Positions 1-64,000 of a stretch of DNA of 64,000 bases are shown here, piece after piece; the first letter of the stretch is position 1, and each line of letters opens with the position of its first letter. Under the pieces are notes generated by a model that was not told the DNA's origin, did no database searches, and saw nothing but the letters and a program-made list of their open reading frames with translations. The DNA is from a virus. Taxonomy: Duplodnaviria > Caudoviricetes. A program made the position numbers and the translations under genes. The DNA lies in the IMG/VR virus record IMGVR_UViG_3300033073_001271, positions 1 to 64,000 of that record; one strand, 5' to 3'.

Positions 1-291
1 AAGACTGCAATGGCATGGGGTGCAAAATATGGACAAAGTATGGGGCGGCAAGGTCAAACTTATGCTATAATAACTAAGGATTTAAAGACAGGTTTTGTTG
101 GATGGGATATGGTAAGAGAACAATTAGAAACTCTTATTAGATATGCTCATGTTAATGATGATCTCAAGTTCTTGCTAACTCCAATTGGAACAGGATTGGG
201 CGGACAGACAATTGAAGACTTGGAGCATAATATTAGAGATTTTTACTTTCCAGATAATATTATAAAGATATGGGAAAATGAGAATGATTGA
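1..291 (+). CDS. Macrodomain-like phage protein (A1S_2505-like), 5'-truncated by window edge
   Basis: Frame is open to base 1. Contains GAKYGQSMGRQGQTYAIITKD and FLLTPIGTGLGG, resembling the macro-like 'YAIPTK...F.VT.IGCGLAG' pattern. Confidence 0.6.
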   Translation, partial: KTAMAWGAKYGQSMGRQGQTYAIITKDLKTGFVGWDMVREQLETLIRYAHVNDDLKFLLTPIGTGLGGQTIEDLEHNIRDFYFPDNIIKIWENEND

Positions 292-481
292 ATATGTACC
301 AATCAGAATAGCAAAAACAACTCAGCAAATCCTAAGAGAAGTTTATAAAGATATAGATATAAATGAATCTCGATTATCTTTAATTGAAAGAAATCTGCTT
401 GGATTGCCGCCAGAAAATCACAAAGATATACTAGATCAAATTTTTGAGGAATACAATAATGCTACTACAAGCTCCAATTAA
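278..481 (+). CDS. Hypothetical protein (67 aa)
   Basis: ORF overlaps both neighbours in the operon. Confidence 0.6.
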   Translation: MRMIEYVPIRIAKTTQQILREVYKDIDINESRLSLIERNLLGLPPENHKDILDQIFEEYNNATTSSN

Positions 482-1517
482 CAGCTTAGGATATGGTGTT
501 GCGGGATATAATATTGCAAAACAATTAGGTAAGAAGAAAGGCTTACACGACTTTGCTCTTTTTCCAATTGGTCAACCTGAACCAGAATTGTATGAAGATT
601 TGGTTCAATATGACTGGCGAAACAAAGAAGTAGAATTTGATTGGTCTGAAACATGTGTAAAAATTTGGCATCAAAATGGCCTTCATGAAACGGTCGGACG
701 AGGAAATAGAATCGGTTTTCCTATTTTTGAACTTAATAGATTTACCAACGAAGAAAAGCTAAGCGTTGGTAGTTGTGATGGTGTCTTTGTATGTTCAAAA
801 TGGGCTAAAGATATTGTCGAAGACCAAACTACGGCACAATATGTTAAAGTTGTGCCTCTTGGGGTTGACCGTTCTATTTTCAATGAAAATAATAATGTAT
901 CCAGACCTCCCACTGTATTTTTTAACTGTGGTAAATGGGAAATCAGGAAAGGTCATGATGCTTTACTAGAGTGCTTTGAAAAGGCTTTTAATCAAAGTGA
1001 TAATGTAGAACTTTGGCTATTGTGTGAAAACCCTTTTATTGAACAAATTAATAAACAATGGATCGATTATTACAAAAATTCCAAGCTGGGAAATAAGATT
1101 CGAATCTTACCAAGGCAAAAAACTCAGCGGGATGTGTATAATATTATGAGACAAGTTGATTGCGGAGTATTTCCAGTTCGAGCAGAGGGTTGGAATTTAG
1201 AGCTATTAGAATTGTTATCATGTGGTAAAAATATTATTACAACAAATTATTCTGGTCATACAGAATTTGCAGATAGTAAAAATTCTTATCTGGTAGAAAT
1301 TAATGAACTCGAACCTGCGCATGATGGAATATGGTTTCATGGTCAAGGCGAATGGGCTAAAATTGGAGATCAGCAAAAAAATAGTTTTGCAGAAAAAATG
1401 AAATATGTTCATAAACTAAAACAAGATGGTGAATTGGGTTTAAATATCGCTGGTATTGAGACTGCAAGGCATTTTTCTTGGGAAAATACAGCAGAGGAGA
1501 TATTAAATGGGCTTTGA
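459..1517 (+). CDS. GT-B glycosyltransferase (GT4-like)
   Basis: GKWEIRKG and FPVRAEGWNLELLELLSCGKNIITTNYSG match the GT4 C-terminal E-x7-E motif. ATG at 459 follows GAGGA (the track starts at 444). Confidence 0.85.
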   Translation: MLLQAPINSLGYGVAGYNIAKQLGKKKGLHDFALFPIGQPEPELYEDLVQYDWRNKEVEFDWSETCVKIWHQNGLHETVGRGNRIGFPIFELNRFTNEEKLSVGSCDGVFVCSKWAKDIVEDQTTAQYVKVVPLGVDRSIFNENNNVSRPPTVFFNCGKWEIRKGHDALLECFEKAFNQSDNVELWLLCENPFIEQINKQWIDYYKNSKLGNKIRILPRQKTQRDVYNIMRQVDCGVFPVRAEGWNLELLELLSCGKNIITTNYSGHTEFADSKNSYLVEINELEPAHDGIWFHGQGEWAKIGDQQKNSFAEKMKYVHKLKQDGELGLNIAGIETARHFSWENTAEEILNGL

Positions 1518-2442
1518 AACGCCAGAAGATATTCTAAAGCAATACGAGGATGGCTTACAGGGCGCTGTGTGCGACCCTGTTGACATGGCTAAGCTCATGG
1601 AAGAGCTGCCAAGACCGTTATATGGAAGCATTGGAAACGAGTTGTATGGCACAGGAAAAGGTATGCTATCCCTGCCATATAAGGCGCTGCAATATTTTTT
1701 TCCAGAATTTGGGGCAGATGAGTCACAAACAACAGGTGACTGCGTATCTCATGCCACTAGAAATGCTGTAGATATAACCAGAGCATATGAAATACTTTAT
1801 GGTCGTCAAAAAGAATCCTTCTTAGCGAGAGGTGCTACTGAACCAATTTATGGCTGTAGAGGTCATGGTGGACAGGGTATGCAATGTTCACAAGCAGCTA
1901 GGTTTGTTAGTCTAGTTGGTGGTTTTTTAGTTAGACAAAATTATACAGATATTGGTGTAGACTTATCTAAATATGATTCAAGAATAGGAACTAACTGGGG
2001 ATCAAGAGGATTACCAGACTCGGTAGTTAAAAAATGTGCAGAACATAAGATGAGAACAGCGTCTAATGTTACTACAATTGAACAAGCCAGAGATCTTTTA
2101 GCCAATGGATATGGTTTATCGGTATGTTCAAATTATGGATTTTCAAGCGTTAGAGATAAAAATGGCATAGCAGAGGTTAATGGATCTTGGTCGCACGCTA
2201 TGGCTTGGATTGGTTGTGATGACACTTACGAACGTTTTAACGAAACATTGTTTTTAGTACAAAATAGCTGGGGGATATGGAATTCTGGGCCAAGAATTTT
2301 TGATCAACCAGAGGGTAGTTTCTGGATTCGTCAAAGTGTAGCCGAAAGAATGATTGCTGCTGGAGCAGCATTCGCTTACAGTGATTTTGATGGATTTACA
2401 CGTAAAATGAACTGGACAAGAATCAAGGAGATTTTTGCATGA
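1507..2442 (+). CDS. Papain-like (C1 family) cysteine peptidase
   Basis: Catalytic motifs in the correct order: SQTTGDCVSHA (Gln/Cys), WSHAMAWIG (His), LVQNSWG (Asn). Confidence 0.8.
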   Translation: MGFETPEDILKQYEDGLQGAVCDPVDMAKLMEELPRPLYGSIGNELYGTGKGMLSLPYKALQYFFPEFGADESQTTGDCVSHATRNAVDITRAYEILYGRQKESFLARGATEPIYGCRGHGGQGMQCSQAARFVSLVGGFLVRQNYTDIGVDLSKYDSRIGTNWGSRGLPDSVVKKCAEHKMRTASNVTTIEQARDLLANGYGLSVCSNYGFSSVRDKNGIAEVNGSWSHAMAWIGCDDTYERFNETLFLVQNSWGIWNSGPRIFDQPEGSFWIRQSVAERMIAAGAAFAYSDFDGFTRKMNWTRIKEIFA

Positions 2443-2777
2443 AAAACATTATATTATTAGTTGTGGGAATAGGATTAGGATATTTTGCTAGTACGAAAGA
2501 ATATGAAGAGCCACAATTATACGGAGCTAGAGACTTAAAAACAGAACTAAAAGGAACTGTTGAAAGAGTGAATCTTGCGCTAGACGAATCTGAGAAAAAG
2601 AATATAAAGAAAAACGTACCAAAGCCAACTCCTAAGCCAGAAATTACATGCAAGTGCAATGGAACTGGTTATATTGTACAGGCAGACGGCAATAAATCAC
2701 AATGTCAATGCAGTGCAAATGGGGGAATATGTAAGTGTAAAGCATCAAGTGAACCTACATTGGTGTCACCGCAATGA
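2439..2777 (+). CDS. Signal/anchor-bearing protein with Cys-rich C-terminus
   Basis: Hydrophobic N-terminus MKNIILLVVGIGLGYFA; C-terminal CKCNGTG...CQC...CKC. Confidence 0.7.
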   Translation: MKNIILLVVGIGLGYFASTKEYEEPQLYGARDLKTELKGTVERVNLALDESEKKNIKKNVPKPTPKPEITCKCNGTGYIVQADGNKSQCQCSANGGICKCKASSEPTLVSPQ

Positions 2778-3115
2778 AAATACAAGATTTTTCAAAAAAC
2801 ATAGCTGCTAATATACAAGATGATAATAAAAATTATTCTTTTGATATTGGTTTAATTGTTACAATTGGATATATAATTGTAAATATAGTACAGCTATTAA
2901 TTAAATGCAATGTTTTTGGAAGAAAATTGGAAGACAGGATTAAAAATCCGGGTCCGATAGATCAAATATTGTTAAGGAAAGCTATTAAAAATCACCTTCC
3001 GCAAGAATATTCGCATCTAAAAGATCAGATTAAAGATCAAATATTATCAGATGTAAAAAATCTTTCAGATGAACAAATTAAAAGTATGGTAATGGAGGCA
3101 AAAAATGCAGGATAA
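2774..3115 (+). CDS. Hypothetical protein with one hydrophobic segment
   Basis: ORF with ATGA overlap; IGLIVTIGYIIVNIVQLLI hydrophobic stretch. Confidence 0.65.
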   Translation: MKIQDFSKNIAANIQDDNKNYSFDIGLIVTIGYIIVNIVQLLIKCNVFGRKLEDRIKNPGPIDQILLRKAIKNHLPQEYSHLKDQIKDQILSDVKNLSDEQIKSMVMEAKNAG

Positions 3116-3299
3116 ACTTAAGAGTCTATTAAAGTCAAGAAGATTTTGGGCTGTAGCTTCAGGTTTAATTGTTGTTGTTAGCAAAGAACTTGGGATTGCA
3201 GATCTAGACGAAACACAAGTGCAGAATATAGTCATACTAATTGCAACTTGGGTTTTTGGCGAATCGCTAAGATCTTCGGAAAGCGTAGCTGCAAAATGA
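3105..3299 (+). CDS. Holin-like small membrane protein
   Basis: 64 aa with two hydrophobic segments and LKSRRFW at the N-terminus, similar to 'SRKFW'-type phage holins. Confidence 0.55.
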   Translation: MQDKLKSLLKSRRFWAVASGLIVVVSKELGIADLDETQVQNIVILIATWVFGESLRSSESVAAK

Positions 3300-3544
3300 G
3301 TACGGGTCAAATTGTTATAATTGGACTGGGGGTGATAATGGTTTTATCATCCCTAGATCTATCAAGTTTATTTAATAAAATCCCATCGTCATCACCTTCT
3401 CCAGCGGTAAAACCTAAAAATGATTTAATCGCGGTGGTTCAAAAATGGGATGATTTAAGAAATGTATGTATAATTAATGGGCTTACAGAAGCGACAACTA
3501 AATTGGATGAAATATTTCCAATGTTGATTAAAGTGGACAAATAA
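3296..3544 (+). CDS. Membrane-anchored hypothetical protein
   Basis: ATG at 3296 overlaps the previous stop; N-terminal TM helix then a Ser/Pro linker. Confidence 0.65.
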   Translation: MSTGQIVIIGLGVIMVLSSLDLSSLFNKIPSSSPSPAVKPKNDLIAVVQKWDDLRNVCIINGLTEATTKLDEIFPMLIKVDK

Positions 3545-3545
3545 T

Positions 3546-4016
3546 ATGAACCTAAGACTATATTTAGGAATAGCTTTAATGGTAGTTGGATTTTTCTGGG
3601 ATAGCTCTTTTATACTATCCGATAAAAAACCAGCTATTAATAATGAGTATAATACAATATTGAAATTAAAAGCTCCTAGCGATGCTTATTATAATGAATT
3701 TAAAAACATTAAAAATTTGGTTGTGGGACCAGATCAGACGTATGATAGAGAATTAATTGCTATATTTCATAACGAAATGGCAAATAGATTAGACAATTAC
3801 GATAAAGTATCTTCAATATCATTTGAAAATTTCTATTATGATGCTGCAAAATTAGCATTTTCAAATAGAATTAGCAATAAGTATAAAGGTCTTGGAGAAG
3901 AAATATACAAAGTCATACTGTCAACTCTTGGTGAAAATGAATCCATTCTTACAAAAGAAGAAATGGGACAATTAGCCGAAAAAATGCGAGCAATTGCTTG
4001 GATTTTACTTAATTAG
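3546..4016 (+). CDS. Membrane-anchored/secreted hypothetical protein
   Basis: N-terminal hydrophobic LYLGIALMVVGFFW followed by a helical domain. Confidence 0.65.
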   Translation: MNLRLYLGIALMVVGFFWDSSFILSDKKPAINNEYNTILKLKAPSDAYYNEFKNIKNLVVGPDQTYDRELIAIFHNEMANRLDNYDKVSSISFENFYYDAAKLAFSNRISNKYKGLGEEIYKVILSTLGENESILTKEEMGQLAEKMRAIAWILLN

Positions 4017-4018
4017 GC

Positions 4019-4047
4019 TTGACTTTTCTCTATGGGTCTGGTATAAT
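4019..4047 (+). promoter_or_regulatory. Sigma70-consensus promoter
   Basis: TTGACT (4019-4024), 17-nt spacer, TATAAT (4042-4047), in an intergenic gap; AGGAGA RBS precedes ATG 4077. Confidence 0.8.
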
Positions 4048-4060
4048 ACACTAGACCCAT
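4032..4060. repeat. Inverted repeat enclosing the -10 box
   Basis: ATGGGTCTGGT / ACTAGACCCAT: 11 pairs including one G-T, with a 7-nt loop ATAATAC. Confidence 0.85.
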
Positions 4061-4076
4061 TTTCATAGGAGAATAT

Positions 4077-4469
4077 ATGAAAGCTCAATACGAAGCAATA
4101 GTGACATTGATACCAATTTTTTCAGATAAAAGATATAACCAAGCAAATCCAAATTATATAAAAGTATTACTTGATGAAGAAGAACAAATATTAAAAAAAC
4201 CAATTGGATATTTGCATAAAGATATTAAACATTGCTTATCTGAATTGTTTAATGAGTATATTAAAGTTGATTATGAGTGGCCCGAAAAAACATTGGTGAA
4301 CTGTAGAAAGAATAAGAAAGTAATAGAATTTACGTACTTATCTATTATACCATATATTTCAGGATGCCAAAAGAGGGGTAATATAGTCAATATAACAGAA
4401 TTTCAAAAACTAATATCGGATAAATACTATGTCGAATCAATCGCAGGAAACACTTCTCAGTTCAGATGA
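4077..4469 (+). CDS. Hypothetical protein
   Basis: 130-aa ORF with strong RBS downstream of the sigma70 promoter. Confidence 0.7.
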   Translation: MKAQYEAIVTLIPIFSDKRYNQANPNYIKVLLDEEEQILKKPIGYLHKDIKHCLSELFNEYIKVDYEWPEKTLVNCRKNKKVIEFTYLSIIPYISGCQKRGNIVNITEFQKLISDKYYVESIAGNTSQFR

Positions 4470-4755
4470 GCCATTCCTACCAAAGTCTTTTATGTTTTTT
4501 TGTATCGATAATGAAGGAAGTGTTGCTTTTGAAGCATCATGGGGAGATACTATAGAAGATGTTAAACAATTTGCAACTTTAGTTAGTAACATCACTAATG
4601 GTGATTTTAATAAAATGATTGAAGAACAACTAAAATTGCAGTCAAAAGATATGCCAGATGGTAAAAAGAAATTCTCAGCTTTTCATAAAGTGTATTCGGA
4701 GTCAAAATCTCCTTCTAATTTAGTAATTGACCCAACAAGAGTGGAGTTAAACTAA
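4429..4755 (+). CDS. Hypothetical protein
   Basis: 108-aa ORF in the operon. Confidence 0.65.
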   Translation: MSNQSQETLLSSDEPFLPKSFMFFCIDNEGSVAFEASWGDTIEDVKQFATLVSNITNGDFNKMIEEQLKLQSKDMPDGKKKFSAFHKVYSESKSPSNLVIDPTRVELN

Positions 4756-5168
4756 TGAAAAAAATCATGTGGGAAAACTGGAATGAAAAAGAAATTGAAT
4801 TAACTGATAATATTGGCGCTTTTGACGATTTTCAAAACGAAGATATTGATGGGGAAGACGGTCTCTCTCAGATGAGAGAAGATCCAGCGTCTATGGGGGC
4901 TTTTTTGACTGAGCTAAAATCACCCATTATATATACTCCATTTGGATCAGTGCCATCTGAATCGGTATTAAAGCCATCGGATAGATGGCAGTGTTGGTTA
5001 GGATATACAAATTTTGATTTAACTCACAAAATTTCGGACAAAATGAAAGTAGTAAATGGCGTAGAAGCGTTAAGAATAATGAGTAGATACACCTTTTGTA
5101 TTGGAGTAGGAAAATTATTCAATTTCAGTAATGTCAGGAAGGAAATAGAAGATGTCATCTGTAAATGA
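4755..5168 (+). CDS. Hypothetical acidic protein
   Basis: 137-aa ORF with TAATG overlap. Confidence 0.7.
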   Translation: MKKIMWENWNEKEIELTDNIGAFDDFQNEDIDGEDGLSQMREDPASMGAFLTELKSPIIYTPFGSVPSESVLKPSDRWQCWLGYTNFDLTHKISDKMKVVNGVEALRIMSRYTFCIGVGKLFNFSNVRKEIEDVICK

Positions 5169-5664
5169 GAAAAAATTTGAAGAAGCTGTTAATAATGATT
5201 ACTACAAAAAGATTATGTATAAAGTCTGCACAGAAAATTTAAAGGGGATTTGCACAAAAGATGAAATGAAATCAATCATGATGAGTACTCTATGGGGATG
5301 CGTTCAAAAGTTTGACACAGATAAAAAAGTAAAGTTCTCATCATATCTTTATAGAAGTATGCAAAATAACTCAAGAAGATTTTATAAAAAGAAGCAAAAG
5401 CAGAATAAAGATACTGAATTTATCGACAACTTCCACAGCGTCTTGAAAATTGACACAAATGCAAGAGATGAAGCTAGAGATATTTTAATGTCAGTACAAG
5501 ATTTAAATCCAGAGCTATACAATATTCTTATTCAAAAATTTTATCACGGTATGACAAATAAAGAAATAGGCGAATCAAACGGATATGGTAAAGAAGCAGC
5601 TAGAAAAAAACTTAAAAAAGCTCTAGAACTGTGTCGCGAAATTGTGTATAGTAATGTAGGATAA
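5152..5664 (+). CDS. Phage-encoded sigma70-family (compact, region 2 + region 4) sigma factor
   Basis: LWGCVQKFDTDKKVKFSSYLYRSM resembles region 2 (FD..K..KFSTY); FYHGMTNKEIGESNGYGKEAARKKLKKAL resembles the region 4 HTH. Confidence 0.8.
   Translation: MSSVNEKKFEEAVNNDYYKKIMYKVCTENLKGICTKDEMKSIMMSTLWGCVQKFDTDKKVKFSSYLYRSMQNNSRRFYKKKQKQNKDTEFIDNFHSVLKIDTNARDEARDILMSVQDLNPELYNILIQKFYHGMTNKEIGESNGYGKEAARKKLKKALELCREIVYSNVG
5644..5660 (+). promoter_or_regulatory. Candidate phage late promoter GTG-TAnnnT-N4-TAGG (copy 1)
   Basis: GTGTATAGTAATGTAGG; the same spacing recurs at 36016-36032 and 62327-62343 on the minus strand. Confidence 0.65.
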
Positions 5665-5735
5665 GGAACGTATGCAGGGACAAATAGGAAAAATATATTA
5701 TGATGATGGTTAATTACTTTTAAAGGAGAACTGCT

Positions 5736-6392
5736 ATGGTTCCAAATCAATCAGTGAATATTTATAAGATCAGCACCGTTGGCGGAGCAGCTTTTACAAG
5801 CCAAAGATATGGTGGTGCAATTCTTGGTCTTGCTACAGCAACAACAAAAATCACAAAAGCGATCTTGCTAAAAGACACTAATGCGATTGACCAAACAATC
5901 TACCCACTACCTAAGTTACTATCTGGCGCTAGAACTTACAACACAGCTAAGATTCTAAGCGGCGGAACATTCGCATTCAACGATGCAAAATATCGCACAT
6001 ACATCATGTCAAGACTTGCAACAAGCCTTGCCGGTGTATCTAACACATTCTTGCAATTCATGGGCAATGTCAATATTGCACCATCTATCGCATACTATGT
6101 CAAAGACCACTATGACAATACCACAAGTTTAATGCGTACAGCTAAGTTCAGCCGCACTGGTTACGGTGTTGCCGGAACAGACGCAACAGCAACCGGATAT
6201 GCTGGTAAAATCAAGGCTAGAACACCTTGGGTTACAGTTCCAACTGGCACTGCTGGTACAGACTTTGGTACATCTGGATCACTACCAACAAGAGCAGTTC
6301 CGGGTCGCCTAGTATTCTTGACAAACTTTGTTAACTATCTACCTGCCACAAGCTCAAACTTCTATAATTACAAACCAATCACAGGCAAGTAA
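5736..6392 (+). CDS. Probable abundant virion/structural protein
   Basis: Own candidate promoter, AAAGGAGA RBS and terminator. Thr/Ala/Gly-rich, with C-ending codons (AAC, ATC, GAC) more frequent than in neighbours. Confidence 0.55.
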   Translation: MVPNQSVNIYKISTVGGAAFTSQRYGGAILGLATATTKITKAILLKDTNAIDQTIYPLPKLLSGARTYNTAKILSGGTFAFNDAKYRTYIMSRLATSLAGVSNTFLQFMGNVNIAPSIAYYVKDHYDNTTSLMRTAKFSRTGYGVAGTDATATGYAGKIKARTPWVTVPTGTAGTDFGTSGSLPTRAVPGRLVFLTNFVNYLPATSSNFYNYKPITGK

Positions 6393-6403
6393 TTTAATTA
6401 GTC

Positions 6404-6439
6404 AAAAGGGGGTCGAGTTACGGCTCGATCCCTTTTTTT
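6404..6439 (+). terminator. Intrinsic terminator
   Basis: AAAAGGGGGTCGAG-TTACGG-CTCGATCCC followed by a T-run, directly after the 5736-6392 stop. Confidence 0.85.
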
Positions 6440-6452
6440 ATGGAGGTGAGTT

Positions 6453-6851
6453 ATGATATCATGGCATGAAGTACTTCCTAATTTGGGTGAATTCATTAAT
6501 AAAACTGGTTTTCCAGTAGGATTATGGTTAATAACTGGATGGGTTGTTTATAAACTTGGTAAAAAAATATTTGTAAAAATAGAGCCAATAGTAGACGCTC
6601 ATTTTGAATTAGTTACAGAACTAAAAAATAGTTCCAGTAGAACAACAGAAATACTGGAAAAGCAAAATGAAATACTAGTAAGTAATTTTACTATTCATAC
6701 AGAAATACTTAATGACCATACTGCAAAATTAGATAACATAATGAAACTCAACCTAGAGAGAAATGAAATACTAGAAGATGCAAAAAAGATAATTCCATTA
6801 AATGGAACAATGTCTTCTGTTGCCGGAGCGTCCAATGGAATTAAAAGGTAA
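6453..6851 (+). CDS. Single-TM membrane protein with helical C-terminus (possibly holin-like)
   Basis: GGAGGTGA RBS; TGFPVGLWLITGWVVY TM segment then a coiled-coil-like region. Confidence 0.55.
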   Translation: MISWHEVLPNLGEFINKTGFPVGLWLITGWVVYKLGKKIFVKIEPIVDAHFELVTELKNSSSRTTEILEKQNEILVSNFTIHTEILNDHTAKLDNIMKLNLERNEILEDAKKIIPLNGTMSSVAGASNGIKR

Positions 6852-7020
6852 GATCGTACAAATCCTGTTGGATGAGCTAGGTTTTTCTCAGGCAGACCTT
6901 GACAAAGTGAAGGCGATCTTGGATAATGTGAGTGTAAGAAATGTAGACGGCAAGACATTCGTAGACATTCGATTAAACAAGATAACAGTCGTATTAGAAA
7001 GTGATAAGAATGAGTTTTAA
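6835..7020 (+). CDS. Hypothetical protein
   Basis: Probable ATG at 6835 after GGAG (the track starts at 6802). Confidence 0.55.
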   Translation: MELKGKIVQILLDELGFSQADLDKVKAILDNVSVRNVDGKTFVDIRLNKITVVLESDKNEF

Positions 7021-7354
7021 CATTGGCAAAATCAGAATAACAGAAGAACTTGATAAATATGATGGTGGACTTACAATGTTTAAGTTCAAACAAAATAAAA
7101 TTGAATATCACTGTCTAGCAATACAATTACTGGATGAGAGAGAAGGCTACCTAGCCTTCTCCCTTCCTAAAAATTTGAGTGAGCTATTTAAGAAAAATCA
7201 TTATAGCACACAAGCCATGTTTGATCTATTTAAGGAGGGAATTGATGAATTTTACTTCGTTTCATTCGAAGATGAAGACCCTGAAAGTCAAATTATTGAG
7301 TATTGCGGAAAAATTACAAAAGAGGAAGTTCTCAAACTCTACAATATCGGATAA
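7001..7354 (+). CDS. Hypothetical protein
   Basis: 117-aa ORF in the operon. Confidence 0.65.
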   Translation: MIRMSFNIGKIRITEELDKYDGGLTMFKFKQNKIEYHCLAIQLLDEREGYLAFSLPKNLSELFKKNHYSTQAMFDLFKEGIDEFYFVSFEDEDPESQIIEYCGKITKEEVLKLYNIG

Positions 7355-7373
7355 TAAAACAAAGGACTTTATT

Positions 7374-7562
7374 ATGAAAATCAATATGGAAAAATTAAAT
7401 CAGGCAGTAAAAAAAGAAATCCCAAATACGGAAAATCTTGCTAACCCTAATGGTTTTTTTGGTTACTTTGAAGAGAAAGAAGGCTATAATAAACTAGTAG
7501 CATTCGGTCCTTATGACACTCAATCAAGATTTACTTGGGTTCACAAAGAATATCAACTATGA
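7374..7562 (+). CDS. Hypothetical protein (62 aa)
   Basis: ATG 7374 after AAAGGA; the stop overlaps the dCMP deaminase ATG. Confidence 0.6.
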   Translation: MKINMEKLNQAVKKEIPNTENLANPNGFFGYFEEKEGYNKLVAFGPYDTQSRFTWVHKEYQL

Positions 7563-8032
7563 GACCTGATTGGGATCAATATTTTATGTCAATGGCCCAT
7601 TTAGCCTCTGTTCGCTCGCACGATGAACAGACGCAAGTGGGCTGTGTCATTATTAATGACAAAAATCATATAATTAGCTTAGGATATAATGGATTTCCGG
7701 CAAATACAAAAGATTCACATTTACCAACAGTAAGACCCGGAAAATATCCTTACATGCTTCATGCAGAACAAAATGCCATAAGTAATATGATTATCAAGGC
7801 AGATAATTTAAAAGCATACATAACTGCCTATCCGTGTTCAGTCTGCGCTAAACTTTTATGGCAAAATAATATTAGAGAATTAATTATTGATAAAAAGGGT
7901 ATTATCTATTCAATGAATGAAAATGATATTGCAGTTATTAATTTTCTATTTGACAATGGGTTAAAAATAAGAGAAATAGAATTCGACCAAGACTTATTTA
8001 AAAAGCTCGGTCACAAATTAAAAAGAGGATAA
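7559..8032 (+). CDS. dCMP deaminase
   Basis: RPDWDQYFM, VGCVI, HAEQNAI, PCSVCAK Zn-deaminase motifs. Confidence 0.92.
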   Translation: MRPDWDQYFMSMAHLASVRSHDEQTQVGCVIINDKNHIISLGYNGFPANTKDSHLPTVRPGKYPYMLHAEQNAISNMIIKADNLKAYITAYPCSVCAKLLWQNNIRELIIDKKGIIYSMNENDIAVINFLFDNGLKIREIEFDQDLFKKLGHKLKRG

Positions 8033-8035
8033 TTA

Positions 8036-10219
8036 ATGTCAATTAAAGCATTACAAGATTATACATTTGTCGGTAAATACGCAAGATACATTCCAGACAA
8101 GAAGAGACGAGAAACTTATAAAGAGAGCGTTGATCGTGTTCGAGCTATGATGCATAAGCAATATGCAGACAAGGGTGAGGATGTTCATGGGATGATTGAT
8201 TGGGCATATGACATGATGCTCAAGAAAAAGGGGCTTGGATCTCAAAGAGCTTTACAGTTTGGTGGAGATCCAATTTTTAAGCATAATGCAAGAATGTTTA
8301 ATTGTACTGTATCCTTTGCAGATCGTTTAAGATTTTTTCAAGAGTGTATGTACATGCTTCTGTGCGGCTGTGGTGTTGGATTTTCTGTACAGCGTAAGCA
8401 TATTAATAAACTACCTAATCTCCTAACTGGCAAATCAGGCAAAGTAAAATACACTATCCCCGATGAAATTGAAGGATGGAGCGATGCGGTAGGGATTTTA
8501 ATCTCGTCATATTTCGATGCAGATACAGAGTTTGCAGATTATAAAGGTAAAGAAGTAGATTTTGTATTTGATAAAATTCGAAAGAAGGGTACAAGAATAT
8601 CGGGAGGTGGCAAAGCTCCGGGTGCAGAGCCATTAAAGAAAGCTCTTGAGAAAATTAAAGATATACTTGACAAAGCAGTAGCTCGCGGAGATAGTAGATT
8701 GAAGTCGGTCGAAGTGTATGATATCGTCATGCATTTTGCTGATGCCGTCATTTCTGGAGGTGTTCGCAGATCTGCTACTATTTGTCTCTTCTCTCCAGAC
8801 GACAAAGATATGGCAACAGCTAAGACGGGCAATTGGTTTACAGATAATCCTCAGCGTGGACGCTCTAATAATTCAGCACTGCTAATTAGAGATAAAACTA
8901 CACCAGAGCAATTTGCCGAGCTAATGAAATCTGTTAAAGAGTTTGGTGAGCCGGGCTTTGTATGGGCAGATGATGAAGATTTTATTGTTAATCCATGTGT
9001 TGAGATTGGAATGTATCCTGTAGATGTTGACACAGGTGAAAGTGGATGGCAAGGATGTAATCTTTCTACTGTGAATTGTGCAAAAGTAAATTCAGAGGAA
9101 GATTTTTATGATGCAGTACGTGCAGTAACTATCATTGGAACATTGCAAGCTGGATTTAATTCATTCCCATATCTTGGGAAAACTAGCGAAAAGATTTTCG
9201 CCAGAGAAGCATTGCTTGGAGTTTCAGGTACAGGATGGTTTGAAAAACCTGATATTTGTTTAAATCCGGAGATACAAAGAAAGGCGGCAGAGCTTGCGAA
9301 ACTCACGAATAAAAAGGTCGCCGCTGCAATCGGCATTAACCAAGCAGCTAGAGTTACTTGTGTTAAGCCTGAAGGCACTGCCTCCTGTATTCTTGGGACT
9401 GCTAGTGGTATTCACCCTCATCACGCTAAACGCTATATTCGTCGCGTTCAAGCGAATAAGATGGAGGCGATCTATCAACACTTCAAGGAAATCAATCCAA
9501 GGGCGTGCGAGGAATCTGTTTGGTCGGCCAATAGGACCGATGACGTAATTGCTTTTTGTATTGAAGTACCAGATGGTAGCAAGACAAAGAATCAAATTAC
9601 AGCTATTGAACTACTTAAAACAGTTAAGTCAACTCAACAAAATTGGGTGTTGCCGGGAACTAATAAAGAACTCTGCACCAAGCCTTGGCTTAATCACAAC
9701 GTAAGTAATACTATCAATGTCAAACCTGCCGAATGGGAAGAGGTTGAGAAATTCATATATGATAATCGTGAATTTTTCTGTGGTATTTCTCTTTTACCAG
9801 TAACTGGTGACAAAGATTATCCTCAAGCTCCTTTTACTACTGTGTATTTACCTAGTGAGATGGTAGCGCATTATGGAGACGGGGTAATGTTTGCAAGTGG
9901 ATTAATTGAAGTTGCTCTTAACTTATGGGAAGACAACCTTTGGGCTGCTTGCGATAGTTTACTTGGTTTTGGTGGACCGATTAAAGGCAAAGCAAAAGAT
10001 GCTTGGGTTGAAAGATGTAAAAAGTTTGCTGATAAATATTTTGAAGGCGATTTAAAGAAGTTTACATATTGCATGAAAGATATTTATAACTTTAAACTGT
10101 GGACAGAACTCAAGCGAGAATATCAAGATGTTGATTATACTGAAGTAATAGAAGAGTATGATGATACACAACTAGAACAAGCTATGGCTTGTACTGGTGG
10201 AGCATGTGAGATTGTATGA
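8036..10219 (+). CDS. nrdJ: Class II (adenosylcobalamin-dependent) ribonucleotide reductase, monomeric RTPR type
   Basis: FNCT, GGVRRSA, NPCVEI, CNLS, TCVKPEGTAS and C-terminal CTGGACEIV; no beta-subunit gene adjacent. Confidence 0.88.
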   Translation: MSIKALQDYTFVGKYARYIPDKKRRETYKESVDRVRAMMHKQYADKGEDVHGMIDWAYDMMLKKKGLGSQRALQFGGDPIFKHNARMFNCTVSFADRLRFFQECMYMLLCGCGVGFSVQRKHINKLPNLLTGKSGKVKYTIPDEIEGWSDAVGILISSYFDADTEFADYKGKEVDFVFDKIRKKGTRISGGGKAPGAEPLKKALEKIKDILDKAVARGDSRLKSVEVYDIVMHFADAVISGGVRRSATICLFSPDDKDMATAKTGNWFTDNPQRGRSNNSALLIRDKTTPEQFAELMKSVKEFGEPGFVWADDEDFIVNPCVEIGMYPVDVDTGESGWQGCNLSTVNCAKVNSEEDFYDAVRAVTIIGTLQAGFNSFPYLGKTSEKIFAREALLGVSGTGWFEKPDICLNPEIQRKAAELAKLTNKKVAAAIGINQAARVTCVKPEGTASCILGTASGIHPHHAKRYIRRVQANKMEAIYQHFKEINPRACEESVWSANRTDDVIAFCIEVPDGSKTKNQITAIELLKTVKSTQQNWVLPGTNKELCTKPWLNHNVSNTINVKPAEWEEVEKFIYDNREFFCGISLLPVTGDKDYPQAPFTTVYLPSEMVAHYGDGVMFASGLIEVALNLWEDNLWAACDSLLGFGGPIKGKAKDAWVERCKKFADKYFEGDLKKFTYCMKDIYNFKLWTELKREYQDVDYTEVIEEYDDTQLEQAMACTGGACEIV

Positions 10220-11235
10220 GCTTACCAACAATAATTAACTATAGCTTGCACTCCTTAAAGGTACAGGACGCTCCTGTATCTGGAGTGCAAAGTTTAACAT
10301 TTGATAAAACTGTAAATGTTACCTCAATTCCAACTTGGGGTAATCCATTTGTTAGCACAAATTTGCACAAAAAGCCGAACGTAAGCGTAAATCTTGTAAA
10401 ATTTATAGCTGATACAGTCCAACCAATTGTATTAGATACAGGTGTGTATCAAAAAACATATATAAGAAATGCCGGAAAGCAGAGTGGCATACTACCATAT
10501 ATGGGGATACATACAAGTCCAGTAGATATTGACATTATTATTTCTGCTGAGCCTGATACCCTAAATAAATCACCTGTAAATAATCCAGTTGGAATTAGAT
10601 GTAAGGACATGCTACTAAATTCTCTTAGTTATAAATTTAGTACAGATGGTTATTTCACAGAAGAGTGTTCATTTGGAGGTCATTCATTAGAATCTGGTGT
10701 AGTCAACTTTGATAAAAAGTCAGAAAGTGCGACATATATACCTCACTCAGGAACAACAAAAAGGAGACCAGACTTTTTTATAAGTGGTGTACCAAAAGAA
10801 GTTGCTACATTACTTGCGAGTGGTGCGATACTTACATCAGCAGAGGTTTCAATTAGTTTTGATTATGGGGAATACCCATCATATGGTGGGTTTTATACAG
10901 TTGCAAATAAATATGTAAGATATCCATTTGATATATCGTGTACATTTGAAGTGCTAGATAGAACATATTTAAAATATGATAATACAATGGTTGGATTGGT
11001 TCCAAATAGCGGATATTTATTTAGGAATGACTATAAAATAAATCTCAATACAGTCGATAGCGAACTTAAAAATTATGAGATTTGCCTTGGTATCACGGGC
11101 GTTTTAAGCATAGACCTAGGCGATAATAATTATTTAGCAAGCTCTGATAGAAGTGGAGGTGAAGCAGGTCAAAGTAGTTATACGATCTATAGATTCACTT
11201 ACAAAAATAGCAATAATGTATTCACCATATCATGA
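10216..11235 (+). CDS. Hypothetical beta-rich protein, possibly tail-tube-like
   Basis: GVQSLTFDKTVNV...P.V.V..VKF pattern recalls phage tail tube N-termini; weak. Confidence 0.35.
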   Translation: MSLPTIINYSLHSLKVQDAPVSGVQSLTFDKTVNVTSIPTWGNPFVSTNLHKKPNVSVNLVKFIADTVQPIVLDTGVYQKTYIRNAGKQSGILPYMGIHTSPVDIDIIISAEPDTLNKSPVNNPVGIRCKDMLLNSLSYKFSTDGYFTEECSFGGHSLESGVVNFDKKSESATYIPHSGTTKRRPDFFISGVPKEVATLLASGAILTSAEVSISFDYGEYPSYGGFYTVANKYVRYPFDISCTFEVLDRTYLKYDNTMVGLVPNSGYLFRNDYKINLNTVDSELKNYEICLGITGVLSIDLGDNNYLASSDRSGGEAGQSSYTIYRFTYKNSNNVFTIS

Positions 11236-11936
11236 GAAAAAAAATAATGTCAAAATACAGAGAACGCAAAGAAGCTCAAAAGGCAAGAACAACCGCTGTT
11301 AGCAATCCACATAGAAAAATTCTACAACCCAAAAGTATAAATCAAGAAAATTATATTATTTCTATGGTGGAAAACGATGTCACAGTATGTACAGGTCCAG
11401 CAGGATCTGGTAAATCATCAGTAGCGGTAGGATTAGCTTGTGGCTGGCTATTGGAAAATAAAATCGAAAAGATTATTATTACTCGTCCAACAGTTGAAAA
11501 TGGCAGAGGTTTAGGATATTTACCCGGAGATAAAGATGAAAAAATACATCCTTATCTTGTGCCAGTTCTCGAAGAAATGGAGCAGTATCTAGGCAAAATG
11601 CTGTTAAAAAAATTTAGGGAAACTGGCATCATAGAAATGTGTCCCCTAGAATATATGAGAGGTAGAAACTTTCACCATTCCTTTATGATTTTAGATGAAG
11701 CCCAAAATGCAACATATGAACAAATAAAAATGTTCTTGACAAGAATCGGTATGCATTCTCGCGCAGTAATCAATGGTGACGCAGACCAATCAGACCTTCC
11801 TCAGTTTTTAAGAGGTGGCTTAGAAGATGTTAGTAAAAGATTATTTGGATTACAAGGTGTTGGTATTTGCCAATTAGATGCAACAGATATCGTGCGTAAT
11901 CCTATTATTGGTAGAATATTAGAAAGGTTAAAATGA
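11232..11936 (+). CDS. phoH: PhoH-like ATPase
   Basis: GPAGSGKS, ITRP, LGYLPG, YMRGR, ILDEAQN, GDADQSD. Confidence 0.92.
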   Translation: MRKKIMSKYRERKEAQKARTTAVSNPHRKILQPKSINQENYIISMVENDVTVCTGPAGSGKSSVAVGLACGWLLENKIEKIIITRPTVENGRGLGYLPGDKDEKIHPYLVPVLEEMEQYLGKMLLKKFRETGIIEMCPLEYMRGRNFHHSFMILDEAQNATYEQIKMFLTRIGMHSRAVINGDADQSDLPQFLRGGLEDVSKRLFGLQGVGICQLDATDIVRNPIIGRILERLK

Positions 11937-12199
11937 AAAAATTTTTAGCTCCCATAATTGTAGCAGCGGTATTGTGTGGCAATTTAGCTTTATGTGAAGC
12001 TCAAAGAACTGAAATTATTGCCGAAAGCGTGGAAATCAATGAAGAATATGTTTATTTTTATGAAATGACAATATCAAATCCAGAACTGTCACCACAAAGA
12101 AAAAACGCATATCAAACAAGCTATCGTACTTTTATTACAAGTATGAATAGAGAAAATTATAGGAACAACCCAGAGCTATATTCTAATTTAGAGGATTAA
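11933..12199 (+). CDS. Hypothetical protein with signal peptide
   Basis: MKKFLAPIIVAAVLCGNLALCEA signal-like N-terminus. Confidence 0.6.
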   Translation: MKKFLAPIIVAAVLCGNLALCEAQRTEIIAESVEINEEYVYFYEMTISNPELSPQRKNAYQTSYRTFITSMNRENYRNNPELYSNLED

Positions 12200-12200
12200 T

Positions 12201-12542
12201 ATGCCAGTTTATCATTACAAATGTACCCATTGTGCAAATGAGTACGAAACTTTTCACAGTATCAGAGAGGACATCCGAACCACTTGCGAAATTTGCAAAA
12301 ACCAAACTTTGCAGGTGGTTTTGGACGGTGCGCCCGTTATAATAAATAAGGAAATCAAGACCATCGGCCAATTGGCAGAAGCGAACGCCAAGAAAATGGG
12401 TAGGTATGGACTTGAGGAAAAAATGGCCCAAGATGGTTTGAATAGAAAAATAGAAAATCAGGAAAAGATGAAAGAGGCTAGAAAAATTGCCGCACTAACT
12501 CCTGAGCAAAAAACTAAATATATTGAGACTGGAAAATTATAA
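12201..12542 (+). CDS. FmdB-family zinc-ribbon protein
   Basis: MPVYHYKCTHC...CEIC matches the FmdB 'MP.Y.Y.C..C' signature. Confidence 0.8.
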   Translation: MPVYHYKCTHCANEYETFHSIREDIRTTCEICKNQTLQVVLDGAPVIINKEIKTIGQLAEANAKKMGRYGLEEKMAQDGLNRKIENQEKMKEARKIAALTPEQKTKYIETGKL

Positions 12543-12775
12543 TGAATCGACCAAAAAGAAATATTGGCCCACACGTTGGAATTATAAAACTGAATATATT
12601 TGTTCACAGAATGCTACCAGATGGCAGTATCGATCCAGAAGTACTAGATTGCTCAGATGATTTTAAAGATAATAAAATGACTAACCAAGGAGAGATCTAT
12701 GTACGTGGATTTGATAGATGGGACTGTGTTAAAAAGATCAAAGAGAAATTAGAAGGACTAAATAATGGTATCTAA
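12542..12775 (+). CDS. Hypothetical protein
   Basis: ORF coupled by TAATG. Confidence 0.6.
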   Translation: MNRPKRNIGPHVGIIKLNIFVHRMLPDGSIDPEVLDCSDDFKDNKMTNQGEIYVRGFDRWDCVKKIKEKLEGLNNGI

Positions 12776-13127
12776 GTCTGCAACACACGAAGAATTACAA
12801 AGTATTGGTATTGAACCGCCGAAACAAACTTTGGTATGGTATCAAGATAAAGCTGGAAAATCTTGTGATGAAAATAAAGCGGTTGCTAAAACTGTAGAAA
12901 TTCCAACAGAAGATGGAAAAGGCGTGATTATGACGTACCATGTAAAACATGGAAGAGGACAGTTATTTGATCCATATGGAATTGATATGAATAAAACAAA
13001 CGCATACGATTTCCAATTTAAAAAAGTAGATAAAGATATTTTTGATAATTACGTAAAATATTTAACTACTCGCAGAGAATATTTTTTGACAACTGCTCGC
13101 AGGGCTTATATTAATAAAGGAAATTAA
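12765..13127 (+). CDS. Hypothetical protein
   Basis: 120-aa ORF with GAAGGA RBS. Confidence 0.65.
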   Translation: MVSKSATHEELQSIGIEPPKQTLVWYQDKAGKSCDENKAVAKTVEIPTEDGKGVIMTYHVKHGRGQLFDPYGIDMNKTNAYDFQFKKVDKDIFDNYVKYLTTRREYFLTTARRAYINKGN

Positions 13128-13128
13128 A

Positions 13129-13377
13129 ATGGCTAAGAAAAAAGTATTGCCATCGGATGTGCCAAAGCAAGAACCATCTGATCACGATAGTAATGAACAA
13201 AATGAAAATACCCACACTTTACCTAATACATATCAAATGTTTGCTAGAAAAAAGGAACGTGGATTTACGGCAATGACAAAAGAAGCGTCAATGAGATCAG
13301 ATGAAACTGCAATTGATAGAAAAGGTCATATGCCAGATAGAATTAAATCTTGTATTCATAAAATTAGGGAAGATTAA
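13129..13377 (+). CDS. Hypothetical protein
   Basis: 82-aa ORF with AAAGGA RBS. Confidence 0.6.
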   Translation: MAKKKVLPSDVPKQEPSDHDSNEQNENTHTLPNTYQMFARKKERGFTAMTKEASMRSDETAIDRKGHMPDRIKSCIHKIRED

Positions 13378-13868
13378 TGATTTGCACTGGATATAATCAA
13401 CACGTATTATCTTTACTAGATAACCAAGAAATTTTATGGAAATGTATATTAGATGATGGAACTCAAGTCTTATCAGATTTTGATGTACCAGATGAAAAAG
13501 ATCCTTGGACTAGATTAAGAATTTATTGTTATAACAATAACAAAAACATAGTAGAAGTAAAAGCTCTATGTCCGGGTATGCCAGAGACATCCATTTATAA
13601 AGATGAAGAAGGTTTAGACAATTTCTTTATCACAAGAGGAGTTACTAAAGACCTTAATGAGGACAACGGTGTTGTGTTCAGATTTATGTGCTTTGGAAAA
13701 TTAAATGAAGAAGGCTCAATTAGTGTTACAAAATTTTATTGGCCTGAATTTGAGTTAAAACAATCTTCAGAAGTTAGATTAATGACTCCAGAAAACAACG
13801 CATTGATGTATAAAAAGCGCAAAACGTGCGGAGATAGCTGTAAATGTCAAAGCAAAGAACAGATCTAA
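13377..13868 (+). CDS. Hypothetical protein
   Basis: 163-aa ORF with TAATG overlap. Confidence 0.7.
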   Translation: MICTGYNQHVLSLLDNQEILWKCILDDGTQVLSDFDVPDEKDPWTRLRIYCYNNNKNIVEVKALCPGMPETSIYKDEEGLDNFFITRGVTKDLNEDNGVVFRFMCFGKLNEEGSISVTKFYWPEFELKQSSEVRLMTPENNALMYKKRKTCGDSCKCQSKEQI

Positions 13869-14287
13869 GCAAGTATAAATCCCCATCCACTGGGGATTTT
13901 TGCACTCCTGCGCAATATGTAGCAGAATTAATATGTCAAAAACAAGCAAAGCATGAAAAACTAGGCACTCTTCCTTATAAATTTTGGAATACACCAAAGT
14001 GGAAAAAGATATATATTAGACAGGTTTCTTTAGCAAATAAACTTATTAAAGAATATGGCGAAGAACCTGTTATTAAATTTGTATCATCAAAAGCAGGATC
14101 AAAAACTATTTCGCTGGGCGCTAGGAATGTAAAATCAGAGATAGAAAAAATTAAAATATCCCTTGACAATGCTCCAAAGCGTGATACAATACAAACGGTA
14201 GAAACTTCGCAAGCAGTATTCACATCGAGAAAAACATTTGGCGTAAAGACATTAATACAAAGACTGAAAGAAGTAGAGAATGACTGA
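13844..14287 (+). CDS. Hypothetical basic protein
   Basis: 147-aa ORF directly upstream of RecA. Confidence 0.7.
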   Translation: MSKQRTDLSKYKSPSTGDFCTPAQYVAELICQKQAKHEKLGTLPYKFWNTPKWKKIYIRQVSLANKLIKEYGEEPVIKFVSSKAGSKTISLGARNVKSEIEKIKISLDNAPKRDTIQTVETSQAVFTSRKTFGVKTLIQRLKEVEND

Positions 14288-15275
14288 TAAAGAATTTATT
14301 AAAAAGTATGGCGAATATGTAACAACTGGAGATAAAATCCTTGAAACGAAGAGGAATTACAAGACAATATCAATTAGCCCTGCTATTGATTTGGCTCTTG
14401 GTGGTGGTATCAAAGAAGGTTCTTGGATGATTCTTTCTGGTCCTCCAAAAGCTGGAAAAACTACAACAACAATGCAAATTATTGCAAACTGCCAAGCTCT
14501 TGGTCGTAAAATTATTTATTTAGATGTTGAAGGTCGTCTAAAAGAAATGAATTTTGAAGTACCGGGAATTGATCCATCTCTAGTGCAAGTCATTAAATCC
14601 GGTGATGAGCCATTGGCAGCAGAGACATTTCTAGATATTGCAAGAAAGCTAATCTCAGATAAAGAAAATGAAGGATGTGTACTTGTTATTGATTCAATTT
14701 CATCACTTATTCCATCTCGTGATTTAGATGAAGATATCAGTGGCATGACTAGACCGGGCCTGCCAAAAATCCTATCTGATTTCGTTAAAAAAACCGGACA
14801 AACGGTTCCTAATCAAAAGTGCTTGGTGATTATGATTACTCATATGATTACAAACACAAGTGGCTATGGTAAGTCAAAAATGGCCGATGGTGGCGTTAAA
14901 ATTCAATTTCAAGCCGATACACGCATGGAAGTCAAGAGCGTATCTCCTTGGGAATCTGCTGGATCTACAAAAGAGCAGAAAAATGTAATTGGATTGAAAG
15001 TAACGTGGGATATTTTATGTTCGTCAATTGGCGCACCATATAAAACATGTGAAAGCTGGATTAGATTTGGTCATGGCATTGATAAAGTACAAGAGATTTT
15101 AATGATTGCTATTGATCTCGGATTAATATCTGTTGCTGGATCTTGGTATAATCTTGACTTTATTGAAAGTGAAAAAATCAAATTACAAGGTCAGGAAAAG
15201 GTATATAACTATCTAACGGAAAATCCAGAATTTTACACTTTACTAGAATCTAAAGTCAAGGAAATGCTATATTGA
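14280..15275 (+). CDS. recA: RecA/UvsX-like recombinase
   Basis: SPAIDLALGGG, GPPKAGKTT (Walker A), YLDVEG, VIDSISSL (Walker B). Confidence 0.9.
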   Translation: MTDKEFIKKYGEYVTTGDKILETKRNYKTISISPAIDLALGGGIKEGSWMILSGPPKAGKTTTTMQIIANCQALGRKIIYLDVEGRLKEMNFEVPGIDPSLVQVIKSGDEPLAAETFLDIARKLISDKENEGCVLVIDSISSLIPSRDLDEDISGMTRPGLPKILSDFVKKTGQTVPNQKCLVIMITHMITNTSGYGKSKMADGGVKIQFQADTRMEVKSVSPWESAGSTKEQKNVIGLKVTWDILCSSIGAPYKTCESWIRFGHGIDKVQEILMIAIDLGLISVAGSWYNLDFIESEKIKLQGQEKVYNYLTENPEFYTLLESKVKEMLY

Positions 15276-15685
15276 AAATACTTGGATTAGATGGGAAAGA
15301 ATATTCTTGGGTTCCAAGCAACAATATTGTAGAAACTGAAAAAAGGTCGGGTCTACACAATAAAGCCCGACAACTTCTTAAAGAAAAATATCCCAACGAT
15401 AGGATATTAGAAGAGCTGGTGCTACCCGGAACAAAAACAGAAACAAGAAAATCCACCCTAAAGGCGGATTTTTTTATTCCAGTCAGATCCTTAATCATAG
15501 AAGTTCATGGGCAACAACATACTGAGTATAATAATTTCTTTTTTGCAAATAAAATGGAATTCTACAAAGCTCAGGCAAGGGACAGAGATAAAAAACGATG
15601 GTGCGAAATCAATCAATTTGAAATTATAGAACTCTTTCATAATGAAAGTATCGAAGAGTGGAGAGATAAAATATGGAAGAGATAG
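15272..15685 (+). CDS. Vsr/DUF559-like endonuclease
   Basis: ADFFIP...IIEVHGQQH motif. Confidence 0.7.
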   Translation: MKILGLDGKEYSWVPSNNIVETEKRSGLHNKARQLLKEKYPNDRILEELVLPGTKTETRKSTLKADFFIPVRSLIIEVHGQQHTEYNNFFFANKMEFYKAQARDRDKKRWCEINQFEIIELFHNESIEEWRDKIWKR

Positions 15686-16158
15686 ATGAAAGAATAAATA
15701 AATTTCACAAAGGTATTGACGATTGGATTGAGAGCAAGAATATAGACTATGGCATCGACTCTTTTGGTGACAAAGTATATGAGGTGAGTAAAATTTTACA
15801 TTTAAGCAGAGACGAGCTAAAAGCTATGTCCGCTGTAGACTGTCAAACTGCAATATTTTTACTTAACCAATATTGGTCTTACTTAAACACGTTGCTAGCA
15901 AGAGAAAAAGCTGTTAAAACATGGGCTGATCAGGGCATATGGTATATCATTACAGGTATGCAACATGATAAATATTCTAAGTGGGAAGAAAAATATCACA
16001 TGTCAATTCGAGCAAGCCCAATAGGTATAAAATTACAAATTTTGAAAACAACGGCAGAAGCTAGAATTTTAGCAACAGAAGCTACTGCTGGAAGGCTAGA
16101 AACTGCTATCAAAGTACTAGAAAACTTATCAAGGAGTAAAACTTATGACAAGTCTTAA
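15673..16158 (+). CDS. Helical protein, possibly UvsY-like recombination mediator
   Basis: Size, helical/coiled-coil character and position near RecA; no diagnostic motif. Confidence 0.35.
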   Translation: MEEIDERINKFHKGIDDWIESKNIDYGIDSFGDKVYEVSKILHLSRDELKAMSAVDCQTAIFLLNQYWSYLNTLLAREKAVKTWADQGIWYIITGMQHDKYSKWEEKYHMSIRASPIGIKLQILKTTAEARILATEATAGRLETAIKVLENLSRSKTYDKS

Positions 16159-16594
16159 AGAGCAGGCAAAAAAAATAATTGCAAAAGGAAAACTTCTAAA
16201 CGATTCAGAGTTGATCAGGATGGGCTTGGATATGCTTGATGGCATCGACGAACCCGATATTGTTAAGGAAGAAACTCCTGTAAAAGTATCAAGCTCTTCA
16301 AATTTTATGGATCAATTTAGAACAGAAAATAAAGCACCGATTGATACTAAATATGGAAAAAAGGTAGCTGTAAATGTTTCTGGTCGAATTAATGCTTTTG
16401 AGGATAATAAAACAGAAGCTGTAGAATTAATTGGAAAAACGCCAGACTTTACTCCTGCTCCAAGGAATAGAAAATCTAAGGTTGTTAAAGCTATTTGTAC
16501 AGTATGTAATAAATCAGAAGAAGTTAATGAAATATTTGTACAGGGTAGAGAATTTTATCGTTGTGAGTCGTGTCTACTAAAGGGGAAATTTTAA
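16145..16594 (+). CDS. Hypothetical protein with C-terminal zinc ribbon
   Basis: CTVC...CESC at the C-terminus. Confidence 0.65.
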   Translation: MTSLKEQAKKIIAKGKLLNDSELIRMGLDMLDGIDEPDIVKEETPVKVSSSSNFMDQFRTENKAPIDTKYGKKVAVNVSGRINAFEDNKTEAVELIGKTPDFTPAPRNRKSKVVKAICTVCNKSEEVNEIFVQGREFYRCESCLLKGKF

Positions 16595-17070
16595 TGTCAG
16601 GATTTGGAGGATTTTCGATGGCAAATTATGATACATATGTTAGCTATGAACTACCAGTTAAATTGCTTACAGAAACTGCAAAGCTACCAGATAAAGCTAA
16701 TCTATTTGACGCTGGATTAGATTTATACTGCGACGAAGAGTTAGTATCTTTAGCTCCCGGAGAACGAAAATTAATTTCTACAGGTATCGCTATGGCAATT
16801 CCAAAAAGATATGTTGGCTTGATTTGGCCAAGATCAGGTCACGCAGTAAAGGGTGGGATTGATACTTTGGCAGGCGTAATCGATTCTTCTTATCGTGGAG
16901 AAGTAAAAGTTCTTTTAGTAAATCACGATGGAAAGGTCCAATTATTCAGAAAGGGCGATAAAATTGCTCAAATTCTGATTCAGGCGATTGACGACTTTAC
17001 CCCCGTAGCCTATAATGATTTGGGAGATACGTCTAGAGGCGACAAGGGATTTGGGAGTTCAGGAACTTGA
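16594..17070 (+). CDS. dut: dUTPase (trimeric)
   Basis: AGLDLY, PRSG, GVIDSSYRGEVKV, RGDKGFGSSG. Start uncertain (16570, 16594 or 16618). Confidence 0.93.
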   Translation: MSGFGGFSMANYDTYVSYELPVKLLTETAKLPDKANLFDAGLDLYCDEELVSLAPGERKLISTGIAMAIPKRYVGLIWPRSGHAVKGGIDTLAGVIDSSYRGEVKVLLVNHDGKVQLFRKGDKIAQILIQAIDDFTPVAYNDLGDTSRGDKGFGSSGT

Positions 17071-17180
17071 TATATCTAAAAGTTGGGTTTATACTATTTA
17101 TAGCATTCTATTGTATATCTGTATATAGAATCATTAACGGAGCTATTATTGGAGATATTAATGATAGAGATTGTATTTAG
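17067..17180 (+). CDS. Small (37 aa) hydrophobic protein not in the ORF track
   Basis: TTG overlaps the dut TGA; reads (M)IYLKVGFILFIAFYCISVYRIINGAIIGDINDRDCI and fills an otherwise empty gap. Confidence 0.5.
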   Translation: MIYLKVGFILFIAFYCISVYRIINGAIIGDINDRDCI

Positions 17181-17385
17181 TTTAACCTTCATTTGGCTCA
17201 TAGGTTTATTCTTATTTTTAGTTGTATATGATATCTATGCAGTTACAAAAGGTAAACCAACAGTTAGTTGGGCTGTTTTTGATATCAGTCGTAAATGGCC
17301 GATAGTGCCATTTTTATTTGGATTCTTAGTCGGTGGATTGGCAGGTCATTTTTTCTTTCCAATCCCCATACCAGCAGGACAATAA
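17161..17385 (+). CDS. Small two-TM membrane protein
   Basis: ATG 17161 after GGAGA; two hydrophobic helices ending GHFFFP. Confidence 0.7.
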   Translation: MIEIVFSLTFIWLIGLFLFLVVYDIYAVTKGKPTVSWAVFDISRKWPIVPFLFGFLVGGLAGHFFFPIPIPAGQ

Positions 17386-17386
17386 T

Positions 17387-17608
17387 ATGAATACATTAGT
17401 TACACTCGCTGCAATGTCAATTGGTCAAATTTTTACCATCAATCCACAAATTCCAGTTGTAGTTCAGCAACCACAACAAATTGTGGTTCCTTATGTAGTG
17501 CAGCAACCACAATACGTTGTTATTCCACGACCAGTTTATGTACCTGTACAGGTTCCGGTTTATCAACCTGTATATTACACATACCCAATTTATAGAATTT
17601 ACCCTTGA
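17387..17608 (+). CDS. Secreted low-complexity Pro/Val/Gln/Tyr-rich protein
   Basis: ATG 17387 after CAGGA; signal-like N-terminus then PVVVQQPQQIVVPYVVQQPQYVV...PVYVPVQVPVYQPVYY. Confidence 0.65.
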   Translation: MNTLVTLAAMSIGQIFTINPQIPVVVQQPQQIVVPYVVQQPQYVVIPRPVYVPVQVPVYQPVYYTYPIYRIYP

Positions 17609-17618
17609 GGGCAATCAA

Positions 17619-17996
17619 ATGAGCGAAAGAAACCAATTAAATGCCTATAATCATTTTGAAGCAATTAAGAATGCAGTTGCTCAACTTGAAACAATCCACG
17701 TTTATGAAGTAAACTCCCGCCAATTTGGCGATGCAGATACACCTTCACTAAAGGCTGAAATCGCAGATCTTGACAAGAAAATCCTTGAATATGAGCTTCA
17801 GCTAGCAGATTTACATAAATATACTGAAGAACTGGAAAAAACCAATAAAGTTCTACTATCTGCTAACAATACACTTATTGAAACAAACAGGGCGCTAAGC
17901 CAAAATCACGAGGCCATTCAAGATACAGCAGAAACACTCTCTGACGCATACAACAAACTACCGCGAATTGTAAAAAAACTATATGGAGTAAAGTGA
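17619..17996 (+). CDS. Coiled-coil hypothetical protein
   Basis: ATG 17619 after GAGGG; heptad-rich sequence. Confidence 0.65.
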   Translation: MSERNQLNAYNHFEAIKNAVAQLETIHVYEVNSRQFGDADTPSLKAEIADLDKKILEYELQLADLHKYTEELEKTNKVLLSANNTLIETNRALSQNHEAIQDTAETLSDAYNKLPRIVKKLYGVK

Positions 17997-17997
17997 T

Positions 17998-19452
17998 ATG
18001 AGCCAAGCTGTACTAGAAAATTTACCAGTTGAACGAGCAGTCTTGGCTGGCATTTGCCAGTACGGCTTGGAAGTTTATGTGGAATTGGACTTCTTGCAAC
18101 CAGAGTATTTTAGCCATGAAATTAATCAGGTAATTTTTACATGTTTGCAAGATATTATTAATTCAAATCAAAATATTGAATTATCAAGCCTGTTCTCAAC
18201 AGCAAATAAATTGGGTGTATATGAATTAATTAACAAGACGACCGAATTGAGTTTTATTCGGTCGTTATTTAATTTTCCAATAAACAAAGAAAATATACCA
18301 AAATTTGCGGCCAAACTGACTAAGCTAAAACTAGCCAGAGATATCAAGAGAACTTTATCTATCTGTGATAAGTCTATCGGCAAAATCACAGGAGATGAAA
18401 ATGTTGAAGATATTATAGGCATGATTGAAAATCCAATCATGGAAATAACTTCTTTAGCGTATAAGGAACAAAACAATAAAACTGTTCTACTTGGAGAAAA
18501 TATCAATGAGTATGTTGACTATCTAATTAATAATCCAACTGAGTATCTTGGAATACCAACTGGATTTCCTAAATTAGATGAAGCTATTGGAGGTGGACTG
18601 AGAAGAAAATCAGTAACATTAATTGGCGCTAGAACTGGCGTTGGTAAAAGCGTTATTTCAACAAATGTCGCCGATTATGTTTCTGGTAAATATAACATAC
18701 CTTGTCTTTATCTAGATACAGAAATGGATTTAGGGGACCAAAGAAATCGTATGCTTGCTAAGATAAGCGGCATTAAAATTAACGATATTGCGAAAGGTGC
18801 TTTTTCTAAATCTTTTAAGGATACTGAAAAGGTAACTCAAGCTGCAAACTACTTAAGTAAAATCCCTTATCACTACATATCAATTGCTGGACAACCATTT
18901 GACAATATTCTAAATATCATTAAAAGGTGGATACATCAATATGTTGGATTTGATGAAAATGGTAGAACAAATGATTGTTTAGTAATCTATGACTATTTTA
19001 AACTTATGAGTTCTGCTGGACTTGGTGCTGCTATGCAAGAATATCAAGCATTAGGATTTCAAATCACTAAGATGAACGATTTCTGTATTAAGTATGATAT
19101 CCCATGCTTATCTTTTGTTCAGCTTAATAGAGAAGAAGAAATTGCACAATCGGATAGATTACAATGGCTTGCTTCTACTGTGTTAAAATTTCAAGTTAAA
19201 AGTGACGAAGAAATGGCTGATGATGGATATGAAAATGGAAATAGAAAATTTGTTATTGTTAAGGCTAGACATGGAACAGGTTTAGATTATGGAAATTATA
19301 TCAATGTCAAAATGAATGGTCCAACAGCTAAATTGACTGAATGGTTTACAAGAGATGAGATTAAAAATGGAGCGGCAGCAAATGTCTCTGAAAACAACGA
19401 CAACTTCGAAATACGAGAAAGTGAGTCGGGAGAAGATTTATTCAATCTGTAG
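17998..19452 (+). CDS. dnaB: Replicative DNA helicase DnaB
   Basis: ERAVLAG N-terminus, GIPTGF, GARTGVGKS, IYDYFKLM, FVQLNR, KARHG. Confidence 0.92.
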   Translation: MSQAVLENLPVERAVLAGICQYGLEVYVELDFLQPEYFSHEINQVIFTCLQDIINSNQNIELSSLFSTANKLGVYELINKTTELSFIRSLFNFPINKENIPKFAAKLTKLKLARDIKRTLSICDKSIGKITGDENVEDIIGMIENPIMEITSLAYKEQNNKTVLLGENINEYVDYLINNPTEYLGIPTGFPKLDEAIGGGLRRKSVTLIGARTGVGKSVISTNVADYVSGKYNIPCLYLDTEMDLGDQRNRMLAKISGIKINDIAKGAFSKSFKDTEKVTQAANYLSKIPYHYISIAGQPFDNILNIIKRWIHQYVGFDENGRTNDCLVIYDYFKLMSSAGLGAAMQEYQALGFQITKMNDFCIKYDIPCLSFVQLNREEEIAQSDRLQWLASTVLKFQVKSDEEMADDGYENGNRKFVIVKARHGTGLDYGNYINVKMNGPTAKLTEWFTRDEIKNGAAANVSENNDNFEIRESESGEDLFNL

Positions 19453-20458
19453 TGAACTATCAGATAGAGTCCCGTCTCTAATGCAAGCCTTAAATATCGA
19501 TTTTATAGAATTTCCGAATCGAGTAACTTTCCCATGTCCTATTCATGGTGGAGATAACAATGAAGGGGCTTGTATTTTTATAGATGGATCTAAAACTAAA
19601 GGTAATTGGAGGTGTTGGACCCATTGTTGCGAAAAAGACTTTGGTCAAAATATGATTGGTTTTATCAGGGGTGTATTATCTAAAAAAGAAGGAAAAGAAA
19701 TTAGCTTCTATAAAGCTCTAAACTTTTCATTATCTTTTTTAAATAAAAAGATTCTTGATATTCCAGAAGAAAAGATTAGCGAAACTATTTACGAAATCAA
19801 TAAAATCAATGAGATCGTAAATAGAAAACCAGAAAAAATCAATCTTAATCTCTCTAGAGAACAAGTCATTGAAAATTTGACAATACCATCTAATTACTAT
19901 ATAAATAGAGGCTATTTACCAGAAACCTTAGTGGCTTTTGATGTTGGAGAGTGTTATAATCCTAATAAGCAAATGAACAATAGAGCAGTCGTTCCAGTCT
20001 ATGATATAGATGGTAGCTATGTTGGTTGCACAGGAAGAGCAATAAGTGATGACATAAAGCCCAAATGGTTTAATAGTAAGGGCTTTAAAAAAGCTCTTTA
20101 TTTATATGGTATATCAGTAACTATGCCATACATTAAACAGACAAACACAATTGTTCTTGTAGAAGGGCAGGGTGATGTTTGGAGATTGTATGAAGCTGGA
20201 ATTAAAAACTGCGCTGGAATATTTGGATCTGATTTAAGTGAAGACCAGTTAGTTGCACTAGAGGAAATGTCAATCTTCAATGTTGTAATATTAACTGATA
20301 CAGATGAAGCTGGTGAAAAAGCTGCCGAAAGTATAAAAAATAAAGGTGGAAGAAGATTTAATTATTATAGGCCCAAAATTTCTAAAAAAGATATTGGCGA
20401 AATGTCTATTGAAGAAATAAACACAGAACTCAAACCTCAAATAAAAGGATTATTTTAA
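19382..20458 (+). CDS. dnaG: DNA primase (Zn finger + TOPRIM)
   Basis: CPIHGGDN...WRCWTHCC zinc finger; LVEGQGDV and LTDTDEAG TOPRIM motifs. Start uncertain. Confidence 0.85.
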   Translation: MSLKTTTTSKYEKVSREKIYSICSELSDRVPSLMQALNIDFIEFPNRVTFPCPIHGGDNNEGACIFIDGSKTKGNWRCWTHCCEKDFGQNMIGFIRGVLSKKEGKEISFYKALNFSLSFLNKKILDIPEEKISETIYEINKINEIVNRKPEKINLNLSREQVIENLTIPSNYYINRGYLPETLVAFDVGECYNPNKQMNNRAVVPVYDIDGSYVGCTGRAISDDIKPKWFNSKGFKKALYLYGISVTMPYIKQTNTIVLVEGQGDVWRLYEAGIKNCAGIFGSDLSEDQLVALEEMSIFNVVILTDTDEAGEKAAESIKNKGGRRFNYYRPKISKKDIGEMSIEEINTELKPQIKGLF

Positions 20459-21280
20459 ATGTCAAGAATTTTAGCATTTTCTGGTAAAAAGCAGTCGGGT
20501 AAAAATACACTTTGTAATTTTCTACATGGTTATCAACTAAAGTCATTTGGGGTAATTGACGGTTTTGAAATTACAGAAGATGGCAAACTCATTATTGATA
20601 CAATGATTAAAGATGACAATGGAAAAGATCAAAGAGGAAAGGGTGAAGTTGATGTAACTCGCACTGATATTGAGTTTTCAATTTGGGCTATGGATAGCGT
20701 TTGGCCTTTCATTAAACATTATGCATTTGCCACAACATTAAAAGAAATAGCAATTGGTCTATTTGGAATTGACAGAGATTTGCTTTATGGCACTGACGAG
20801 CAGAAAAATACACTAATAAACTACAAATGGGAAGACATGCCAACAAAGGTAAAAGGCAAATCCGGACAAATGACAGCTAGGGAATTTATCCAATATTTTG
20901 GTACAGAAGTTTGCCGTAAAATTTATCCAGATATTTGGACAGATAAAACTATTTCCGATATTACTACAGAAGAACCGCATTTTGCCGTAGTAACAGATGC
21001 AAGATTTGAAAATGAAATTAAAGCAATCCAAAATGCAGGTGGCAAGGTAATTAGACTTACGAGAACTGTAGATGATGAAGATGCCCATGCTAGCGAACTA
21101 GCCCTCGATAGTTACGATGGTTTTGATGGAGTTATAGACACACAAAACCTTAACATACAAGAGTCGTGTGTCAAACTACTAGAACTGATGGATGGATGGG
21201 GATGGTTCTCTAACGAAATAGTCATACCTCCTAGACGCGAATCTTTTGATCGCAAGAAGAACGTAACAACTATTAAATGA
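20459..21280 (+). CDS. Deoxynucleoside monophosphate kinase-like
   Basis: SGKKQSGKNT P-loop, REFIQYFGTEVCR, VTDARFENE, HASE. Confidence 0.85.
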   Translation: MSRILAFSGKKQSGKNTLCNFLHGYQLKSFGVIDGFEITEDGKLIIDTMIKDDNGKDQRGKGEVDVTRTDIEFSIWAMDSVWPFIKHYAFATTLKEIAIGLFGIDRDLLYGTDEQKNTLINYKWEDMPTKVKGKSGQMTAREFIQYFGTEVCRKIYPDIWTDKTISDITTEEPHFAVVTDARFENEIKAIQNAGGKVIRLTRTVDDEDAHASELALDSYDGFDGVIDTQNLNIQESCVKLLELMDGWGWFSNEIVIPPRRESFDRKKNVTTIK

Positions 21281-22308
21281 TCACTACATATTTTAGAAGT
21301 TCCAGTTTAAATAACTGGAAATATTGCGAGCTGCAATATTTTATGACGTATGTTCTTGGTCACTACTCGCCTTCAGGTAAAAAAGCAGACTTAGGAACTA
21401 TTACTCATGCGGTGTTTGAAACACTAGCTATTTGCAAAAAGAGAACTCAGTTTAATAAAAGAAATACAATGAAAGTCACTCAAGAACCCTTGGGTGATTT
21501 TTCTTTCACAGATAGTGAATTATATACTGATGATTTTGTGAATTACATATTGGGTCGTAGTTTTGATTATTATCAAAAAAATTGCACCCATAATAATTTT
21601 ACGCAAAAAGATTATGAATTTTGTTATAAAATGGTATGGGATACGCTTGCTTATAACAAAGGACAGTTTGATCCGCGCAACCGTAAAATTATAGACACAG
21701 AACCTCATTTTGATATACCAATTAATGAAAGCTGGGCAAAATTTGATTATACGTTGCCATCAGGTGAAAAATTATCTGGAAATCTGGCAATAAAAGGCAC
21801 AATCGACCTTGTAACTGAGCTAGAGGATGGTACAATTGAGGTAATCGACTGGAAAACGGGCCAAAGGCTAGACTGGGCAACGGGCGAAAAGAAAGATTAT
21901 GATAAGCTCATGAAAGATACTCAACTATTGCTATATCATTATGCAATTAGTAAAATGTATCCTAAACATAGACATTCTATCATGACTATTTTCTTTTGTA
22001 GAGACGGTGGACCATTCTCATTAGCTTTTGACAAAGAAGATGATGCTAATTTTATAAAGTATCTAGAAAAAATGTTTAAAGAGATTGTATCTAATCAAAC
22101 TCCAAAACCAGTTTCTAGAGAAAGAAGTAGTTTTAAGTGTCAAAAACTTTGTCATTATTATAAAACTAATTGGCCCGGAACAGACACTACAATGTGTCAC
22201 TATGTTGAAGATCAACTAAAAACTATAGGAATGCACGAAACGGTTAAGAATTGTTCTAAACCGGGGTTCACAATTGGAAAATATAAAGATCCGGGGGCGG
22301 TTGAATGA
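21277..22308 (+). CDS. PD-(D/E)XK exonuclease (RecB/Cas4-like)
   Basis: RSSSLNNWKYC, GTITHAVFE, KGTIDL, VIDWKTG and C-terminal C..LC.Y...C. Confidence 0.8.
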   Translation: MITTYFRSSSLNNWKYCELQYFMTYVLGHYSPSGKKADLGTITHAVFETLAICKKRTQFNKRNTMKVTQEPLGDFSFTDSELYTDDFVNYILGRSFDYYQKNCTHNNFTQKDYEFCYKMVWDTLAYNKGQFDPRNRKIIDTEPHFDIPINESWAKFDYTLPSGEKLSGNLAIKGTIDLVTELEDGTIEVIDWKTGQRLDWATGEKKDYDKLMKDTQLLLYHYAISKMYPKHRHSIMTIFFCRDGGPFSLAFDKEDDANFIKYLEKMFKEIVSNQTPKPVSRERSSFKCQKLCHYYKTNWPGTDTTMCHYVEDQLKTIGMHETVKNCSKPGFTIGKYKDPGAVE

Positions 22309-23915
22309 GGATACCAGCTATTACTACTCACTATTCATTATTAAAAGGGTTTATCAAACCCGATGAAGCAGCTAAGAAATGTAAAGAGCTTGGCTACACA
22401 CATTGTCTACTAGCTGACGATAATTTAAGTGGTGTTGTAGACTTTTTTAGCTGTATGAAAAAAGAGGGTATAGTTCCCATCATTGGCTGGAAAGCTGATG
22501 GTGGTTACTATATCGCAAAAACTTTATTAGGATATAAACTTCTAATCAAACTTGTGTCAGGAGAAAATATAGTTTATACTGATAAAGACCTCCAGTTCTA
22601 TAACGAAGGTGAGCTTTATTTAATGGAGGTTTGTTATGCTGAAGAAAAAGACGCTATTCTTCACAGAATTGTACTTTGCTCAGGTTTAAAAACGACTCTT
22701 AAAAAATCAAAAGAAGCTAACCTTGGTGAATTCAAGAAATATTTTGACTCAAGCGGTTACTATTTTAAATCAAAAGATACCTTAATAACTAGAGATTACT
22801 CTAATAATAATAAGCTAATTTTATCTTTGGAAGATTATACAATTTTTTCTAAGCCAAAATTACCAAAGGTTGATTGCGGAGGAATCCCAGAAGATGAATA
22901 TTTAACCGAACTATGTCGCCAAGGTTGGCGTAAAAAATTGATGCACCTAAAAGGGGAGCAAAAGCAACAATATGCAGATCGTATAAAATATGAGCTATCT
23001 ATTATTAATGGATTTGGACTGTCTGGTTACTTTTTAATTGTGCAAGACATTATTGATTTTGTACGAAGAAATGGATGGTTGCCGGGTCCGGGACGGGGTA
23101 GTGCAGGTGGATGCTTAGTTTCATATTTATTGGGAATTATTGATATTGATCCATTGAAATATGATTTACTATTTTCAAGATTTTTAAATGCTGGTAGATT
23201 TAGCAAAGACAATATATCATTACCAGATATTGATATGGACGTACCTTCTATTTATCGCGATGAAATTATTGAATATATCAAAAATAAATATGGCAAAGAT
23301 CGTGTATATCAAATGATTACTCTTGGTCGTCTTCAAGGTAGATCAGCAGTAAAAGAAGTTGCAAGAGTTTATGGCAATATTTCTTATACAGAACTAAATG
23401 AACTAACTAAGAGTTTACCCCAAGAAGCGTCTATTTCAGACGAGTTAGAGGAAATGGATGTGAAGTCGGTGATTCTATGGACATTAGAAGATGACAGAAG
23501 AAAAGAATCTGAAATGATCGCATCTAGAGAAAAACTAAAACAACTTTTGATAGCTGAGGGGGGATTGAGCGATAGCGAGATAGATACAGCATTAACGAAT
23601 AAAATTCCAGACAAGAGAAAGCTGCATAAATGGTGTAAGATAGATCAAGATGGCAATCTTTCTGGGGAGTTGTCAGATTTGTTTGATTTGGCTATAAGAA
23701 TAGAAGGAACTTATAAAAGTCAAGGAAAGCACCCAGCCGGTGTGATTATATCAAATGAGGATTTAATCAATGACGCTCCATTAATTAAAGATAAAAATGG
23801 AGATAATATTGTAGGATTTGAAATGTCTGATCTTGATAAAGTCGGACTGACTAAGTTTGACGTTCTTGGTATTAACTTATTAGATAAGATTATGGAAATT
23901 ACAAATGACGAATGA
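22305..23915 (+). CDS. dnaE: DNA polymerase III alpha, N-terminal part (degenerate PHP + palm/thumb)
   Basis: GPGRGSAGGCLVSYLLGI, LLFSRFLN, LPDIDMD, GKHPAGV, KFDVLG; ends about 14 aa later. Confidence 0.9.
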   Translation: MRIPAITTHYSLLKGFIKPDEAAKKCKELGYTHCLLADDNLSGVVDFFSCMKKEGIVPIIGWKADGGYYIAKTLLGYKLLIKLVSGENIVYTDKDLQFYNEGELYLMEVCYAEEKDAILHRIVLCSGLKTTLKKSKEANLGEFKKYFDSSGYYFKSKDTLITRDYSNNNKLILSLEDYTIFSKPKLPKVDCGGIPEDEYLTELCRQGWRKKLMHLKGEQKQQYADRIKYELSIINGFGLSGYFLIVQDIIDFVRRNGWLPGPGRGSAGGCLVSYLLGIIDIDPLKYDLLFSRFLNAGRFSKDNISLPDIDMDVPSIYRDEIIEYIKNKYGKDRVYQMITLGRLQGRSAVKEVARVYGNISYTELNELTKSLPQEASISDELEEMDVKSVILWTLEDDRRKESEMIASREKLKQLLIAEGGLSDSEIDTALTNKIPDKRKLHKWCKIDQDGNLSGELSDLFDLAIRIEGTYKSQGKHPAGVIISNEDLINDAPLIKDKNGDNIVGFEMSDLDKVGLTKFDVLGINLLDKIMEITNDE

Positions 23916-24132
23916 AAAGTTTTTGGATTATGCTACAGTAATTAGAGATGGTAATGATATTGACTATAAAGATTTGAGTTTATCAGATCTAAGGAATCAT
24001 GTACCTTGGTACAGAGGAAGGAAAGCTGGAATTTATCAGGTACACAATAATAAATTTTCTCAAATATATCACGATTTGAACGAAGCAATCACAAAGTTTA
24101 TTGAATTGAGAGGAACATATGGCTCTAAATAA
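23905..24132 (+). CDS. Hypothetical protein between the dnaE halves
   Basis: 75-aa ORF overlapping both neighbours. Confidence 0.6.
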   Translation: MTNEKFLDYATVIRDGNDIDYKDLSLSDLRNHVPWYRGRKAGIYQVHNNKFSQIYHDLNEAITKFIELRGTYGSK

Positions 24133-24826
24133 TGGTCGGGATTATATTGTATTTGACTTTGAAACTGGTGGCAGAAATCCAAACAAATGTCAATTGACGC
24201 AAATTTCAGCTATTGTGCTTCATGGTAAAAAGTTGACTCTCCAGCCCGGTGGAGTCTTCGACATCGAAGTAAGGCCCGAATTTGACGACGAGAAGGCTAT
24301 TGCAGCAGGCTTTGATCCAGTTGAACAGGGCGCTTTGGATGTTACCAGAAAAACACGGGAACAGCTTGAAAAAGCGGTTGGACCAAAAGTTGCATGGCAA
24401 CAATTTAGCGCATTTGTTAATAAATTTAATATGAAGGGATCTCCGTACTTTGCTCCTATTCCAGTTGGATTCAATATCAACAACTTTGATATGCCAATCA
24501 TCAATCGATATTGTAATCTATATGGCCCAAAGGATGAGAAGAATGACAAACAAAAGCTAGTTCATCAAATTTATAAAGTAGATATGATGGATGTTTTATT
24601 TGGGTGGTTTGAGGATAATGACGCAGTACAAAAGTTGAATATGGATTATTTACGTGGGTTTTTTGGGTTCTCAGAAGAGAGCAAAGCTAATGCACACAAC
24701 GCTCTATCAGATGTTGTTGACACTGCAAATATTTTTATTCGCTTTATGAAATATCATCGTAAACTAAATAGCAAAACCACATTTGAAAAATCTTTTGCCA
24801 ATTCTCCTATGGATATTGTACTATAA
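24119..24826 (+). CDS. DEDDh 3'-5' exonuclease (DnaQ/epsilon-like)
   Basis: VFDFETGG (ExoI), GFNINNFD (ExoII), HNALSDV (ExoIII). Confidence 0.88.
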   Translation: MALNNGRDYIVFDFETGGRNPNKCQLTQISAIVLHGKKLTLQPGGVFDIEVRPEFDDEKAIAAGFDPVEQGALDVTRKTREQLEKAVGPKVAWQQFSAFVNKFNMKGSPYFAPIPVGFNINNFDMPIINRYCNLYGPKDEKNDKQKLVHQIYKVDMMDVLFGWFEDNDAVQKLNMDYLRGFFGFSEESKANAHNALSDVVDTANIFIRFMKYHRKLNSKTTFEKSFANSPMDIVL

Positions 24827-24842
24827 AAATAAAGGACATTTA

Positions 24843-26444
24843 ATGGTTGCCATTAAAGATATCAAAAATTTTGATGATGAAGCGACTTGGAATTTGATTT
24901 GCAGCGGTAAGACAAAGGGTATTTTTCAATTAGAGTCGGGTCTTGGTTCTGTTTGGGCCAAAAGATCACAACCTCGTAGTATTGAAGAGTTGGCCGACCT
25001 TGTATCTATTATTCGTCCGGGAACGCTAGAGGCTGAACTGGACGGCAAATCAATGACCAAGCACTACACAGACCGAAAAGCTAAAATTGATGAGACTAAA
25101 TATCTTGATCCGGCGCTAGAACCGATTCTTAATAAAACTTATGGTATTATTGTATACCAAGAGCAAGCTATGCGTATCGCTACTGATATTGCGGGGTTTA
25201 CACCAGAAGAGGCTGACTCATTGCGTAAAGCTATGGGTAAAAAGGATGCGGCTCTTATGCAGGAAATTAGAACTAAGTTTATTAATGGCTGCAAATCTAA
25301 AAACATTGTTACCGATCAGTCAGCAGCGCAAATCTTTGATTGGATTCAAGCGTCAGCGCGATATTCATTCAATAAAAGCCATGCTGTTGCTTATGCTATT
25401 AACGCATTTGGATCTGCTTATTGTAAAGCCCACGATCCACTAAAATTCTTTGAAGTTTATCTGAACAATGCTTGTCACAAGCCAGAAAAACAGATTGAAA
25501 TTAAAGAATTGATTATGGATGCCAAATATCATGGCATAGAAGTCCTGCCACCAAGGTTGGACTTTTTTTATCGTAGATTTACAATGAACAGGGATAAGAA
25601 TGTAATCTATTTTGGTTATAGTAATGTTAAACATGTTGGAGAGGGTGAGCAAGAAACATTAGCTAAAGTTGTCAGTGACGCTGAAAAGATTTGCAAAAAA
25701 CCTATTAATCAATTTAATTGGCTTGATTGTTTATTTTTGATAGGCAATGAGATTAAAAAGAATGCATTCATATCAATTATTAGCGTTGGAGGTTTAACCG
25801 GAAAAAACAACCAAATATCAAGAAATAGAATGATATTTGAGTTTGAGAATTGGAATAGATTATCTCCAAAAGAACAAGAGTGGATGTTAAATTATTGGCG
25901 ACATACTACAAATATGGCTAATGATTCTTTTGTAAATTTAGTTAATTTAATGATTAATAACAATCCAAAAATTACATCGTCTAGAATGAAATCTGTGATT
26001 GATATTTATCAAACATTACAAAATCCTCCATATTCATTGGAAGATGATCACTCTTGGATAGCTGATATTGAACAGAAACTGATGGGATGCGCTTTAACAT
26101 GCTCTAAAACTGACATCGTTAATACAAATTTACCATATGAAGTAAATGTAACATGTTCAGAAATTTCAAAGGGTGAAATTAAAGGAATGCAAGACGCTTG
26201 TATTGCAGTTACACTAAATGAAGTTAAGGAATATACAATTACAAGAGGCAAGTCTATAGGAAAAACTATGGCTTTTATTAAAGCAGAAGATGGTACAGGA
26301 GAACTTGATTCTATCACTTTATTTTCCGAAGAATTTGAGAAAAATAAGAAGTTGCTTTTTGAAGGAAATACGGTATTATTATTAGGAGAGATACAAGAGA
26401 GAAAAGACAAATCGCTTGTAGTTAAGGAAGTTTTTCAAATTTAG
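24843..26444 (+). CDS. dnaE: DNA polymerase III alpha, C-terminal part (fingers + OB fold)
   Basis: ATG 24843 after AAAGGA; GIFQLES, IRPG, TYGIIVYQEQ, LRKAMGKK, YSFNKSHAVAYA, MAFIKAEDGTG. Confidence 0.9.
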   Translation: MVAIKDIKNFDDEATWNLICSGKTKGIFQLESGLGSVWAKRSQPRSIEELADLVSIIRPGTLEAELDGKSMTKHYTDRKAKIDETKYLDPALEPILNKTYGIIVYQEQAMRIATDIAGFTPEEADSLRKAMGKKDAALMQEIRTKFINGCKSKNIVTDQSAAQIFDWIQASARYSFNKSHAVAYAINAFGSAYCKAHDPLKFFEVYLNNACHKPEKQIEIKELIMDAKYHGIEVLPPRLDFFYRRFTMNRDKNVIYFGYSNVKHVGEGEQETLAKVVSDAEKICKKPINQFNWLDCLFLIGNEIKKNAFISIISVGGLTGKNNQISRNRMIFEFENWNRLSPKEQEWMLNYWRHTTNMANDSFVNLVNLMINNNPKITSSRMKSVIDIYQTLQNPPYSLEDDHSWIADIEQKLMGCALTCSKTDIVNTNLPYEVNVTCSEISKGEIKGMQDACIAVTLNEVKEYTITRGKSIGKTMAFIKAEDGTGELDSITLFSEEFEKNKKLLFEGNTVLLLGEIQERKDKSLVVKEVFQI

Positions 26445-26457
26445 GAGTTTTGATTTT

Positions 26458-26790
26458 ATGAATTGTTGTCACTTTGTAGGAAAATTGGCTGCTGATCCAG
26501 ATTTGCGAGAAGTTAACGGAACGTATGTTGTTAATTTTTCATTAGCGGTAGAAGATTACCGTAAGGATAAAAACGGGGAAAAGCATCGCCAAGTTAATTT
26601 TTTAGATTTTGAAGCATGGGACACAGGAGCAACAACTATCGCTAAATACTTTAAAAAGGGCGATATGTTGATTATTGATTCTGAAGCTAGACAGCATAAG
26701 TGGGTTTCAAATGAACAACAACGAAAGAAAATTGTCTTTCGTGTAAAAACATTTAAATCGGCTGTACAAAGACCAGAATTAGAAGGATAA
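26458..26790 (+). CDS. ssb: Single-stranded DNA-binding protein
   Basis: N.C.FVGKLAADPDLR, VNFSLAV, FLDFEAW, FKKGD. Confidence 0.88.
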   Translation: MNCCHFVGKLAADPDLREVNGTYVVNFSLAVEDYRKDKNGEKHRQVNFLDFEAWDTGATTIAKYFKKGDMLIIDSEARQHKWVSNEQQRKKIVFRVKTFKSAVQRPELEG

Positions 26791-26793
26791 CAT

Positions 26794-28446
26794 ATGAGAA
26801 AGAAGAAAATTCTCTTTGTAACGGAGGCTTCATTCCATCCGACAGGATATTCTGTCTATACTAAAGAAGTATTGACAAGATTAAATAAATATCCAGAATT
26901 TGAAGTTGCCGAATTGGCATCTTTTACTGGTCCAGAGTCACCAGAATTAAAAGATATACCTTGGAAAGTCTATCCAAATATTCCAGCAGCAAATAATGAG
27001 TATTTTCATCAAATCTATAACTCTTCTATGAGTAATAAATTTGGAGAATTCGCTTTTAATCACGTTGTTCTTGATTTTGAACCAGACTTCGTGATGGATA
27101 TTAGGGACTGGTGGATGTTGGAATTTGAAGAAAGGTCTCCATTTAGACCATTTTTTAATTGGGCTATCATGCCAACAGTAGACGCAGAGCCGCAAAATGC
27201 CACTTGGATGGATACATACTCATCTGCCGATGCAGTTTTTGCGTATTCTGAATTTGGAAGAGATACGATGCTAAAACAGCATAGCGATATCAAGTTTGTT
27301 GATATTGCATCTCCATGTGCAAGCAATAGTTTCTTTCCGGTAAAAGATAAGACATTTTTACGGAAAACCTTTGGCGTTCCCGAAAACGCAATAATTTTTG
27401 GAACTGTGATGCGAAATCAACGAAGAAAATTATATGCAGATCTATTTAAATCATTTAAACTATTTTTAGATCAAAATCCACTTCTCACAAACTGTTATTT
27501 ATATTGCCATACGACATATCCGGACGTTGGATGGGACATTCCAGAGCTAATTAAAGCTAATGGACTATCTTCTAAAGTTTTGATGACGTATAAATGCAGA
27601 GGCTGTGGAAAAGTAGACTCTAGAATATTTAGTGACGCTGTAGCATTTTGCCCCGTATGTAATGCATTCTCATCTGCTTTGGTTGGAATTAGCAATAAAA
27701 TAGATGAAGTGGAATTAAATAGAGTATATAATTTATTTGATGTATATATTCAATGGGCAAATAGCGAAGGATGGGGAATGCCCCAGCTAGAAGCAGCATA
27801 TGCAGGACTTCCGGTTATATCGGTAAATTATTCTGCGATGGAATCACTAATTGCAAATATCCAAGGCATCGGAATTAAACCCCTATCTTTCTATAAAGAG
27901 CTTGAAACGGGGTGCAATAGAGCTGTTCCAGACAATCAAAAATTAGCAGATACAATTAAAATGCTTGCAACTGATCAATCAAAAAGATCATATATAGCAA
28001 ATAAATGCTACACTAATTCTAAAAAAATATATAACTGGGATTATACTGCTGAAACTTGGGCTAAATATTTCAAATCTACACCAGTTAGAGATAGATCTGA
28101 AACTTGGGCATCGCCTTCTAGAGTGTTTAATCCACCAAGAGAATTGCCAAAAGAATTAAATAATTTACCGCCAGCAGATCAAGTTAATTGGTTATTTTAT
28201 AATGTTTTAAATATGCCACATTTGGTTAATAAATCTATGTGGAGAAGAATGTTAAAAGATTTAACCTATAGAAGTTCTGTAACTTCATCAATTCCGGGAT
28301 ATTATTATAATGATTTCTCACATCCAGACTTGGAAAAAAGGTATGAAGAATTTAATATTGAAAAAGCATTTAACACATGTTTAAATATGCGAAACGCTTT
28401 TAATCAATGGGAAATTAGACGATTAGAAATGATTGGGAAAAAATGA
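26794..28446 (+). CDS. GT4-like glycosyltransferase with inserted zinc-ribbon motif
   Basis: GTVMRNQRRK, FDVYIQWANSEGWGMPQLEAAYAGLP; inserted CRGC...CPVC. Confidence 0.85.
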   Translation: MRKKKILFVTEASFHPTGYSVYTKEVLTRLNKYPEFEVAELASFTGPESPELKDIPWKVYPNIPAANNEYFHQIYNSSMSNKFGEFAFNHVVLDFEPDFVMDIRDWWMLEFEERSPFRPFFNWAIMPTVDAEPQNATWMDTYSSADAVFAYSEFGRDTMLKQHSDIKFVDIASPCASNSFFPVKDKTFLRKTFGVPENAIIFGTVMRNQRRKLYADLFKSFKLFLDQNPLLTNCYLYCHTTYPDVGWDIPELIKANGLSSKVLMTYKCRGCGKVDSRIFSDAVAFCPVCNAFSSALVGISNKIDEVELNRVYNLFDVYIQWANSEGWGMPQLEAAYAGLPVISVNYSAMESLIANIQGIGIKPLSFYKELETGCNRAVPDNQKLADTIKMLATDQSKRSYIANKCYTNSKKIYNWDYTAETWAKYFKSTPVRDRSETWASPSRVFNPPRELPKELNNLPPADQVNWLFYNVLNMPHLVNKSMWRRMLKDLTYRSSVTSSIPGYYYNDFSHPDLEKRYEEFNIEKAFNTCLNMRNAFNQWEIRRLEMIGKK

Positions 28447-29531
28447 AAATACAATATATTGGAAATTTTACCGATGGAACAGGATGGGCTAAAGCGTCAA
28501 CATACAATGCGTTGGCGCTATCATCCGCAGGATATGATATATATTGCAAAGAAGTAAAATATAATAAAAATAAAGTTATTCTTGAAGAACAAATTCTAGA
28601 ATTACTAGCTAAAGAATCCACAAATTTTGATGTTGTGGTACAGCACGTTTTACCAAAAGACTATCAATATTTTGGCGGTGTGAAGAACGTTGGGTTTGTT
28701 GCTTTAGAGTCAATCATATTAACTAATGTGGTCTGGCTTAAAAATTTAAATATGATGGATGAGATATGGGTTCCAAATAAAGAGTCTAGAGATTGTTTAT
28801 TTAACTCTGGAATAGCAGTTGAGAAGATTAAAATCCTTCCTCATACATTTAACTATTCTAAAATAACCAACTCTAATAATCCAGCCTCAATCTCTCAACT
28901 AAATAATACATTTAATTTTGTATTTATAGGGGAGTTTTGTAAGAGAAAGAATCTAGAGGCTTTACTAAGGGCTTTTCACGGGGAATTTGACTACGTTGAG
29001 CCGGTAAATTTATTTATTAAAACGTCATCTAATATAGAAACTCTTAATGAGTTTAGAACAGACGTGCGAAAAAGAATGAAACTAGGGAGTCGTTATAAAG
29101 AAGAAGTTATCGTATGCGACTATTTACAGGAAGACATTTTAACTGCAATAACAAAGCAGTGTCATGCGTTTGTAATGCCTAGCTACGGTGAAGCGTGGTG
29201 CTATCCAGCGATGGAAGCAATGGCTTTGGGCCTACCTGTAATTTATACATCTGATATAGGAATTAAAGATTATTCTGGGAATGGTTTGGGTTTTCCTGTA
29301 GTATCAGAGGTATCATACTGCTATGGGGCGACAGATACTTTTGAAGATATTTATACATCACGAGATTTATGGAGAGAAATCTCTGTGCCAGATCTTCAGA
29401 TGAATATGAGAAAGGTTTTTGAGTTATATAATTCTCATCAGGAAAAATACAACAGTCTTTCTGAAAAAATCAAAGAAACTATTAAATATTACGACTTTAG
29501 AAACGCAGAAATAGCCAAAGGACTTATATGA
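28443..29531 (+). CDS. GT4-like glycosyltransferase
   Basis: FIGEFCKRKNL, FVMPSYGEAWCYPAMEAMALGLPVI. Confidence 0.85.
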   Translation: MKIQYIGNFTDGTGWAKASTYNALALSSAGYDIYCKEVKYNKNKVILEEQILELLAKESTNFDVVVQHVLPKDYQYFGGVKNVGFVALESIILTNVVWLKNLNMMDEIWVPNKESRDCLFNSGIAVEKIKILPHTFNYSKITNSNNPASISQLNNTFNFVFIGEFCKRKNLEALLRAFHGEFDYVEPVNLFIKTSSNIETLNEFRTDVRKRMKLGSRYKEEVIVCDYLQEDILTAITKQCHAFVMPSYGEAWCYPAMEAMALGLPVIYTSDIGIKDYSGNGLGFPVVSEVSYCYGATDTFEDIYTSRDLWREISVPDLQMNMRKVFELYNSHQEKYNSLSEKIKETIKYYDFRNAEIAKGLI

Positions 29532-29947
29532 AAGTATATATTGGGAATAGAAATTTTAATGATGAATCATTTAAAGTAATTACAGAGCCAGAAATTTTAA
29601 GTTATATAGCAGAAGATTCAGAATGTAATACAATTATTATAGATAATTCATTATCTAAACTAAAATTTGCGGATGCAGTAAATACAATATCTATAGCTGT
29701 CACTAAACTTAGAACAAACGGTGTGTTAATTATAAACGATATCGATTTTGATTTATTGACATATTTATACAGTAGAAATCCTAACTTGCAAGAGTTAAAT
29801 AACTTAGTTTCTGGTATTAATGGATTTAAATCTTTTTTATCTAATGACTTAATAAAACAAATCATGAGTAATTTTCCAAACCTAAGTTTAAAAGGTTCAG
29901 TGCTTAATAACTTAGAGTTTAGACTAGAATACATCAGAGAGAACTAA
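29528..29947 (+). CDS. Hypothetical protein, possibly a degenerate SAM-methyltransferase fold
   Basis: MKVYIG...KLRTNGVLII resembles short class I MTase-like proteins; weak. Confidence 0.35.
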   Translation: MKVYIGNRNFNDESFKVITEPEILSYIAEDSECNTIIIDNSLSKLKFADAVNTISIAVTKLRTNGVLIINDIDFDLLTYLYSRNPNLQELNNLVSGINGFKSFLSNDLIKQIMSNFPNLSLKGSVLNNLEFRLEYIREN

Positions 29948-30486
29948 TGAGAATAGGATATATTCTAATATTAAAAGAAGCTAAATACTTTGAAAATTTA
30001 GTAAACGAATTGTCAAATATTAAAAACTCCAACCCAATTTGGGTTGGAGTAGTTATAGATGTGCCAGAGTATTACGAACAAATTATCAGCATTTTAAATA
30101 CTTTTGGCTGTGATTTCAACGTTGTATATAATTTAAAAAATGATGAGGATATATATAAATTAGATCTATTCCATAAATATAAAAATGGATGGACTATAGT
30201 TAAAATTGCTGGAGAAGAAACCGTTGCAGACAAGGAGCTATTAAATAGATACATTTTGGATGGCAATAAAGCTGCAATTATAAAAACTAATAAAGAATCT
30301 ATAAATGATATGTGCTTTTTTAATTTTATATTTAAATATTTGAATGGTAATAAGTATGAAATTAATGAAGAAACAGACGAAGTAATCTTTAAGACATTTG
30401 AGGAAAAAGTTTTAGAGAAAGATCCAAATATGATAACCACTTGGGAAAAGTTAAATGAAATCTACAGTAATACTACCAATATTTAG
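29947..30486 (+). CDS. Hypothetical protein in the glycosylation island
   Basis: 179-aa ORF with TAATG overlap. Confidence 0.6.
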   Translation: MRIGYILILKEAKYFENLVNELSNIKNSNPIWVGVVIDVPEYYEQIISILNTFGCDFNVVYNLKNDEDIYKLDLFHKYKNGWTIVKIAGEETVADKELLNRYILDGNKAAIIKTNKESINDMCFFNFIFKYLNGNKYEINEETDEVIFKTFEEKVLEKDPNMITTWEKLNEIYSNTTNI

Positions 30487-31075
30487 TAATGATAGCGAAG
30501 CGGTTAGATCTATAGTCAGTGTTATTAATTCTGATCAAAAACCAACAAATTTATGCATAGTAACGACAAATAAGCTAAGTGAAAATAGATTAGCTTCAAT
30601 CAATGCGATGTTTAAAAGCTGTTGTGATGGTGGAGAGTATTCTGAATCACTTTCTACGGATAAAAAAGTTATTAAAAAGCTATCATCTGATTTTAATATG
30701 TTTAACATTATTCTTAATAATCCACTGACAAAACATCCAAACTATTACGCCGCAAAATATCTGAGTGAATCTGATGTATTTTTAACACTGACAGAAGGTT
30801 TTGTATATCAGCCAGAATCAATAGGAAAAATATTAAACAAATTTGAAGATCAACATATTGGAGCTGTTTATTCTGATTATATAGCGCGTGGACGATATAC
30901 ATTTTTGCCAACGTTGCATATAATGGCACGAAGTTCAATTCCTGTACTAGAAATAGCATTTAGAAATAATTTGCTTGATATGGAAAAAATAACTATGCAA
31001 AATGGAGAAATTATTAATAATATATATGGAAAATCCATTGTAGCACATATACCTGAGCCATTAGTCATAGCATGA
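30455..31075 (+). CDS. Degenerate GT2-like protein
   Basis: TVILPIFSND...IGAVYSDY resembles a GT-A fold, but no clear DxD motif. Confidence 0.45.
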   Translation: MKSTVILPIFSNDSEAVRSIVSVINSDQKPTNLCIVTTNKLSENRLASINAMFKSCCDGGEYSESLSTDKKVIKKLSSDFNMFNIILNNPLTKHPNYYAAKYLSESDVFLTLTEGFVYQPESIGKILNKFEDQHIGAVYSDYIARGRYTFLPTLHIMARSSIPVLEIAFRNNLLDMEKITMQNGEIINNIYGKSIVAHIPEPLVIA

Positions 31076-31782
31076 GCAGATTTACTAGAAAAATCAAAGG
31101 TAAAAATTATCCACCAATACAAGCAATTATTTTAGCTGCTGGGGTTGGAGCAAGAACTAAATCTTATGAACCAAGATGTTTATTAAAGTTTGGTAAAAAA
31201 ACGATATTAGAAAATCAAATAGAAATTTTAACCGAAAGATTTAGTAAATGTGACATTACTGTAGTTGGTGGATGTGATATCAATAAAATTATAAAAAAAG
31301 TTGGTAAAAACGCCAGAGTAGTCGAAAATCAGTTATTTGAGCAGACCAATAGTGGAGAGAGTTTAAGACTAGCTGTAAATAATACGCTTCATGATACAAT
31401 TTTATTTTTACATGGAGATCTTGTTATATCAGAAGGTATATTTGATAGAATAGATTTGGGTCACTCTTTCCTGTTAATTGATCAAAAAAATAAATTTGAA
31501 GAAAAAGAAGTGGGATTGACAATTGTAGATAACAAAGCAACGGTTTTATCTTACAATTTACCAGTAAAATGGTGTCAAATAGCATATCTTGCTCCAAATG
31601 AAACAGCTATATTGAGAAAAATGTTTGCTAAGTCGGATTTTAATACAAAATTTTTGTTGACTTTTGAGATTTTAAACAAAATAATAGAAATGGGTGGATC
31701 TTTTACATGCTATGATATTGAAAATAGCTATATAAAAGAAATAGATAGCTTAAAGGACATAAATAATGAAGTTATTGGTTGA
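31072..31782 (+). CDS. Sugar/phosphocholine nucleotidyltransferase-like
   Basis: AIILAAGVGAR...PRCLL, FLHGDL. Confidence 0.75.
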   Translation: MSRFTRKIKGKNYPPIQAIILAAGVGARTKSYEPRCLLKFGKKTILENQIEILTERFSKCDITVVGGCDINKIIKKVGKNARVVENQLFEQTNSGESLRLAVNNTLHDTILFLHGDLVISEGIFDRIDLGHSFLLIDQKNKFEEKEVGLTIVDNKATVLSYNLPVKWCQIAYLAPNETAILRKMFAKSDFNTKFLLTFEILNKIIEMGGSFTCYDIENSYIKEIDSLKDINNEVIG

Positions 31783-32524
31783 TAAAACATTAGTATCGTA
31801 TGCTACACCAGCAATTTATGCTGGATTTCAGGCAGCAAGGCACGATAAATCTATCATGTCTACATTTGACACATTTGATAAAGTAAATCCAGATGTATAT
31901 ATCGCCGATGCAGATTTACTAGATGAGTCAGTGCTTAAAAATATTGAAGAAAGGCCGCATCTTAAGGTGTGCATTGTTCAAAAAGATAAATTTGACCAAC
32001 CGCACGCCAATTTTTCACTTTTAACAAGTCGGCTGGGAGATATTTATCCTTGGGTAAATGAATCTGGTCATGCAGAAATACTTGAATACATTAATTTCAG
32101 CAATGTTGCAAAGTACAAAGCAGATGTAGTGTCAATTGAAGACGTTCCAATCCAAGGAATTGAGAATATACAACTGCCACAGGATGTTATATTTAGAATA
32201 TTTTCTTCAAATTATGTGCAAAGCCCCTATTTTTGTGGATTTTTGCCGAATCCAGAAAAAAAACATGTATATGCATCTTCTAAAGTTAGCTTGTCCAGTG
32301 GTAATAACTATTATAATTCAGCATTTTGCAATTGTTACCCATTAAATAATAACGATAATATTTTAGACGCTATAGATTCAGATAATTCTGCAAAATTAAA
32401 AGAAATTAAAGATAGTATTTTAGAAAGCAATAATAATTTTTATTCAGTATCGTATATTTTAGAATTATTGAATATGACATCAGAAGCAAATAAAATTAAA
32501 TTGAAACTAAAGGAGCTTTTATGA
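31766..32524 (+). CDS. Hypothetical protein, possibly a GT-related remnant
   Basis: 252-aa ORF in the glycosylation island; no decisive motif. Confidence 0.5.
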   Translation: MKLLVDKTLVSYATPAIYAGFQAARHDKSIMSTFDTFDKVNPDVYIADADLLDESVLKNIEERPHLKVCIVQKDKFDQPHANFSLLTSRLGDIYPWVNESGHAEILEYINFSNVAKYKADVVSIEDVPIQGIENIQLPQDVIFRIFSSNYVQSPYFCGFLPNPEKKHVYASSKVSLSSGNNYYNSAFCNCYPLNNNDNILDAIDSDNSAKLKEIKDSILESNNNFYSVSYILELLNMTSEANKIKLKLKELL

Positions 32525-32967
32525 ATTTATCATTTGTTGTAAATAATCTAGGGAATTCTGAACAAAATTATCAAATGATTAAACTTATCAATACAATTGC
32601 TAAATCTAGCAATACTATTGTGCCAAATGTTTTTTATCATAATATTATGCCATCAATTATACCAGTTGAATGTTTGCATATGAATATCACAGGATTGAGC
32701 GGAATGACAGGAAAAACAGTTAGTTTTGACGTTGAATCTGCTCAAACAGTGATATCAACAGGAACCCCTACTGAAAATTGGCTTTACTTATGGGATATAC
32801 CTTGGTTATACTCTGTTGTAAATTATCCAGCAGCACTTGATTTGCTAGCTAAGTTTAAAATAGTTGTTCGCAGCGAAAGCCAAAAGGCGAATATTGAAAA
32901 TTTTACAGGAAGAAAAGATATTTTAGTAGCAAAAGATATGGACGAGTTTTATAAATGCTTGATATAA
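32521..32967 (+). CDS. Hypothetical protein, possibly a GT-related remnant
   Basis: 148-aa ORF; WLYLWDIPW motif. Confidence 0.5.
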   Translation: MNLSFVVNNLGNSEQNYQMIKLINTIAKSSNTIVPNVFYHNIMPSIIPVECLHMNITGLSGMTGKTVSFDVESAQTVISTGTPTENWLYLWDIPWLYSVVNYPAALDLLAKFKIVVRSESQKANIENFTGRKDILVAKDMDEFYKCLI

Positions 32968-33731
32968 AAAGAATTTGCGATTTATACGATAATAATCATA
33001 GTATTAGAGAAATAGCCGATATACTGGATACTTATCCTAATAAAATTTTAAGGGAGCTTAAAAAAATAGGCAAGGAGATTAGATCAAAAACCGAAAGCGC
33101 AAAAATAGCTTGCGAAAAAGGTAGGATCAAACCTCCCATGCTTGGTAAAAAAAGAACTCAAGCCGAAAAAGACAATATTGCCAGCAAACAAGCAGCAAGA
33201 TGGCAAAAAATGTCAGAAGAAGAGCTAGAGGAATTTAAGAAAAATGCTAAAGATAGGTGGGAAGCAGAAAGTATAGAAGTTAAAATAGATAGACAAAAAA
33301 AGGCAGGCGAGGCTTTAAAAAGAGCTAGTATTGAAGGTTCAAAAGCCGAAAAATTTTTATATGAACAGTTGACAAAATCGGGCTATGATGTTATAATACA
33401 TAAGACAGGACTTATTCCCGGAGAAAAGTTCGAAGTCGATCTGTATCTACCATCATTAAAAGTAGCGATTGAGATTGATGGCCCACAACACTTCCTACCA
33501 GTATATGGCGAAACTAATCTAAATAGAAATATTAAATATGATGCTATAAAAAACGGCGCTTTGATATCTCGTGGAATTTGCGTAATAAGAATTAAATACT
33601 TATTAAAGCACACGTCACTTAGCAGCAACAAAAGACTGTATGATCTTATCATTTCTGAGCTGCAAAAAATTGAAACAGAATTTCCCAAAGAAGGTTATAG
33701 GCTAATAGAATTGGAGATGACAAATGGTTGA
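32955..33731 (+). CDS. HTH/NUMOD3-like + Vsr/DUF559 endonuclease (homing-endonuclease-like)
   Basis: N-terminal SIREIADIL HTH; MLGKKRTQAEK NUMOD3-like; FEVDLYLP...IEIDGPQH. Confidence 0.7.
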   Translation: MLDIKRICDLYDNNHSIREIADILDTYPNKILRELKKIGKEIRSKTESAKIACEKGRIKPPMLGKKRTQAEKDNIASKQAARWQKMSEEELEEFKKNAKDRWEAESIEVKIDRQKKAGEALKRASIEGSKAEKFLYEQLTKSGYDVIIHKTGLIPGEKFEVDLYLPSLKVAIEIDGPQHFLPVYGETNLNRNIKYDAIKNGALISRGICVIRIKYLLKHTSLSSNKRLYDLIISELQKIETEFPKEGYRLIELEMTNG

Positions 33732-34479
33732 TGAAAAAATTATGGATAGTATTTTTGACCTCGGCTCAGGTGCTGTATCAAGGGATATTATTGAAGCTGC
33801 AACTGATGCGCCGGATACAACTTCGCCTGAATGGCATGATTATGTAATGTCAAAATTTGCAGACAGTGAACTTATTGAAATTAATGACAAGAAATATCCG
33901 AATTGCTACGGACTTCGTAGAGTTACGCGACTTTTAATGGGTGAAATTATTGCTAGTCGTCCAATTGAAGTGGCTAATGTACAAAACCCAACTCCAAGAA
34001 CCGTTGTTCGATATGAAGTGACCGTTGAAACAACTAATGGTCAGCTAGTTACGATTGGCGATGTTGCGGGTGTTTCAGCCGTTAATACTGACGATCTATT
34101 TTTAGGATACCCAGATGAAACTGCTGCTACAAGAGCAGAAGGTAGATGCTTGAGAAAGTTGTTGATGCTTAATTGCGTTGCTGCTGAAGAATTAACTAGA
34201 AATAAAGATGTTGCTAAAGCTGTGCAACAAGTAACAAAATCCGCACCTACTGATGGAACTTATAAAGGTGAAGATCCTATCAGCGATGCACAAACTAAAC
34301 TTCTAAATAATAAATGTCGGGAAATGAACATTGATGTTTTGAAGTTTATCAACCTAGGCGAGAAACAATACTCTCGACTAGATGAAGTTAGTAAGAAAAC
34401 TGCTATTAATATGATTAAACTCTTAAATGATTATCAAAATAATAGCAAACCAATTCCACATGAAATTTTAGGAGATTGA
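33724..34479 (+). CDS. Possible Rad52/Sak-like ssDNA annealing protein
   Basis: GLRRV...VVRYEV...AATRAEGRCLRKLL...AAEEL pattern with a small C-terminal helical domain. Confidence 0.5.
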   Translation: MVDEKIMDSIFDLGSGAVSRDIIEAATDAPDTTSPEWHDYVMSKFADSELIEINDKKYPNCYGLRRVTRLLMGEIIASRPIEVANVQNPTPRTVVRYEVTVETTNGQLVTIGDVAGVSAVNTDDLFLGYPDETAATRAEGRCLRKLLMLNCVAAEELTRNKDVAKAVQQVTKSAPTDGTYKGEDPISDAQTKLLNNKCREMNIDVLKFINLGEKQYSRLDEVSKKTAINMIKLLNDYQNNSKPIPHEILGD

Positions 34480-34823
34480 GATTGAGTTTTAATATTACAA
34501 AAGGTCCAGATGGAATCAGTATTAGCGTCAATGGTGATAAAATCACTGATGTGTTTAAGGAACTTGCAAGACTAGAAGAAATTTTTGGAATTAGCAAGTG
34601 TGGCAAATGTGGTAGTACTGATCTATCATTTGTTGTTCGAAATGTGGATGACAATGATTATTATGAAATGCGCTGTAAGAGCCATAAATGCGCTGCTAGG
34701 CTCGCGTTTGGTCAGCATAAGAAAGGTGGAGGCATCTTTCCTAAGCGCAAGGACAAGGACGACAAGTGGCTTCCTGACGGCGGATGGATGAGATGGGATG
34801 CCGATAAGAAGAAAGAAGTATAA
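34476..34823 (+). CDS. Zinc-ribbon hypothetical protein
   Basis: CGKC...CKSHKC; GTG/TTG-type start overlapping the previous stop. Confidence 0.65.
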   Translation: MRLSFNITKGPDGISISVNGDKITDVFKELARLEEIFGISKCGKCGSTDLSFVVRNVDDNDYYEMRCKSHKCAARLAFGQHKKGGGIFPKRKDKDDKWLPDGGWMRWDADKKKEV

Positions 34824-34825
34824 AC

Positions 34826-34854
34826 AAAAAGCCCGGAGCGATCCGGGCTTTTTT
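34826..34854. terminator. Bidirectional intrinsic terminator at the convergence point
   Basis: AAAAAGCCCGGA-GCGA-TCCGGGCTTTTTT: perfect stem, GNRA loop, A/T runs on both sides. Confidence 0.92.
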
Positions 34855-34874
34855 ATTTATCGCTATAGTTTACC

Positions 34875-34924
34875 GCTGTTCGTCTTCAACTATAGTTTGA
34901 GAATGAGTCGCGACTCGAAACAGC
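34875..34924. other. Compact structured intergenic element (predicted three-way junction)
   Basis: GCTGTT/AACAGC closes two hairpins: TCTTCAA/TTGAGA and GAGT-CGCG-ACTC. Confidence 0.5.
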
Positions 34925-34950
34925 AAAAAGGTCGCCAGCTAATCTCTCGA

Positions 34951-35982
34951 TTATAGATATTCAAGGCTTACATATAAGCCATATTGCTTCTTACTTCCGA
35001 TACTTAGCGGCCTTGCAGATAGTGCAACTCTCCAAGTGTGGCGAGTATCATATCCACTTCCTGTGCCAAATGAACCGTATGATCCACTTAAATTAGCAAG
35101 TGTACCGCTACTAATTCCAGCGCCACCGCCATTATATCTAGATTGTTCGCTATTATGAATATATTGAATATATTTAGGTTTCAGAACTCCAGATGAGATT
35201 GCGCCAGCAAATAAACGACCATCGCTACCGGGAGAATCCATAAGAGGTACAATCAAACCAGAGCCACCCACAGTCTCATATCCCGGAGGACTTAAACTAG
35301 CAACCGCAGAATCTGGATTGCCAGAAGTTTTTAGATATTGATAATCTGAAAAATTAGAAAATCTAATACCTACAGAGTTTGTATATCCCGGACGAATCGA
35401 TGTTTGCGGTGTATTTCCACCACCAGCAGAGCCTTCGTAACTCGCGCCACTAGGCCACGGTGAACCCCACCAAAATGCATCACCATAAGTGTATTGGCAA
35501 TTTGCAGAATCCACTCCCATTCCCGGATTCGCCTTCCAATTAGTAACATATCCAGTGCCTGTAGGTAATGTTGAACCAAAATTTACAATCTCAGCAACTT
35601 TAGTAATAACTCCTACTGCCGGAGTATCTGGATCTGTTCTATCATATATTCTCAGTTGTGCGTTTTGAACTTTGACCGCAGTTGGGTGGTCAAAGTGAAT
35701 AAACAACGTAGCGTCTGAACCATTTAAAGCTGTAAGCATACCAGTTGCCGCAGCTTCTCTACCATAGCACGACGATGGCGTAATATATTTTACATTTCTA
35801 ACGCTGCCATATCGTGCAGTACCATCAGCATTTGTAATGTATGTTGTATCTTGATAACTAGTTGTTGAAACACTAGCACCAAATGTGCTACCGTAAAATC
35901 CAAGCCCAGATCCAGTTATTGTATTAACTGGAAAAGAACCACCTATCGTCCCATCTAAAACCTCAAAAGAAATTGATGCCAT
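34951..35982 (-). CDS. Probable virion structural protein
   Basis: Gly/Ser/Thr-rich 343 aa; AGGAGG RBS; preceded by the candidate late promoter. Confidence 0.6.
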   Translation of the reverse strand: MASISFEVLDGTIGGSFPVNTITGSGLGFYGSTFGASVSTTSYQDTTYITNADGTARYGSVRNVKYITPSSCYGREAAATGMLTALNGSDATLFIHFDHPTAVKVQNAQLRIYDRTDPDTPAVGVITKVAEIVNFGSTLPTGTGYVTNWKANPGMGVDSANCQYTYGDAFWWGSPWPSGASYEGSAGGGNTPQTSIRPGYTNSVGIRFSNFSDYQYLKTSGNPDSAVASLSPPGYETVGGSGLIVPLMDSPGSDGRLFAGAISSGVLKPKYIQYIHNSEQSRYNGGGAGISSGTLANLSGSYGSFGTGSGYDTRHTWRVALSARPLSIGSKKQYGLYVSLEYL

Positions 35983-36015
35983 TTAAGCCTCCTACGTAGG
36001 AAAAAATTTGGTATA

Positions 36016-36032
36016 CCTAATATATAATACAC
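36016..36032 (-). promoter_or_regulatory. Candidate phage late promoter (copy 2)
   Basis: Minus strand reads GTGTATTATATATTAGG, immediately after the upstream stop codon. Confidence 0.65.
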
Positions 36033-36033
36033 A

Positions 36034-36258
36034 TTACCACTTATTTAAGGGACATTTCTCAGAGTTCCAAGAGGCTTTAACTTTTAAAAAACAACCACAG
36101 TTATTACATCTAATTGAAACACTATCATACTGATCACAACTTTTACAAATATTCATACGCTTATTAAATTCTTCTTCTGGTGCTTGCTTTAAGCCATCTG
36201 CAATATGGTTTATAACAGAGTTACCAAAATTTCTTGCAAGATTCACAACGTTATTCAT
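36034..36258 (-). CDS. Small Cys-rich protein (DUF6171-like)
   Basis: RMNICKSC...RCNNCGCFLKVK...KCPLNKW. Confidence 0.7.
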   Translation of the reverse strand: MNNVVNLARNFGNSVINHIADGLKQAPEEEFNKRMNICKSCDQYDSVSIRCNNCGCFLKVKASWNSEKCPLNKW

Positions 36259-36599
36259 ACAATTAACTCCACAACTTCAGCTTCGTCATTCTCTTTATAA
36301 AACATTCCAATTTGAAAAGTGTCATCCTCATTATAAAGTGCTTGCACATATTTTTTAAATTTAGTTAAAGCATCTGGTCCACAATCTAAATACATATTAA
36401 CTGCATGTGACATAAAATTCATTACAGTTGGATTAATTAAATTATTTTCAGTGCAGGCAGAACATCCACCTTCTTGGCTCATAGCTTGGTTAATTCTAGA
36501 ACCAGCTTCTTTTAAATAAAAATATTCCGGTACTTTATTAAAAAAATCTTCTGTAACTAGTAATTGTTTAATAAGACCAGCTTCTAACATAACTTTCAT
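36255..36599 (-). CDS. Hypothetical protein with CxxC
   Basis: AGGAGA RBS; GGCSAC. Confidence 0.7.
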   Translation of the reverse strand: MKVMLEAGLIKQLLVTEDFFNKVPEYFYLKEAGSRINQAMSQEGGCSACTENNLINPTVMNFMSHAVNMYLDCGPDALTKFKKYVQALYNEDDTFQIGMFYKENDEAEVVELIV

Positions 36600-36611
36600 C
36601 CTAAATCTCCT

Positions 36612-37796
36612 TTAAGAAATATCCGTACAGTCAAAATGATATTCACCACCACAACTTGATGATTGAACCTTTCCAGTATTTCCCAGCGTTAAACCCATCC
36701 AATTAGAAAACATATAAGTAGGATAAATAAAAGATGTTATATATCCATCATCAAAAGTTCCACCAAGATTAAATGGCAAAGTAAAATTACACTCACAATA
36801 TTGTTGCTCTCCAAAAGATACATCTGTGCATTTTTTAATAACTGGTTTTGTGCCTAATCCCGGCGAAGCTCTTACACAATAATCACAGTCGGTGTATCCA
36901 GTTACAAATACTCTACCCCCTTGACCAGTGCAACCGCAATCAGTATTGCCTGATATATGAAACGTTCTACTTTTTCCACAGTCAAATGGATACCAAGTTA
37001 CACCATTTATCTCTTCACAGCCACATTCTCCAGAAAAATTATAGCATTGCCACATCCGAAGTCCTACTGAATAATTAACACCAACGTCACAACTTTTTTT
37101 ATATCCGCATTCTTCAAGTTGATCTCCATTAATATTACAATCAAAAAAAGATAAATTTGCTCCATCAATTGGTTGGCATACAAAAGCGGGTTTTCCTTGA
37201 AGATCTAGCGATTTAGTACATATTTTAGAGCCACCTATACATCCAGCAACTGTTTGGCAGCATAAACCTTTTGCATTTCCAGCTCCAGTTGTGCTTTTTA
37301 AGCAGTCATAATTATCTTCATGCGCTAAACCTTCTGCCCTCGGATGGGTGCTGCAAGAATGTTGGTACATAGGTAAGTACATAAAATTAGGTTTATGATT
37401 TTTACCTTCCTCCGGATTCACTTCTGGAAGAGGATATGGATCTTCATTACATCTCGTAGGAAACGTTGGAATTATATTTGGAGATAAATTTAATGCACTT
37501 ATTTTTTCTATTTTAGAAGCAGTGCCTCTATTTAAAGTACATACAATTGTTTGAAATTTATCTCCGCTGGGCATTGCAGCATATGAAGCACTAGATGCCA
37601 TATCTGAAGGTATATTACCACCATTCACTAAATAAAGCCCACTTGCTCCATTTGATGCTTTTCTTCTAAAAACTTCTGGAGAAAAGTGAAAAACGGAAGT
37701 TTTTTTAGTTCCATAGAATTGATTACCATATCCATATGGAAATTTATAATCATCTGATTCAAAATCAAATCCGTTTTTACTTCTTATACTATCCAT
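36612..37796 (-). CDS. Cys-rich putative distal tail protein
   Basis: Probable ATG 37796 overlaps the upstream stop (the track starts at 37880); about 25 Cys. Confidence 0.6.
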   Translation of the reverse strand: MDSIRSKNGFDFESDDYKFPYGYGNQFYGTKKTSVFHFSPEVFRRKASNGASGLYLVNGGNIPSDMASSASYAAMPSGDKFQTIVCTLNRGTASKIEKISALNLSPNIIPTFPTRCNEDPYPLPEVNPEEGKNHKPNFMYLPMYQHSCSTHPRAEGLAHEDNYDCLKSTTGAGNAKGLCCQTVAGCIGGSKICTKSLDLQGKPAFVCQPIDGANLSFFDCNINGDQLEECGYKKSCDVGVNYSVGLRMWQCYNFSGECGCEEINGVTWYPFDCGKSRTFHISGNTDCGCTGQGGRVFVTGYTDCDYCVRASPGLGTKPVIKKCTDVSFGEQQYCECNFTLPFNLGGTFDDGYITSFIYPTYMFSNWMGLTLGNTGKVQSSSCGGEYHFDCTDIS

Positions 37797-39402
37797 TGCA
37801 TGTTTTCTCGCAGCTAAAATTATTGGGACAGTAAATAAATTCATTATAAGGTCTAAAAGGATAGTATCCCTCATCACCATCTTTGGGATTTTCGCATCTA
37901 CATCCCTTTGCTCCAGATGGAAGATCTTTTATTCCTCCTCCAGTTAAGAATTTTTTCTTAAACCAATCTTTCTTTAAGAAGGATACCGAAGGATCTCCCA
38001 TTTCAGCAGAATATGGTAATCCCGTTTCTTTATTTATAGGATCTGTAAGTCGATCAAATCCTTCGGGGGGTTCGTAATATTCCCATATTTTAGTATTTGC
38101 TGCTAAAACTCTTACAGTTAAATTAGATTCAGGAATTTCGTAGATTTCATCAAATAGTTTATAATTGCCATCATCCGACCTATCCCATCTATCATAATGA
38201 TATTCCCTAACTTTATATGGAATCATACCTCTTTTATATATATTTGATGATCGCCAAGCATATGAGCATACTGTAGATATTCTAATTACAGCCCTTTCAC
38301 ATCTCACGTTTCTAATAAATACTGGCTCTAACTTGTCATCGCATAAATTGGTAAGCGGATTGACCGGATATCTTGTACTTGTAAATGGATCAGCTCCAGC
38401 CTGTATGCAATAATTAGGATCTTTAATTTTACTTGGTCTTTTATCATCTATTTGTATTAATTTTTCAAAATGTGTGCATGATGGCAAACTAGTTAATTTA
38501 ATAATCACTCCTAGGTGAGCGCCACCACCAACTGCGTAATCTAGTGGTGCATATCCACTAACACCTAATATGTCATTATATGTGAAACCGGGGCTTTGTG
38601 CGCTATAACAAGCTGAATTATTTCTTTCTGGTTGTGAATCTACGCCATGACCCACCATATCAAAATCATAAGTTAGAGCTTCACAATTTCTATAGATATA
38701 CTGCTCTTTACCACCGTTCACTGAATTAACTAATTTCCAAGGGGAAAATCTTCCGGGTAATTGAGCATTCTCTGATTTACATTGATTATAGCACTCAGGA
38801 CCAGAATCGCCACACACTTTTGAACAGTTTTTATTTGCCCAACTTACCATATAACTAAATCCAGTCTGATTATTTCTTACAAAATAACCAACTCTCCATT
38901 CAAGCGCATTCATAGTTGAGCATTTATCCCAACTTTGAGGCACACCCCATCCTCTAAACCAAGGAGTGGGCTTCATGACATCTCTAAAGTCTTCTGTAAC
39001 AAAATCAGATCCTTCAATTTCCCAAGCTCCCGGATGACCAATGTCTGGTTTTACATCTGAAGGTGTGGCATATTCAACTCCCGGAGTATTGCAATGTCCC
39101 ATAATACCATAAGTCGCTGAATTTGTTCCGGGCATACCATCTGATTTTGCTCTAAAGTAATAAGCTCCTCGACCTACAATATGATTATTTTGATTGATTT
39201 CTTCAATTGGCATACATCCTGTAATTATACCATTATCATATGTAGTATAATTATTTGGATCTAATTTTATTCCACCAACTGTTCCATGAGATACTTGCAT
39301 ACCAATCATTTTCCAACTGCCATAGTTTTTTCTATTAGCATATTTAAAAGCTGATATAGTATAATCTACTGGAATTATAACATCCGTATAGTCGCAACTC
39401 AT
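37789..39402 (-). CDS. Cys-rich putative distal tail protein
   Basis: 537 aa, about 20 Cys, in the tail module. Confidence 0.6.
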   Translation of the reverse strand: MSCDYTDVIIPVDYTISAFKYANRKNYGSWKMIGMQVSHGTVGGIKLDPNNYTTYDNGIITGCMPIEEINQNNHIVGRGAYYFRAKSDGMPGTNSATYGIMGHCNTPGVEYATPSDVKPDIGHPGAWEIEGSDFVTEDFRDVMKPTPWFRGWGVPQSWDKCSTMNALEWRVGYFVRNNQTGFSYMVSWANKNCSKVCGDSGPECYNQCKSENAQLPGRFSPWKLVNSVNGGKEQYIYRNCEALTYDFDMVGHGVDSQPERNNSACYSAQSPGFTYNDILGVSGYAPLDYAVGGGAHLGVIIKLTSLPSCTHFEKLIQIDDKRPSKIKDPNYCIQAGADPFTSTRYPVNPLTNLCDDKLEPVFIRNVRCERAVIRISTVCSYAWRSSNIYKRGMIPYKVREYHYDRWDRSDDGNYKLFDEIYEIPESNLTVRVLAANTKIWEYYEPPEGFDRLTDPINKETGLPYSAEMGDPSVSFLKKDWFKKKFLTGGGIKDLPSGAKGCRCENPKDGDEGYYPFRPYNEFIYCPNNFSCEKTCNG

Positions 39403-42400
39403 GGATATATTACCTCATTTCCATCATCAAAGAAGTTTGCCGCATTATTCATAGTGTCGGCGCGTCCATAAACATAAACCTTTGGAACTCCGCTTTCCAT
39501 ATAACCAGAAACTGGTAAGAATCCACTTCCAAGAATCTGTATTATGCCATTTCCATACATATAGCCGCTAGCGTGCATCCAAACATCAGGCGGTTGCTCT
39601 GCTATAATATTAGCATAATTTCTTAATTTAGCCTTTCCTAAAACTAATTTATTTTTACATTTAGTTAATATATTGCTTTCACAAGAGCCAACAACTCTAG
39701 TGTGCGGAATGCTCTCTGGTGTTCCTTCAATATCTAAAATTGCACAGTTATATAGTGGCCCCATAGCAGGAGATACGATAGCTCCATCAGAGTTCGCACA
39801 AAAATCACAACATGAGCTTTGCCAATTTATAAATCCGCCAGCATTTCCCAAAGATGTAGTTGGATAAAATTCAGAAGTTTTTGGTTGATCACATTTATTA
39901 AATAAAATCTGATTGCCATTTGTATCAATATAATAATCAGCACCAGTTACAACTTTATTTGGGTCTTCTGAATATTGGGTTCCATTACCTTTAATAGCAA
40001 CCCTTCCTAGAAAATCTACAGGACAGTCGTGAATTTTATTAAGTGGAGATATAGCCACTTCAGATATAACATTATCTTTTCTACGGTAAATGTGCATGTC
40101 GCTTGTATAGGCGCATTTTCTTCTAGCTACAACAGATACATATCCATCATATCCAGCTAAATTAATAGTCTGTGGGTCATTTAAATTTAAAGTAACTCCG
40201 TTTGGATGAAAATATGGATCATATTTTTTAATATTATATAGAGGATCTTCTGGGCAGTCGTGAAGTTTATTATATTCAATTTGAGCAATTAAAAATACTT
40301 CTTCACCTTTTGACTGATATATAAATTTATCTGTGGTATATGCACATTCTTTTCTTGCAACAATAGTTATATAAGTATTAGTTGGTACTTGTATTACTCT
40401 TCTTTGATCTAAATTTAAAGTAACGCCACCAGTATATCCATAAGGATCAATATTTCCTATGCCATCTAAAGTTGGAGTTATAAAATAAGAAACTATAGTT
40501 TCTTCAGTAGCTTCAAAAATTATATTTTTTCCATCTATAGACATTTGTGGATAATTTAATTTATAAGGTTCAGAACTACCGGCAGGATTTTTAATCTTTA
40601 AATAGGATATTATTGTGTTTTCAGTTTCGTCAAAATCTAACGACTTCTCTTCTATATTGACACTTGGAAATGCAACTTTAGCTAAATTTACAGTCATAGA
40701 TTCGTTAAATCTACAAGAATTAAAAGGATAAATAATTTTTTTATTTCCTAACCCCATATTTGGCGTATCGCATCCAGATGGATAACATAGAAATCCAATT
40801 TTCATAATTAACTTACATTGCGCATCATGCATTAAAGGAAATATTTCAACGCCAAGTTCAATTTTAGTGTCATTAACATCGCATCCAAACATCTGCATTT
40901 CAGCATCAGCAAGACCAACCATCTTGCCACTTGCAATAGGAATTGTTTTAAAATAACTACCATTAAAATAGTCATTTTTATTTCCGGGTACAATTGAACT
41001 TCCGCTACCATGTTTATTATCATTGGTAGCATCTAAAGTAGGAAATGGATCTCCATTTAATATTGGTATCGTTTGAGTATTAGAATCTCCAGTTGCAGCG
41101 TCGAACTGTATTGTGATTTTGGGTATGTCTCCAAATCCGACACTAATCTTTTTGCCATTAGTATCTTGCGTATAGTAATTTGTTACTAAATATGGAGTTT
41201 CTGTATTGTCGGGATTTTTAGTATATTTTATAGTACTCTCGACTGTCCATCGGCGACATGACCAAGGCCAGCATTCGGGCAATCTGCTATAAAACTTTGA
41301 CGAATTATTGAATACTAGTGCCGCAGGATTGTTTGCAGTTACTATTTCATTGCTATTATCAGTACCGGCTGGATTAAAAACCTCTTCTGAGGCTCTGCCA
41401 GCAGTTCCAACTTTATACGCTAAGTGTGCAGCTTTACAACCAACACCTTGATAATGTAATTTTAATACATTCTGAGCATCTCTAAATGAGTTTAACTCAT
41501 GCAATGGCAGCATTCTATTTTGAACACCAACACTTCGCATTTGAACTGGGCCACCATTGAAAGTAAGTTCAGTTCCACGTAAAGGTTGAACTCTACCACT
41601 TCCATGCGGTATCTCTTTGCTATTGTGCTTTGGTATTGGCTGATCTATCATATTTTCAGGATCTGCCTTAAGTATCTGGCTAGTTTCAAATCCATCAACT
41701 TGCAGGCTATCAAATGTAATATATTTATATGAATACGGATAAGTCATTTCATATTGTGTTTTTTGCACTTTATTCTTTGCATCCGTAAGAATAATTACAC
41801 CTGTTTGCGGAGATACGTCTGGCGTAGTGGGCGAAGTTTCAGAAATATAGTAGTTTATAGGTTCCAGTTCGTTAAATACATTTTCAGTTAACAAATCTCC
41901 GGGTGGCAAAGTGTCATAAGCAAATGCCAGTTGTGGTATCCCAGTCCACTCTATATAACCCGTTCCCATAACACCTGTTTGATATTGTCTGTATGGTATA
42001 AATTCGTACTTTACTTTGCCAGTTTCAGTAATAAATCTATGATAGAATGTAATTTTATCATCTTTACTATTTTCTAGTTTTACTTGGGCAATTAAAGAAG
42101 TAGCGTATGGCTCATTCAACAAAATCGCTGTGATGTTACCATCAGTAGGATTATCAGGGGCTTTATTATTAGTTAACCAAAAATTTGCTTTTGCAGTAAA
42201 TAATAAACTAGCCTCACTTATTAGATCATCGTATTTATTATATACTACAAATTTTATATCAACATTAGAGCCTTCGAGAATTACAGGAGCAAGAAATTCT
42301 TCATCAGTAATATTTAATTCTGCTGTTTGATCATTTATAGTTATAAACTTTCTAAATGGCAATCTTGGATCATCTGTGGCAAAATCCATATTAACTTTTG

Positions 42401-42698
42401 GAAGTTGTATTTTATATCTTAATAGTTTATCATAAATCGCTGGATATATACCATTTTGGATTCTAATATCAGATGGTCCTATTTGATACTTATAAAATCT
42501 TGTAGATAAAATATCTTGTGAATCATTAATATTATATGTTGCATATCTAGGATTATCATTAGTAGGTAATGATGTCATTACATAATAATCCCAAGCTGCC
42601 CAATTTCCCGGAGGAGGTGTATCTGGGCGCAACCTTCTAATATGAACGAGGACTTCATTTCCTACGTCATTATGACTTCCGACTTTTGGGTTTGCCAT
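39399..42698 (-). CDS. Large putative tail protein with internal tandem duplication
   Basis: 1099 aa; two ~60-aa GVTLNL...VAR..CAYT.D...NK.HDCP repeats. Confidence 0.6.
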   Translation of the reverse strand: MANPKVGSHNDVGNEVLVHIRRLRPDTPPPGNWAAWDYYVMTSLPTNDNPRYATYNINDSQDILSTRFYKYQIGPSDIRIQNGIYPAIYDKLLRYKIQLPKVNMDFATDDPRLPFRKFITINDQTAELNITDEEFLAPVILEGSNVDIKFVVYNKYDDLISEASLLFTAKANFWLTNNKAPDNPTDGNITAILLNEPYATSLIAQVKLENSKDDKITFYHRFITETGKVKYEFIPYRQYQTGVMGTGYIEWTGIPQLAFAYDTLPPGDLLTENVFNELEPINYYISETSPTTPDVSPQTGVIILTDAKNKVQKTQYEMTYPYSYKYITFDSLQVDGFETSQILKADPENMIDQPIPKHNSKEIPHGSGRVQPLRGTELTFNGGPVQMRSVGVQNRMLPLHELNSFRDAQNVLKLHYQGVGCKAAHLAYKVGTAGRASEEVFNPAGTDNSNEIVTANNPAALVFNNSSKFYSRLPECWPWSCRRWTVESTIKYTKNPDNTETPYLVTNYYTQDTNGKKISVGFGDIPKITIQFDAATGDSNTQTIPILNGDPFPTLDATNDNKHGSGSSIVPGNKNDYFNGSYFKTIPIASGKMVGLADAEMQMFGCDVNDTKIELGVEIFPLMHDAQCKLIMKIGFLCYPSGCDTPNMGLGNKKIIYPFNSCRFNESMTVNLAKVAFPSVNIEEKSLDFDETENTIISYLKIKNPAGSSEPYKLNYPQMSIDGKNIIFEATEETIVSYFITPTLDGIGNIDPYGYTGGVTLNLDQRRVIQVPTNTYITIVARKECAYTTDKFIYQSKGEEVFLIAQIEYNKLHDCPEDPLYNIKKYDPYFHPNGVTLNLNDPQTINLAGYDGYVSVVARRKCAYTSDMHIYRRKDNVISEVAISPLNKIHDCPVDFLGRVAIKGNGTQYSEDPNKVVTGADYYIDTNGNQILFNKCDQPKTSEFYPTTSLGNAGGFINWQSSCCDFCANSDGAIVSPAMGPLYNCAILDIEGTPESIPHTRVVGSCESNILTKCKNKLVLGKAKLRNYANIIAEQPPDVWMHASGYMYGNGIIQILGSGFLPVSGYMESGVPKVYVYGRADTMNNAANFFDDGNEVIYP

Positions 42699-42701
42699 TT
42701 T

Positions 42702-44210
42702 TTATTCCCTAGCTAATCCTGTTCCTGCATTTGCACATTCATCTACTTCTGTAATAACATAAGCAGATTTTAATTCACCATTGCACACTACGGTTAAATT
42801 TGACTTTGCTGCAATTACTCTAACATCGTGTTTAATATATTTGAATGGATGTATTGCATAATACTCTGCACCCGTTTGGTCATCTGTAACAATTCCAAAA
42901 TTATCATCGCTGTTAGGGCAGTCAAATAATTTACTTAATGGTTTGCGATTAACTAAAACAACTGGAGCAATTCCATTAACATATTTATCAGCAGGAGCTA
43001 GTTTGTATGTATATACATCGCTACTCATTTCGCAATTGTTAAAAGCAACAACTGAAAAATATCCAGAATAAGGAATTGTAATATTTGTAGGAACAATAGA
43101 GCCATCAGGCTGCGTAATATTTACAATACCTTGATTAGTTATATCTAAAATACCATTAGATTGAACTAAACTACCGCCCGCTGAATCAGAAGGTATTAAA
43201 TCTGGCAATAATTCTTGATCGGTTTGAAAATAATATACTTTTTTAGTTCCAACGTCAAAGAATTTAATTTGGTAGTGTGTTTTTATTTCGCCGACATTCC
43301 CGTATTCGTATGATTGCAATTGAAAAGGTGGAACAGTAGTTTTAGCGATGCTAGGAGCTGAGCAATTTAACTTTTTAAATTTACCAACTATGCATCCACC
43401 ACCTCCACCAGCACCCATCACTCGCCATTCGTAATTTACTTTAACTGCAATAAAATGATCACCCGGAGATAGCGATATTTGACTATTCCTATTTGTAATT
43501 AATGCAACTTCTTTAATGTCGCTTTTTACTATAGGTGATGGGCCACCTCCAAATGGATCTGGTTTAATAAGCCCACTAGCATTAACCGCTATATCAAATG
43601 TTGACCATTCTAAATTTTTACCTCTATATATAACTCCAGAACCAGTAGAAGCTGAATTAAAATTACCAGCAGGCAAAGCCGTTAACATTTTACCTTCTAT
43701 AACTTCTGGTCCACCAACCCACACTTTACGATCATCATCCCATCGTAAATCAACAGGTCCAGTTTTCCATAGAGACCTATCATTTGCAGCTTTAGTATTA
43801 AAGTATCTTCCCATGCCCGGAAGACCATTTTTAGGCATCGGCAAACCACAAATATCATATCCCCATCCAGAAAGATAGAGTGGTCCTTTATAAACCATAG
43901 CTTGAACGCTATGGCTATTTCCACTGGATAGAGGATCTTTTTTATGATTTAAATCTGTTGTTTGTCCGCCACGAACTGTAATTGCATAGTCATTTTCAGC
44001 AAAGAAAAAATAAGGATCTAAATCAAAAGATGTTGGTGATACATTAAACTGATAAAAATTTCCTACACTTTTGTGATCGTTTGGGCCTAATGCAATTTCA
44101 GTACTTGGAAAAATTTTAGTAGGATCAACCTTTTGAGATGGATCAGGTACACCATCTAATCCAATGCTCCTAGCTAATCTATCCCTATATCCTGCTCTAA
44201 ACTGAATCAT
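42702..44210 (-). CDS. Putative tail protein
   Basis: 502 aa; carries a third copy of the Cys-pair module. Confidence 0.6.
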   Translation of the reverse strand: MIQFRAGYRDRLARSIGLDGVPDPSQKVDPTKIFPSTEIALGPNDHKSVGNFYQFNVSPTSFDLDPYFFFAENDYAITVRGGQTTDLNHKKDPLSSGNSHSVQAMVYKGPLYLSGWGYDICGLPMPKNGLPGMGRYFNTKAANDRSLWKTGPVDLRWDDDRKVWVGGPEVIEGKMLTALPAGNFNSASTGSGVIYRGKNLEWSTFDIAVNASGLIKPDPFGGGPSPIVKSDIKEVALITNRNSQISLSPGDHFIAVKVNYEWRVMGAGGGGGCIVGKFKKLNCSAPSIAKTTVPPFQLQSYEYGNVGEIKTHYQIKFFDVGTKKVYYFQTDQELLPDLIPSDSAGGSLVQSNGILDITNQGIVNITQPDGSIVPTNITIPYSGYFSVVAFNNCEMSSDVYTYKLAPADKYVNGIAPVVLVNRKPLSKLFDCPNSDDNFGIVTDDQTGAEYYAIHPFKYIKHDVRVIAAKSNLTVVCNGELKSAYVITEVDECANAGTGLARE

Positions 44211-44225
44211 TATATATTTCCTTTA

Positions 44226-47200
44226 TTAACCCTGTGCTTCAGGTGGCAAAGTTCTATCTTCTATATTTACTCTAGTGTCTTCGTCTGCCCATCCGGTGGT
44301 ATCTGGAGTGGTGAATCCCGCTCCTCCATGACCAAGATGTAGTCTAATATTATATAAATCAACATGATCAACTGGATATCTTTGATTAAAAATATAAGCT
44401 GGGCTATAGATTTGATCAAATGTTGATCCAAAACTTTCCAAAATATTTGTGCCTATCGGTTTCATAGCCTCTGGCACAGGCGAAGAGTGAATATTTACAC
44501 CGACATCAACATCTGAATTATTTAATTCTCTTGCAAGAACATTTAGCATATTTCCAAATATTCCACCAGTAGAATTTCTGGTACTCATAGCCTGTTTTTC
44601 TATTGATGTTGCAAGCATTCGATTAACAGGTGGTAATGAGGCTTTTGCCATTTTAGATCTTAAATAAGATAAAAATTTAAAATTATTAGCTCTAGATGCT
44701 ATAATTTTATTATAGTTATAAACAGCAAGTTTGCCCGCTCTTTGTGTCCAATTAGTAAAATTATATCTAGTTACTATTCCACCTTCGGATGATAAGCTGA
44801 TATTCATATCGTTAATATATGGACCAACATCGAATATTTTATCTGTAATACTCCATCTTGGTATATCTGCTAACTCAACAGTTCCGGTTTCATTTGTATG
44901 TAGCTTTTGAAGCTCTGCGTCGCATAATTGCTGAGCAGATAGATTCATAGCATATATAGATCCAAAATTTTCTGGTTTAATAGAAGTATTAGATGTTATT
45001 TGAGCTTTGCCTTTTCTACCATCATCAACATCTGTAATATATTTTGATTCAACAGGTTTTTTAGTATTGTTTGGTCCCGGCTCACCATCAAATCCAGAGA
45101 ATGACCACCACGGACCCCAAACATAAGTTGTGCTTTGTTGTGGTACTGATAAGTATAAAGGAGGACAAAGGGCTGGGTGTATAGCGCATTCCATATTTTC
45201 AGATCCAAACATATTTGCATATGTAACTTTAATATCTTTCGGAATTCTTAAAGATTTTCCATCAGCACCTATTTGACCATCTAGATAGTCTCCGCAGATA
45301 AGCTGAGCAAGAACACCAAATGCATTAAAGCTAGTTGTATATTTATCGTATAAATGCACAGGCTTCATGTCAACTTTTACAAATCCTTTGACATAATTAG
45401 AAGCTATAGAATTGCCTGCACTGTCTGTTAATCCCTTTTTATATGGTTGTGATATTGGCCCAGTTAAAGGCACTGTATCTTGTAATAGTGCATCATATAT
45501 ATTTAATTGAGATACATCTATATATCTAGTACCCCATTCTTCATCAATATTAATTGGTGCAACAACAACACTTCGCTCGACATTTCTATTTTCTAAAGCG
45601 TTATATTCTAAAACTTTTGTTAATGCGTATTCAGTACCAAGGTGGCTATAATCTGATGCCACAACTGGATAATTGTATCCATACATTTTAAAATCTACAG
45701 CAGGATAAACACCGACCGCTTTTAATCTACCCATACCATTGCTATAAAATGAAATATCAGGTATGTATTGGGTAATAGTTTCTCCAGCCCAAGCTGCGCC
45801 ATCGGGAGATATTTCCCAAACCGTTTTAGCTTCTTTATCATAATCCACCCATCTAAAATTATAATCATTGTCATATCCAGTTTTACCCGGCTCAGATGGA
45901 GTAGCGACTAAAAATTGCTTACCATAGTATTTTTCAGCGGCAAAACTTACTGCGGCAAATCTAGTATTTATTATTCTTTGTACATAATCAACTTGAGCAT
46001 CTTTAGTTCCATACATATAAGAAGCTAAAACTTCTGCTGAATCAACAGATGTGTCTATTAAATCATGAGGAGTTTTCTTTCCGTTAAATATATCGGAAAT
46101 GTCTTGCTTTGTAAAGTTTGTTACCTGACCTAATGGATATATTGGACTCAGATAACCTCTTTGTCTTTGAGATATGGGGTCCATTATTGCAAACATTTTA
46201 TGATATAGATTCCAACTATCTCTACCGGATAATGCACATCTTAGTTCTAGTATATTAGTTGATATTTGAATAAAATCTTGTGGAGTAAAAGCTGAAGCAG
46301 TTGTTAAACTTCCTAATTCACTAGCATTAACTGTAATAGTAACAGGAGCCAGTGGATTCCAATAATCCCATACAGATCTTCCGTAAAAATATGTTGCCGA
46401 TTGCCCTTGACCCCTTTGTCCCCAAACTGGTAAAATACTACCTTGGTTGGCAAACCAGTGCCTAGATACCTTGTCACCCAATAAAACTTTTTGAGTAACC
46501 ATATCGCTAGTTAATTCTTTACCAAGTCTATAAGAAACTAATGTTTTTTGAGGATCTGGTAAATTAATTAGATCTGTAATAATTTTCTTTATAGCATTTT
46601 TATCAGGAGGCTCTCTTCTAGAGATTAATTTCAATCTTAATCTAGCTCTTTTTAACATGCCATATTTATCAGCTTTAAATTCTTCAGGAAGATCTGCGTA
46701 TTTCATATTGACACCAGTATCATACGGATCTAAATCTTCCTCTACTAAAAATACATAATCATACATTGCATATTGCGTAATTTCATTGACTAATGAAATA
46801 ATATCAATCGCGTTGTCAGACTGTATTCTAAAATCTCCAAGTTGATTAATTGCAATATTTAAAGCGGATAGATCTAATTTATATATAGTTCCGGCAAATC
46901 TAATTGGACCACCAAATAAACTAGATTTGCAACATGCGTGTATATCATCAACTAAATCTTTTACGGGATATCCCAAACTATTTATATCCGCCGATCCAAA
47001 TTTTCCACCTGTAGTTTGTTTTGATGGATTTGGCTGTTTTGATGTATACGGATTATATCCATTTAAAAAAGTTCCACCATCATAATGATTTTCTTTAAAA
47101 GCATAAAGATTAATTATATTAGATGGTGTATATCTTGATTTATTAAATTTTTTAGAATCATATTTATTTGGATAATCTAATTCAGTATAATCATTATAAT

Positions 47201-47825
47201 TTAATACAGGTTTTAAGTCCGGAACATAAAAAGAATCTAAAGGTTGGTCTAAGGGCAATTCTCCTTTAGCGGTATCTAATGTTAAGTGCGGTAAACCATC
47301 ATCTGTATAGATTGTACCATTAAATCCATTTAAAATAATCCATACGCCCTCAAGTAATGAGGCAACTGATTCCATTTCAACATTATACTTTCTTCCACCC
47401 CCAACGCTCTCCTCGTATGTATATTTCTGTATTACACCCGCAAATGAGAATGTAGCTTGTTCATCCGTAGGTTTTTGTTTAACTTTTACTACGCAAGCAG
47501 TTCCCAATTCTGGTAATTTATAATCTTTAATAAAATAAGGATCATAATTAGGAGCATTTGGATCTGTAGTTTCTGGTACACCTAATTCATTTGCATGTTC
47601 AAATATAAATTTCTTTGGGGGTATGTATAAATCAGATTCTGGATTACTATAGTCATCATAGTTGGGATCTGATGTATCATAAGCATACGGGTGATCATCT
47701 TCAACTAAAGTCACTGAACAGGTAGAATTATTAGATTTAAATCCTGTGCTAATATTAATATCTGTAACGTAACATCCTAAAAACTCGATTGGCTCTTCAA
47801 CGATAGTCATCTTGTATATATCCAT
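44226..47825 (-). CDS. Large putative tail tip/hub protein
   Basis: 1199 aa, downstream of the TMP; beta-rich N-terminus. Confidence 0.55.
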   Translation of the reverse strand: MDIYKMTIVEEPIEFLGCYVTDINISTGFKSNNSTCSVTLVEDDHPYAYDTSDPNYDDYSNPESDLYIPPKKFIFEHANELGVPETTDPNAPNYDPYFIKDYKLPELGTACVVKVKQKPTDEQATFSFAGVIQKYTYEESVGGGRKYNVEMESVASLLEGVWIILNGFNGTIYTDDGLPHLTLDTAKGELPLDQPLDSFYVPDLKPVLNYNDYTELDYPNKYDSKKFNKSRYTPSNIINLYAFKENHYDGGTFLNGYNPYTSKQPNPSKQTTGGKFGSADINSLGYPVKDLVDDIHACCKSSLFGGPIRFAGTIYKLDLSALNIAINQLGDFRIQSDNAIDIISLVNEITQYAMYDYVFLVEEDLDPYDTGVNMKYADLPEEFKADKYGMLKRARLRLKLISRREPPDKNAIKKIITDLINLPDPQKTLVSYRLGKELTSDMVTQKVLLGDKVSRHWFANQGSILPVWGQRGQGQSATYFYGRSVWDYWNPLAPVTITVNASELGSLTTASAFTPQDFIQISTNILELRCALSGRDSWNLYHKMFAIMDPISQRQRGYLSPIYPLGQVTNFTKQDISDIFNGKKTPHDLIDTSVDSAEVLASYMYGTKDAQVDYVQRIINTRFAAVSFAAEKYYGKQFLVATPSEPGKTGYDNDYNFRWVDYDKEAKTVWEISPDGAAWAGETITQYIPDISFYSNGMGRLKAVGVYPAVDFKMYGYNYPVVASDYSHLGTEYALTKVLEYNALENRNVERSVVVAPINIDEEWGTRYIDVSQLNIYDALLQDTVPLTGPISQPYKKGLTDSAGNSIASNYVKGFVKVDMKPVHLYDKYTTSFNAFGVLAQLICGDYLDGQIGADGKSLRIPKDIKVTYANMFGSENMECAIHPALCPPLYLSVPQQSTTYVWGPWWSFSGFDGEPGPNNTKKPVESKYITDVDDGRKGKAQITSNTSIKPENFGSIYAMNLSAQQLCDAELQKLHTNETGTVELADIPRWSITDKIFDVGPYINDMNISLSSEGGIVTRYNFTNWTQRAGKLAVYNYNKIIASRANNFKFLSYLRSKMAKASLPPVNRMLATSIEKQAMSTRNSTGGIFGNMLNVLARELNNSDVDVGVNIHSSPVPEAMKPIGTNILESFGSTFDQIYSPAYIFNQRYPVDHVDLYNIRLHLGHGGAGFTTPDTTGWADEDTRVNIEDRTLPPEAQG

Positions 47826-50050
47826 CCTGCATTAATTGTTAATTTGCCATTTGCCCAGTCCCACGTTTCCTGTAATTCGTTTAAATAAAAATTTGCTGTA
47901 TTTGGTGGATAATGATCAAGTACAACGGCAATTCCGCTGACTACACATAATGAATCTGGATATCTCTCTACTACATCAACAGTCGCTTCTAGTTGAACTT
48001 TTCTTTCCGATTGTTTTGTTGTTGACATATTTTGTAAAATAGGTCCAGTTTTTCTACCTAAAACCATAACTGGAACAATGTGTTGTGATTGCACACCAGA
48101 TGCCAAAGCATCAACTGTATATTTTTTATGATTAGGAATTTGAGCTGCGGAAGTTTTACGATATCTATTATCATCTTGAATATTTAAAGTAGCAGCTATA
48201 CAATTTGGAATTTTTAATTTAATATCCCTTAAACTTTTTGGTATTGGCTTATAAGTTGCACTAAATTGAATAGTTCCAGCTATTTTATTTTCTGTAATCG
48301 TAGTGGCTGCTGGCCTAATATCTAAAACCATATTAGAGTTATAAAATGGAGTATATGTATTATCTTCGAATATTTTATTTGCAAAAGTAAAAATATTAGT
48401 TCCGATTCCCCAAGGGGCAAAAGTAATTCCCGCATTACCATATGGAGATATGCCACTTGGTGCGCCCTGTGGATCATTTAAAGGCCAGCCAGAAGAGTCA
48501 ACTATGAGACCTTGTGAATAAGATGGAACGCCACTTGTATTTAAATCTTGAATAGTTGTAAAATCTGTTGGATTAAAATGCGTAGTAGCGGGCGTTGTTT
48601 GAATTCCACTATAGCATAATTGACTAAACATATCTCTGGCATTGACATATTTATTACTAATGTCTGACTTAACGCCTCTGGAATCTAGGCCATTAATAGT
48701 GCCTTCAATTTTGATAACGTCATTTCCATCTTCGCCTTTTTCATAACTGCCATTAATTTCAATGTTGGCTGGGCTTCTTGAATAAAAATATGTTGTAGTT
48801 AATGAATATGAACCAGCAACCATATCTACAGTTGAAGTTCTTACAACATTATATTCACCATAAACCCCGCTATCCCATAAATTCTGACTGATCATAGTAC
48901 CAGAATTTGGAATAGGACGAATACCACTAGCCCTTGCTGCTAATCCATATTTATTATCTAAATAAGTTTCATAAGCAGACTGGTCAACATGGAGTGGTAA
49001 ACCATTTGGCCCATTAGTTTGAACGACTCCATTAGAAACTCCAGCGGCAGTACTTGGAATAAGAGTGTCATCCGCTACAACAGCCCAAGCCGTTGGCATA
49101 AAAGCATTGCTACCAAGGTATGATCTACCATGAATATCCGTATAGATTATACCACCAAGTAAAGAATCCTTTTTCTTTCTTTGTACATAATTATACGCTT
49201 CATAAAACGCTTCAAATTTAGGATATTTGCTAATACCATCGGAAGCACTGGGCGCAGATTTTGAAGATGGTTTAATCATATTTGCATAATTATACAATCC
49301 TGATGAGGGATCATAATCATATGTTGGGCTATTATTTTGTATAGCGTTTTCATTTGCAACTGTATTATTATAAAATATTGGTATACCTTGTGCAGAAATG
49401 GTGTGTGTTATAGTATATGAATAGTATGGCATACTATAATCATTAGTCATTGTACCATTACTACGATTAAAGACAAAGTATGATAGCTTATCCTCTTCTT
49501 TTTTAATTTCAAACTGTTCTGCCGCTGCTTTTAGGCGAAACATATTTTCTAAATTTGGATCATTTGAAGGCGGAGTAATTGCTTCAAATGACATGGTGAT
49601 TTCTTGAAAGTGTATTCCGGCAGTATCTTCGGGTGCTTCGTTAATACCAACATTGTTAAGTTGTGCATACTTGTATTCTAATACTGGAATTCCAGACGGA
49701 ATAAAATGACCCGGATTTGCATCATCAGGAACTAGCCTTACAAGTTTAAGAGGGCCAGATCGTAAATCTCCAAGTCTACCAACTATAAAATCATTACTAT
49801 CTTGAGTAAGGTAATATTGACTTGTTGTACCAACTAAACTTGTATATCTATCAAAAGCTCCAGATGGAATAATTTTATTCGTTCCCATAGGTTCTGGGAC
49901 CATAGCGCCACGTATATTAAATGTATGTTTTTCACTTAATATCGTTCCATCATCCGCTCTATTGAACTCTTTTTGCATAGAGTTAGCAAAGCCATAATAT
50001 AATTTTATTGGCTCCGCCGTATCTCCGAATATCAATCCCATTAAGCTCAT
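47807..50050 (-). CDS. Putative tail protein
   Basis: 747 aa, beta-rich, in the tail module. Confidence 0.55.
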   Translation of the reverse strand: MSLMGLIFGDTAEPIKLYYGFANSMQKEFNRADDGTILSEKHTFNIRGAMVPEPMGTNKIIPSGAFDRYTSLVGTTSQYYLTQDSNDFIVGRLGDLRSGPLKLVRLVPDDANPGHFIPSGIPVLEYKYAQLNNVGINEAPEDTAGIHFQEITMSFEAITPPSNDPNLENMFRLKAAAEQFEIKKEEDKLSYFVFNRSNGTMTNDYSMPYYSYTITHTISAQGIPIFYNNTVANENAIQNNSPTYDYDPSSGLYNYANMIKPSSKSAPSASDGISKYPKFEAFYEAYNYVQRKKKDSLLGGIIYTDIHGRSYLGSNAFMPTAWAVVADDTLIPSTAAGVSNGVVQTNGPNGLPLHVDQSAYETYLDNKYGLAARASGIRPIPNSGTMISQNLWDSGVYGEYNVVRTSTVDMVAGSYSLTTTYFYSRSPANIEINGSYEKGEDGNDVIKIEGTINGLDSRGVKSDISNKYVNARDMFSQLCYSGIQTTPATTHFNPTDFTTIQDLNTSGVPSYSQGLIVDSSGWPLNDPQGAPSGISPYGNAGITFAPWGIGTNIFTFANKIFEDNTYTPFYNSNMVLDIRPAATTITENKIAGTIQFSATYKPIPKSLRDIKLKIPNCIAATLNIQDDNRYRKTSAAQIPNHKKYTVDALASGVQSQHIVPVMVLGRKTGPILQNMSTTKQSERKVQLEATVDVVERYPDSLCVVSGIAVVLDHYPPNTANFYLNELQETWDWANGKLTINAGWIYTR

Positions 50051-50054
50051 TTAA

Positions 50055-53000
50055 TTAATTCCCACGAACATAAAGTGTTGTTAAGTTAGTATTTTCCACT
50101 GGATATAGTTCACCAGAACTAAATAGTGATATTCCTGAATTGTGTAAATTTGCACTTTTGATTGTCATATCTAAATTACTTAGTACTGTAGTATTATACA
50201 CAAATAATGGCAATTGCGCTTCTGGAGTTTTAAACAATACTAAGTTCATTCCACCTTGCTGCGTAGGACCATTTTCAAATTGTGGACCTTGTAAGAATAA
50301 ATTATTGTAATTATAGTTTCCGCTAGAATTTAAAGTTGATCCACTTGGATTTGATAAGAATAGATTAATATTATTATTATATGAAGATGGCGGTGGATCA
50401 GTCGCCATTACCATATTCATTCTACCCGCGAAATCATCATATTCATATGTTTGAATATATAGTAAAGTACTGCCAGAAGAGTTTGGAACTCCTGTGTAAT
50501 AATTTTCAATATATAAAGTTACTGGTCTTACATATGGTTTTATATAATTACCAATCTGACCAGATGGTATTTCTATAACATTTCCAGCCTGATCTACCAA
50601 GGCTATGTCATTTGTTGCAACCACAAGTGGCATAGAACCATATACTTGCTGTGGCATTACAAGTGTAAGGCTATTGGTTGTAGTAAGCTGTTGAATTACA
50701 ATTGGTAATCCGCTTTTATATACATCAGGCTGTTTAATAAATAGATTGATTCCACTATTATGAGTTTCTATTTGTTTGCAGAATAAATTAATACCTGAGT
50801 TATGCACTGCCTCAGCTTCGGTATATAAATACAATCCTGTATTTACAGGAACACCGCCAAGCGCATATATAGGAATTGAATTATTTGCTCCGTCATTTGA
50901 TTTTATAAATAATGGAAGATATGTAGGATTAGGATAAGATTGATTGATAATTTTAATCGCTTTTAAATCTTCTGACCCTTCAAAAACTTCTAGAGATTCT
51001 ATAAGCTCAGCCGTTGGATTAGCCTCTATAAAAGATGCTTGAGAAGGTCTCATTCTCAAAACCGCTAGTTGAGTTAATAAATTATTATCAGTAATTAAAT
51101 GGTGATTTCTACATATAAAAATACCACTAGCAGCATCAAAAGTATAATAAGCGTATTCATTATAATCTCTTAATATAAGAGAATTGCTAAAAATATCATA
51201 TTTGCCACCAAGATTAGATTTTAAGGTTGCTGAATTTCCAGTTGTATTATCATAAGATAGATTATTGGTTAATGTATAGTATGAAGCGTTAATATCAGCA
51301 TATATTGCATTATCTAGATCAATAGTTGGTGAAATTCTTTGTAATAATGTGTATGGACCATCTAAAATATCTTTTTTATAGATATATAAATAATTTAAAG
51401 GGTCAGTTGTTTGATTAGAATCATCAGTTATAGAATATGCATCAGTTATTAAAAATCCATTATCTGCAACAAAGTAATTTCCAAAATTTTTATTTATATT
51501 TGGACTATCAATTTTTTGATTAAGATTATATCCAGATCCAATTCTGTCATAGATATATATAGATCCTCCGTTTGTATTCTTTGACATCCATCCTATAAAT
51601 AATTTTTTATTATCAAAGTCTGTATTTTCAGCATAAAATCCTAATTCATTAATTTGAACTTGCGTATCGCTTGAAACCATATTACTTGGAACGATAATTC
51701 CGCTTAAAGAAGATACTTCATTAGTGTTTAAATCTATATTGAAAGCAAGTGATAAAGCGTCAACATTTTTTACCCTATTATTCATTATAAAATCTGCACT
51801 TTTTACATATGTAGAACCAACGCAGTATAAGTTACCACTTTCTATATTAAAAGCTGCTGATACACCAAACGAATCTAAAAATCCATATTCACGGGGATAT
51901 TTATCCTGTAAAGGCATATCTATTCCCAGAGTATTATTTAAACCATATTCTTTATTCCAAGCGTAATATCTTGCGCCAAGCCAGTAATTATTCACATTTG
52001 AATTATATAAATTATTAGATAATACATTTCTAGTGCCGCTATTGTCTACAGTTAAATCATAATTATTTGTTATGAAATTATAACCTTCTCTTTTTGAACT
52101 TAAATTTGCAGCTTCGTAAGCAGCCCAAGGGTTTCCAGTTTGCGATACAGATGTTATATAGCTAATATCATAAGGAGATTTAGTTATATTATAGAAATGA
52201 ATTCTTCCATATGGTAAATAATGAGGTATGACAAATTTATTTGCTGGTATATAATCTTCACTATAAAATTTATTATATAATTCGAAAGAAAGTTCTGTTC
52301 CCGGCTCTGTAATCATTAAAATATAATTATTGTCAGAAACTTGACTAATTTGACAATCAGCACCAAATCTGTTTCCACCATACTCTTCGTAAATTACAGG
52401 ACTTGAATTATTCGATTCGCTTACTCTTTTGAATGGAAAAAAGTTATTCCACGATGTCCAACTATTTAGATAGGCTTGAGGTCTTGTTAATCCATCTTCT
52501 GTTTTATCTGATTCTATAGCTCTAGTATAAATACTACCTTCTACGCCACTCACTTCTACGGCAGTTCTAACTTTTGGAGAAAACCCATATCCATTTTTGC
52601 CAAGTGGAGAGTATAAAGTATGATTATATTTCCAACCATTAGATGTCCAGTTTACACCGCTAATAGTTTTTAGATTTTCTATATTTGCCGCAGTTTGGAA
52701 TTTAGCATCGTAATAAATATTAAAAGTGTCTGTAGTAACACCGCTGACATATTTTATGCCATTTAAACTAGTTACTCCAGTTGCACTAATAGCGGAAGAG
52801 AATTTAATGACTTCGCCATTATATAGACCGTGACCAGCAGAGGTAATAGTATTGTTGTTATATCCTGTAATTCCACCAGTTTTTTTAGTGTATATATCTA
52901 CTTTTCCGCAGCTTGGAAAATTGGCTACCTTAACGATCTTAATATTTGATTGTAAAGAAATAGTATTATTTGTAACTAAGAAAGTTCCATTTTCTGAATT

Positions 53001-54335
53001 AATTAAAGCAGTTCCATTATCAACGGTATTGTATAATTTTTTAAATGTTGGAGGAACTAAAGAAGTTGCAGAGTATGAAGTTTGTATATCTGAGGCTGTT
53101 AATACTGATGCGGGGCGCATGTAGGTGCTTAGCGTAACAAATAAATATTCTCCGGTATTTTCTCTAGTTACGATATACCATTTAAAATTATCGTCATCAG
53201 AAAATGGCTTTGGAGTATTATCAACACTATCGTCGCCCTTTTTACCGCTCGGCGGTTTAGGAGATATAAGTTTAGCTTTAGCTATATATTCATCTCTAGT
53301 TAATATTCCACCGTAAGAATATACCTGTGTTTCTGCAATATTTGTTCCCGATATATCAGCAGATTGATAACGTACTTCAATAAAAATATCACTATAATCT
53401 GGATACTCTGGTGTTACTGCAAAAGATCCAACTGGGGATGGTGCATAATTAGCTCTTGCCGGTCGTAAAAAATTAGGATTTTGTAATTGATTGTTAAACA
53501 ATTTAATATTCATCGTTGTCGTCAAATTTACACTATAATATTCGGAAAATGTATTAGAGCAACACTTTCTTACTTTTCCAAAGTTTGACGATAGCCCATA
53601 TTTAGAAGAGTCACATCCAGTACTAGGTTCTTCAGGCGAACATCCTTGTGCTGGAAGTAGGGGCGCAAAATTTGTAATAGATACAGAACCAGTACCACTA
53701 TATGATGCGCTTGGCGTACTAGATGAACATACTTGAAGGTCTATTGGATTTGATCCGCTAAATGGTGATTGGGTTGTTTTTGTAATTCCGCACTCATCAG
53801 TATAAGTAATGGTGATTGTACCTGTTGCCCCACCGGGAGATGGCGTTGCAGCAGCTTCATAAGTATACATTAATTGATTACAATTAACTTCTGATCCAAT
53901 GTCAGTGCAAGATACTGAAGCGTTAACAATGGTATCAATAGTTAAATTTGTATTTGTTAATTCGTATGTATATTTTTCTGTACTTGTCCATTCTCTGGTT
54001 GCAACTGCTGCAATGTCATCCGCTGTATCAACATCGTTAATATACCAATCGATTTCAAAATCATATATGTAGGGGGTTTTTCCACGATTGGTCCCGTAGT
54101 AATAATCATATTTATTTGATGAATAATCATTGATTCCATAGATTAACATGCCAGTTGCAGATGTAACATCTATTGTACTAGGAGACGACAGCGTGTAATC
54201 CCAATTCGTTTTATGTGGTGTGTAGGGGGCTGACTCAGCTTTTACTGTAATTGGCAATGTATTAAATATTCCAGTTGTTGAGGTTCTGGTTCCGCCCCAT
54301 ATATTTAATCCTAATCCGCCCGATCTTCTTCTCAC
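50055..54335 (-). CDS. Large putative tail/fibre protein with C-terminal short repeats
   Basis: 1426 aa, GTG start after GAGGGG; C-terminal N.G..L(F/Y) repeats. Confidence 0.6.
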   Translation of the reverse strand: MRRRSGGLGLNIWGGTRTSTTGIFNTLPITVKAESAPYTPHKTNWDYTLSSPSTIDVTSATGMLIYGINDYSSNKYDYYYGTNRGKTPYIYDFEIDWYINDVDTADDIAAVATREWTSTEKYTYELTNTNLTIDTIVNASVSCTDIGSEVNCNQLMYTYEAAATPSPGGATGTITITYTDECGITKTTQSPFSGSNPIDLQVCSSSTPSASYSGTGSVSITNFAPLLPAQGCSPEEPSTGCDSSKYGLSSNFGKVRKCCSNTFSEYYSVNLTTTMNIKLFNNQLQNPNFLRPARANYAPSPVGSFAVTPEYPDYSDIFIEVRYQSADISGTNIAETQVYSYGGILTRDEYIAKAKLISPKPPSGKKGDDSVDNTPKPFSDDDNFKWYIVTRENTGEYLFVTLSTYMRPASVLTASDIQTSYSATSLVPPTFKKLYNTVDNGTALINSENGTFLVTNNTISLQSNIKIVKVANFPSCGKVDIYTKKTGGITGYNNNTITSAGHGLYNGEVIKFSSAISATGVTSLNGIKYVSGVTTDTFNIYYDAKFQTAANIENLKTISGVNWTSNGWKYNHTLYSPLGKNGYGFSPKVRTAVEVSGVEGSIYTRAIESDKTEDGLTRPQAYLNSWTSWNNFFPFKRVSESNNSSPVIYEEYGGNRFGADCQISQVSDNNYILMITEPGTELSFELYNKFYSEDYIPANKFVIPHYLPYGRIHFYNITKSPYDISYITSVSQTGNPWAAYEAANLSSKREGYNFITNNYDLTVDNSGTRNVLSNNLYNSNVNNYWLGARYYAWNKEYGLNNTLGIDMPLQDKYPREYGFLDSFGVSAAFNIESGNLYCVGSTYVKSADFIMNNRVKNVDALSLAFNIDLNTNEVSSLSGIIVPSNMVSSDTQVQINELGFYAENTDFDNKKLFIGWMSKNTNGGSIYIYDRIGSGYNLNQKIDSPNINKNFGNYFVADNGFLITDAYSITDDSNQTTDPLNYLYIYKKDILDGPYTLLQRISPTIDLDNAIYADINASYYTLTNNLSYDNTTGNSATLKSNLGGKYDIFSNSLILRDYNEYAYYTFDAASGIFICRNHHLITDNNLLTQLAVLRMRPSQASFIEANPTAELIESLEVFEGSEDLKAIKIINQSYPNPTYLPLFIKSNDGANNSIPIYALGGVPVNTGLYLYTEAEAVHNSGINLFCKQIETHNSGINLFIKQPDVYKSGLPIVIQQLTTTNSLTLVMPQQVYGSMPLVVATNDIALVDQAGNVIEIPSGQIGNYIKPYVRPVTLYIENYYTGVPNSSGSTLLYIQTYEYDDFAGRMNMVMATDPPPSSYNNNINLFLSNPSGSTLNSSGNYNYNNLFLQGPQFENGPTQQGGMNLVLFKTPEAQLPLFVYNTTVLSNLDMTIKSANLHNSGISLFSSGELYPVENTNLTTLYVRGN

Positions 54336-54340
54336 GGCTA

Positions 54341-57300
54341 TTATCCCCCTCTTGTTTGATCCGATGCTTTCACTGCTTTTTGAACGTCTGGATGTTTAGA
54401 AACTTGATCTCTAATCCATCCTTCAATTGTTGATTTCATTGCATTGACAATGCCTTCTCCACTAACTCCCCCAACATTAACTTGGCCACCAAAAGTCACA
54501 TTGTGAGTTACAGTTACTGAACTTAATTGCCCAGCTAATGCACTCATTGTTGCTGTAAATCCATTAAACGACCCAACGAAGGCGTTTAAAGATTCGATAG
54601 ATTTAGCAAAACTAGTCATATCTGGCATCTGTGGAGCTTGTCCATTATTACCACCTTCTGCGTATGGATCTACACTTCCGCCTTCTTGATAACGGCGAAT
54701 TTTACCGCCTGAAGAGTGATGTCCCACTCTGCCGCCGCGAGCTAAATGAACAGCGCCGCCAGATGAAAAACTAGCAGATCTCCAACCCGGTTTAGCCTGT
54801 TGCATGATTTTTTCTACGGCTGTTAAAGGAGCGTTACTTTGTTGGTATTTTCTATTAGTATATCTACTAGCGTCATTCGCAGAAGGTTTTCTAGAAAATA
54901 AACTATCTTCTTCGGCTTTCTTTTTAGCAGCTAATTGCTCTCTAGTTGGATATTTTGCCAATAGTTGTTGGGCATTTTTTTCTGGAGCAGTCCAAGTTCT
55001 ACTAGATGGATTCCAAGTATAACCTTTTCCGGGAGATTTTAGCATAGAGTCAGCTTTTGCATTTGCGGCTCTCATACTATCATACTTTTTATTACTTGCT
55101 GCTGTAGCTGCTCTTGCAGCAATATTACCCTCTGCTATTTTTTTTCTATATTCATCTGGATCTGTAATATTTGCAGCATCCGCTTTATATTTTGCTCTTA
55201 TTTTTTCAGCATCAGTTGTTATTGCAATAGTTTGTCCCATATCGGCCATCTCACTTAGAGCGCCCGGAGTGCCTCTCATTGCAGATTGGCGAGTTCTTGC
55301 ATTTCTAGCTTGTGCAAAATTTTGAGGACTATTAATAGCATCTCTATTAAGAGGATTGCCACCTAAATCCATGCGGGTATTTTCAATTCTAGCAAAATCG
55401 CTCATTGGATTTGCAGCACGTCTTTGCGCCGCTCTAGCTCTAGCCCCAGCGCGTCCACCGCGAGCGTGATATTCAACTAATCCACCAGTAGCCATTCCAG
55501 TCATGCGACCTAATATTTTGGCAGCTTCTTCTTTGGATAGATCACTAATTTGACGATTTGATGTACTAGCTAATTTTTTAGCCTGTTCTTCTTTCTTTTT
55601 TCTGTTATTAGCAATTTCACTTGAGGTGGCTTTTCTTTCTTCAGTAGCAAAAATAGTACCAAAAAATCCCTTTTTGGCTATAGAATCAGAAAAATCTGGA
55701 CCTTTTTCCTTTTGTCTGTATTTTTCTGGTAAATTACGTTCTTGTAAATCATATTTATCTAATACATTTTGTCTATGAATATCTTTGGCAGTGCCAGAAC
55801 GGAATTGTAAAGATGGTCCTGCATCATACCCAAAACGATTAGCTATAGTGCCACCAATACTACCAGTCATCATATTGCGATCATAAATATTACGATTAAA
55901 CCATTTGCCAAGGCTCGCAGACCAACTATCATTAAAATCTGGAGCGTTTGCACCTTCTGGACCTGCTTCAATTTCTTTTACGGCTGCTGCGGCAGAAGCT
56001 CTTTTTAAATTTGCATCAATGTCAATTTGTCTTTGATTTTCTTTATTTACAACTGGTTTTTGACTTTTTGCAATATCAACTCCAATATTAAGCAATCCAT
56101 TAGCAATACCTCCAGTCGGCTGTTGAGGCATTTGTCCAAGGCCATAACCACCGCCCGGAAGAGTATAATACGGCCCAGATCTTGCCGGGATTGGCGCTGA
56201 AAATTCTGCTATATCGGCAGCTTTTTGAGCTTTTCTTCTATCCGCATTAGCAATAGCTTTTTGTCTTTTAGCATTAGCGGATCTACCATAGTTTATGGCT
56301 CTACCGCCTCTTCTTAAATAGCTAACCAATCCACCAGTTGCATATCCATTATTAATAGCGTCTAAGGTATCTGTACCGATGCTATCGACGGCACTTTTCC
56401 TAATAACATATTCACCCGGAGTTAACATAGCTGGAACAGTATCAGTGCCTTGAGGTGTGAAACCACCATCGGCTCTGTATATAATACCACCCTTTGCCCT
56501 TTTAGCGGCAGGCGGAGCGCCCGGATTTACTGGCACAGCAGCGCCCGTTTTCTTAAATGCTTCAGGATCTTTGATGAAGGATAAATAGTTATTTAATTTA
56601 GAAATATATTCGCCAAATAGTTCTATATTCTTATTAACAGCTTCTAAAGAAGTTTTTGTCGATGAGATGATATCATCTATTTCTTTGGTTGTTAGTTTAG
56701 AACTAGTAACTCCAGCAGCTTTTTGCATAGCTTTGGATTTATCTTGGCCTCTTTGTACATTACCTCTTAACTGATCATTGAAACCTTTAATTTTATCTGT
56801 TACTTGATTTAGAGCTTTAATTTGCCCCTCGCCATACATAATTTCAAGATCTTTTAATTCTTTTTGAGCGGCAATTTCTTCTTGATAAATATTTTGCAGT
56901 TCTGCAATTAATTTTTGTTCAGGTGTGGATGTTTCTGCCATGACCATATTTGCCATGTCCATATTACCACGTTTAGCAAAAAAGTTTGCAGTTAATTGCT
57001 TTTTAATATTTTTACCAGCATCACCAAGCTCACTTAATAATGAATCGACTTGACCTCGCATGTCACTAGATATAGCATCAAGATCGCCTCCAGCCGCCAT
57101 AACCTCTTGCAATGCTATAGCAGCATCATCTTTTGATTTGCGCTGTTCATCACTTCCAAAGGCATATCCAGTTGCAGCGCCGGTATATGCTTCTCTTTGG
57201 GCTTTAAACTTTTCTAATTCAGCAAGCGTGTCGCCCGTTCTTTCGCTTTGATTGGCCAGTGTTTTTAAAGATTGCTCCAGTCTATTTGCTGTGTTTTGTA

Positions 57301-60300
57301 TTTTTCCAGCTTCGAGCGGATCTTTTACGCCACCGGCTAATTGACCTTTGGCATCTCTTAAATTTTTACCAATGCTTTGAACGCTGGTATATGCAGTTTT
57401 ACCAATTGAGTTAAATTGTTTTGCAAATCGCTGCATATTTTTTACAGCTAATGGGACATTTTTACTGTAAGCCTTAGATATAGCTTCAACCATACGTCCA
57501 TAAGAATCAACGCCTTGATTGGTTAAATCTAATTTACGATTTTCTGATTGATTAATTTTATCAAGTATTTTTAATTGTTCTTGTTCAGCTTCTGACCACG
57601 CTTGAAGAGTTTCTTTGCTCATCTTCTTGATGGCTTCAGCGTAGTCTGTAAATTCTTTAGTAATTGAATCCCTTGTATTTTGACTTAAAATACTTGGATT
57701 TGCATTTTCTACATTGCCACCTTTTCCAGTTATTTTATCTTTAATAATTTCAGATAATCTTTTTCCAACTGCACTACCAAGAGATACGCCAAATCCTTGC
57801 TCTACAGTGTCAGCGATCAACTTATCAATTTCTTTTCCGCCGCCTGTAGCCTGAGCTTTTGCAATACTTTGCAATCCAACTTCAAGATTTGGTATAACTT
57901 TATTCAGGTCTAATAAGTTAGTAGCTAAATTTTCACCAATTGGTCCTATTGTTTTTAAAGCATCTAAAGCTGGTTGTAAATCAGCAGCATCTGGCATATC
58001 TAAATCGAATACGCTAGCGTCTGGTATAGAAGATTTTAGTCCAGCTACAGAGTCGCTAAAAGCTGCATCTAATTCGCCAGATGTCTTTGTGGCTTGTTGA
58101 ATGCTAAATTTAAAGTTTTGTAATGTAGTTTTAAGAGCTTGTTCTTCAATAAGTGTTCCAATAATAGCTTCTCTTGCAGCACGTTCTTTTAGAAGTGTTT
58201 TTTCTGTCTCCATGATTTGGAGTTTTGCTTCTAGTAATGACTTTTCAAACTCTCTAGTGCCTTGAGCTATTTCTTGATCTCTTTGCGTCGTTAAACCCTG
58301 TGCTAATTTATTATTTCCAGCTTTAGTTGCTCTTGCAATATCTGGATTATATTTAGCATTTACAATTTTAGCAATTTCTTCTTGTTGTGCTTTAATTGCC
58401 GGACCTATATCAAAGTTTTGTCCGAGTTTAGCCATGTCGCTCATTACAGTTGTTAACTTCTGTAATTTTATACCAGATAGTCTTGTAACTACATTTTCAA
58501 AATTACGAACAGCATCAGCAGCTTTATTGAATTGAGCTTTCATAGTTTCTGATCCGGTTTTTAAAATATTTGGATCAAAAGAGCTTAATTCACCTTGCGC
58601 TTTAGCAAGTTCTGTTGTCATTTTTGAGAATTGTTGATTTACATCATTTAAATCTTTATTATCAATTTTTTCAAAATATTTATTTGCATCTACTATACCT
58701 TTGCTGGCAGTTGTAAACGCCCCGCTAATTCCTTGAGCAGCAGCTTGTATTTTTGACTCATCAAAAACTTTGGCAAGTTGTGTGCCAAAGAATGTTCCAG
58801 CAAAACTACCAATTGAAGATCCTAATTGAATACCTATAGCAGTGCCAGCAGGACCGGCTAAACTACCTAATGCTCCACCTATTATAGCTCCAATACCACC
58901 TCCAGCAGCACCACCAACTGTAGCTTGAGTGCTACTTGAAGCATTATAATCAGCTTGAGCTTTTTCAGAAAGCAATAAAGTTTGTATCATGCCGTTTCTA
59001 ACTTCAACTTCGTTATTTGCAGAAGTTGCAAACTTTTCCATTGCTCTGCTTAAATTTTCACCAGCCTTTTCAGCCTGAGCATTTGTTTTTGCAATTTTAG
59101 CAGCAAATACAGCTTGTGCAAGGGCATACCCCATAATCGAACCTTCGGCTGCTTTTGATGCAAGGCTTAGCCTTTTACCAAATTTTGATGGTTCGTTATC
59201 ACCTTTATCTGATTCATTTGAAACTGTGCCTGTGTGTTGCTCCAACGCTTTTCTATCAGCTTCAACGGCAGCTCTATGCTCTCTTTCCGATTTCATAGCT
59301 GCGATTTGAGCAAAGCCCATATTTTTTAAGTTTTGTCCAATTCCATTAATAGTCGCAAAAGTACCGCTAAAAGCAGTAGCCATATCTGCGAATTCTTTGT
59401 CGAATTGAGACATCTGGGAAGCTACACCTACAACAGCAGCGCCAAGCGTTACTAATCCTGTATTTAGTGTATTACCCTTTTCTACTATCGCGTCTAATTC
59501 AGCTTTAAATTTAGCGGCAGCTTCTGTAGCCGATGCTAAAGGTGCTTTTAGACTTTGTGCGCTTTGAGCTAATGAACTAGATGAGACAAAGTTTGGATCT
59601 TTAGGAGCGTGTTTTGCAAATGCCGAGAATTGTCCAGTTGGAGTTCCTCCGTTTGCAAAATGTTGAACAAATCCGCCGTTGGCAAATTTACCAACTTTGT
59701 TCATACGATTAAGAGATGCGTAACCAATAGCTTGGGCTGATTTTTTATTGATAACGTACTCGCCGGGAGTAAGCATAGCCGGAACTGTATCAGTTCCCAC
59801 GCTTCCACCGGATGCAAATGCTAAAGTTTGTGGGGGATTTGTTTTCCACTGTTTAATAGTTTTTAACACTTTAGCTTGCTGAGATCTATCGAGATTAAAT
59901 TTAGCTACACCGAAATCACTAGATCCAGTAATTCCATTAACTAATCTAGTGGCATCTCCGGGATTATTTAAACTAAGACCTGCAATTACTGGCTTTCCAG
60001 TCTTGTCGCCTAAAGCCTTGATCATTTTTTGTCTAAAATCAGCAGACTGCTCTCTGGTAGATTTTTCAACTGCCTGTTGTTTAGCCTTTTCTCCAGCCTT
60101 AAATTCTTTTCCAAGTGCAGATTGATAAGCCTCTTCTTGATATCTTCCGCCTTTATATGACATTGGATCATATAATAATTCTCTATCAATTTTATCGCCA
60201 ACTGCTGCTGCGGCGGCTCTAGACGCTTTAGCGTCAACAAATGGCATTTTTAAATTGGGAAAGTCGCCGCTTAATAGGGTTGGCAACCCTTTAGTAAAGT

Positions 60301-62242
60301 CGAACGGTCTTTTTGGATCTGATTTAGGATCAAATTCACCTTTGCCCTCTGCAAAGGTTAAAATTTGCTCAAACATATTTCCATAAGAGCCTTCGTTAAT
60401 AGTATCTAGAAAATTACGTTCATTTTGTGCGGTTAATTTTATAGGTGAAATACCAGTAAAATCTTCTGATTTAGCAATTGCCGCTTCTAAACCTCTTGCT
60501 AATCCATTCTCAATTGCATCTCTAAACTTGCCATATGTTTTGGTAGAAACACCTTCTTTTTCAATTTTCCATTTTTTATTTTTTACTTTTTCAAAAAGAG
60601 GTTGATTATTTTTTTCAAGATATTTTTTTGTTTCATTACTTATTTGGTGTGTACCGCCACTATCCCTTACACCCGGTTCTAAAATAGCTGCGCCAATTTC
60701 ATTTTGATCTTCAATTTTTCCACCTGCGGCATATTTATTAACTCTAGCTAAATTACCAATTCCTAATTTTTTAACAGAGCTTTTCTTAATAACAAATTCA
60801 CCGGGAGTAAGCATAGCTGGTACAGTATCACTATTCCCACTTCCGGGAACTAATCCACCTGTAGCAAATCCAATTCTTCCACCTTGAGCCTTTTTACCAA
60901 TGCCAAGAGATTTAATTCCCGGCAACAGACTTTGGCCTATTTTTAAAGCTCCAAAACTTGCAATAAGTGGTAGTAATGGCTTTAATGTTGTGCCAACTTG
61001 AATGAAGGCGTTAGCCATTTGTAGTAATTTAGATACTGTATCTTGGAATGCTGACGACTGCGTTAACTCTTTAACAAATCTTAAGAATTCTTCGCGGGTT
61101 TTTTGAATTTGTACGGCGAGGGATTGCTGTGCGGTGGCAGCATCTCTTGCAAGTGAACCACTAGAGTTTTGAGCTACGCCAAGGGCTTTTTGTGCAACTG
61201 CAAATTGTTGAATAAGAGGAATAACTTTAGAAACCTGACGGAATCCACCAAGTTGTTCAACAATTAAATTAAATCTAAAATCTTTAGGATCAATAGTTGA
61301 GAGAGCTATGCTCAATCTCTTTGCTGCTTCCATTGGGCCAACGAATTGACCTTTAATGTCTTGCAACTCAATACCAAGATCTCTAAGATTATTCATTGTA
61401 TCAACACGCTGAACGCGCGTAAAGATAGTTCTGAAACCTGTTGCGATACTTTCGGCTGATTCACGGGTTGTTGATCTAACGCTTGTGAATAACGCAATAA
61501 GCTCGTTTAAACTACCACCAGCACTTTCAAATGCGGAACCTGTAGTTTTAACGGCTGTAATTAAGTCCGATGATTCAACAGCAAAGTCTTTAGAAACCTG
61601 ATTAATTGCAGATAAAGATTTCTCTAAGAATGCTACTTCACTCCCAGTTCTTTGGGCCTCACGACCAAACTGGTTTAAAATAGCAATAGCGCCTTCTGTA
61701 GTGTCTTCGATTGATTTGAATGTGGCGGCTAAGTCTGTTTGGGCTAATACTTTTAACGATCCAGTTACTTTGTCGGCTGCGAAACCAGCTTGTGTTAAGT
61801 TTCTAGCAGCAACGATTAATTCTTTAGAAGATGCCCCTAGGCCAGTTGCTATATTACCAATTTCAACTTCTAGACCTCTTAGCTGCCCTACTGTTTTTCC
61901 TGTGGCTTGAGCGATCTTTACCATTTCTCTTTCAAATTCTATAGCATCGCTAACAGCGTGCTTAATCGCTCTTGTTAAACCAACAAAAGTTCCCGTAGCA
62001 AGAGTTATAGCTGAAAAGCGTTTTGCCGCCTGAGCTATATTATTGCCAAGAGAACTTACAGATTTACTGGCTCCATCAGCAGCTTTACCAATACCTCTGA
62101 TCTGAGATTCAGCGGTAGCTAAATCCTTGATCTTAATATTGAGGTTCATACCTTGAAACTGCTGTTTTAAATTGTTTACAACTTGAGATAGGTTTTTAGT
62201 TTGTAAGTTTAATTCGGCAGTTATAGCGAACTTTGAAGCCAT
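54341..62242 (-). CDS. Tail tape measure protein (2633 aa, modular)
   Basis: N-terminal TMP core (AVSDAIEFEREMVKIAQATG...RESAESIATGFRTIFTR); Ala/Gln-rich helical regions; AxGG and DTVPAMLTPGE motifs; follows chaperone-like genes. Confidence 0.9.
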   Translation of the reverse strand: MASKFAITAELNLQTKNLSQVVNNLKQQFQGMNLNIKIKDLATAESQIRGIGKAADGASKSVSSLGNNIAQAAKRFSAITLATGTFVGLTRAIKHAVSDAIEFEREMVKIAQATGKTVGQLRGLEVEIGNIATGLGASSKELIVAARNLTQAGFAADKVTGSLKVLAQTDLAATFKSIEDTTEGAIAILNQFGREAQRTGSEVAFLEKSLSAINQVSKDFAVESSDLITAVKTTGSAFESAGGSLNELIALFTSVRSTTRESAESIATGFRTIFTRVQRVDTMNNLRDLGIELQDIKGQFVGPMEAAKRLSIALSTIDPKDFRFNLIVEQLGGFRQVSKVIPLIQQFAVAQKALGVAQNSSGSLARDAATAQQSLAVQIQKTREEFLRFVKELTQSSAFQDTVSKLLQMANAFIQVGTTLKPLLPLIASFGALKIGQSLLPGIKSLGIGKKAQGGRIGFATGGLVPGSGNSDTVPAMLTPGEFVIKKSSVKKLGIGNLARVNKYAAGGKIEDQNEIGAAILEPGVRDSGGTHQISNETKKYLEKNNQPLFEKVKNKKWKIEKEGVSTKTYGKFRDAIENGLARGLEAAIAKSEDFTGISPIKLTAQNERNFLDTINEGSYGNMFEQILTFAEGKGEFDPKSDPKRPFDFTKGLPTLLSGDFPNLKMPFVDAKASRAAAAAVGDKIDRELLYDPMSYKGGRYQEEAYQSALGKEFKAGEKAKQQAVEKSTREQSADFRQKMIKALGDKTGKPVIAGLSLNNPGDATRLVNGITGSSDFGVAKFNLDRSQQAKVLKTIKQWKTNPPQTLAFASGGSVGTDTVPAMLTPGEYVINKKSAQAIGYASLNRMNKVGKFANGGFVQHFANGGTPTGQFSAFAKHAPKDPNFVSSSSLAQSAQSLKAPLASATEAAAKFKAELDAIVEKGNTLNTGLVTLGAAVVGVASQMSQFDKEFADMATAFSGTFATINGIGQNLKNMGFAQIAAMKSEREHRAAVEADRKALEQHTGTVSNESDKGDNEPSKFGKRLSLASKAAEGSIMGYALAQAVFAAKIAKTNAQAEKAGENLSRAMEKFATSANNEVEVRNGMIQTLLLSEKAQADYNASSSTQATVGGAAGGGIGAIIGGALGSLAGPAGTAIGIQLGSSIGSFAGTFFGTQLAKVFDESKIQAAAQGISGAFTTASKGIVDANKYFEKIDNKDLNDVNQQFSKMTTELAKAQGELSSFDPNILKTGSETMKAQFNKAADAVRNFENVVTRLSGIKLQKLTTVMSDMAKLGQNFDIGPAIKAQQEEIAKIVNAKYNPDIARATKAGNNKLAQGLTTQRDQEIAQGTREFEKSLLEAKLQIMETEKTLLKERAAREAIIGTLIEEQALKTTLQNFKFSIQQATKTSGELDAAFSDSVAGLKSSIPDASVFDLDMPDAADLQPALDALKTIGPIGENLATNLLDLNKVIPNLEVGLQSIAKAQATGGGKEIDKLIADTVEQGFGVSLGSAVGKRLSEIIKDKITGKGGNVENANPSILSQNTRDSITKEFTDYAEAIKKMSKETLQAWSEAEQEQLKILDKINQSENRKLDLTNQGVDSYGRMVEAISKAYSKNVPLAVKNMQRFAKQFNSIGKTAYTSVQSIGKNLRDAKGQLAGGVKDPLEAGKIQNTANRLEQSLKTLANQSERTGDTLAELEKFKAQREAYTGAATGYAFGSDEQRKSKDDAAIALQEVMAAGGDLDAISSDMRGQVDSLLSELGDAGKNIKKQLTANFFAKRGNMDMANMVMAETSTPEQKLIAELQNIYQEEIAAQKELKDLEIMYGEGQIKALNQVTDKIKGFNDQLRGNVQRGQDKSKAMQKAAGVTSSKLTTKEIDDIISSTKTSLEAVNKNIELFGEYISKLNNYLSFIKDPEAFKKTGAAVPVNPGAPPAAKRAKGGIIYRADGGFTPQGTDTVPAMLTPGEYVIRKSAVDSIGTDTLDAINNGYATGGLVSYLRRGGRAINYGRSANAKRQKAIANADRRKAQKAADIAEFSAPIPARSGPYYTLPGGGYGLGQMPQQPTGGIANGLLNIGVDIAKSQKPVVNKENQRQIDIDANLKRASAAAAVKEIEAGPEGANAPDFNDSWSASLGKWFNRNIYDRNMMTGSIGGTIANRFGYDAGPSLQFRSGTAKDIHRQNVLDKYDLQERNLPEKYRQKEKGPDFSDSIAKKGFFGTIFATEERKATSSEIANNRKKKEEQAKKLASTSNRQISDLSKEEAAKILGRMTGMATGGLVEYHARGGRAGARARAAQRRAANPMSDFARIENTRMDLGGNPLNRDAINSPQNFAQARNARTRQSAMRGTPGALSEMADMGQTIAITTDAEKIRAKYKADAANITDPDEYRKKIAEGNIAARAATAASNKKYDSMRAANAKADSMLKSPGKGYTWNPSSRTWTAPEKNAQQLLAKYPTREQLAAKKKAEEDSLFSRKPSANDASRYTNRKYQQSNAPLTAVEKIMQQAKPGWRSASFSSGGAVHLARGGRVGHHSSGGKIRRYQEGGSVDPYAEGGNNGQAPQMPDMTSFAKSIESLNAFVGSFNGFTATMSALAGQLSSVTVTHNVTFGGQVNVGGVSGEGIVNAMKSTIEGWIRDQVSKHPDVQKAVKASDQTRGG
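56411..60829 (-). repeat. Three dispersed copies encoding DTVPAMLTPGE(F/Y)VI
   Basis: Copies at 60797-60829, 59759-59791 and 56411-56443; DNA differences within the 11 codons are synonymous. Confidence 0.95.
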
Positions 62243-62267
62243 TTATATTTTCCTCTATAAAAAAAAT

Positions 62268-62313
62268 AACATGCTGGATAAGCACTCTTTATGGGGATAC
62301 TGTCCAGCATGTT
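62268..62313 (-). terminator. Long hairpin + U-tract in the TMP leader (attenuator/terminator or processing stem)
   Basis: AACATGCTGGA / TCCAGCATGTT perfect 11-bp inverted repeat, followed on the minus strand by ATTTTTTT, then the GAGGA RBS. Confidence 0.6.
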
Positions 62314-62326
62314 CGCTACTTTCCAT

Positions 62327-62343
62327 CCTATATTATATTACAC
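62327..62343 (-). promoter_or_regulatory. Candidate phage late promoter (copy 3)
   Basis: Minus strand reads GTGTAATATAATATAGG, 2 nt after the upstream stop codon. Confidence 0.65.
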
Positions 62344-62345
62344 AA

Positions 62346-63203
62346 TTATTCAGATGAGTCAGCTTTCTTTTTCTTTGATTTTTTAGCTTCTTCTGGGGGT
62401 TTATCGATACTATCTATCGGATTTCCATCGTCATCCAGAAATGGAAGTTTATCAACGTCTAATCGTTGTCCATCACGATTAACTTTATAACTATTTCCAT
62501 CTGAGTCATATGCAATAAAATTACCCTGTTCATCTATTAGTCTTTCAACGTCATCAGTATCAATAGAAATTAAATGCCCTTCTTTATTTACAAAGCGACC
62601 CTGACTATCTGTAAAATTATATTTAGTAAGGAATTGGTTCTCTGGCAAATTCTTTTCATAGTTAGAATCTAGACTATATAAGATATTAGCAAGTTCACTT
62701 GCAGCTTTAACAGCCCAAGGCTCAGCGCCGCGCTCGTTATAGTCTTCTAAATCCTTGAATACTGGCTTTTTAGTTTGTGGATCTAGTGTGCAAACAGAAA
62801 CTAGATAATCAAATCTTTCATTATCTGCAACTCCTTCGGCTGTAGTGTTGTCATACGAAGTTCTTTCTGCAATAAGATCTCTAAATTCAATACGAAGTCT
62901 TTTAAGTTCAAGAGCAATAGCTTTAGCTTTCTTAAGTGGAATACCACCCTTTTCAAGAACTAATTCTCTATCGCCAATTTTCTTAACAAAATCTTTGTAT
63001 TGATTTTCCTTTTCTTCGCTCCAAATTCCTTGCTCAGTTAAAAAATCATTTAACTTTGCTCGAATGATAGCCTTATCTTCTAGGGCTTTTCTCCAAGCCT
63101 TATTATAAACAACCTGAGAATTATTTATATCCTTGCGGCTGGGCGCTTTGACAAGCACTGTTACATCGCCTTCAACCACAGTCTTCATTCCTTCTTCAGC
63201 CAT
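62346..63203 (-). CDS. Putative tail assembly chaperone
   Basis: Helical, charged 285-aa protein immediately upstream of the TMP; AGGAGAG RBS. Confidence 0.55.
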   Translation of the reverse strand: MAEEGMKTVVEGDVTVLVKAPSRKDINNSQVVYNKAWRKALEDKAIIRAKLNDFLTEQGIWSEEKENQYKDFVKKIGDRELVLEKGGIPLKKAKAIALELKRLRIEFRDLIAERTSYDNTTAEGVADNERFDYLVSVCTLDPQTKKPVFKDLEDYNERGAEPWAVKAASELANILYSLDSNYEKNLPENQFLTKYNFTDSQGRFVNKEGHLISIDTDDVERLIDEQGNFIAYDSDGNSYKVNRDGQRLDVDKLPFLDDDGNPIDSIDKPPEEAKKSKKKKADSSE

Positions 63204-63204
63204 T

Positions 63205-63555
63205 TTACTCTCCTCTATCTTTGAACGGTAAATTAATAGTATACTTTTTCCATGTAATTTCGTAATTTAAAAACTCATTTTCCAAATTCCTTATTTGTGT
63301 ATTACCACGATCAAGGATTTCAGACCGCATTTCTTCAAAAAATTCCCTAAGTTTTTGCTGTTCCTGTGTAGGATTATCAATATCCCAAAGAAAGCCAAAA
63401 TACTTTTCCATGCTAGAAAGAGATCCAATCATTGTAGTTTGAATCTTTTTTTTAGCAGCGCCTAGCAATCTATCTTTTGATAATTCCTTTTGGCGTTCTT
63501 CTCTAATTTGTTTAAACTCAAAAGATTTTTTTAAATACTTTGAGAATTCATCCAT
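63205..63555 (-). CDS. Hypothetical protein (tail assembly region)
   Basis: 116-aa ORF with GAGAGGG RBS. Confidence 0.65.
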   Translation of the reverse strand: MDEFSKYLKKSFEFKQIREERQKELSKDRLLGAAKKKIQTTMIGSLSSMEKYFGFLWDIDNPTQEQQKLREFFEEMRSEILDRGNTQIRNLENEFLNYEITWKKYTINLPFKDRGE

Positions 63556-63556
63556 A

Positions 63557-64000
63557 TTATTGCCCTCTCGCTTTATTCATTACAGATTGATTATTTTGCA
63601 TCTGTATATCAATTTGCACATCTGCAAATTCAAGATCCGATGAAATAATATCTCCTTTATTTAATAGCTGTTGCATTCTATTCTTTTTAATTTGCTGTAC
63701 ATGTGGCGAATTATAAGATTCAATACGAGCAGCTTCCTGATCCGACCCAGCCATTACAAATACTTCACCAGCATTTGCAATTTTTTCATTATTAGTTAAA
63801 TTATTAATTTCTTGCTCTTTTTTATATTTTTCATTTTTACGTTTTTGGTCTATAAACCAACCATCTAAACAATCGTCATCCTCTATAACTAAATCAATAG
63901 GACTTTCTGGATTTTCATATACGCTATCATACATATTAGAATATGAACATAAAACTATTTGATCTCTAGTTAGCATTGAAGACGGTTTATTAAATAGATT
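63557..64000 (-). CDS. Hypothetical protein, 5'-truncated by window edge
   Basis: Frame remains open from 63976 to base 64000 (NLFNKPSS-MLTRD...). Confidence 0.65.
   Translation of the reverse strand, partial: NLFNKPSSMLTRDQIVLCSYSNMYDSVYENPESPIDLVIEDDDCLDGWFIDQKRKNEKYKKEQEINNLTNNEKIANAGEVFVMAGSDQEAARIESYNSPHVQQIKKNRMQQLLNKGDIISSDLEFADVQIDIQMQNNQSVMNKARGQ

Follow-up and report, generated by a model that had tools for sequence, protein, structure and literature searches.

What is the short element that overlaps the last codons of a phage sigma-like gene (sigma1), and which factor would read it? The original prediction took it for a candidate promoter of the phage sigma factor. The window analysed here, a stretch of 64,000 nucleotides, comprises the initial 64 kb of an IMG/VR viral contig of 73.8 kb (G000), which is estimated to be ~49% complete and has a GC content of ~34%. 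The plus strand of G000 (1-34823) carries nucleotide and replication genes, including those for ribonucleotide reductase, a UvsX-like recombinase, a DnaB-like helicase, a primase, a split DnaE-like polymerase and glycosyltransferases. The virion module, including the tape measure protein (TMP) of 2633 aa, occupies the minus strand from 34951 onwards to the end of the contig. The non-coding share of the contig is ~1.4%. The DnaE-like DNA polymerase is encoded at 22305-26444 by two genes with other ORFs in between, and its tblastn matches were annotated as DnaE-like polymerase III alpha. Between the convergent modules, ~95 nt of non-coding DNA (34855-34950) are near-identical in G000 and its relative G001 and hold the repeated word CTATAGTTT. 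The proteins flanking this stretch are merely 57-65% identical between the two genomes, and no Rfam or tRNA match was found within it.

Megablast and tblastn searches against 50,697 phage records gave no match for the region, for sigma1 or for the tail tube protein. Since no isolated phage matched, there is no annotated relative, and the relatives compared here all come from IMG/VR. G001 (155 kb, 100% complete) is syntenic with G000 and shares 35-95% protein identity with it, G004 (145 kb, 94% complete, GC 39.6%) shares 25-65%, and G002 and G003 are fragments. The capsid-like protein of G001 has a 100% identical match in a 'Bacteriovoracaceae' MAG and 77-78% identical ones in two 'Flavobacteriales' MAGs. 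The host lookup via this protein thus returned MAG bins only, with labels in conflict, and these matches are probably binned phage contigs.

Three copies of GTGTA-N8-TAGG with equal spacing had been noticed in the original prediction. They are exact matches in the whole window, located at 5644-5660 (+), 36016-36032 (-) and 62327-62343 (-), where 0.21 are expected (the prediction had put this at 0.4), and none of 100 dinucleotide shuffles contained at least three. Each of them is preceded by a T, giving TGTGTA. The pattern TGTGTA-N8-TAG occurs exactly four times in the 73.8-kb contig, always at a gene boundary and always co-oriented with the genes. These four copies and two ambiguous ones within coding sequences (CDS) are as follows.

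5643-5660, plus strand: copy 1, TGTGTATAGTAATGTAGG; overlaps, as predicted, the last codons of the sigma1 ORF (5152-5664), 76 nt upstream of a 218-aa gene
36016-36033, minus strand: copy 2, TGTGTATTATATATTAGG; 34 nt upstream of a 343-aa gene
62327-62344, minus strand: copy 3, TGTGTAATATAATATAGG; between a 285-aa gene and the tape measure gene
65737-65754 of the contig, outside the window, minus strand: copy 4, TGTGTATTAAAATTTAGC; TAGC in place of TAGG
50185-50202, minus strand: ambiguous CDS copy, TGTGTATAATAC; 135 nt upstream of a 747-aa gene
1133-1150, plus strand: ambiguous CDS copy, TGTGTATAATATTATGAG; identical in four genomes

Copy 2 begins directly after the stop codon of a 74-aa gene, and the 343-aa gene behind it is the last one of the minus-strand module. 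Copy 3 begins 2 nt past the stop codon of the 285-aa gene and 85 nt upstream of the tape measure gene, while copy 4 lies 44 nt upstream of the 356-aa tail tube gene. The minus-strand module has three gaps of at least 25 nt, each starting with the motif, and in most copies the motif starts 0-3 nt from the upstream stop codon. The two CDS copies were left ambiguous because they are conserved but encode a V-Y-N tripeptide. The copy at 50185-50202 is kept in G001 and G002, yet its V-Y-N tripeptide is itself conserved, and the one at 1133-1150 encodes the conserved peptide DVYNIMRQ in preferred codons. A match with one mismatch at 17112-17128 was dropped, since G001 lacks it and a sigmaA-type promoter (TTGATA-N17-TATACT) accounts for the gap. 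In G002, a TGTGTATTAAAATT copy at 6178-6191 (-) is oriented antisense, into the 3'-terminal part of the 218-aa homologue, and is either a chance match or an antisense promoter.

The motif was found at orthologous sites in G001, G002, G003 and G004, down to 25-65% protein identity. These sites are the sigma1 end or the region upstream of the 218-aa homologue, and the regions upstream of the tube gene, the TMP gene and the 343-aa homologue. Seventeen distinct relatives have AATTGTGTAT unchanged where the sigma1 gene ends. The same DNA is translated there in two frames, giving a sigma1 C-terminus of either ELCIV-stop or EIVYxx, and the wobble positions around it are variable. G004 has an additional 212-aa gene behind sigma1, and its motif (TGTGTACTATATAATAGG) has remained with the 218-aa homologue. 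The reading of AATTGTGTAT in two frames, the variable wobble positions and the G004 insertion therefore indicate selection on the DNA, with the element belonging to the downstream gene. At copy 2, TGTGTAT is kept in G001 and G004 and TAGG is lost in G001; copy 3 is kept in G001, G002 and G004.

In a hexamer test of G001, TGTGTA was the word most enriched upstream of late-block genes (5 observed, 0.27 expected, p 9e-6), and outside the late blocks the top words were CTTGAC, TTGACA and TATAAT-type. In G004, TTGTGTAT is present in seven of nine late-block upstream regions, and among the late-region hexamers GTGTAT (p 1e-9) and TGTGTA rank just after TTTTTT. The late-block sites of G004 precede the sigma2 operon (described below), the portal gene, the gene after the capsid-like gene, the tube gene, the TMP gene and the 343-aa homologue. 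G001 has more copies before the portal gene, HNH-like genes and other inserted genes, and at 111038 the motif stands back to back with a divergent sigmaA-type promoter. The early regions of G001 and G004 carry TTGACA-N17-TATAAT promoters. As for the check attached to the original prediction, the motif is not equally frequent within CDS or on the wrong strand: non-coding TGTGTAT in five genomes is sense in 21 cases and antisense in 3 (4 ambiguous), versus 46 sense and 40 antisense within CDS. A position weight matrix built without the G000 training sites ranked the four G000 sites first, its training set including their orthologues in the relatives. Judged from sequence, the element is a strand-specific conserved signal located where late or structural transcription units begin.

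The early promoters of G004 (e.g. 12953-16156) share the spacer word GCCGATA between TTGACA and TATAAT, which points to a recurring cassette of early promoters or to a spacer-borne operator. They were not accepted as evidence for a phage factor, GCCGATA being a spacer within ordinary TTGACA-N17-TATAAT.

A sequence logo of 30 sites displayed a weak wAw, TGTGTA, T at position 7 (27/30), A at position 8 (22/30), any base, and T at position 10 (21/30). Further 3', it displayed an AT-rich stretch, T at position 15 (24/30) and purine-rich positions 16-18. The consensus can be written as wAw-TGTGTAT-A-n-T, with a T and two to three purines 4-5 nt later, and many copies read TAATGTGTAT. TGTG abuts the hexamer TATAnT (motif positions 5-10) in all 30 sites, and the T with its purines lies 5-8 nt past this hexamer. 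The predicted -10-like hexamer is thus present, and so is the predicted lack of a shared -35 box: upstream of the motif each logo column holds less than 0.2 bit (30 sites), and in a -35/-10 consensus scan none of the four G000 sites passed, with no sigma70-type -35 at the proper distance. In contrast, the promoter at 4019-4047 and the early promoters of G001 and G004 do have a TTGACA-type -35. The core proposed originally, GTGTA...TAGG, has to be redrawn as TGTGTAT with TATAnT, TAGG being a weaker, shiftable part of the element that is replaced or shifted in orthologous copies. Its counterparts are TGAG, TAAG, TGGG or AAGG in other sigma-end copies, TGAT in copy 2 of G001 and TACA or TAAC in G004, and in copy 3 of G001 TAGG has moved by 1 nt (N9 spacing).

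The motif sites were also compared with the established promoter types. Canonical sigma70/sigmaA promoters have TTGACA 16-18 bp upstream of the hexamer, which was not found at the motif sites. Extended -10 promoters have TG at -15/-14, one base before the hexamer, but here TGTG abuts TATAnT. For ECF promoters (AAC-type -35, CGT/GTC-type -10, 16-17 bp apart), no AAC-type element was found upstream, and a conserved GGAAC was found downstream of copy 1 only. The motif has no dyad symmetry and no conserved fold, and no Rfam family matches it. A general 5' hairpin was dropped as a candidate; the small palindromes after copies 2 and 4 fold no better than shuffles.

Two sigma-like genes are found in this phage group, and the first of them is preceded by a host-type promoter.

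5152-5664, plus strand: sigma1, a 170-aa ECF-like protein of the sigma70 family with region 2 and a region-4-like end
4019-4047, plus strand: host-type promoter, TTGACT-N17-TATAAT with TG, 11 of 12 consensus matches
131030-131539 of G001: sigma2, only region 2 detectable; first gene of the late block

Sigma1 matches PF04542 with 27.3 bits (above the cut-off), PF04545 with 23.2 bits (just below the cut-off) and, over its full length, TIGR02937 with 56.8 bits; phrog_1740 and a SigW profile match as well. It also has weak matches to Q antiterminators (PF06530, E 4e-4, below the cut-off; phrog_79, E 9e-7), and one sigma1 homologue has PF06530 as a precomputed domain. Sigma1 is the last gene of a four-gene operon behind the promoter at 4019, an arrangement in line with the circuit proposed in the original prediction. 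The original prediction of a host sigma70 promoter at this place is supported: the promoter is near-consensus and is kept in G001 as TTGACA-N17-TATAAT. At 4019-4068, an inverted repeat, GGGTCT...AGACCC, has the -10 box in its loop and a T-run behind it, and in the G001 counterpart both arms have changed together (GGGCTT...AAGCCC). This repeat may be a promoter-overlapping terminator or a structure-dependent switch.

The late block of G001 that is headed by sigma2 holds the terminase, portal and head genes. The sigma2 family is present in 138 viral contigs versus 27 for that of sigma1, and G004 and G007 encode both proteins. The G000 contig ends before the position where sigma2 would lie. Of 58 distinct sigma2 loci, 27 have TGTGTA no more than 300 nt ahead of the gene. 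The sigma cascade cannot be ordered, as the motif is found before the sigma1 as well as the sigma2 operon in G004. No relationship between sigma1 and sigma2 was detected by hhalign, and BLASTP gave no similarity of either to phiEco32 gp36 (E 22 and 38). A search for a T7-type RNA polymerase (PF00940) gave no match, a weak result because the control genomes gave none either.

The original prediction had made the motif cognate to the phage sigma. A sigma70-family gene and a late-unit signal are indeed both present. The assignment to sigma1 did not stand in that form: the link between the motif and sigma1 (5152-5664) is no more than plausible, given that a further sigma-like gene of wider distribution heads the late block in near-complete relatives. 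With a single phage-specific motif class and two sigma-like genes, the reader may be sigma1, sigma2 or both; if a phage factor is assumed, sigma1 is slightly favoured over sigma2 or both together.

The genes and signals downstream of the copies are listed below.

5736-6392, plus strand: 218-aa gene downstream of copy 1, with a conserved AGGA-rich leader; 18 homologues
6404-6439, plus strand: intrinsic terminator at the end of the unit formed by copy 1 and the 218-aa gene
34951-35982, minus strand: 343-aa gene downstream of copy 2, followed by a bidirectional terminator at 34826-34853
54341-62242, minus strand: tape measure gene, 2633 aa, downstream of copy 3 and a hairpin
62259-62313, minus strand: terminator-like hairpin with U8, between copy 3 and the TMP start codon
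64623-65693 of the contig, minus strand: tail tube gene, 356 aa, downstream of copy 4

Copy 1, the 218-aa gene and the strong terminator form a one-gene unit, and the G001 counterpart of this terminator is a hairpin of different sequence with a T-run. Copy 2 forms a further unit together with the 343-aa gene and the bidirectional terminator. Behind the capsid-like gene of G001 and G004 come first a terminator and then the motif. The copies had been described as lying upstream of structural-looking genes; their place at gene boundaries is confirmed, but a structural product is shown only for the TMP gene and for the 356-aa tail tube gene of copy 4, and not for the 218-aa and 343-aa genes. No family or fold was found for the 218-aa protein in Pfam, PHROGs or the ESM Atlas, and its AlphaFold model (pLDDT 32) was unusable. 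Its leader (5657-5735) contains four conserved AGGA-type repeats (TAGGA, AAGGAAC, AGGACAA and TAGGAAAA), which are conserved in 17 relatives, both where the sigma ORF overruns them and where it does not. This leader could be a binding platform for a translational regulator.

The model of the 356-aa protein (pLDDT 72.5) has the fold of a duplicated tail tube protein, resembling T5 pb6 and the P74-26 tube, with Foldseek matches to tail tube proteins at E 6e-12 to 4e-8. Its family counts over 3600 protein clusters, part of which stem from Tara Oceans data. G004 has a 27%-identical tube paralogue at 109562-110584, outside the late block. A palindrome, ATAGATCTAT, closely precedes the ribosome-binding site of the tail tube gene (contig 65700-65722, minus strand) and is kept in G000, G001 and G002.

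The hairpin in the TMP leader begins 14 nt after copy 3. It folds with -22 to -26 kcal/mol (z -2.7 to -4.1) in G000, G001 and G002, and is conserved in the latter two with a G-U change. G004 has an unrelated GC-rich hairpin with T7 at this position. Reading copy 3 as a plain promoter for TMP leaves the hairpin before TMP unexplained. The order of promoter and hairpin suggests attenuation of TMP, a short RNA, or terminator-resistant transcription.

The sequence of the element, its conservation, placement and strand bias, the absent -35 box and the sigma-like genes are direct observations, from which we infer that TGTGTAT is very probably a promoter of some kind. It probably represents a class of late promoters without a -35 box, a reading for which the comparison of genomes gives good support, and a phage sigma-like factor is rather likely to be its reader. 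TGTG would then be an upstream extension abutting the -10-like hexamer TATAnT, and the T with purines at positions 15-18 (TAGG) would mark the initiation region, with a predicted start ~6-7 nt past the hexamer. The host holoenzyme would transcribe the early genes, including the sigma1 operon, from canonical TTGACA-N17-TGnTATAAT promoters. At a later stage, core RNA polymerase with a phage-encoded sigma-like subunit would initiate at the TGTGTAT sites, which would boost or restart transcription before the 218-aa gene, the tail tube gene, the TMP region and the last gene of the virion module, and in the relatives also before the portal and head genes.

Several observations speak against this reading. 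Near-complete relatives have two sigma-like genes and one evident phage-specific motif class, copy 3 lies upstream of a conserved terminator-like hairpin and not after it, TATAnT is also read by host sigmaA, and a few antisense and CDS copies exist. Moreover, a region-4-like domain such as that of sigma1 would normally be expected to recognise a -35 box, but no such box is conserved. In the cryo-EM structure of phiEco32 gp36, however, AATGTA is located at about -11.5 and the C-terminal domain is still on the -35 region (PMC12276001), and the region-4-like domain is therefore no argument against sigma1.

It is possible, though unlikely, that the host primary sigma reads the motif as a -35-independent, extended -10-like site. 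Late preference would then come from phage factors that block -35-dependent transcription or act as activators, and the sigma-like proteins would serve other promoters or act as co-factors. Positions 5-10 (TATAnT) correspond to the sigmaA -10 consensus, and TGTG resembles the TRTG '-16' element in the early promoters of this phage group. A precedent is Thermus phage P23-45, in which the host holoenzyme uses extended -10 sites as middle and late promoters. However, the early promoters space TG one base from the hexamer (TGTGgTATAAT, TGGTATAAT), and the TGTG of the late motif is one base out of that register, which argues against plain use by the host sigma. In addition, only 21/30 sites have T10, which corresponds to the near-invariant T-7, and the two sigma-like genes are conserved across the whole clade.

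A phage protein might also act in a less conventional way at these sites: a sigma/Q-like protein could stay with the polymerase for terminator read-through, or the two sigma-like proteins could form a split sigma. We consider this improbable. Read-through would explain the conserved terminator behind the TMP copy in relatives at 25-65% identity. In the split-sigma version, one protein may provide -10 recognition and the other flap binding, by analogy with T4 gp55 and gp33.

That the motif is an operator, or an RNA-level signal for processing, stability or translation control at gene junctions, seems very improbable. Such a role would suit the start of most copies 0-3 nt from the upstream stop codon and the AGGA repeats in the leader after copy 1, but the motif is AT-rich and -10-like, without dyad symmetry, conserved fold or Rfam match. 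Furthermore, the G001 copy at 111038 diverges from a sigmaA promoter, and some copies follow terminators, beyond the reach of the upstream transcript.

Still less probable is a loading site for terminator-resistant polymerase of the lambda pR'-qut-tR' kind, at which a sigma/Q-like protein would modify transcription for read-through and, without the factor, an RNA of ~65 nt would be made. The order of motif, hairpin with U-run and TMP is kept in four genomes, even with the unrelated hairpin sequence of G004, and the matches of sigma1 to PF06530 and phrog_79 point in the same direction. Against it, copy 3 alone has a clear terminator behind the motif, the sigma matches are far stronger than the Q matches, and the Q similarity is limited to the region-4-like C-terminal half of sigma1. 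Finally, chance recurrence of an AT-rich word, which could appeal to the definition of the pattern after the fact and to an excess of just ~2-fold over the reversed control for the exact 9-base pattern in G001, is extremely improbable and already refuted by the comparative data, i.e. conservation at orthologous sites, strand bias, hexamer enrichment in independent genomes and conservation in two frames.

As a late promoter consensus, wAw-TGTGTAT-A-n-T is testable for a large clade of uncultured T5-tube-like siphophages (~145-155 kb) that has no cultured or annotated member, and it allows early and late transcription units to be split from sequence. A simple motif together with two small, divergent sigma-like proteins makes this a compact system for minimal sigmas on promoters without a -35 box. 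A full-text literature search for the motif and phage late promoters found no description of it. The consensus sequence is new; the kind of phage regulation is already known, and no new principle of regulation is involved.

The original prediction named the late promoters of T4 (TATAAATA; gp55, gp33 and the gp45 clamp) as the analogue. These are likewise compact, with a -10 element only and a phage sigma-like reader, but their sequence differs from TGTGTAT, and gp55 has a region-2-like part only whereas sigma1 has regions 2 and 4. Extended -10 promoters (TGnTATAAT/TRTGnTATAAT) share the TG extension and a TATAAT-like hexamer and need no -35 box, but in the present motif TGTG abuts the hexamer, and the phages' own early promoters are in the canonical register. 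The lambda pR'-qut-tR' region with Q has a promoter-proximal terminator before the late genes, as at copy 3, and sigma1 is weakly Q-like; unlike lambda, only one copy has this arrangement, the Q similarity is below threshold, and pR' has a normal -35 box. Bacillus phage SPO1 has a sigma cascade, gp28 followed by gp33/gp34, with middle and late promoters that are bipartite (-35 and -10) and fall into two distinct classes. The present group would resemble it in using host-sigma early promoters first and phage sigma(s) later, and in having two phage sigma-type genes, but it has a single phage-specific class without a -35 box.

Phage sigmas for middle and late genes have been described (PMC13401047). 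The closest known case, by analogy, is that of the single-element promoters of phiEco32 gp36, which is closer than T4 gp55. Six middle and late promoters of that phage share the single element tAATGTAtA without a -35 consensus, and their starts lie 6-8 bp downstream (PMC8948821), a geometry with which a T and purines 5-8 nt past the hexamer would be compatible. The present motif differs in the extra GT in its core and in the two sigma-like genes of this phage group. At the sequence level, the likeness consists of one ~9-bp element around -10 without a -35 consensus, the word being (T)AATGTGTAT here versus tAATGTAtA in phiEco32. The present motif shares with the single-element class a conserved stretch of ~8-10 bp at the putative -10 position, the lack of a conserved -35 box and a sigma-family protein encoded by the phage; as in that class, it lies upstream of and co-oriented with middle or late genes and is absent from early promoters.

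Follow-up and report, generated by a model that had tools for sequence, protein, structure and literature searches.

The tape measure protein (TMP) whose gene lies on the minus strand of the window, by which is meant the whole 64,000-nucleotide stretch of viral DNA analysed here (IMGVR_UViG_3300033073_001271:1-64000), consists of a conserved backbone and exchangeable cassettes, and at the junctions between them stands a module of the type that lambda gpH carries once. In sequence alignments this module, referred to below as the joint, marks within a few residues the places where relatives differ by replaced or inserted blocks. We assign a probability of roughly 55% to the reading that the protein (P0001) is a fixed backbone plus exchangeable inserts linked by joints that are likely maturation or hinge sites of the lambda and T5 type.

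The element beside the cut in lambda gpH, a cut whose place and mechanism have been a question since 1983, is on these results a discrete and very widespread module, of which a single protein can have as many as about eleven copies, placed precisely where exchangeable segments begin and end. The joint provides testable rules for where TMPs may be processed, for telling tail-measuring parts from passengers, and for where foreign domains can enter a TMP. A further prediction is that long phage tails carry diverse, mostly uncharacterised proteins into the host.

Architecture of the Tape Measure Protein

The gene is a single uninterrupted open reading frame of 2,633 codons at positions 54341..62242 (minus strand, as are all parts of the protein given below). 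Its 2,633-aa product is identified as a TMP by the Pfam domain PF10145 (PhageMin_Tail) at residues 133-320 (61283-61846; 69.5 bits against a cut-off of 33.2), by matches to PHROG tape-measure families with E values down to 5e-25, and by its homologues, of which a search of 5.8 billion proteins returned 1,439; related loci in IMG/VR number 489. The GenBank phage collection held no close relative, and among its phages the N-terminal core alone was matched, at ~24% identity, in SPbeta-like and Enterocloster phages.

The backbone of P0001 comprises the PF10145 core (~470 aa), a helix-rich glycine-zipper segment (~1,040 aa) and the C-terminal ~100 aa, while the variable inserts are segment 1 and the whole stretch that separates joint 3 from the C-terminal end. 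The N-terminal TMP core, segment 0 (aa 1-444; 60911..62242), is conserved across relatives, in which it is invariant in length (469-487 aa, ~472) and 64-97% identical, and it ends in a moderately hydrophobic stretch ahead of joint 1. Joint 1 (aa 452-509; 60716..60889; AQGG..FATGG..DTVPAMLTPGEFVI..YAAGG) is recognised by the joint profile at E 1e-26 and forms the left edge of a block that is swapped relative to P0004, the closest relative (core 97% identical). It leads into segment 1 (aa 513-804; 59831..60706), an insert whose variability is evident from alignment with relatives and which keeps the conserved signature GAAIL / YGNxFE / RPFDF / VDAKAS. Joint 2 (aa 808-867; 59642..59821; FASGG..DTVPAMLTPGEYVI..FANGG..FANGG; joint profile E 9e-30) is the right edge of the same swapped block and also, in the relative P0003, the insertion point of an ADP-ribosyltransferase (ART) cassette. 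AlphaFold2 modelling of joint 1, segment 1 and joint 2 together (426 aa, 10 sequences) gave a pLDDT of 42 and was uninformative on the fold or on a pairing of the joints.

Segment 2 (aa 871-1909; 56516..59632), the long helix-rich part of the backbone, is homologous in almost all relatives (sequence cluster 1, 111 members) and contains a glycine zipper, located from hydrophobic Gly-zipper windows at aa 1107-1138 (58829-58924); Gly-zipper Pfam matches in relatives are weak. Joint 3 (aa 1916-1981; 56300..56497; AKGG..ADGG..DTVPAMLTPGEYVI..YATGG..RRGG; joint profile E 2e-28) closes this segment, and ~25 aa past it identity to relatives collapses. Two variable basic inserts follow, segment 3a (aa 1986-2240; 55523..56287; net charge +11) and segment 3b (aa 2267-2488; 54779..55444; net charge +18). 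The Gly zipper and the basic character of these segments, which a preliminary description of this DNA had proposed, are thus borne out; for the globular character that it gave segment 1, the poor model (pLDDT 42) yielded no support. Cluster 4 (aa 2249-2264; 55451..55498; MATGGLVEYHARGG) lies between the two basic inserts and is a half joint, a C-flank only, without the DTVPAMLTPGE core. Cluster 5 (aa 2491-2532; 54647..54772) is a run of AxGG repeats, and it is here that P0003 carries an insertion of 114 aa.

The protein closes with a conserved C-terminal end (aa 2533-2633; 54344..54646); across the family, 105 of 111 distinct C-termini keep the final 110 aa of the protein. This is presumed to be the hub- or tip-binding end, because the C-termini of the T5, lambda and Douge TMPs sit in the hub. 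The C-terminal ends of lambda gpH and P0001 have no significant similarity, and a supposed resemblance of the last ~60 aa to the gpH C-terminus gained no support from a family profile.

The Joint and Its Copies

A full joint has the form [FY]AxGG - DTVPAMLTPGE[FY]VI - short helices - [FY]AxGG. It spans ~60 aa, in which one or two AxGG turns lead into a strand, DTVPAMLTPGEFV, that is invariant; a pair of short helices with N as their last residue comes next, and then AxGG again. The family profile finds three full joints in P0001 (E 1e-26 to 9e-30), each with one of the three copies of DTVPAMLTPGE, and the motif [FYM][AS]xGG occurs 10 times in the protein against a mean of 0.34 and a maximum of 4 in 2,000 shuffles. 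The preliminary description had listed five motif clusters; all five were located at the positions it gave, but only clusters 1-3 are full joints, and clusters 4 and 5 are AxGG-only half joints or remnants without DTVPAMLTPGE. The sequence of cluster 4 (ILGRMTGMATGGLVEYHARGGRA) can be aligned with the C-flank that joint 3 has (TLDAINNGYATGGLVSYLRRGGRA), and in the subgroup of relatives that includes P0001 the core of the last joint has been lost. A half joint is also found in P0003 (LADGGLVQKFAEGGKPTL), where it sits between segment 1 and the ART cassette.

In the best 120 of the 1,439 homologues, the core DTVPAMLTPGEFVIxKSAVxxIGxxxLxxMN is present in 2-6 copies per protein with AxGG on both sides, and the positions D, P, G, E, V and N are invariant across these 120 relatives. 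When joint 3 was modelled alone with AlphaFold2 (83 aa, 142-sequence alignment), the pLDDT was 62 and only two short helices were predicted; an isolated joint without a predicted stable fold would fit a linker or a partner-dependent element.

Beyond this family, 29,251 joint-bearing proteins were found among 1.84 billion representatives, the highest counts being about 10-11 copies in ~7,800 residues. The joint is present in 224 records of GenBank phages, mostly annotated TMPs and mostly from phages of Gordonia, Mycobacterium, Vibrio, Pseudomonas and Burkholderia. These records contain one or two copies each and lambda gpH contains one, in keeping with the earlier statement that a single copy is the familiar state. 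The literature searches returned no description of repeated joints in TMPs, of a polyprotein TMP or of toxin-bearing TMPs.

Segment Exchange among Relatives

In the canonical plan of the relatives, the N-terminal core is followed by a joint, segment 1 (200-750 aa, sometimes two segments), a second joint, the helix-rich Gly-zipper segment (~1,000-1,400 aa), another joint, one to three highly variable segments, a last joint and a conserved ~130-aa end. The variable segments past the helix-rich part fall into ~60 sequence clusters and are separated by joints. Backbone lengths are stable, whereas inserts range from 150 to 1,600 aa between close relatives.

The comparison with P0004 places the borders of exchange at residue level. 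The two proteins are 85-100% identical as far as aa 520 but only 10-45% identical within segment 1; from aa 801 identity is back at 78-92%, and it drops a second time shortly past joint 3. The two versions of segment 1 share 39% identity at 60% coverage. The left break falls after the C-flank of joint 1 (KYAAGGKIE...IGAAIL) and the right break at the N-flank AxGG of joint 2. For seven further relatives (P0006-P0012), identity to P0001 is 86-91% over the core and 68-77% over the long segment, and their segment 1 gave no BLASTP match to that of P0001. Relatives are accordingly not collinear, identity with P0004 falling from 85-100% to 10-45% at AxGG flanks. Across 70 family members, no more than 45 aa separate 79% of internal HSP ends (at least 60% identity) from a joint core, where length alone would predict 16%; when duplicates are collapsed the share is 41% against 16%. 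These values are inflated by shared ancestry, by non-independent pairs and by the conserved core always ending at joint 1.

Insertion as well as replacement is seen. Between P0002 and P0003 identity is 96-100% in the first 700 residues and 99% afterwards, and they differ by a ~300-aa block between the half joint and joint 2. The block is present in P0003, belongs to the ADP-ribosyltransferase domain family PF03496 and shows both STS and ExE motifs; in P0005 the same PF03496 cassette lies between two complete joints. Conserved motifs with swappable segments between them had been predicted for relatives in the preliminary description, and both the breakpoints at AxGG flanks and the presence or absence of the ART cassette at a joint bear this out.

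Contents of the Inserts

The inserts of P0001 have no match in Pfam or PHROGs, and in a protein atlas the best scores for segments 1, 3a and 3b (0.79-0.80) were at chance level. A search for stand-alone homologues of segment 1 at 161-513 aa found none, so that segment 1 may be a fast-evolving domain integral to the TMP and not a cargo. Lytic domains (SLT, M23, lysozyme, Hydrolase_2) were absent from P0001 in Pfam searches up to E 0.1, as were recognised enzymatic or conflict domains, PF10145 being its sole Pfam domain. Of the several effector domains that the preliminary description had proposed, these searches thus revealed none. P0003 and P0005 have one PF03496 ART domain each. For 17 other large relatives (13, plus four with 7-8 joints), Pfam gives only PF10145 and one weak DUF.

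Likeness to Lambda gpH and T5 pb2

The joint profile matches lambda gpH at residues 730-788 (E 4.8e-10, gpH alone) and, when every PDB sequence is searched, over residues 727-800 (E 1.4e-5). Judged by this profile similarity, the joint of P0001 is homologous to the single copy in gpH 727-800. The lambda copy (FHFATGG..PAGIVHRGEFVF..IGVGNLYRLM..YATGG) follows a glycine-rich hydrophobic stretch and adjoins the region that is cut after tail assembly (gpH -> gpH* + gpHC). The cut has been located only roughly, at about residue 690-730; by mass, it lies about 10-40 residues ahead of the first AxGG of the joint, and residues ~690-817 are unseen in the gpH structure. The two proteins differ in scale and in family: gpH has 853 aa, one joint and no insert, whereas P0001 has 2,633 aa, three joints and two half joints, and the N-terminal families are PF06791 and PF09718 in gpH but PF10145 in P0001.

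T5 pb2 is cut during tail assembly after R1127, which splits off an enzymatic (muralytic) C-terminal piece proposed to act in the periplasm (PMC10038345). The sequence at the cut is FVPR|AEGG, just past a hydrophobic stretch. The C-terminus of pb2 gave no significant match to the joint profile, and hhalign pairs RAEGG..GTEVVTPMV of T5 with RADGG..GTDTVPAML at E 0.81, so that the link to T5 is one of position and the AxGG motif only. T5 pb2 is also cut at one place and has one cargo, in contrast to the three joints of P0001.

Joints in Other Phages and Polyvalent Proteins

Other annotated TMPs contain the same joint as P0001 in two or three copies on different backbones. The TMP of mycobacteriophage Douge (gp16) has two joints, at 951-1028 and 1411-1461, detected in the PDB sequence search; only residues 1658-1699 are modelled in its structure, and the joints lie outside them. 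The TMP of Gordonia phage Easley (gp18) has three joints, and an SLT transglycosylase domain at aa 1540-1630 ends at joint 2. Neither set of joints is described as such in the literature searched. In a cyanomyophage, a protein at the gp29 position contains one joint, after which comes a cell-wall hydrolase domain (Hydrolase_2). TMPs with an embedded peptidoglycan hydrolase (T5 pb2, SPbeta YomI, Easley gp18) differ from P0001, which is without such a domain.

Polyvalent proteins are giant virion-associated proteins with shuffled domains, ADP-ribosyltransferases among them, and are presumed to accompany the DNA into the host (PMC5512222). They have several recognised domains, whereas P0001 has no recognised conflict domain, and the paper that describes them (Iyer et al. 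2017; PMC5512222) mentions neither tape measure proteins nor the joint.

Possible Roles of the Joint

In the favoured reading, that of a fixed backbone with exchangeable inserts, the joint would make it possible for a TMP to take up a foreign segment and still assemble, and would most likely be a maturation or hinge site of the lambda or T5 type. Cutting or unfolding of the chain at its AxGG turns would follow once the tail is assembled, or would take place on ejection; the helical parts with the glycine zipper would then make up a conduit across the envelope, and the host envelope or cytoplasm would receive the inserts. Glycine zippers that are also found in TMPs mediate the permeabilisation of membranes and the translocation of effectors (PMC10240207). 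The cargo would consist of orphan basic or enzyme-like segments in this phage, and one insert in relatives would be the ADP-ribosyltransferase. Entry of P0001 into the host together with the DNA is suggested by the ejection of TMPs in lambda, T5 and HK97, and cleavage at its joints by the precedents of lambda and T5 and by two split genes in relatives.

These split genes come from a survey of 89 loci, in three of which a single in-frame stop interrupts the TMP frame. Two of these stops stand in place of the second G of an AxGG just past joint 1 (NKYKTG*RV and NFKAG*V), and in the NFKAG*V locus a GTG follows directly after the stop. Genes split at AxG|G hint that joints can be chain ends, a lead only, since the cases are few and sequencing error is possible.

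The main rival, to which we give a minor share of the probability, is that P0001 is a plain ruler, an intact 2,633-aa chain that sets tail length, with joints as structural nodes and inserts as spacers. The joints would then hold three or six TMP chains in register, or bind chaperones or the tube wall, and variation in insert length would simply alter tail length. Joint number and protein length do correlate (r = 0.80), the modelled monomer (pLDDT 62) suggests that a joint needs a partner to fold, and cutting has been shown for the TMPs of lambda and T5 only. Most inserts are also without a recognisable enzyme, and segment 1 is found inside TMPs only. Against the ruler, ART, SLT and Hydrolase_2 domains lie directly beside joints in relatives and annotated phages, and the wide length range of inserts beside backbone segments of constant length also argues against a ruler made of the whole chain. 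Relatives of 7,800 aa would moreover imply tails of ~1.2 micrometres, should each residue contribute to tail length.

A bolder reading, which we put forward tentatively and consider doubtful, is that the joint is a 'polyprotein code' of tailed phages, each copy a cleavage site, self-catalysed or served by a tail or host protease, from which a backbone and up to ten cargos would be released. If this were true, the tail lumen would be a multi-effector delivery device, and the lambda gpH* cut would be its one-joint minimal case.

Selection on the Peptide

The preliminary description had suggested recombination anchors among other functions of the joints. The location of breakpoints between relatives at joints would also be expected if joints were such anchors at the level of DNA, where identical DNA allows cassette exchange and the peptide has no role. 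The codon data make this very improbable. At sites with identical residues, codon identity in the joint core and in the N-terminal core is practically equal at three divergence levels (0.73/0.71, 0.57/0.54 and 0.43/0.42). Synonymous sites of the joint are thus no more conserved than those elsewhere, which indicates selection on the peptide and not on a DNA anchor. Within P0001, the 33-nt copies encoding DTVPAMLTPGE differ from one another at 4-7 positions, all synonymous, so that the earlier claim of selection on the peptide, made from these 11-codon repeats, is in agreement with the codon-identity test. Over 96 nt, the three joint copies share only 58-67 nt, and conservation of the peptide extends from lambda to the actinophages and cyanomyophages, both of which argue against an anchor. 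That crossovers occur at joints is best understood as a consequence: proteins recombined at these points work.

Genomic Setting

The window is 64 kb out of a 73.8-kb IMG/VR virus record, a metagenomic contig with a CheckV completeness of 49%, and P0001 comes from a tailed marine phage, uncultured and about 150 kb in size. The plus-strand half of the window is a replication module with genes for ribonucleotide reductase, a DnaB-type helicase, primase and exonuclease; it also encodes a DNA polymerase in two open reading frames, a UvsX-like recombinase and glycosyltransferases. Very large structural genes occupy the minus-strand half. The unusual length of the P0001 frame is the sole prompt for regarding it as an artefact, a chimeric assembly or a run-on frame fusing several genes, and the chance of this is negligible: no support for it was found, the 2,633 codons are without an internal stop, and the architecture and gene order recur in independent assemblies (ENA, JGI, Logan and IMG/VR).

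None of the ten tail-gene neighbours of P0001 matches Pfam or PHROGs, and Pfam finds no tail sheath gene in the remaining 10 kb of the record. The order of the genes around P0001 is conserved in relatives. Directly downstream lies a conserved 1,426-aa tail gene (50055..54335, minus strand), syntenic in relatives. Upstream are two conserved genes of 285 aa and 116 aa (62346..63555, minus strand), in the same order in relatives, and from their position these are putative tail assembly chaperones.

Tape Measure Proteins of Related Phages

Segment 1 of the tape measure protein (TMP), the variable insert between joints 1 and 2 (window 59831-60706, minus strand), carries a signature that was invariant when 10 relatives were aligned: a glutamate (in YGNxFE) is followed by an aspartate (in RPFDF) and then by D-A-K (in VDAKAS). 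The TMPs P0003 (L006:10001-19360) and P0005 (L092:2367-11954), both close relatives, contain a PF03496 ADP-ribosyltransferase cassette. The STS and ExE motifs are present in the cassette of both proteins, and the placement of the arginine of the R-S-E triad is uncertain. The longest relatives, P0121 and P0124, reach 7,794-7,872 residues with about 10 or 11 joints, the conserved elements of about 60 residues flanked by AxGG; chains of this length would imply a tail of more than 1 micrometre if the entire chain measured it.

In two relatives the TMP gene is split by an in-frame stop (L048:3303-3305 and L051:11660-11662), which in both falls at the second G of AxGG, just past joint 1. The stop in L051 is a TAG, immediately followed by GTG. 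These splits could reflect gene fission, readthrough or sequencing error.

Other Tail-Region Proteins

No Pfam or PHROG match was found for 10 tail-region proteins (window 36612-54335 and 62346-63976, minus strand), among them giants of 1,426, 1,199 and 1,099 aa; annotation of the lineage's structural module is essentially absent. Outside the window on the same record, a 710-aa protein (L096:5979-8111; record positions 69378-71510) has collagen triple-helix repeats together with a weak match to a phage tail collar domain, and is probably a fibre.

Replication-Side Genes and Module Layout

The DNA polymerase is encoded by two ORFs (window 22305-26444, plus strand), the first of which (22305-23915) matches positions 246-609 of phrog_405 and the second (24783-26444) positions 624-1056. 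The gap of about 870 nt between them contains a 235-aa ORF (24119-24826). The interruption may be an intron, an intein or a homing-endonuclease insertion, or the polymerase may be split by nature. Two neighbouring glycosyltransferase genes (26794-29531, plus strand; phrog_2170) also lie within the replication-side module. At window ~34800-36000 coding passes from the plus to the minus strand, coinciding with a change in the sign of GC skew, and it is here that the replication and structural modules converge.
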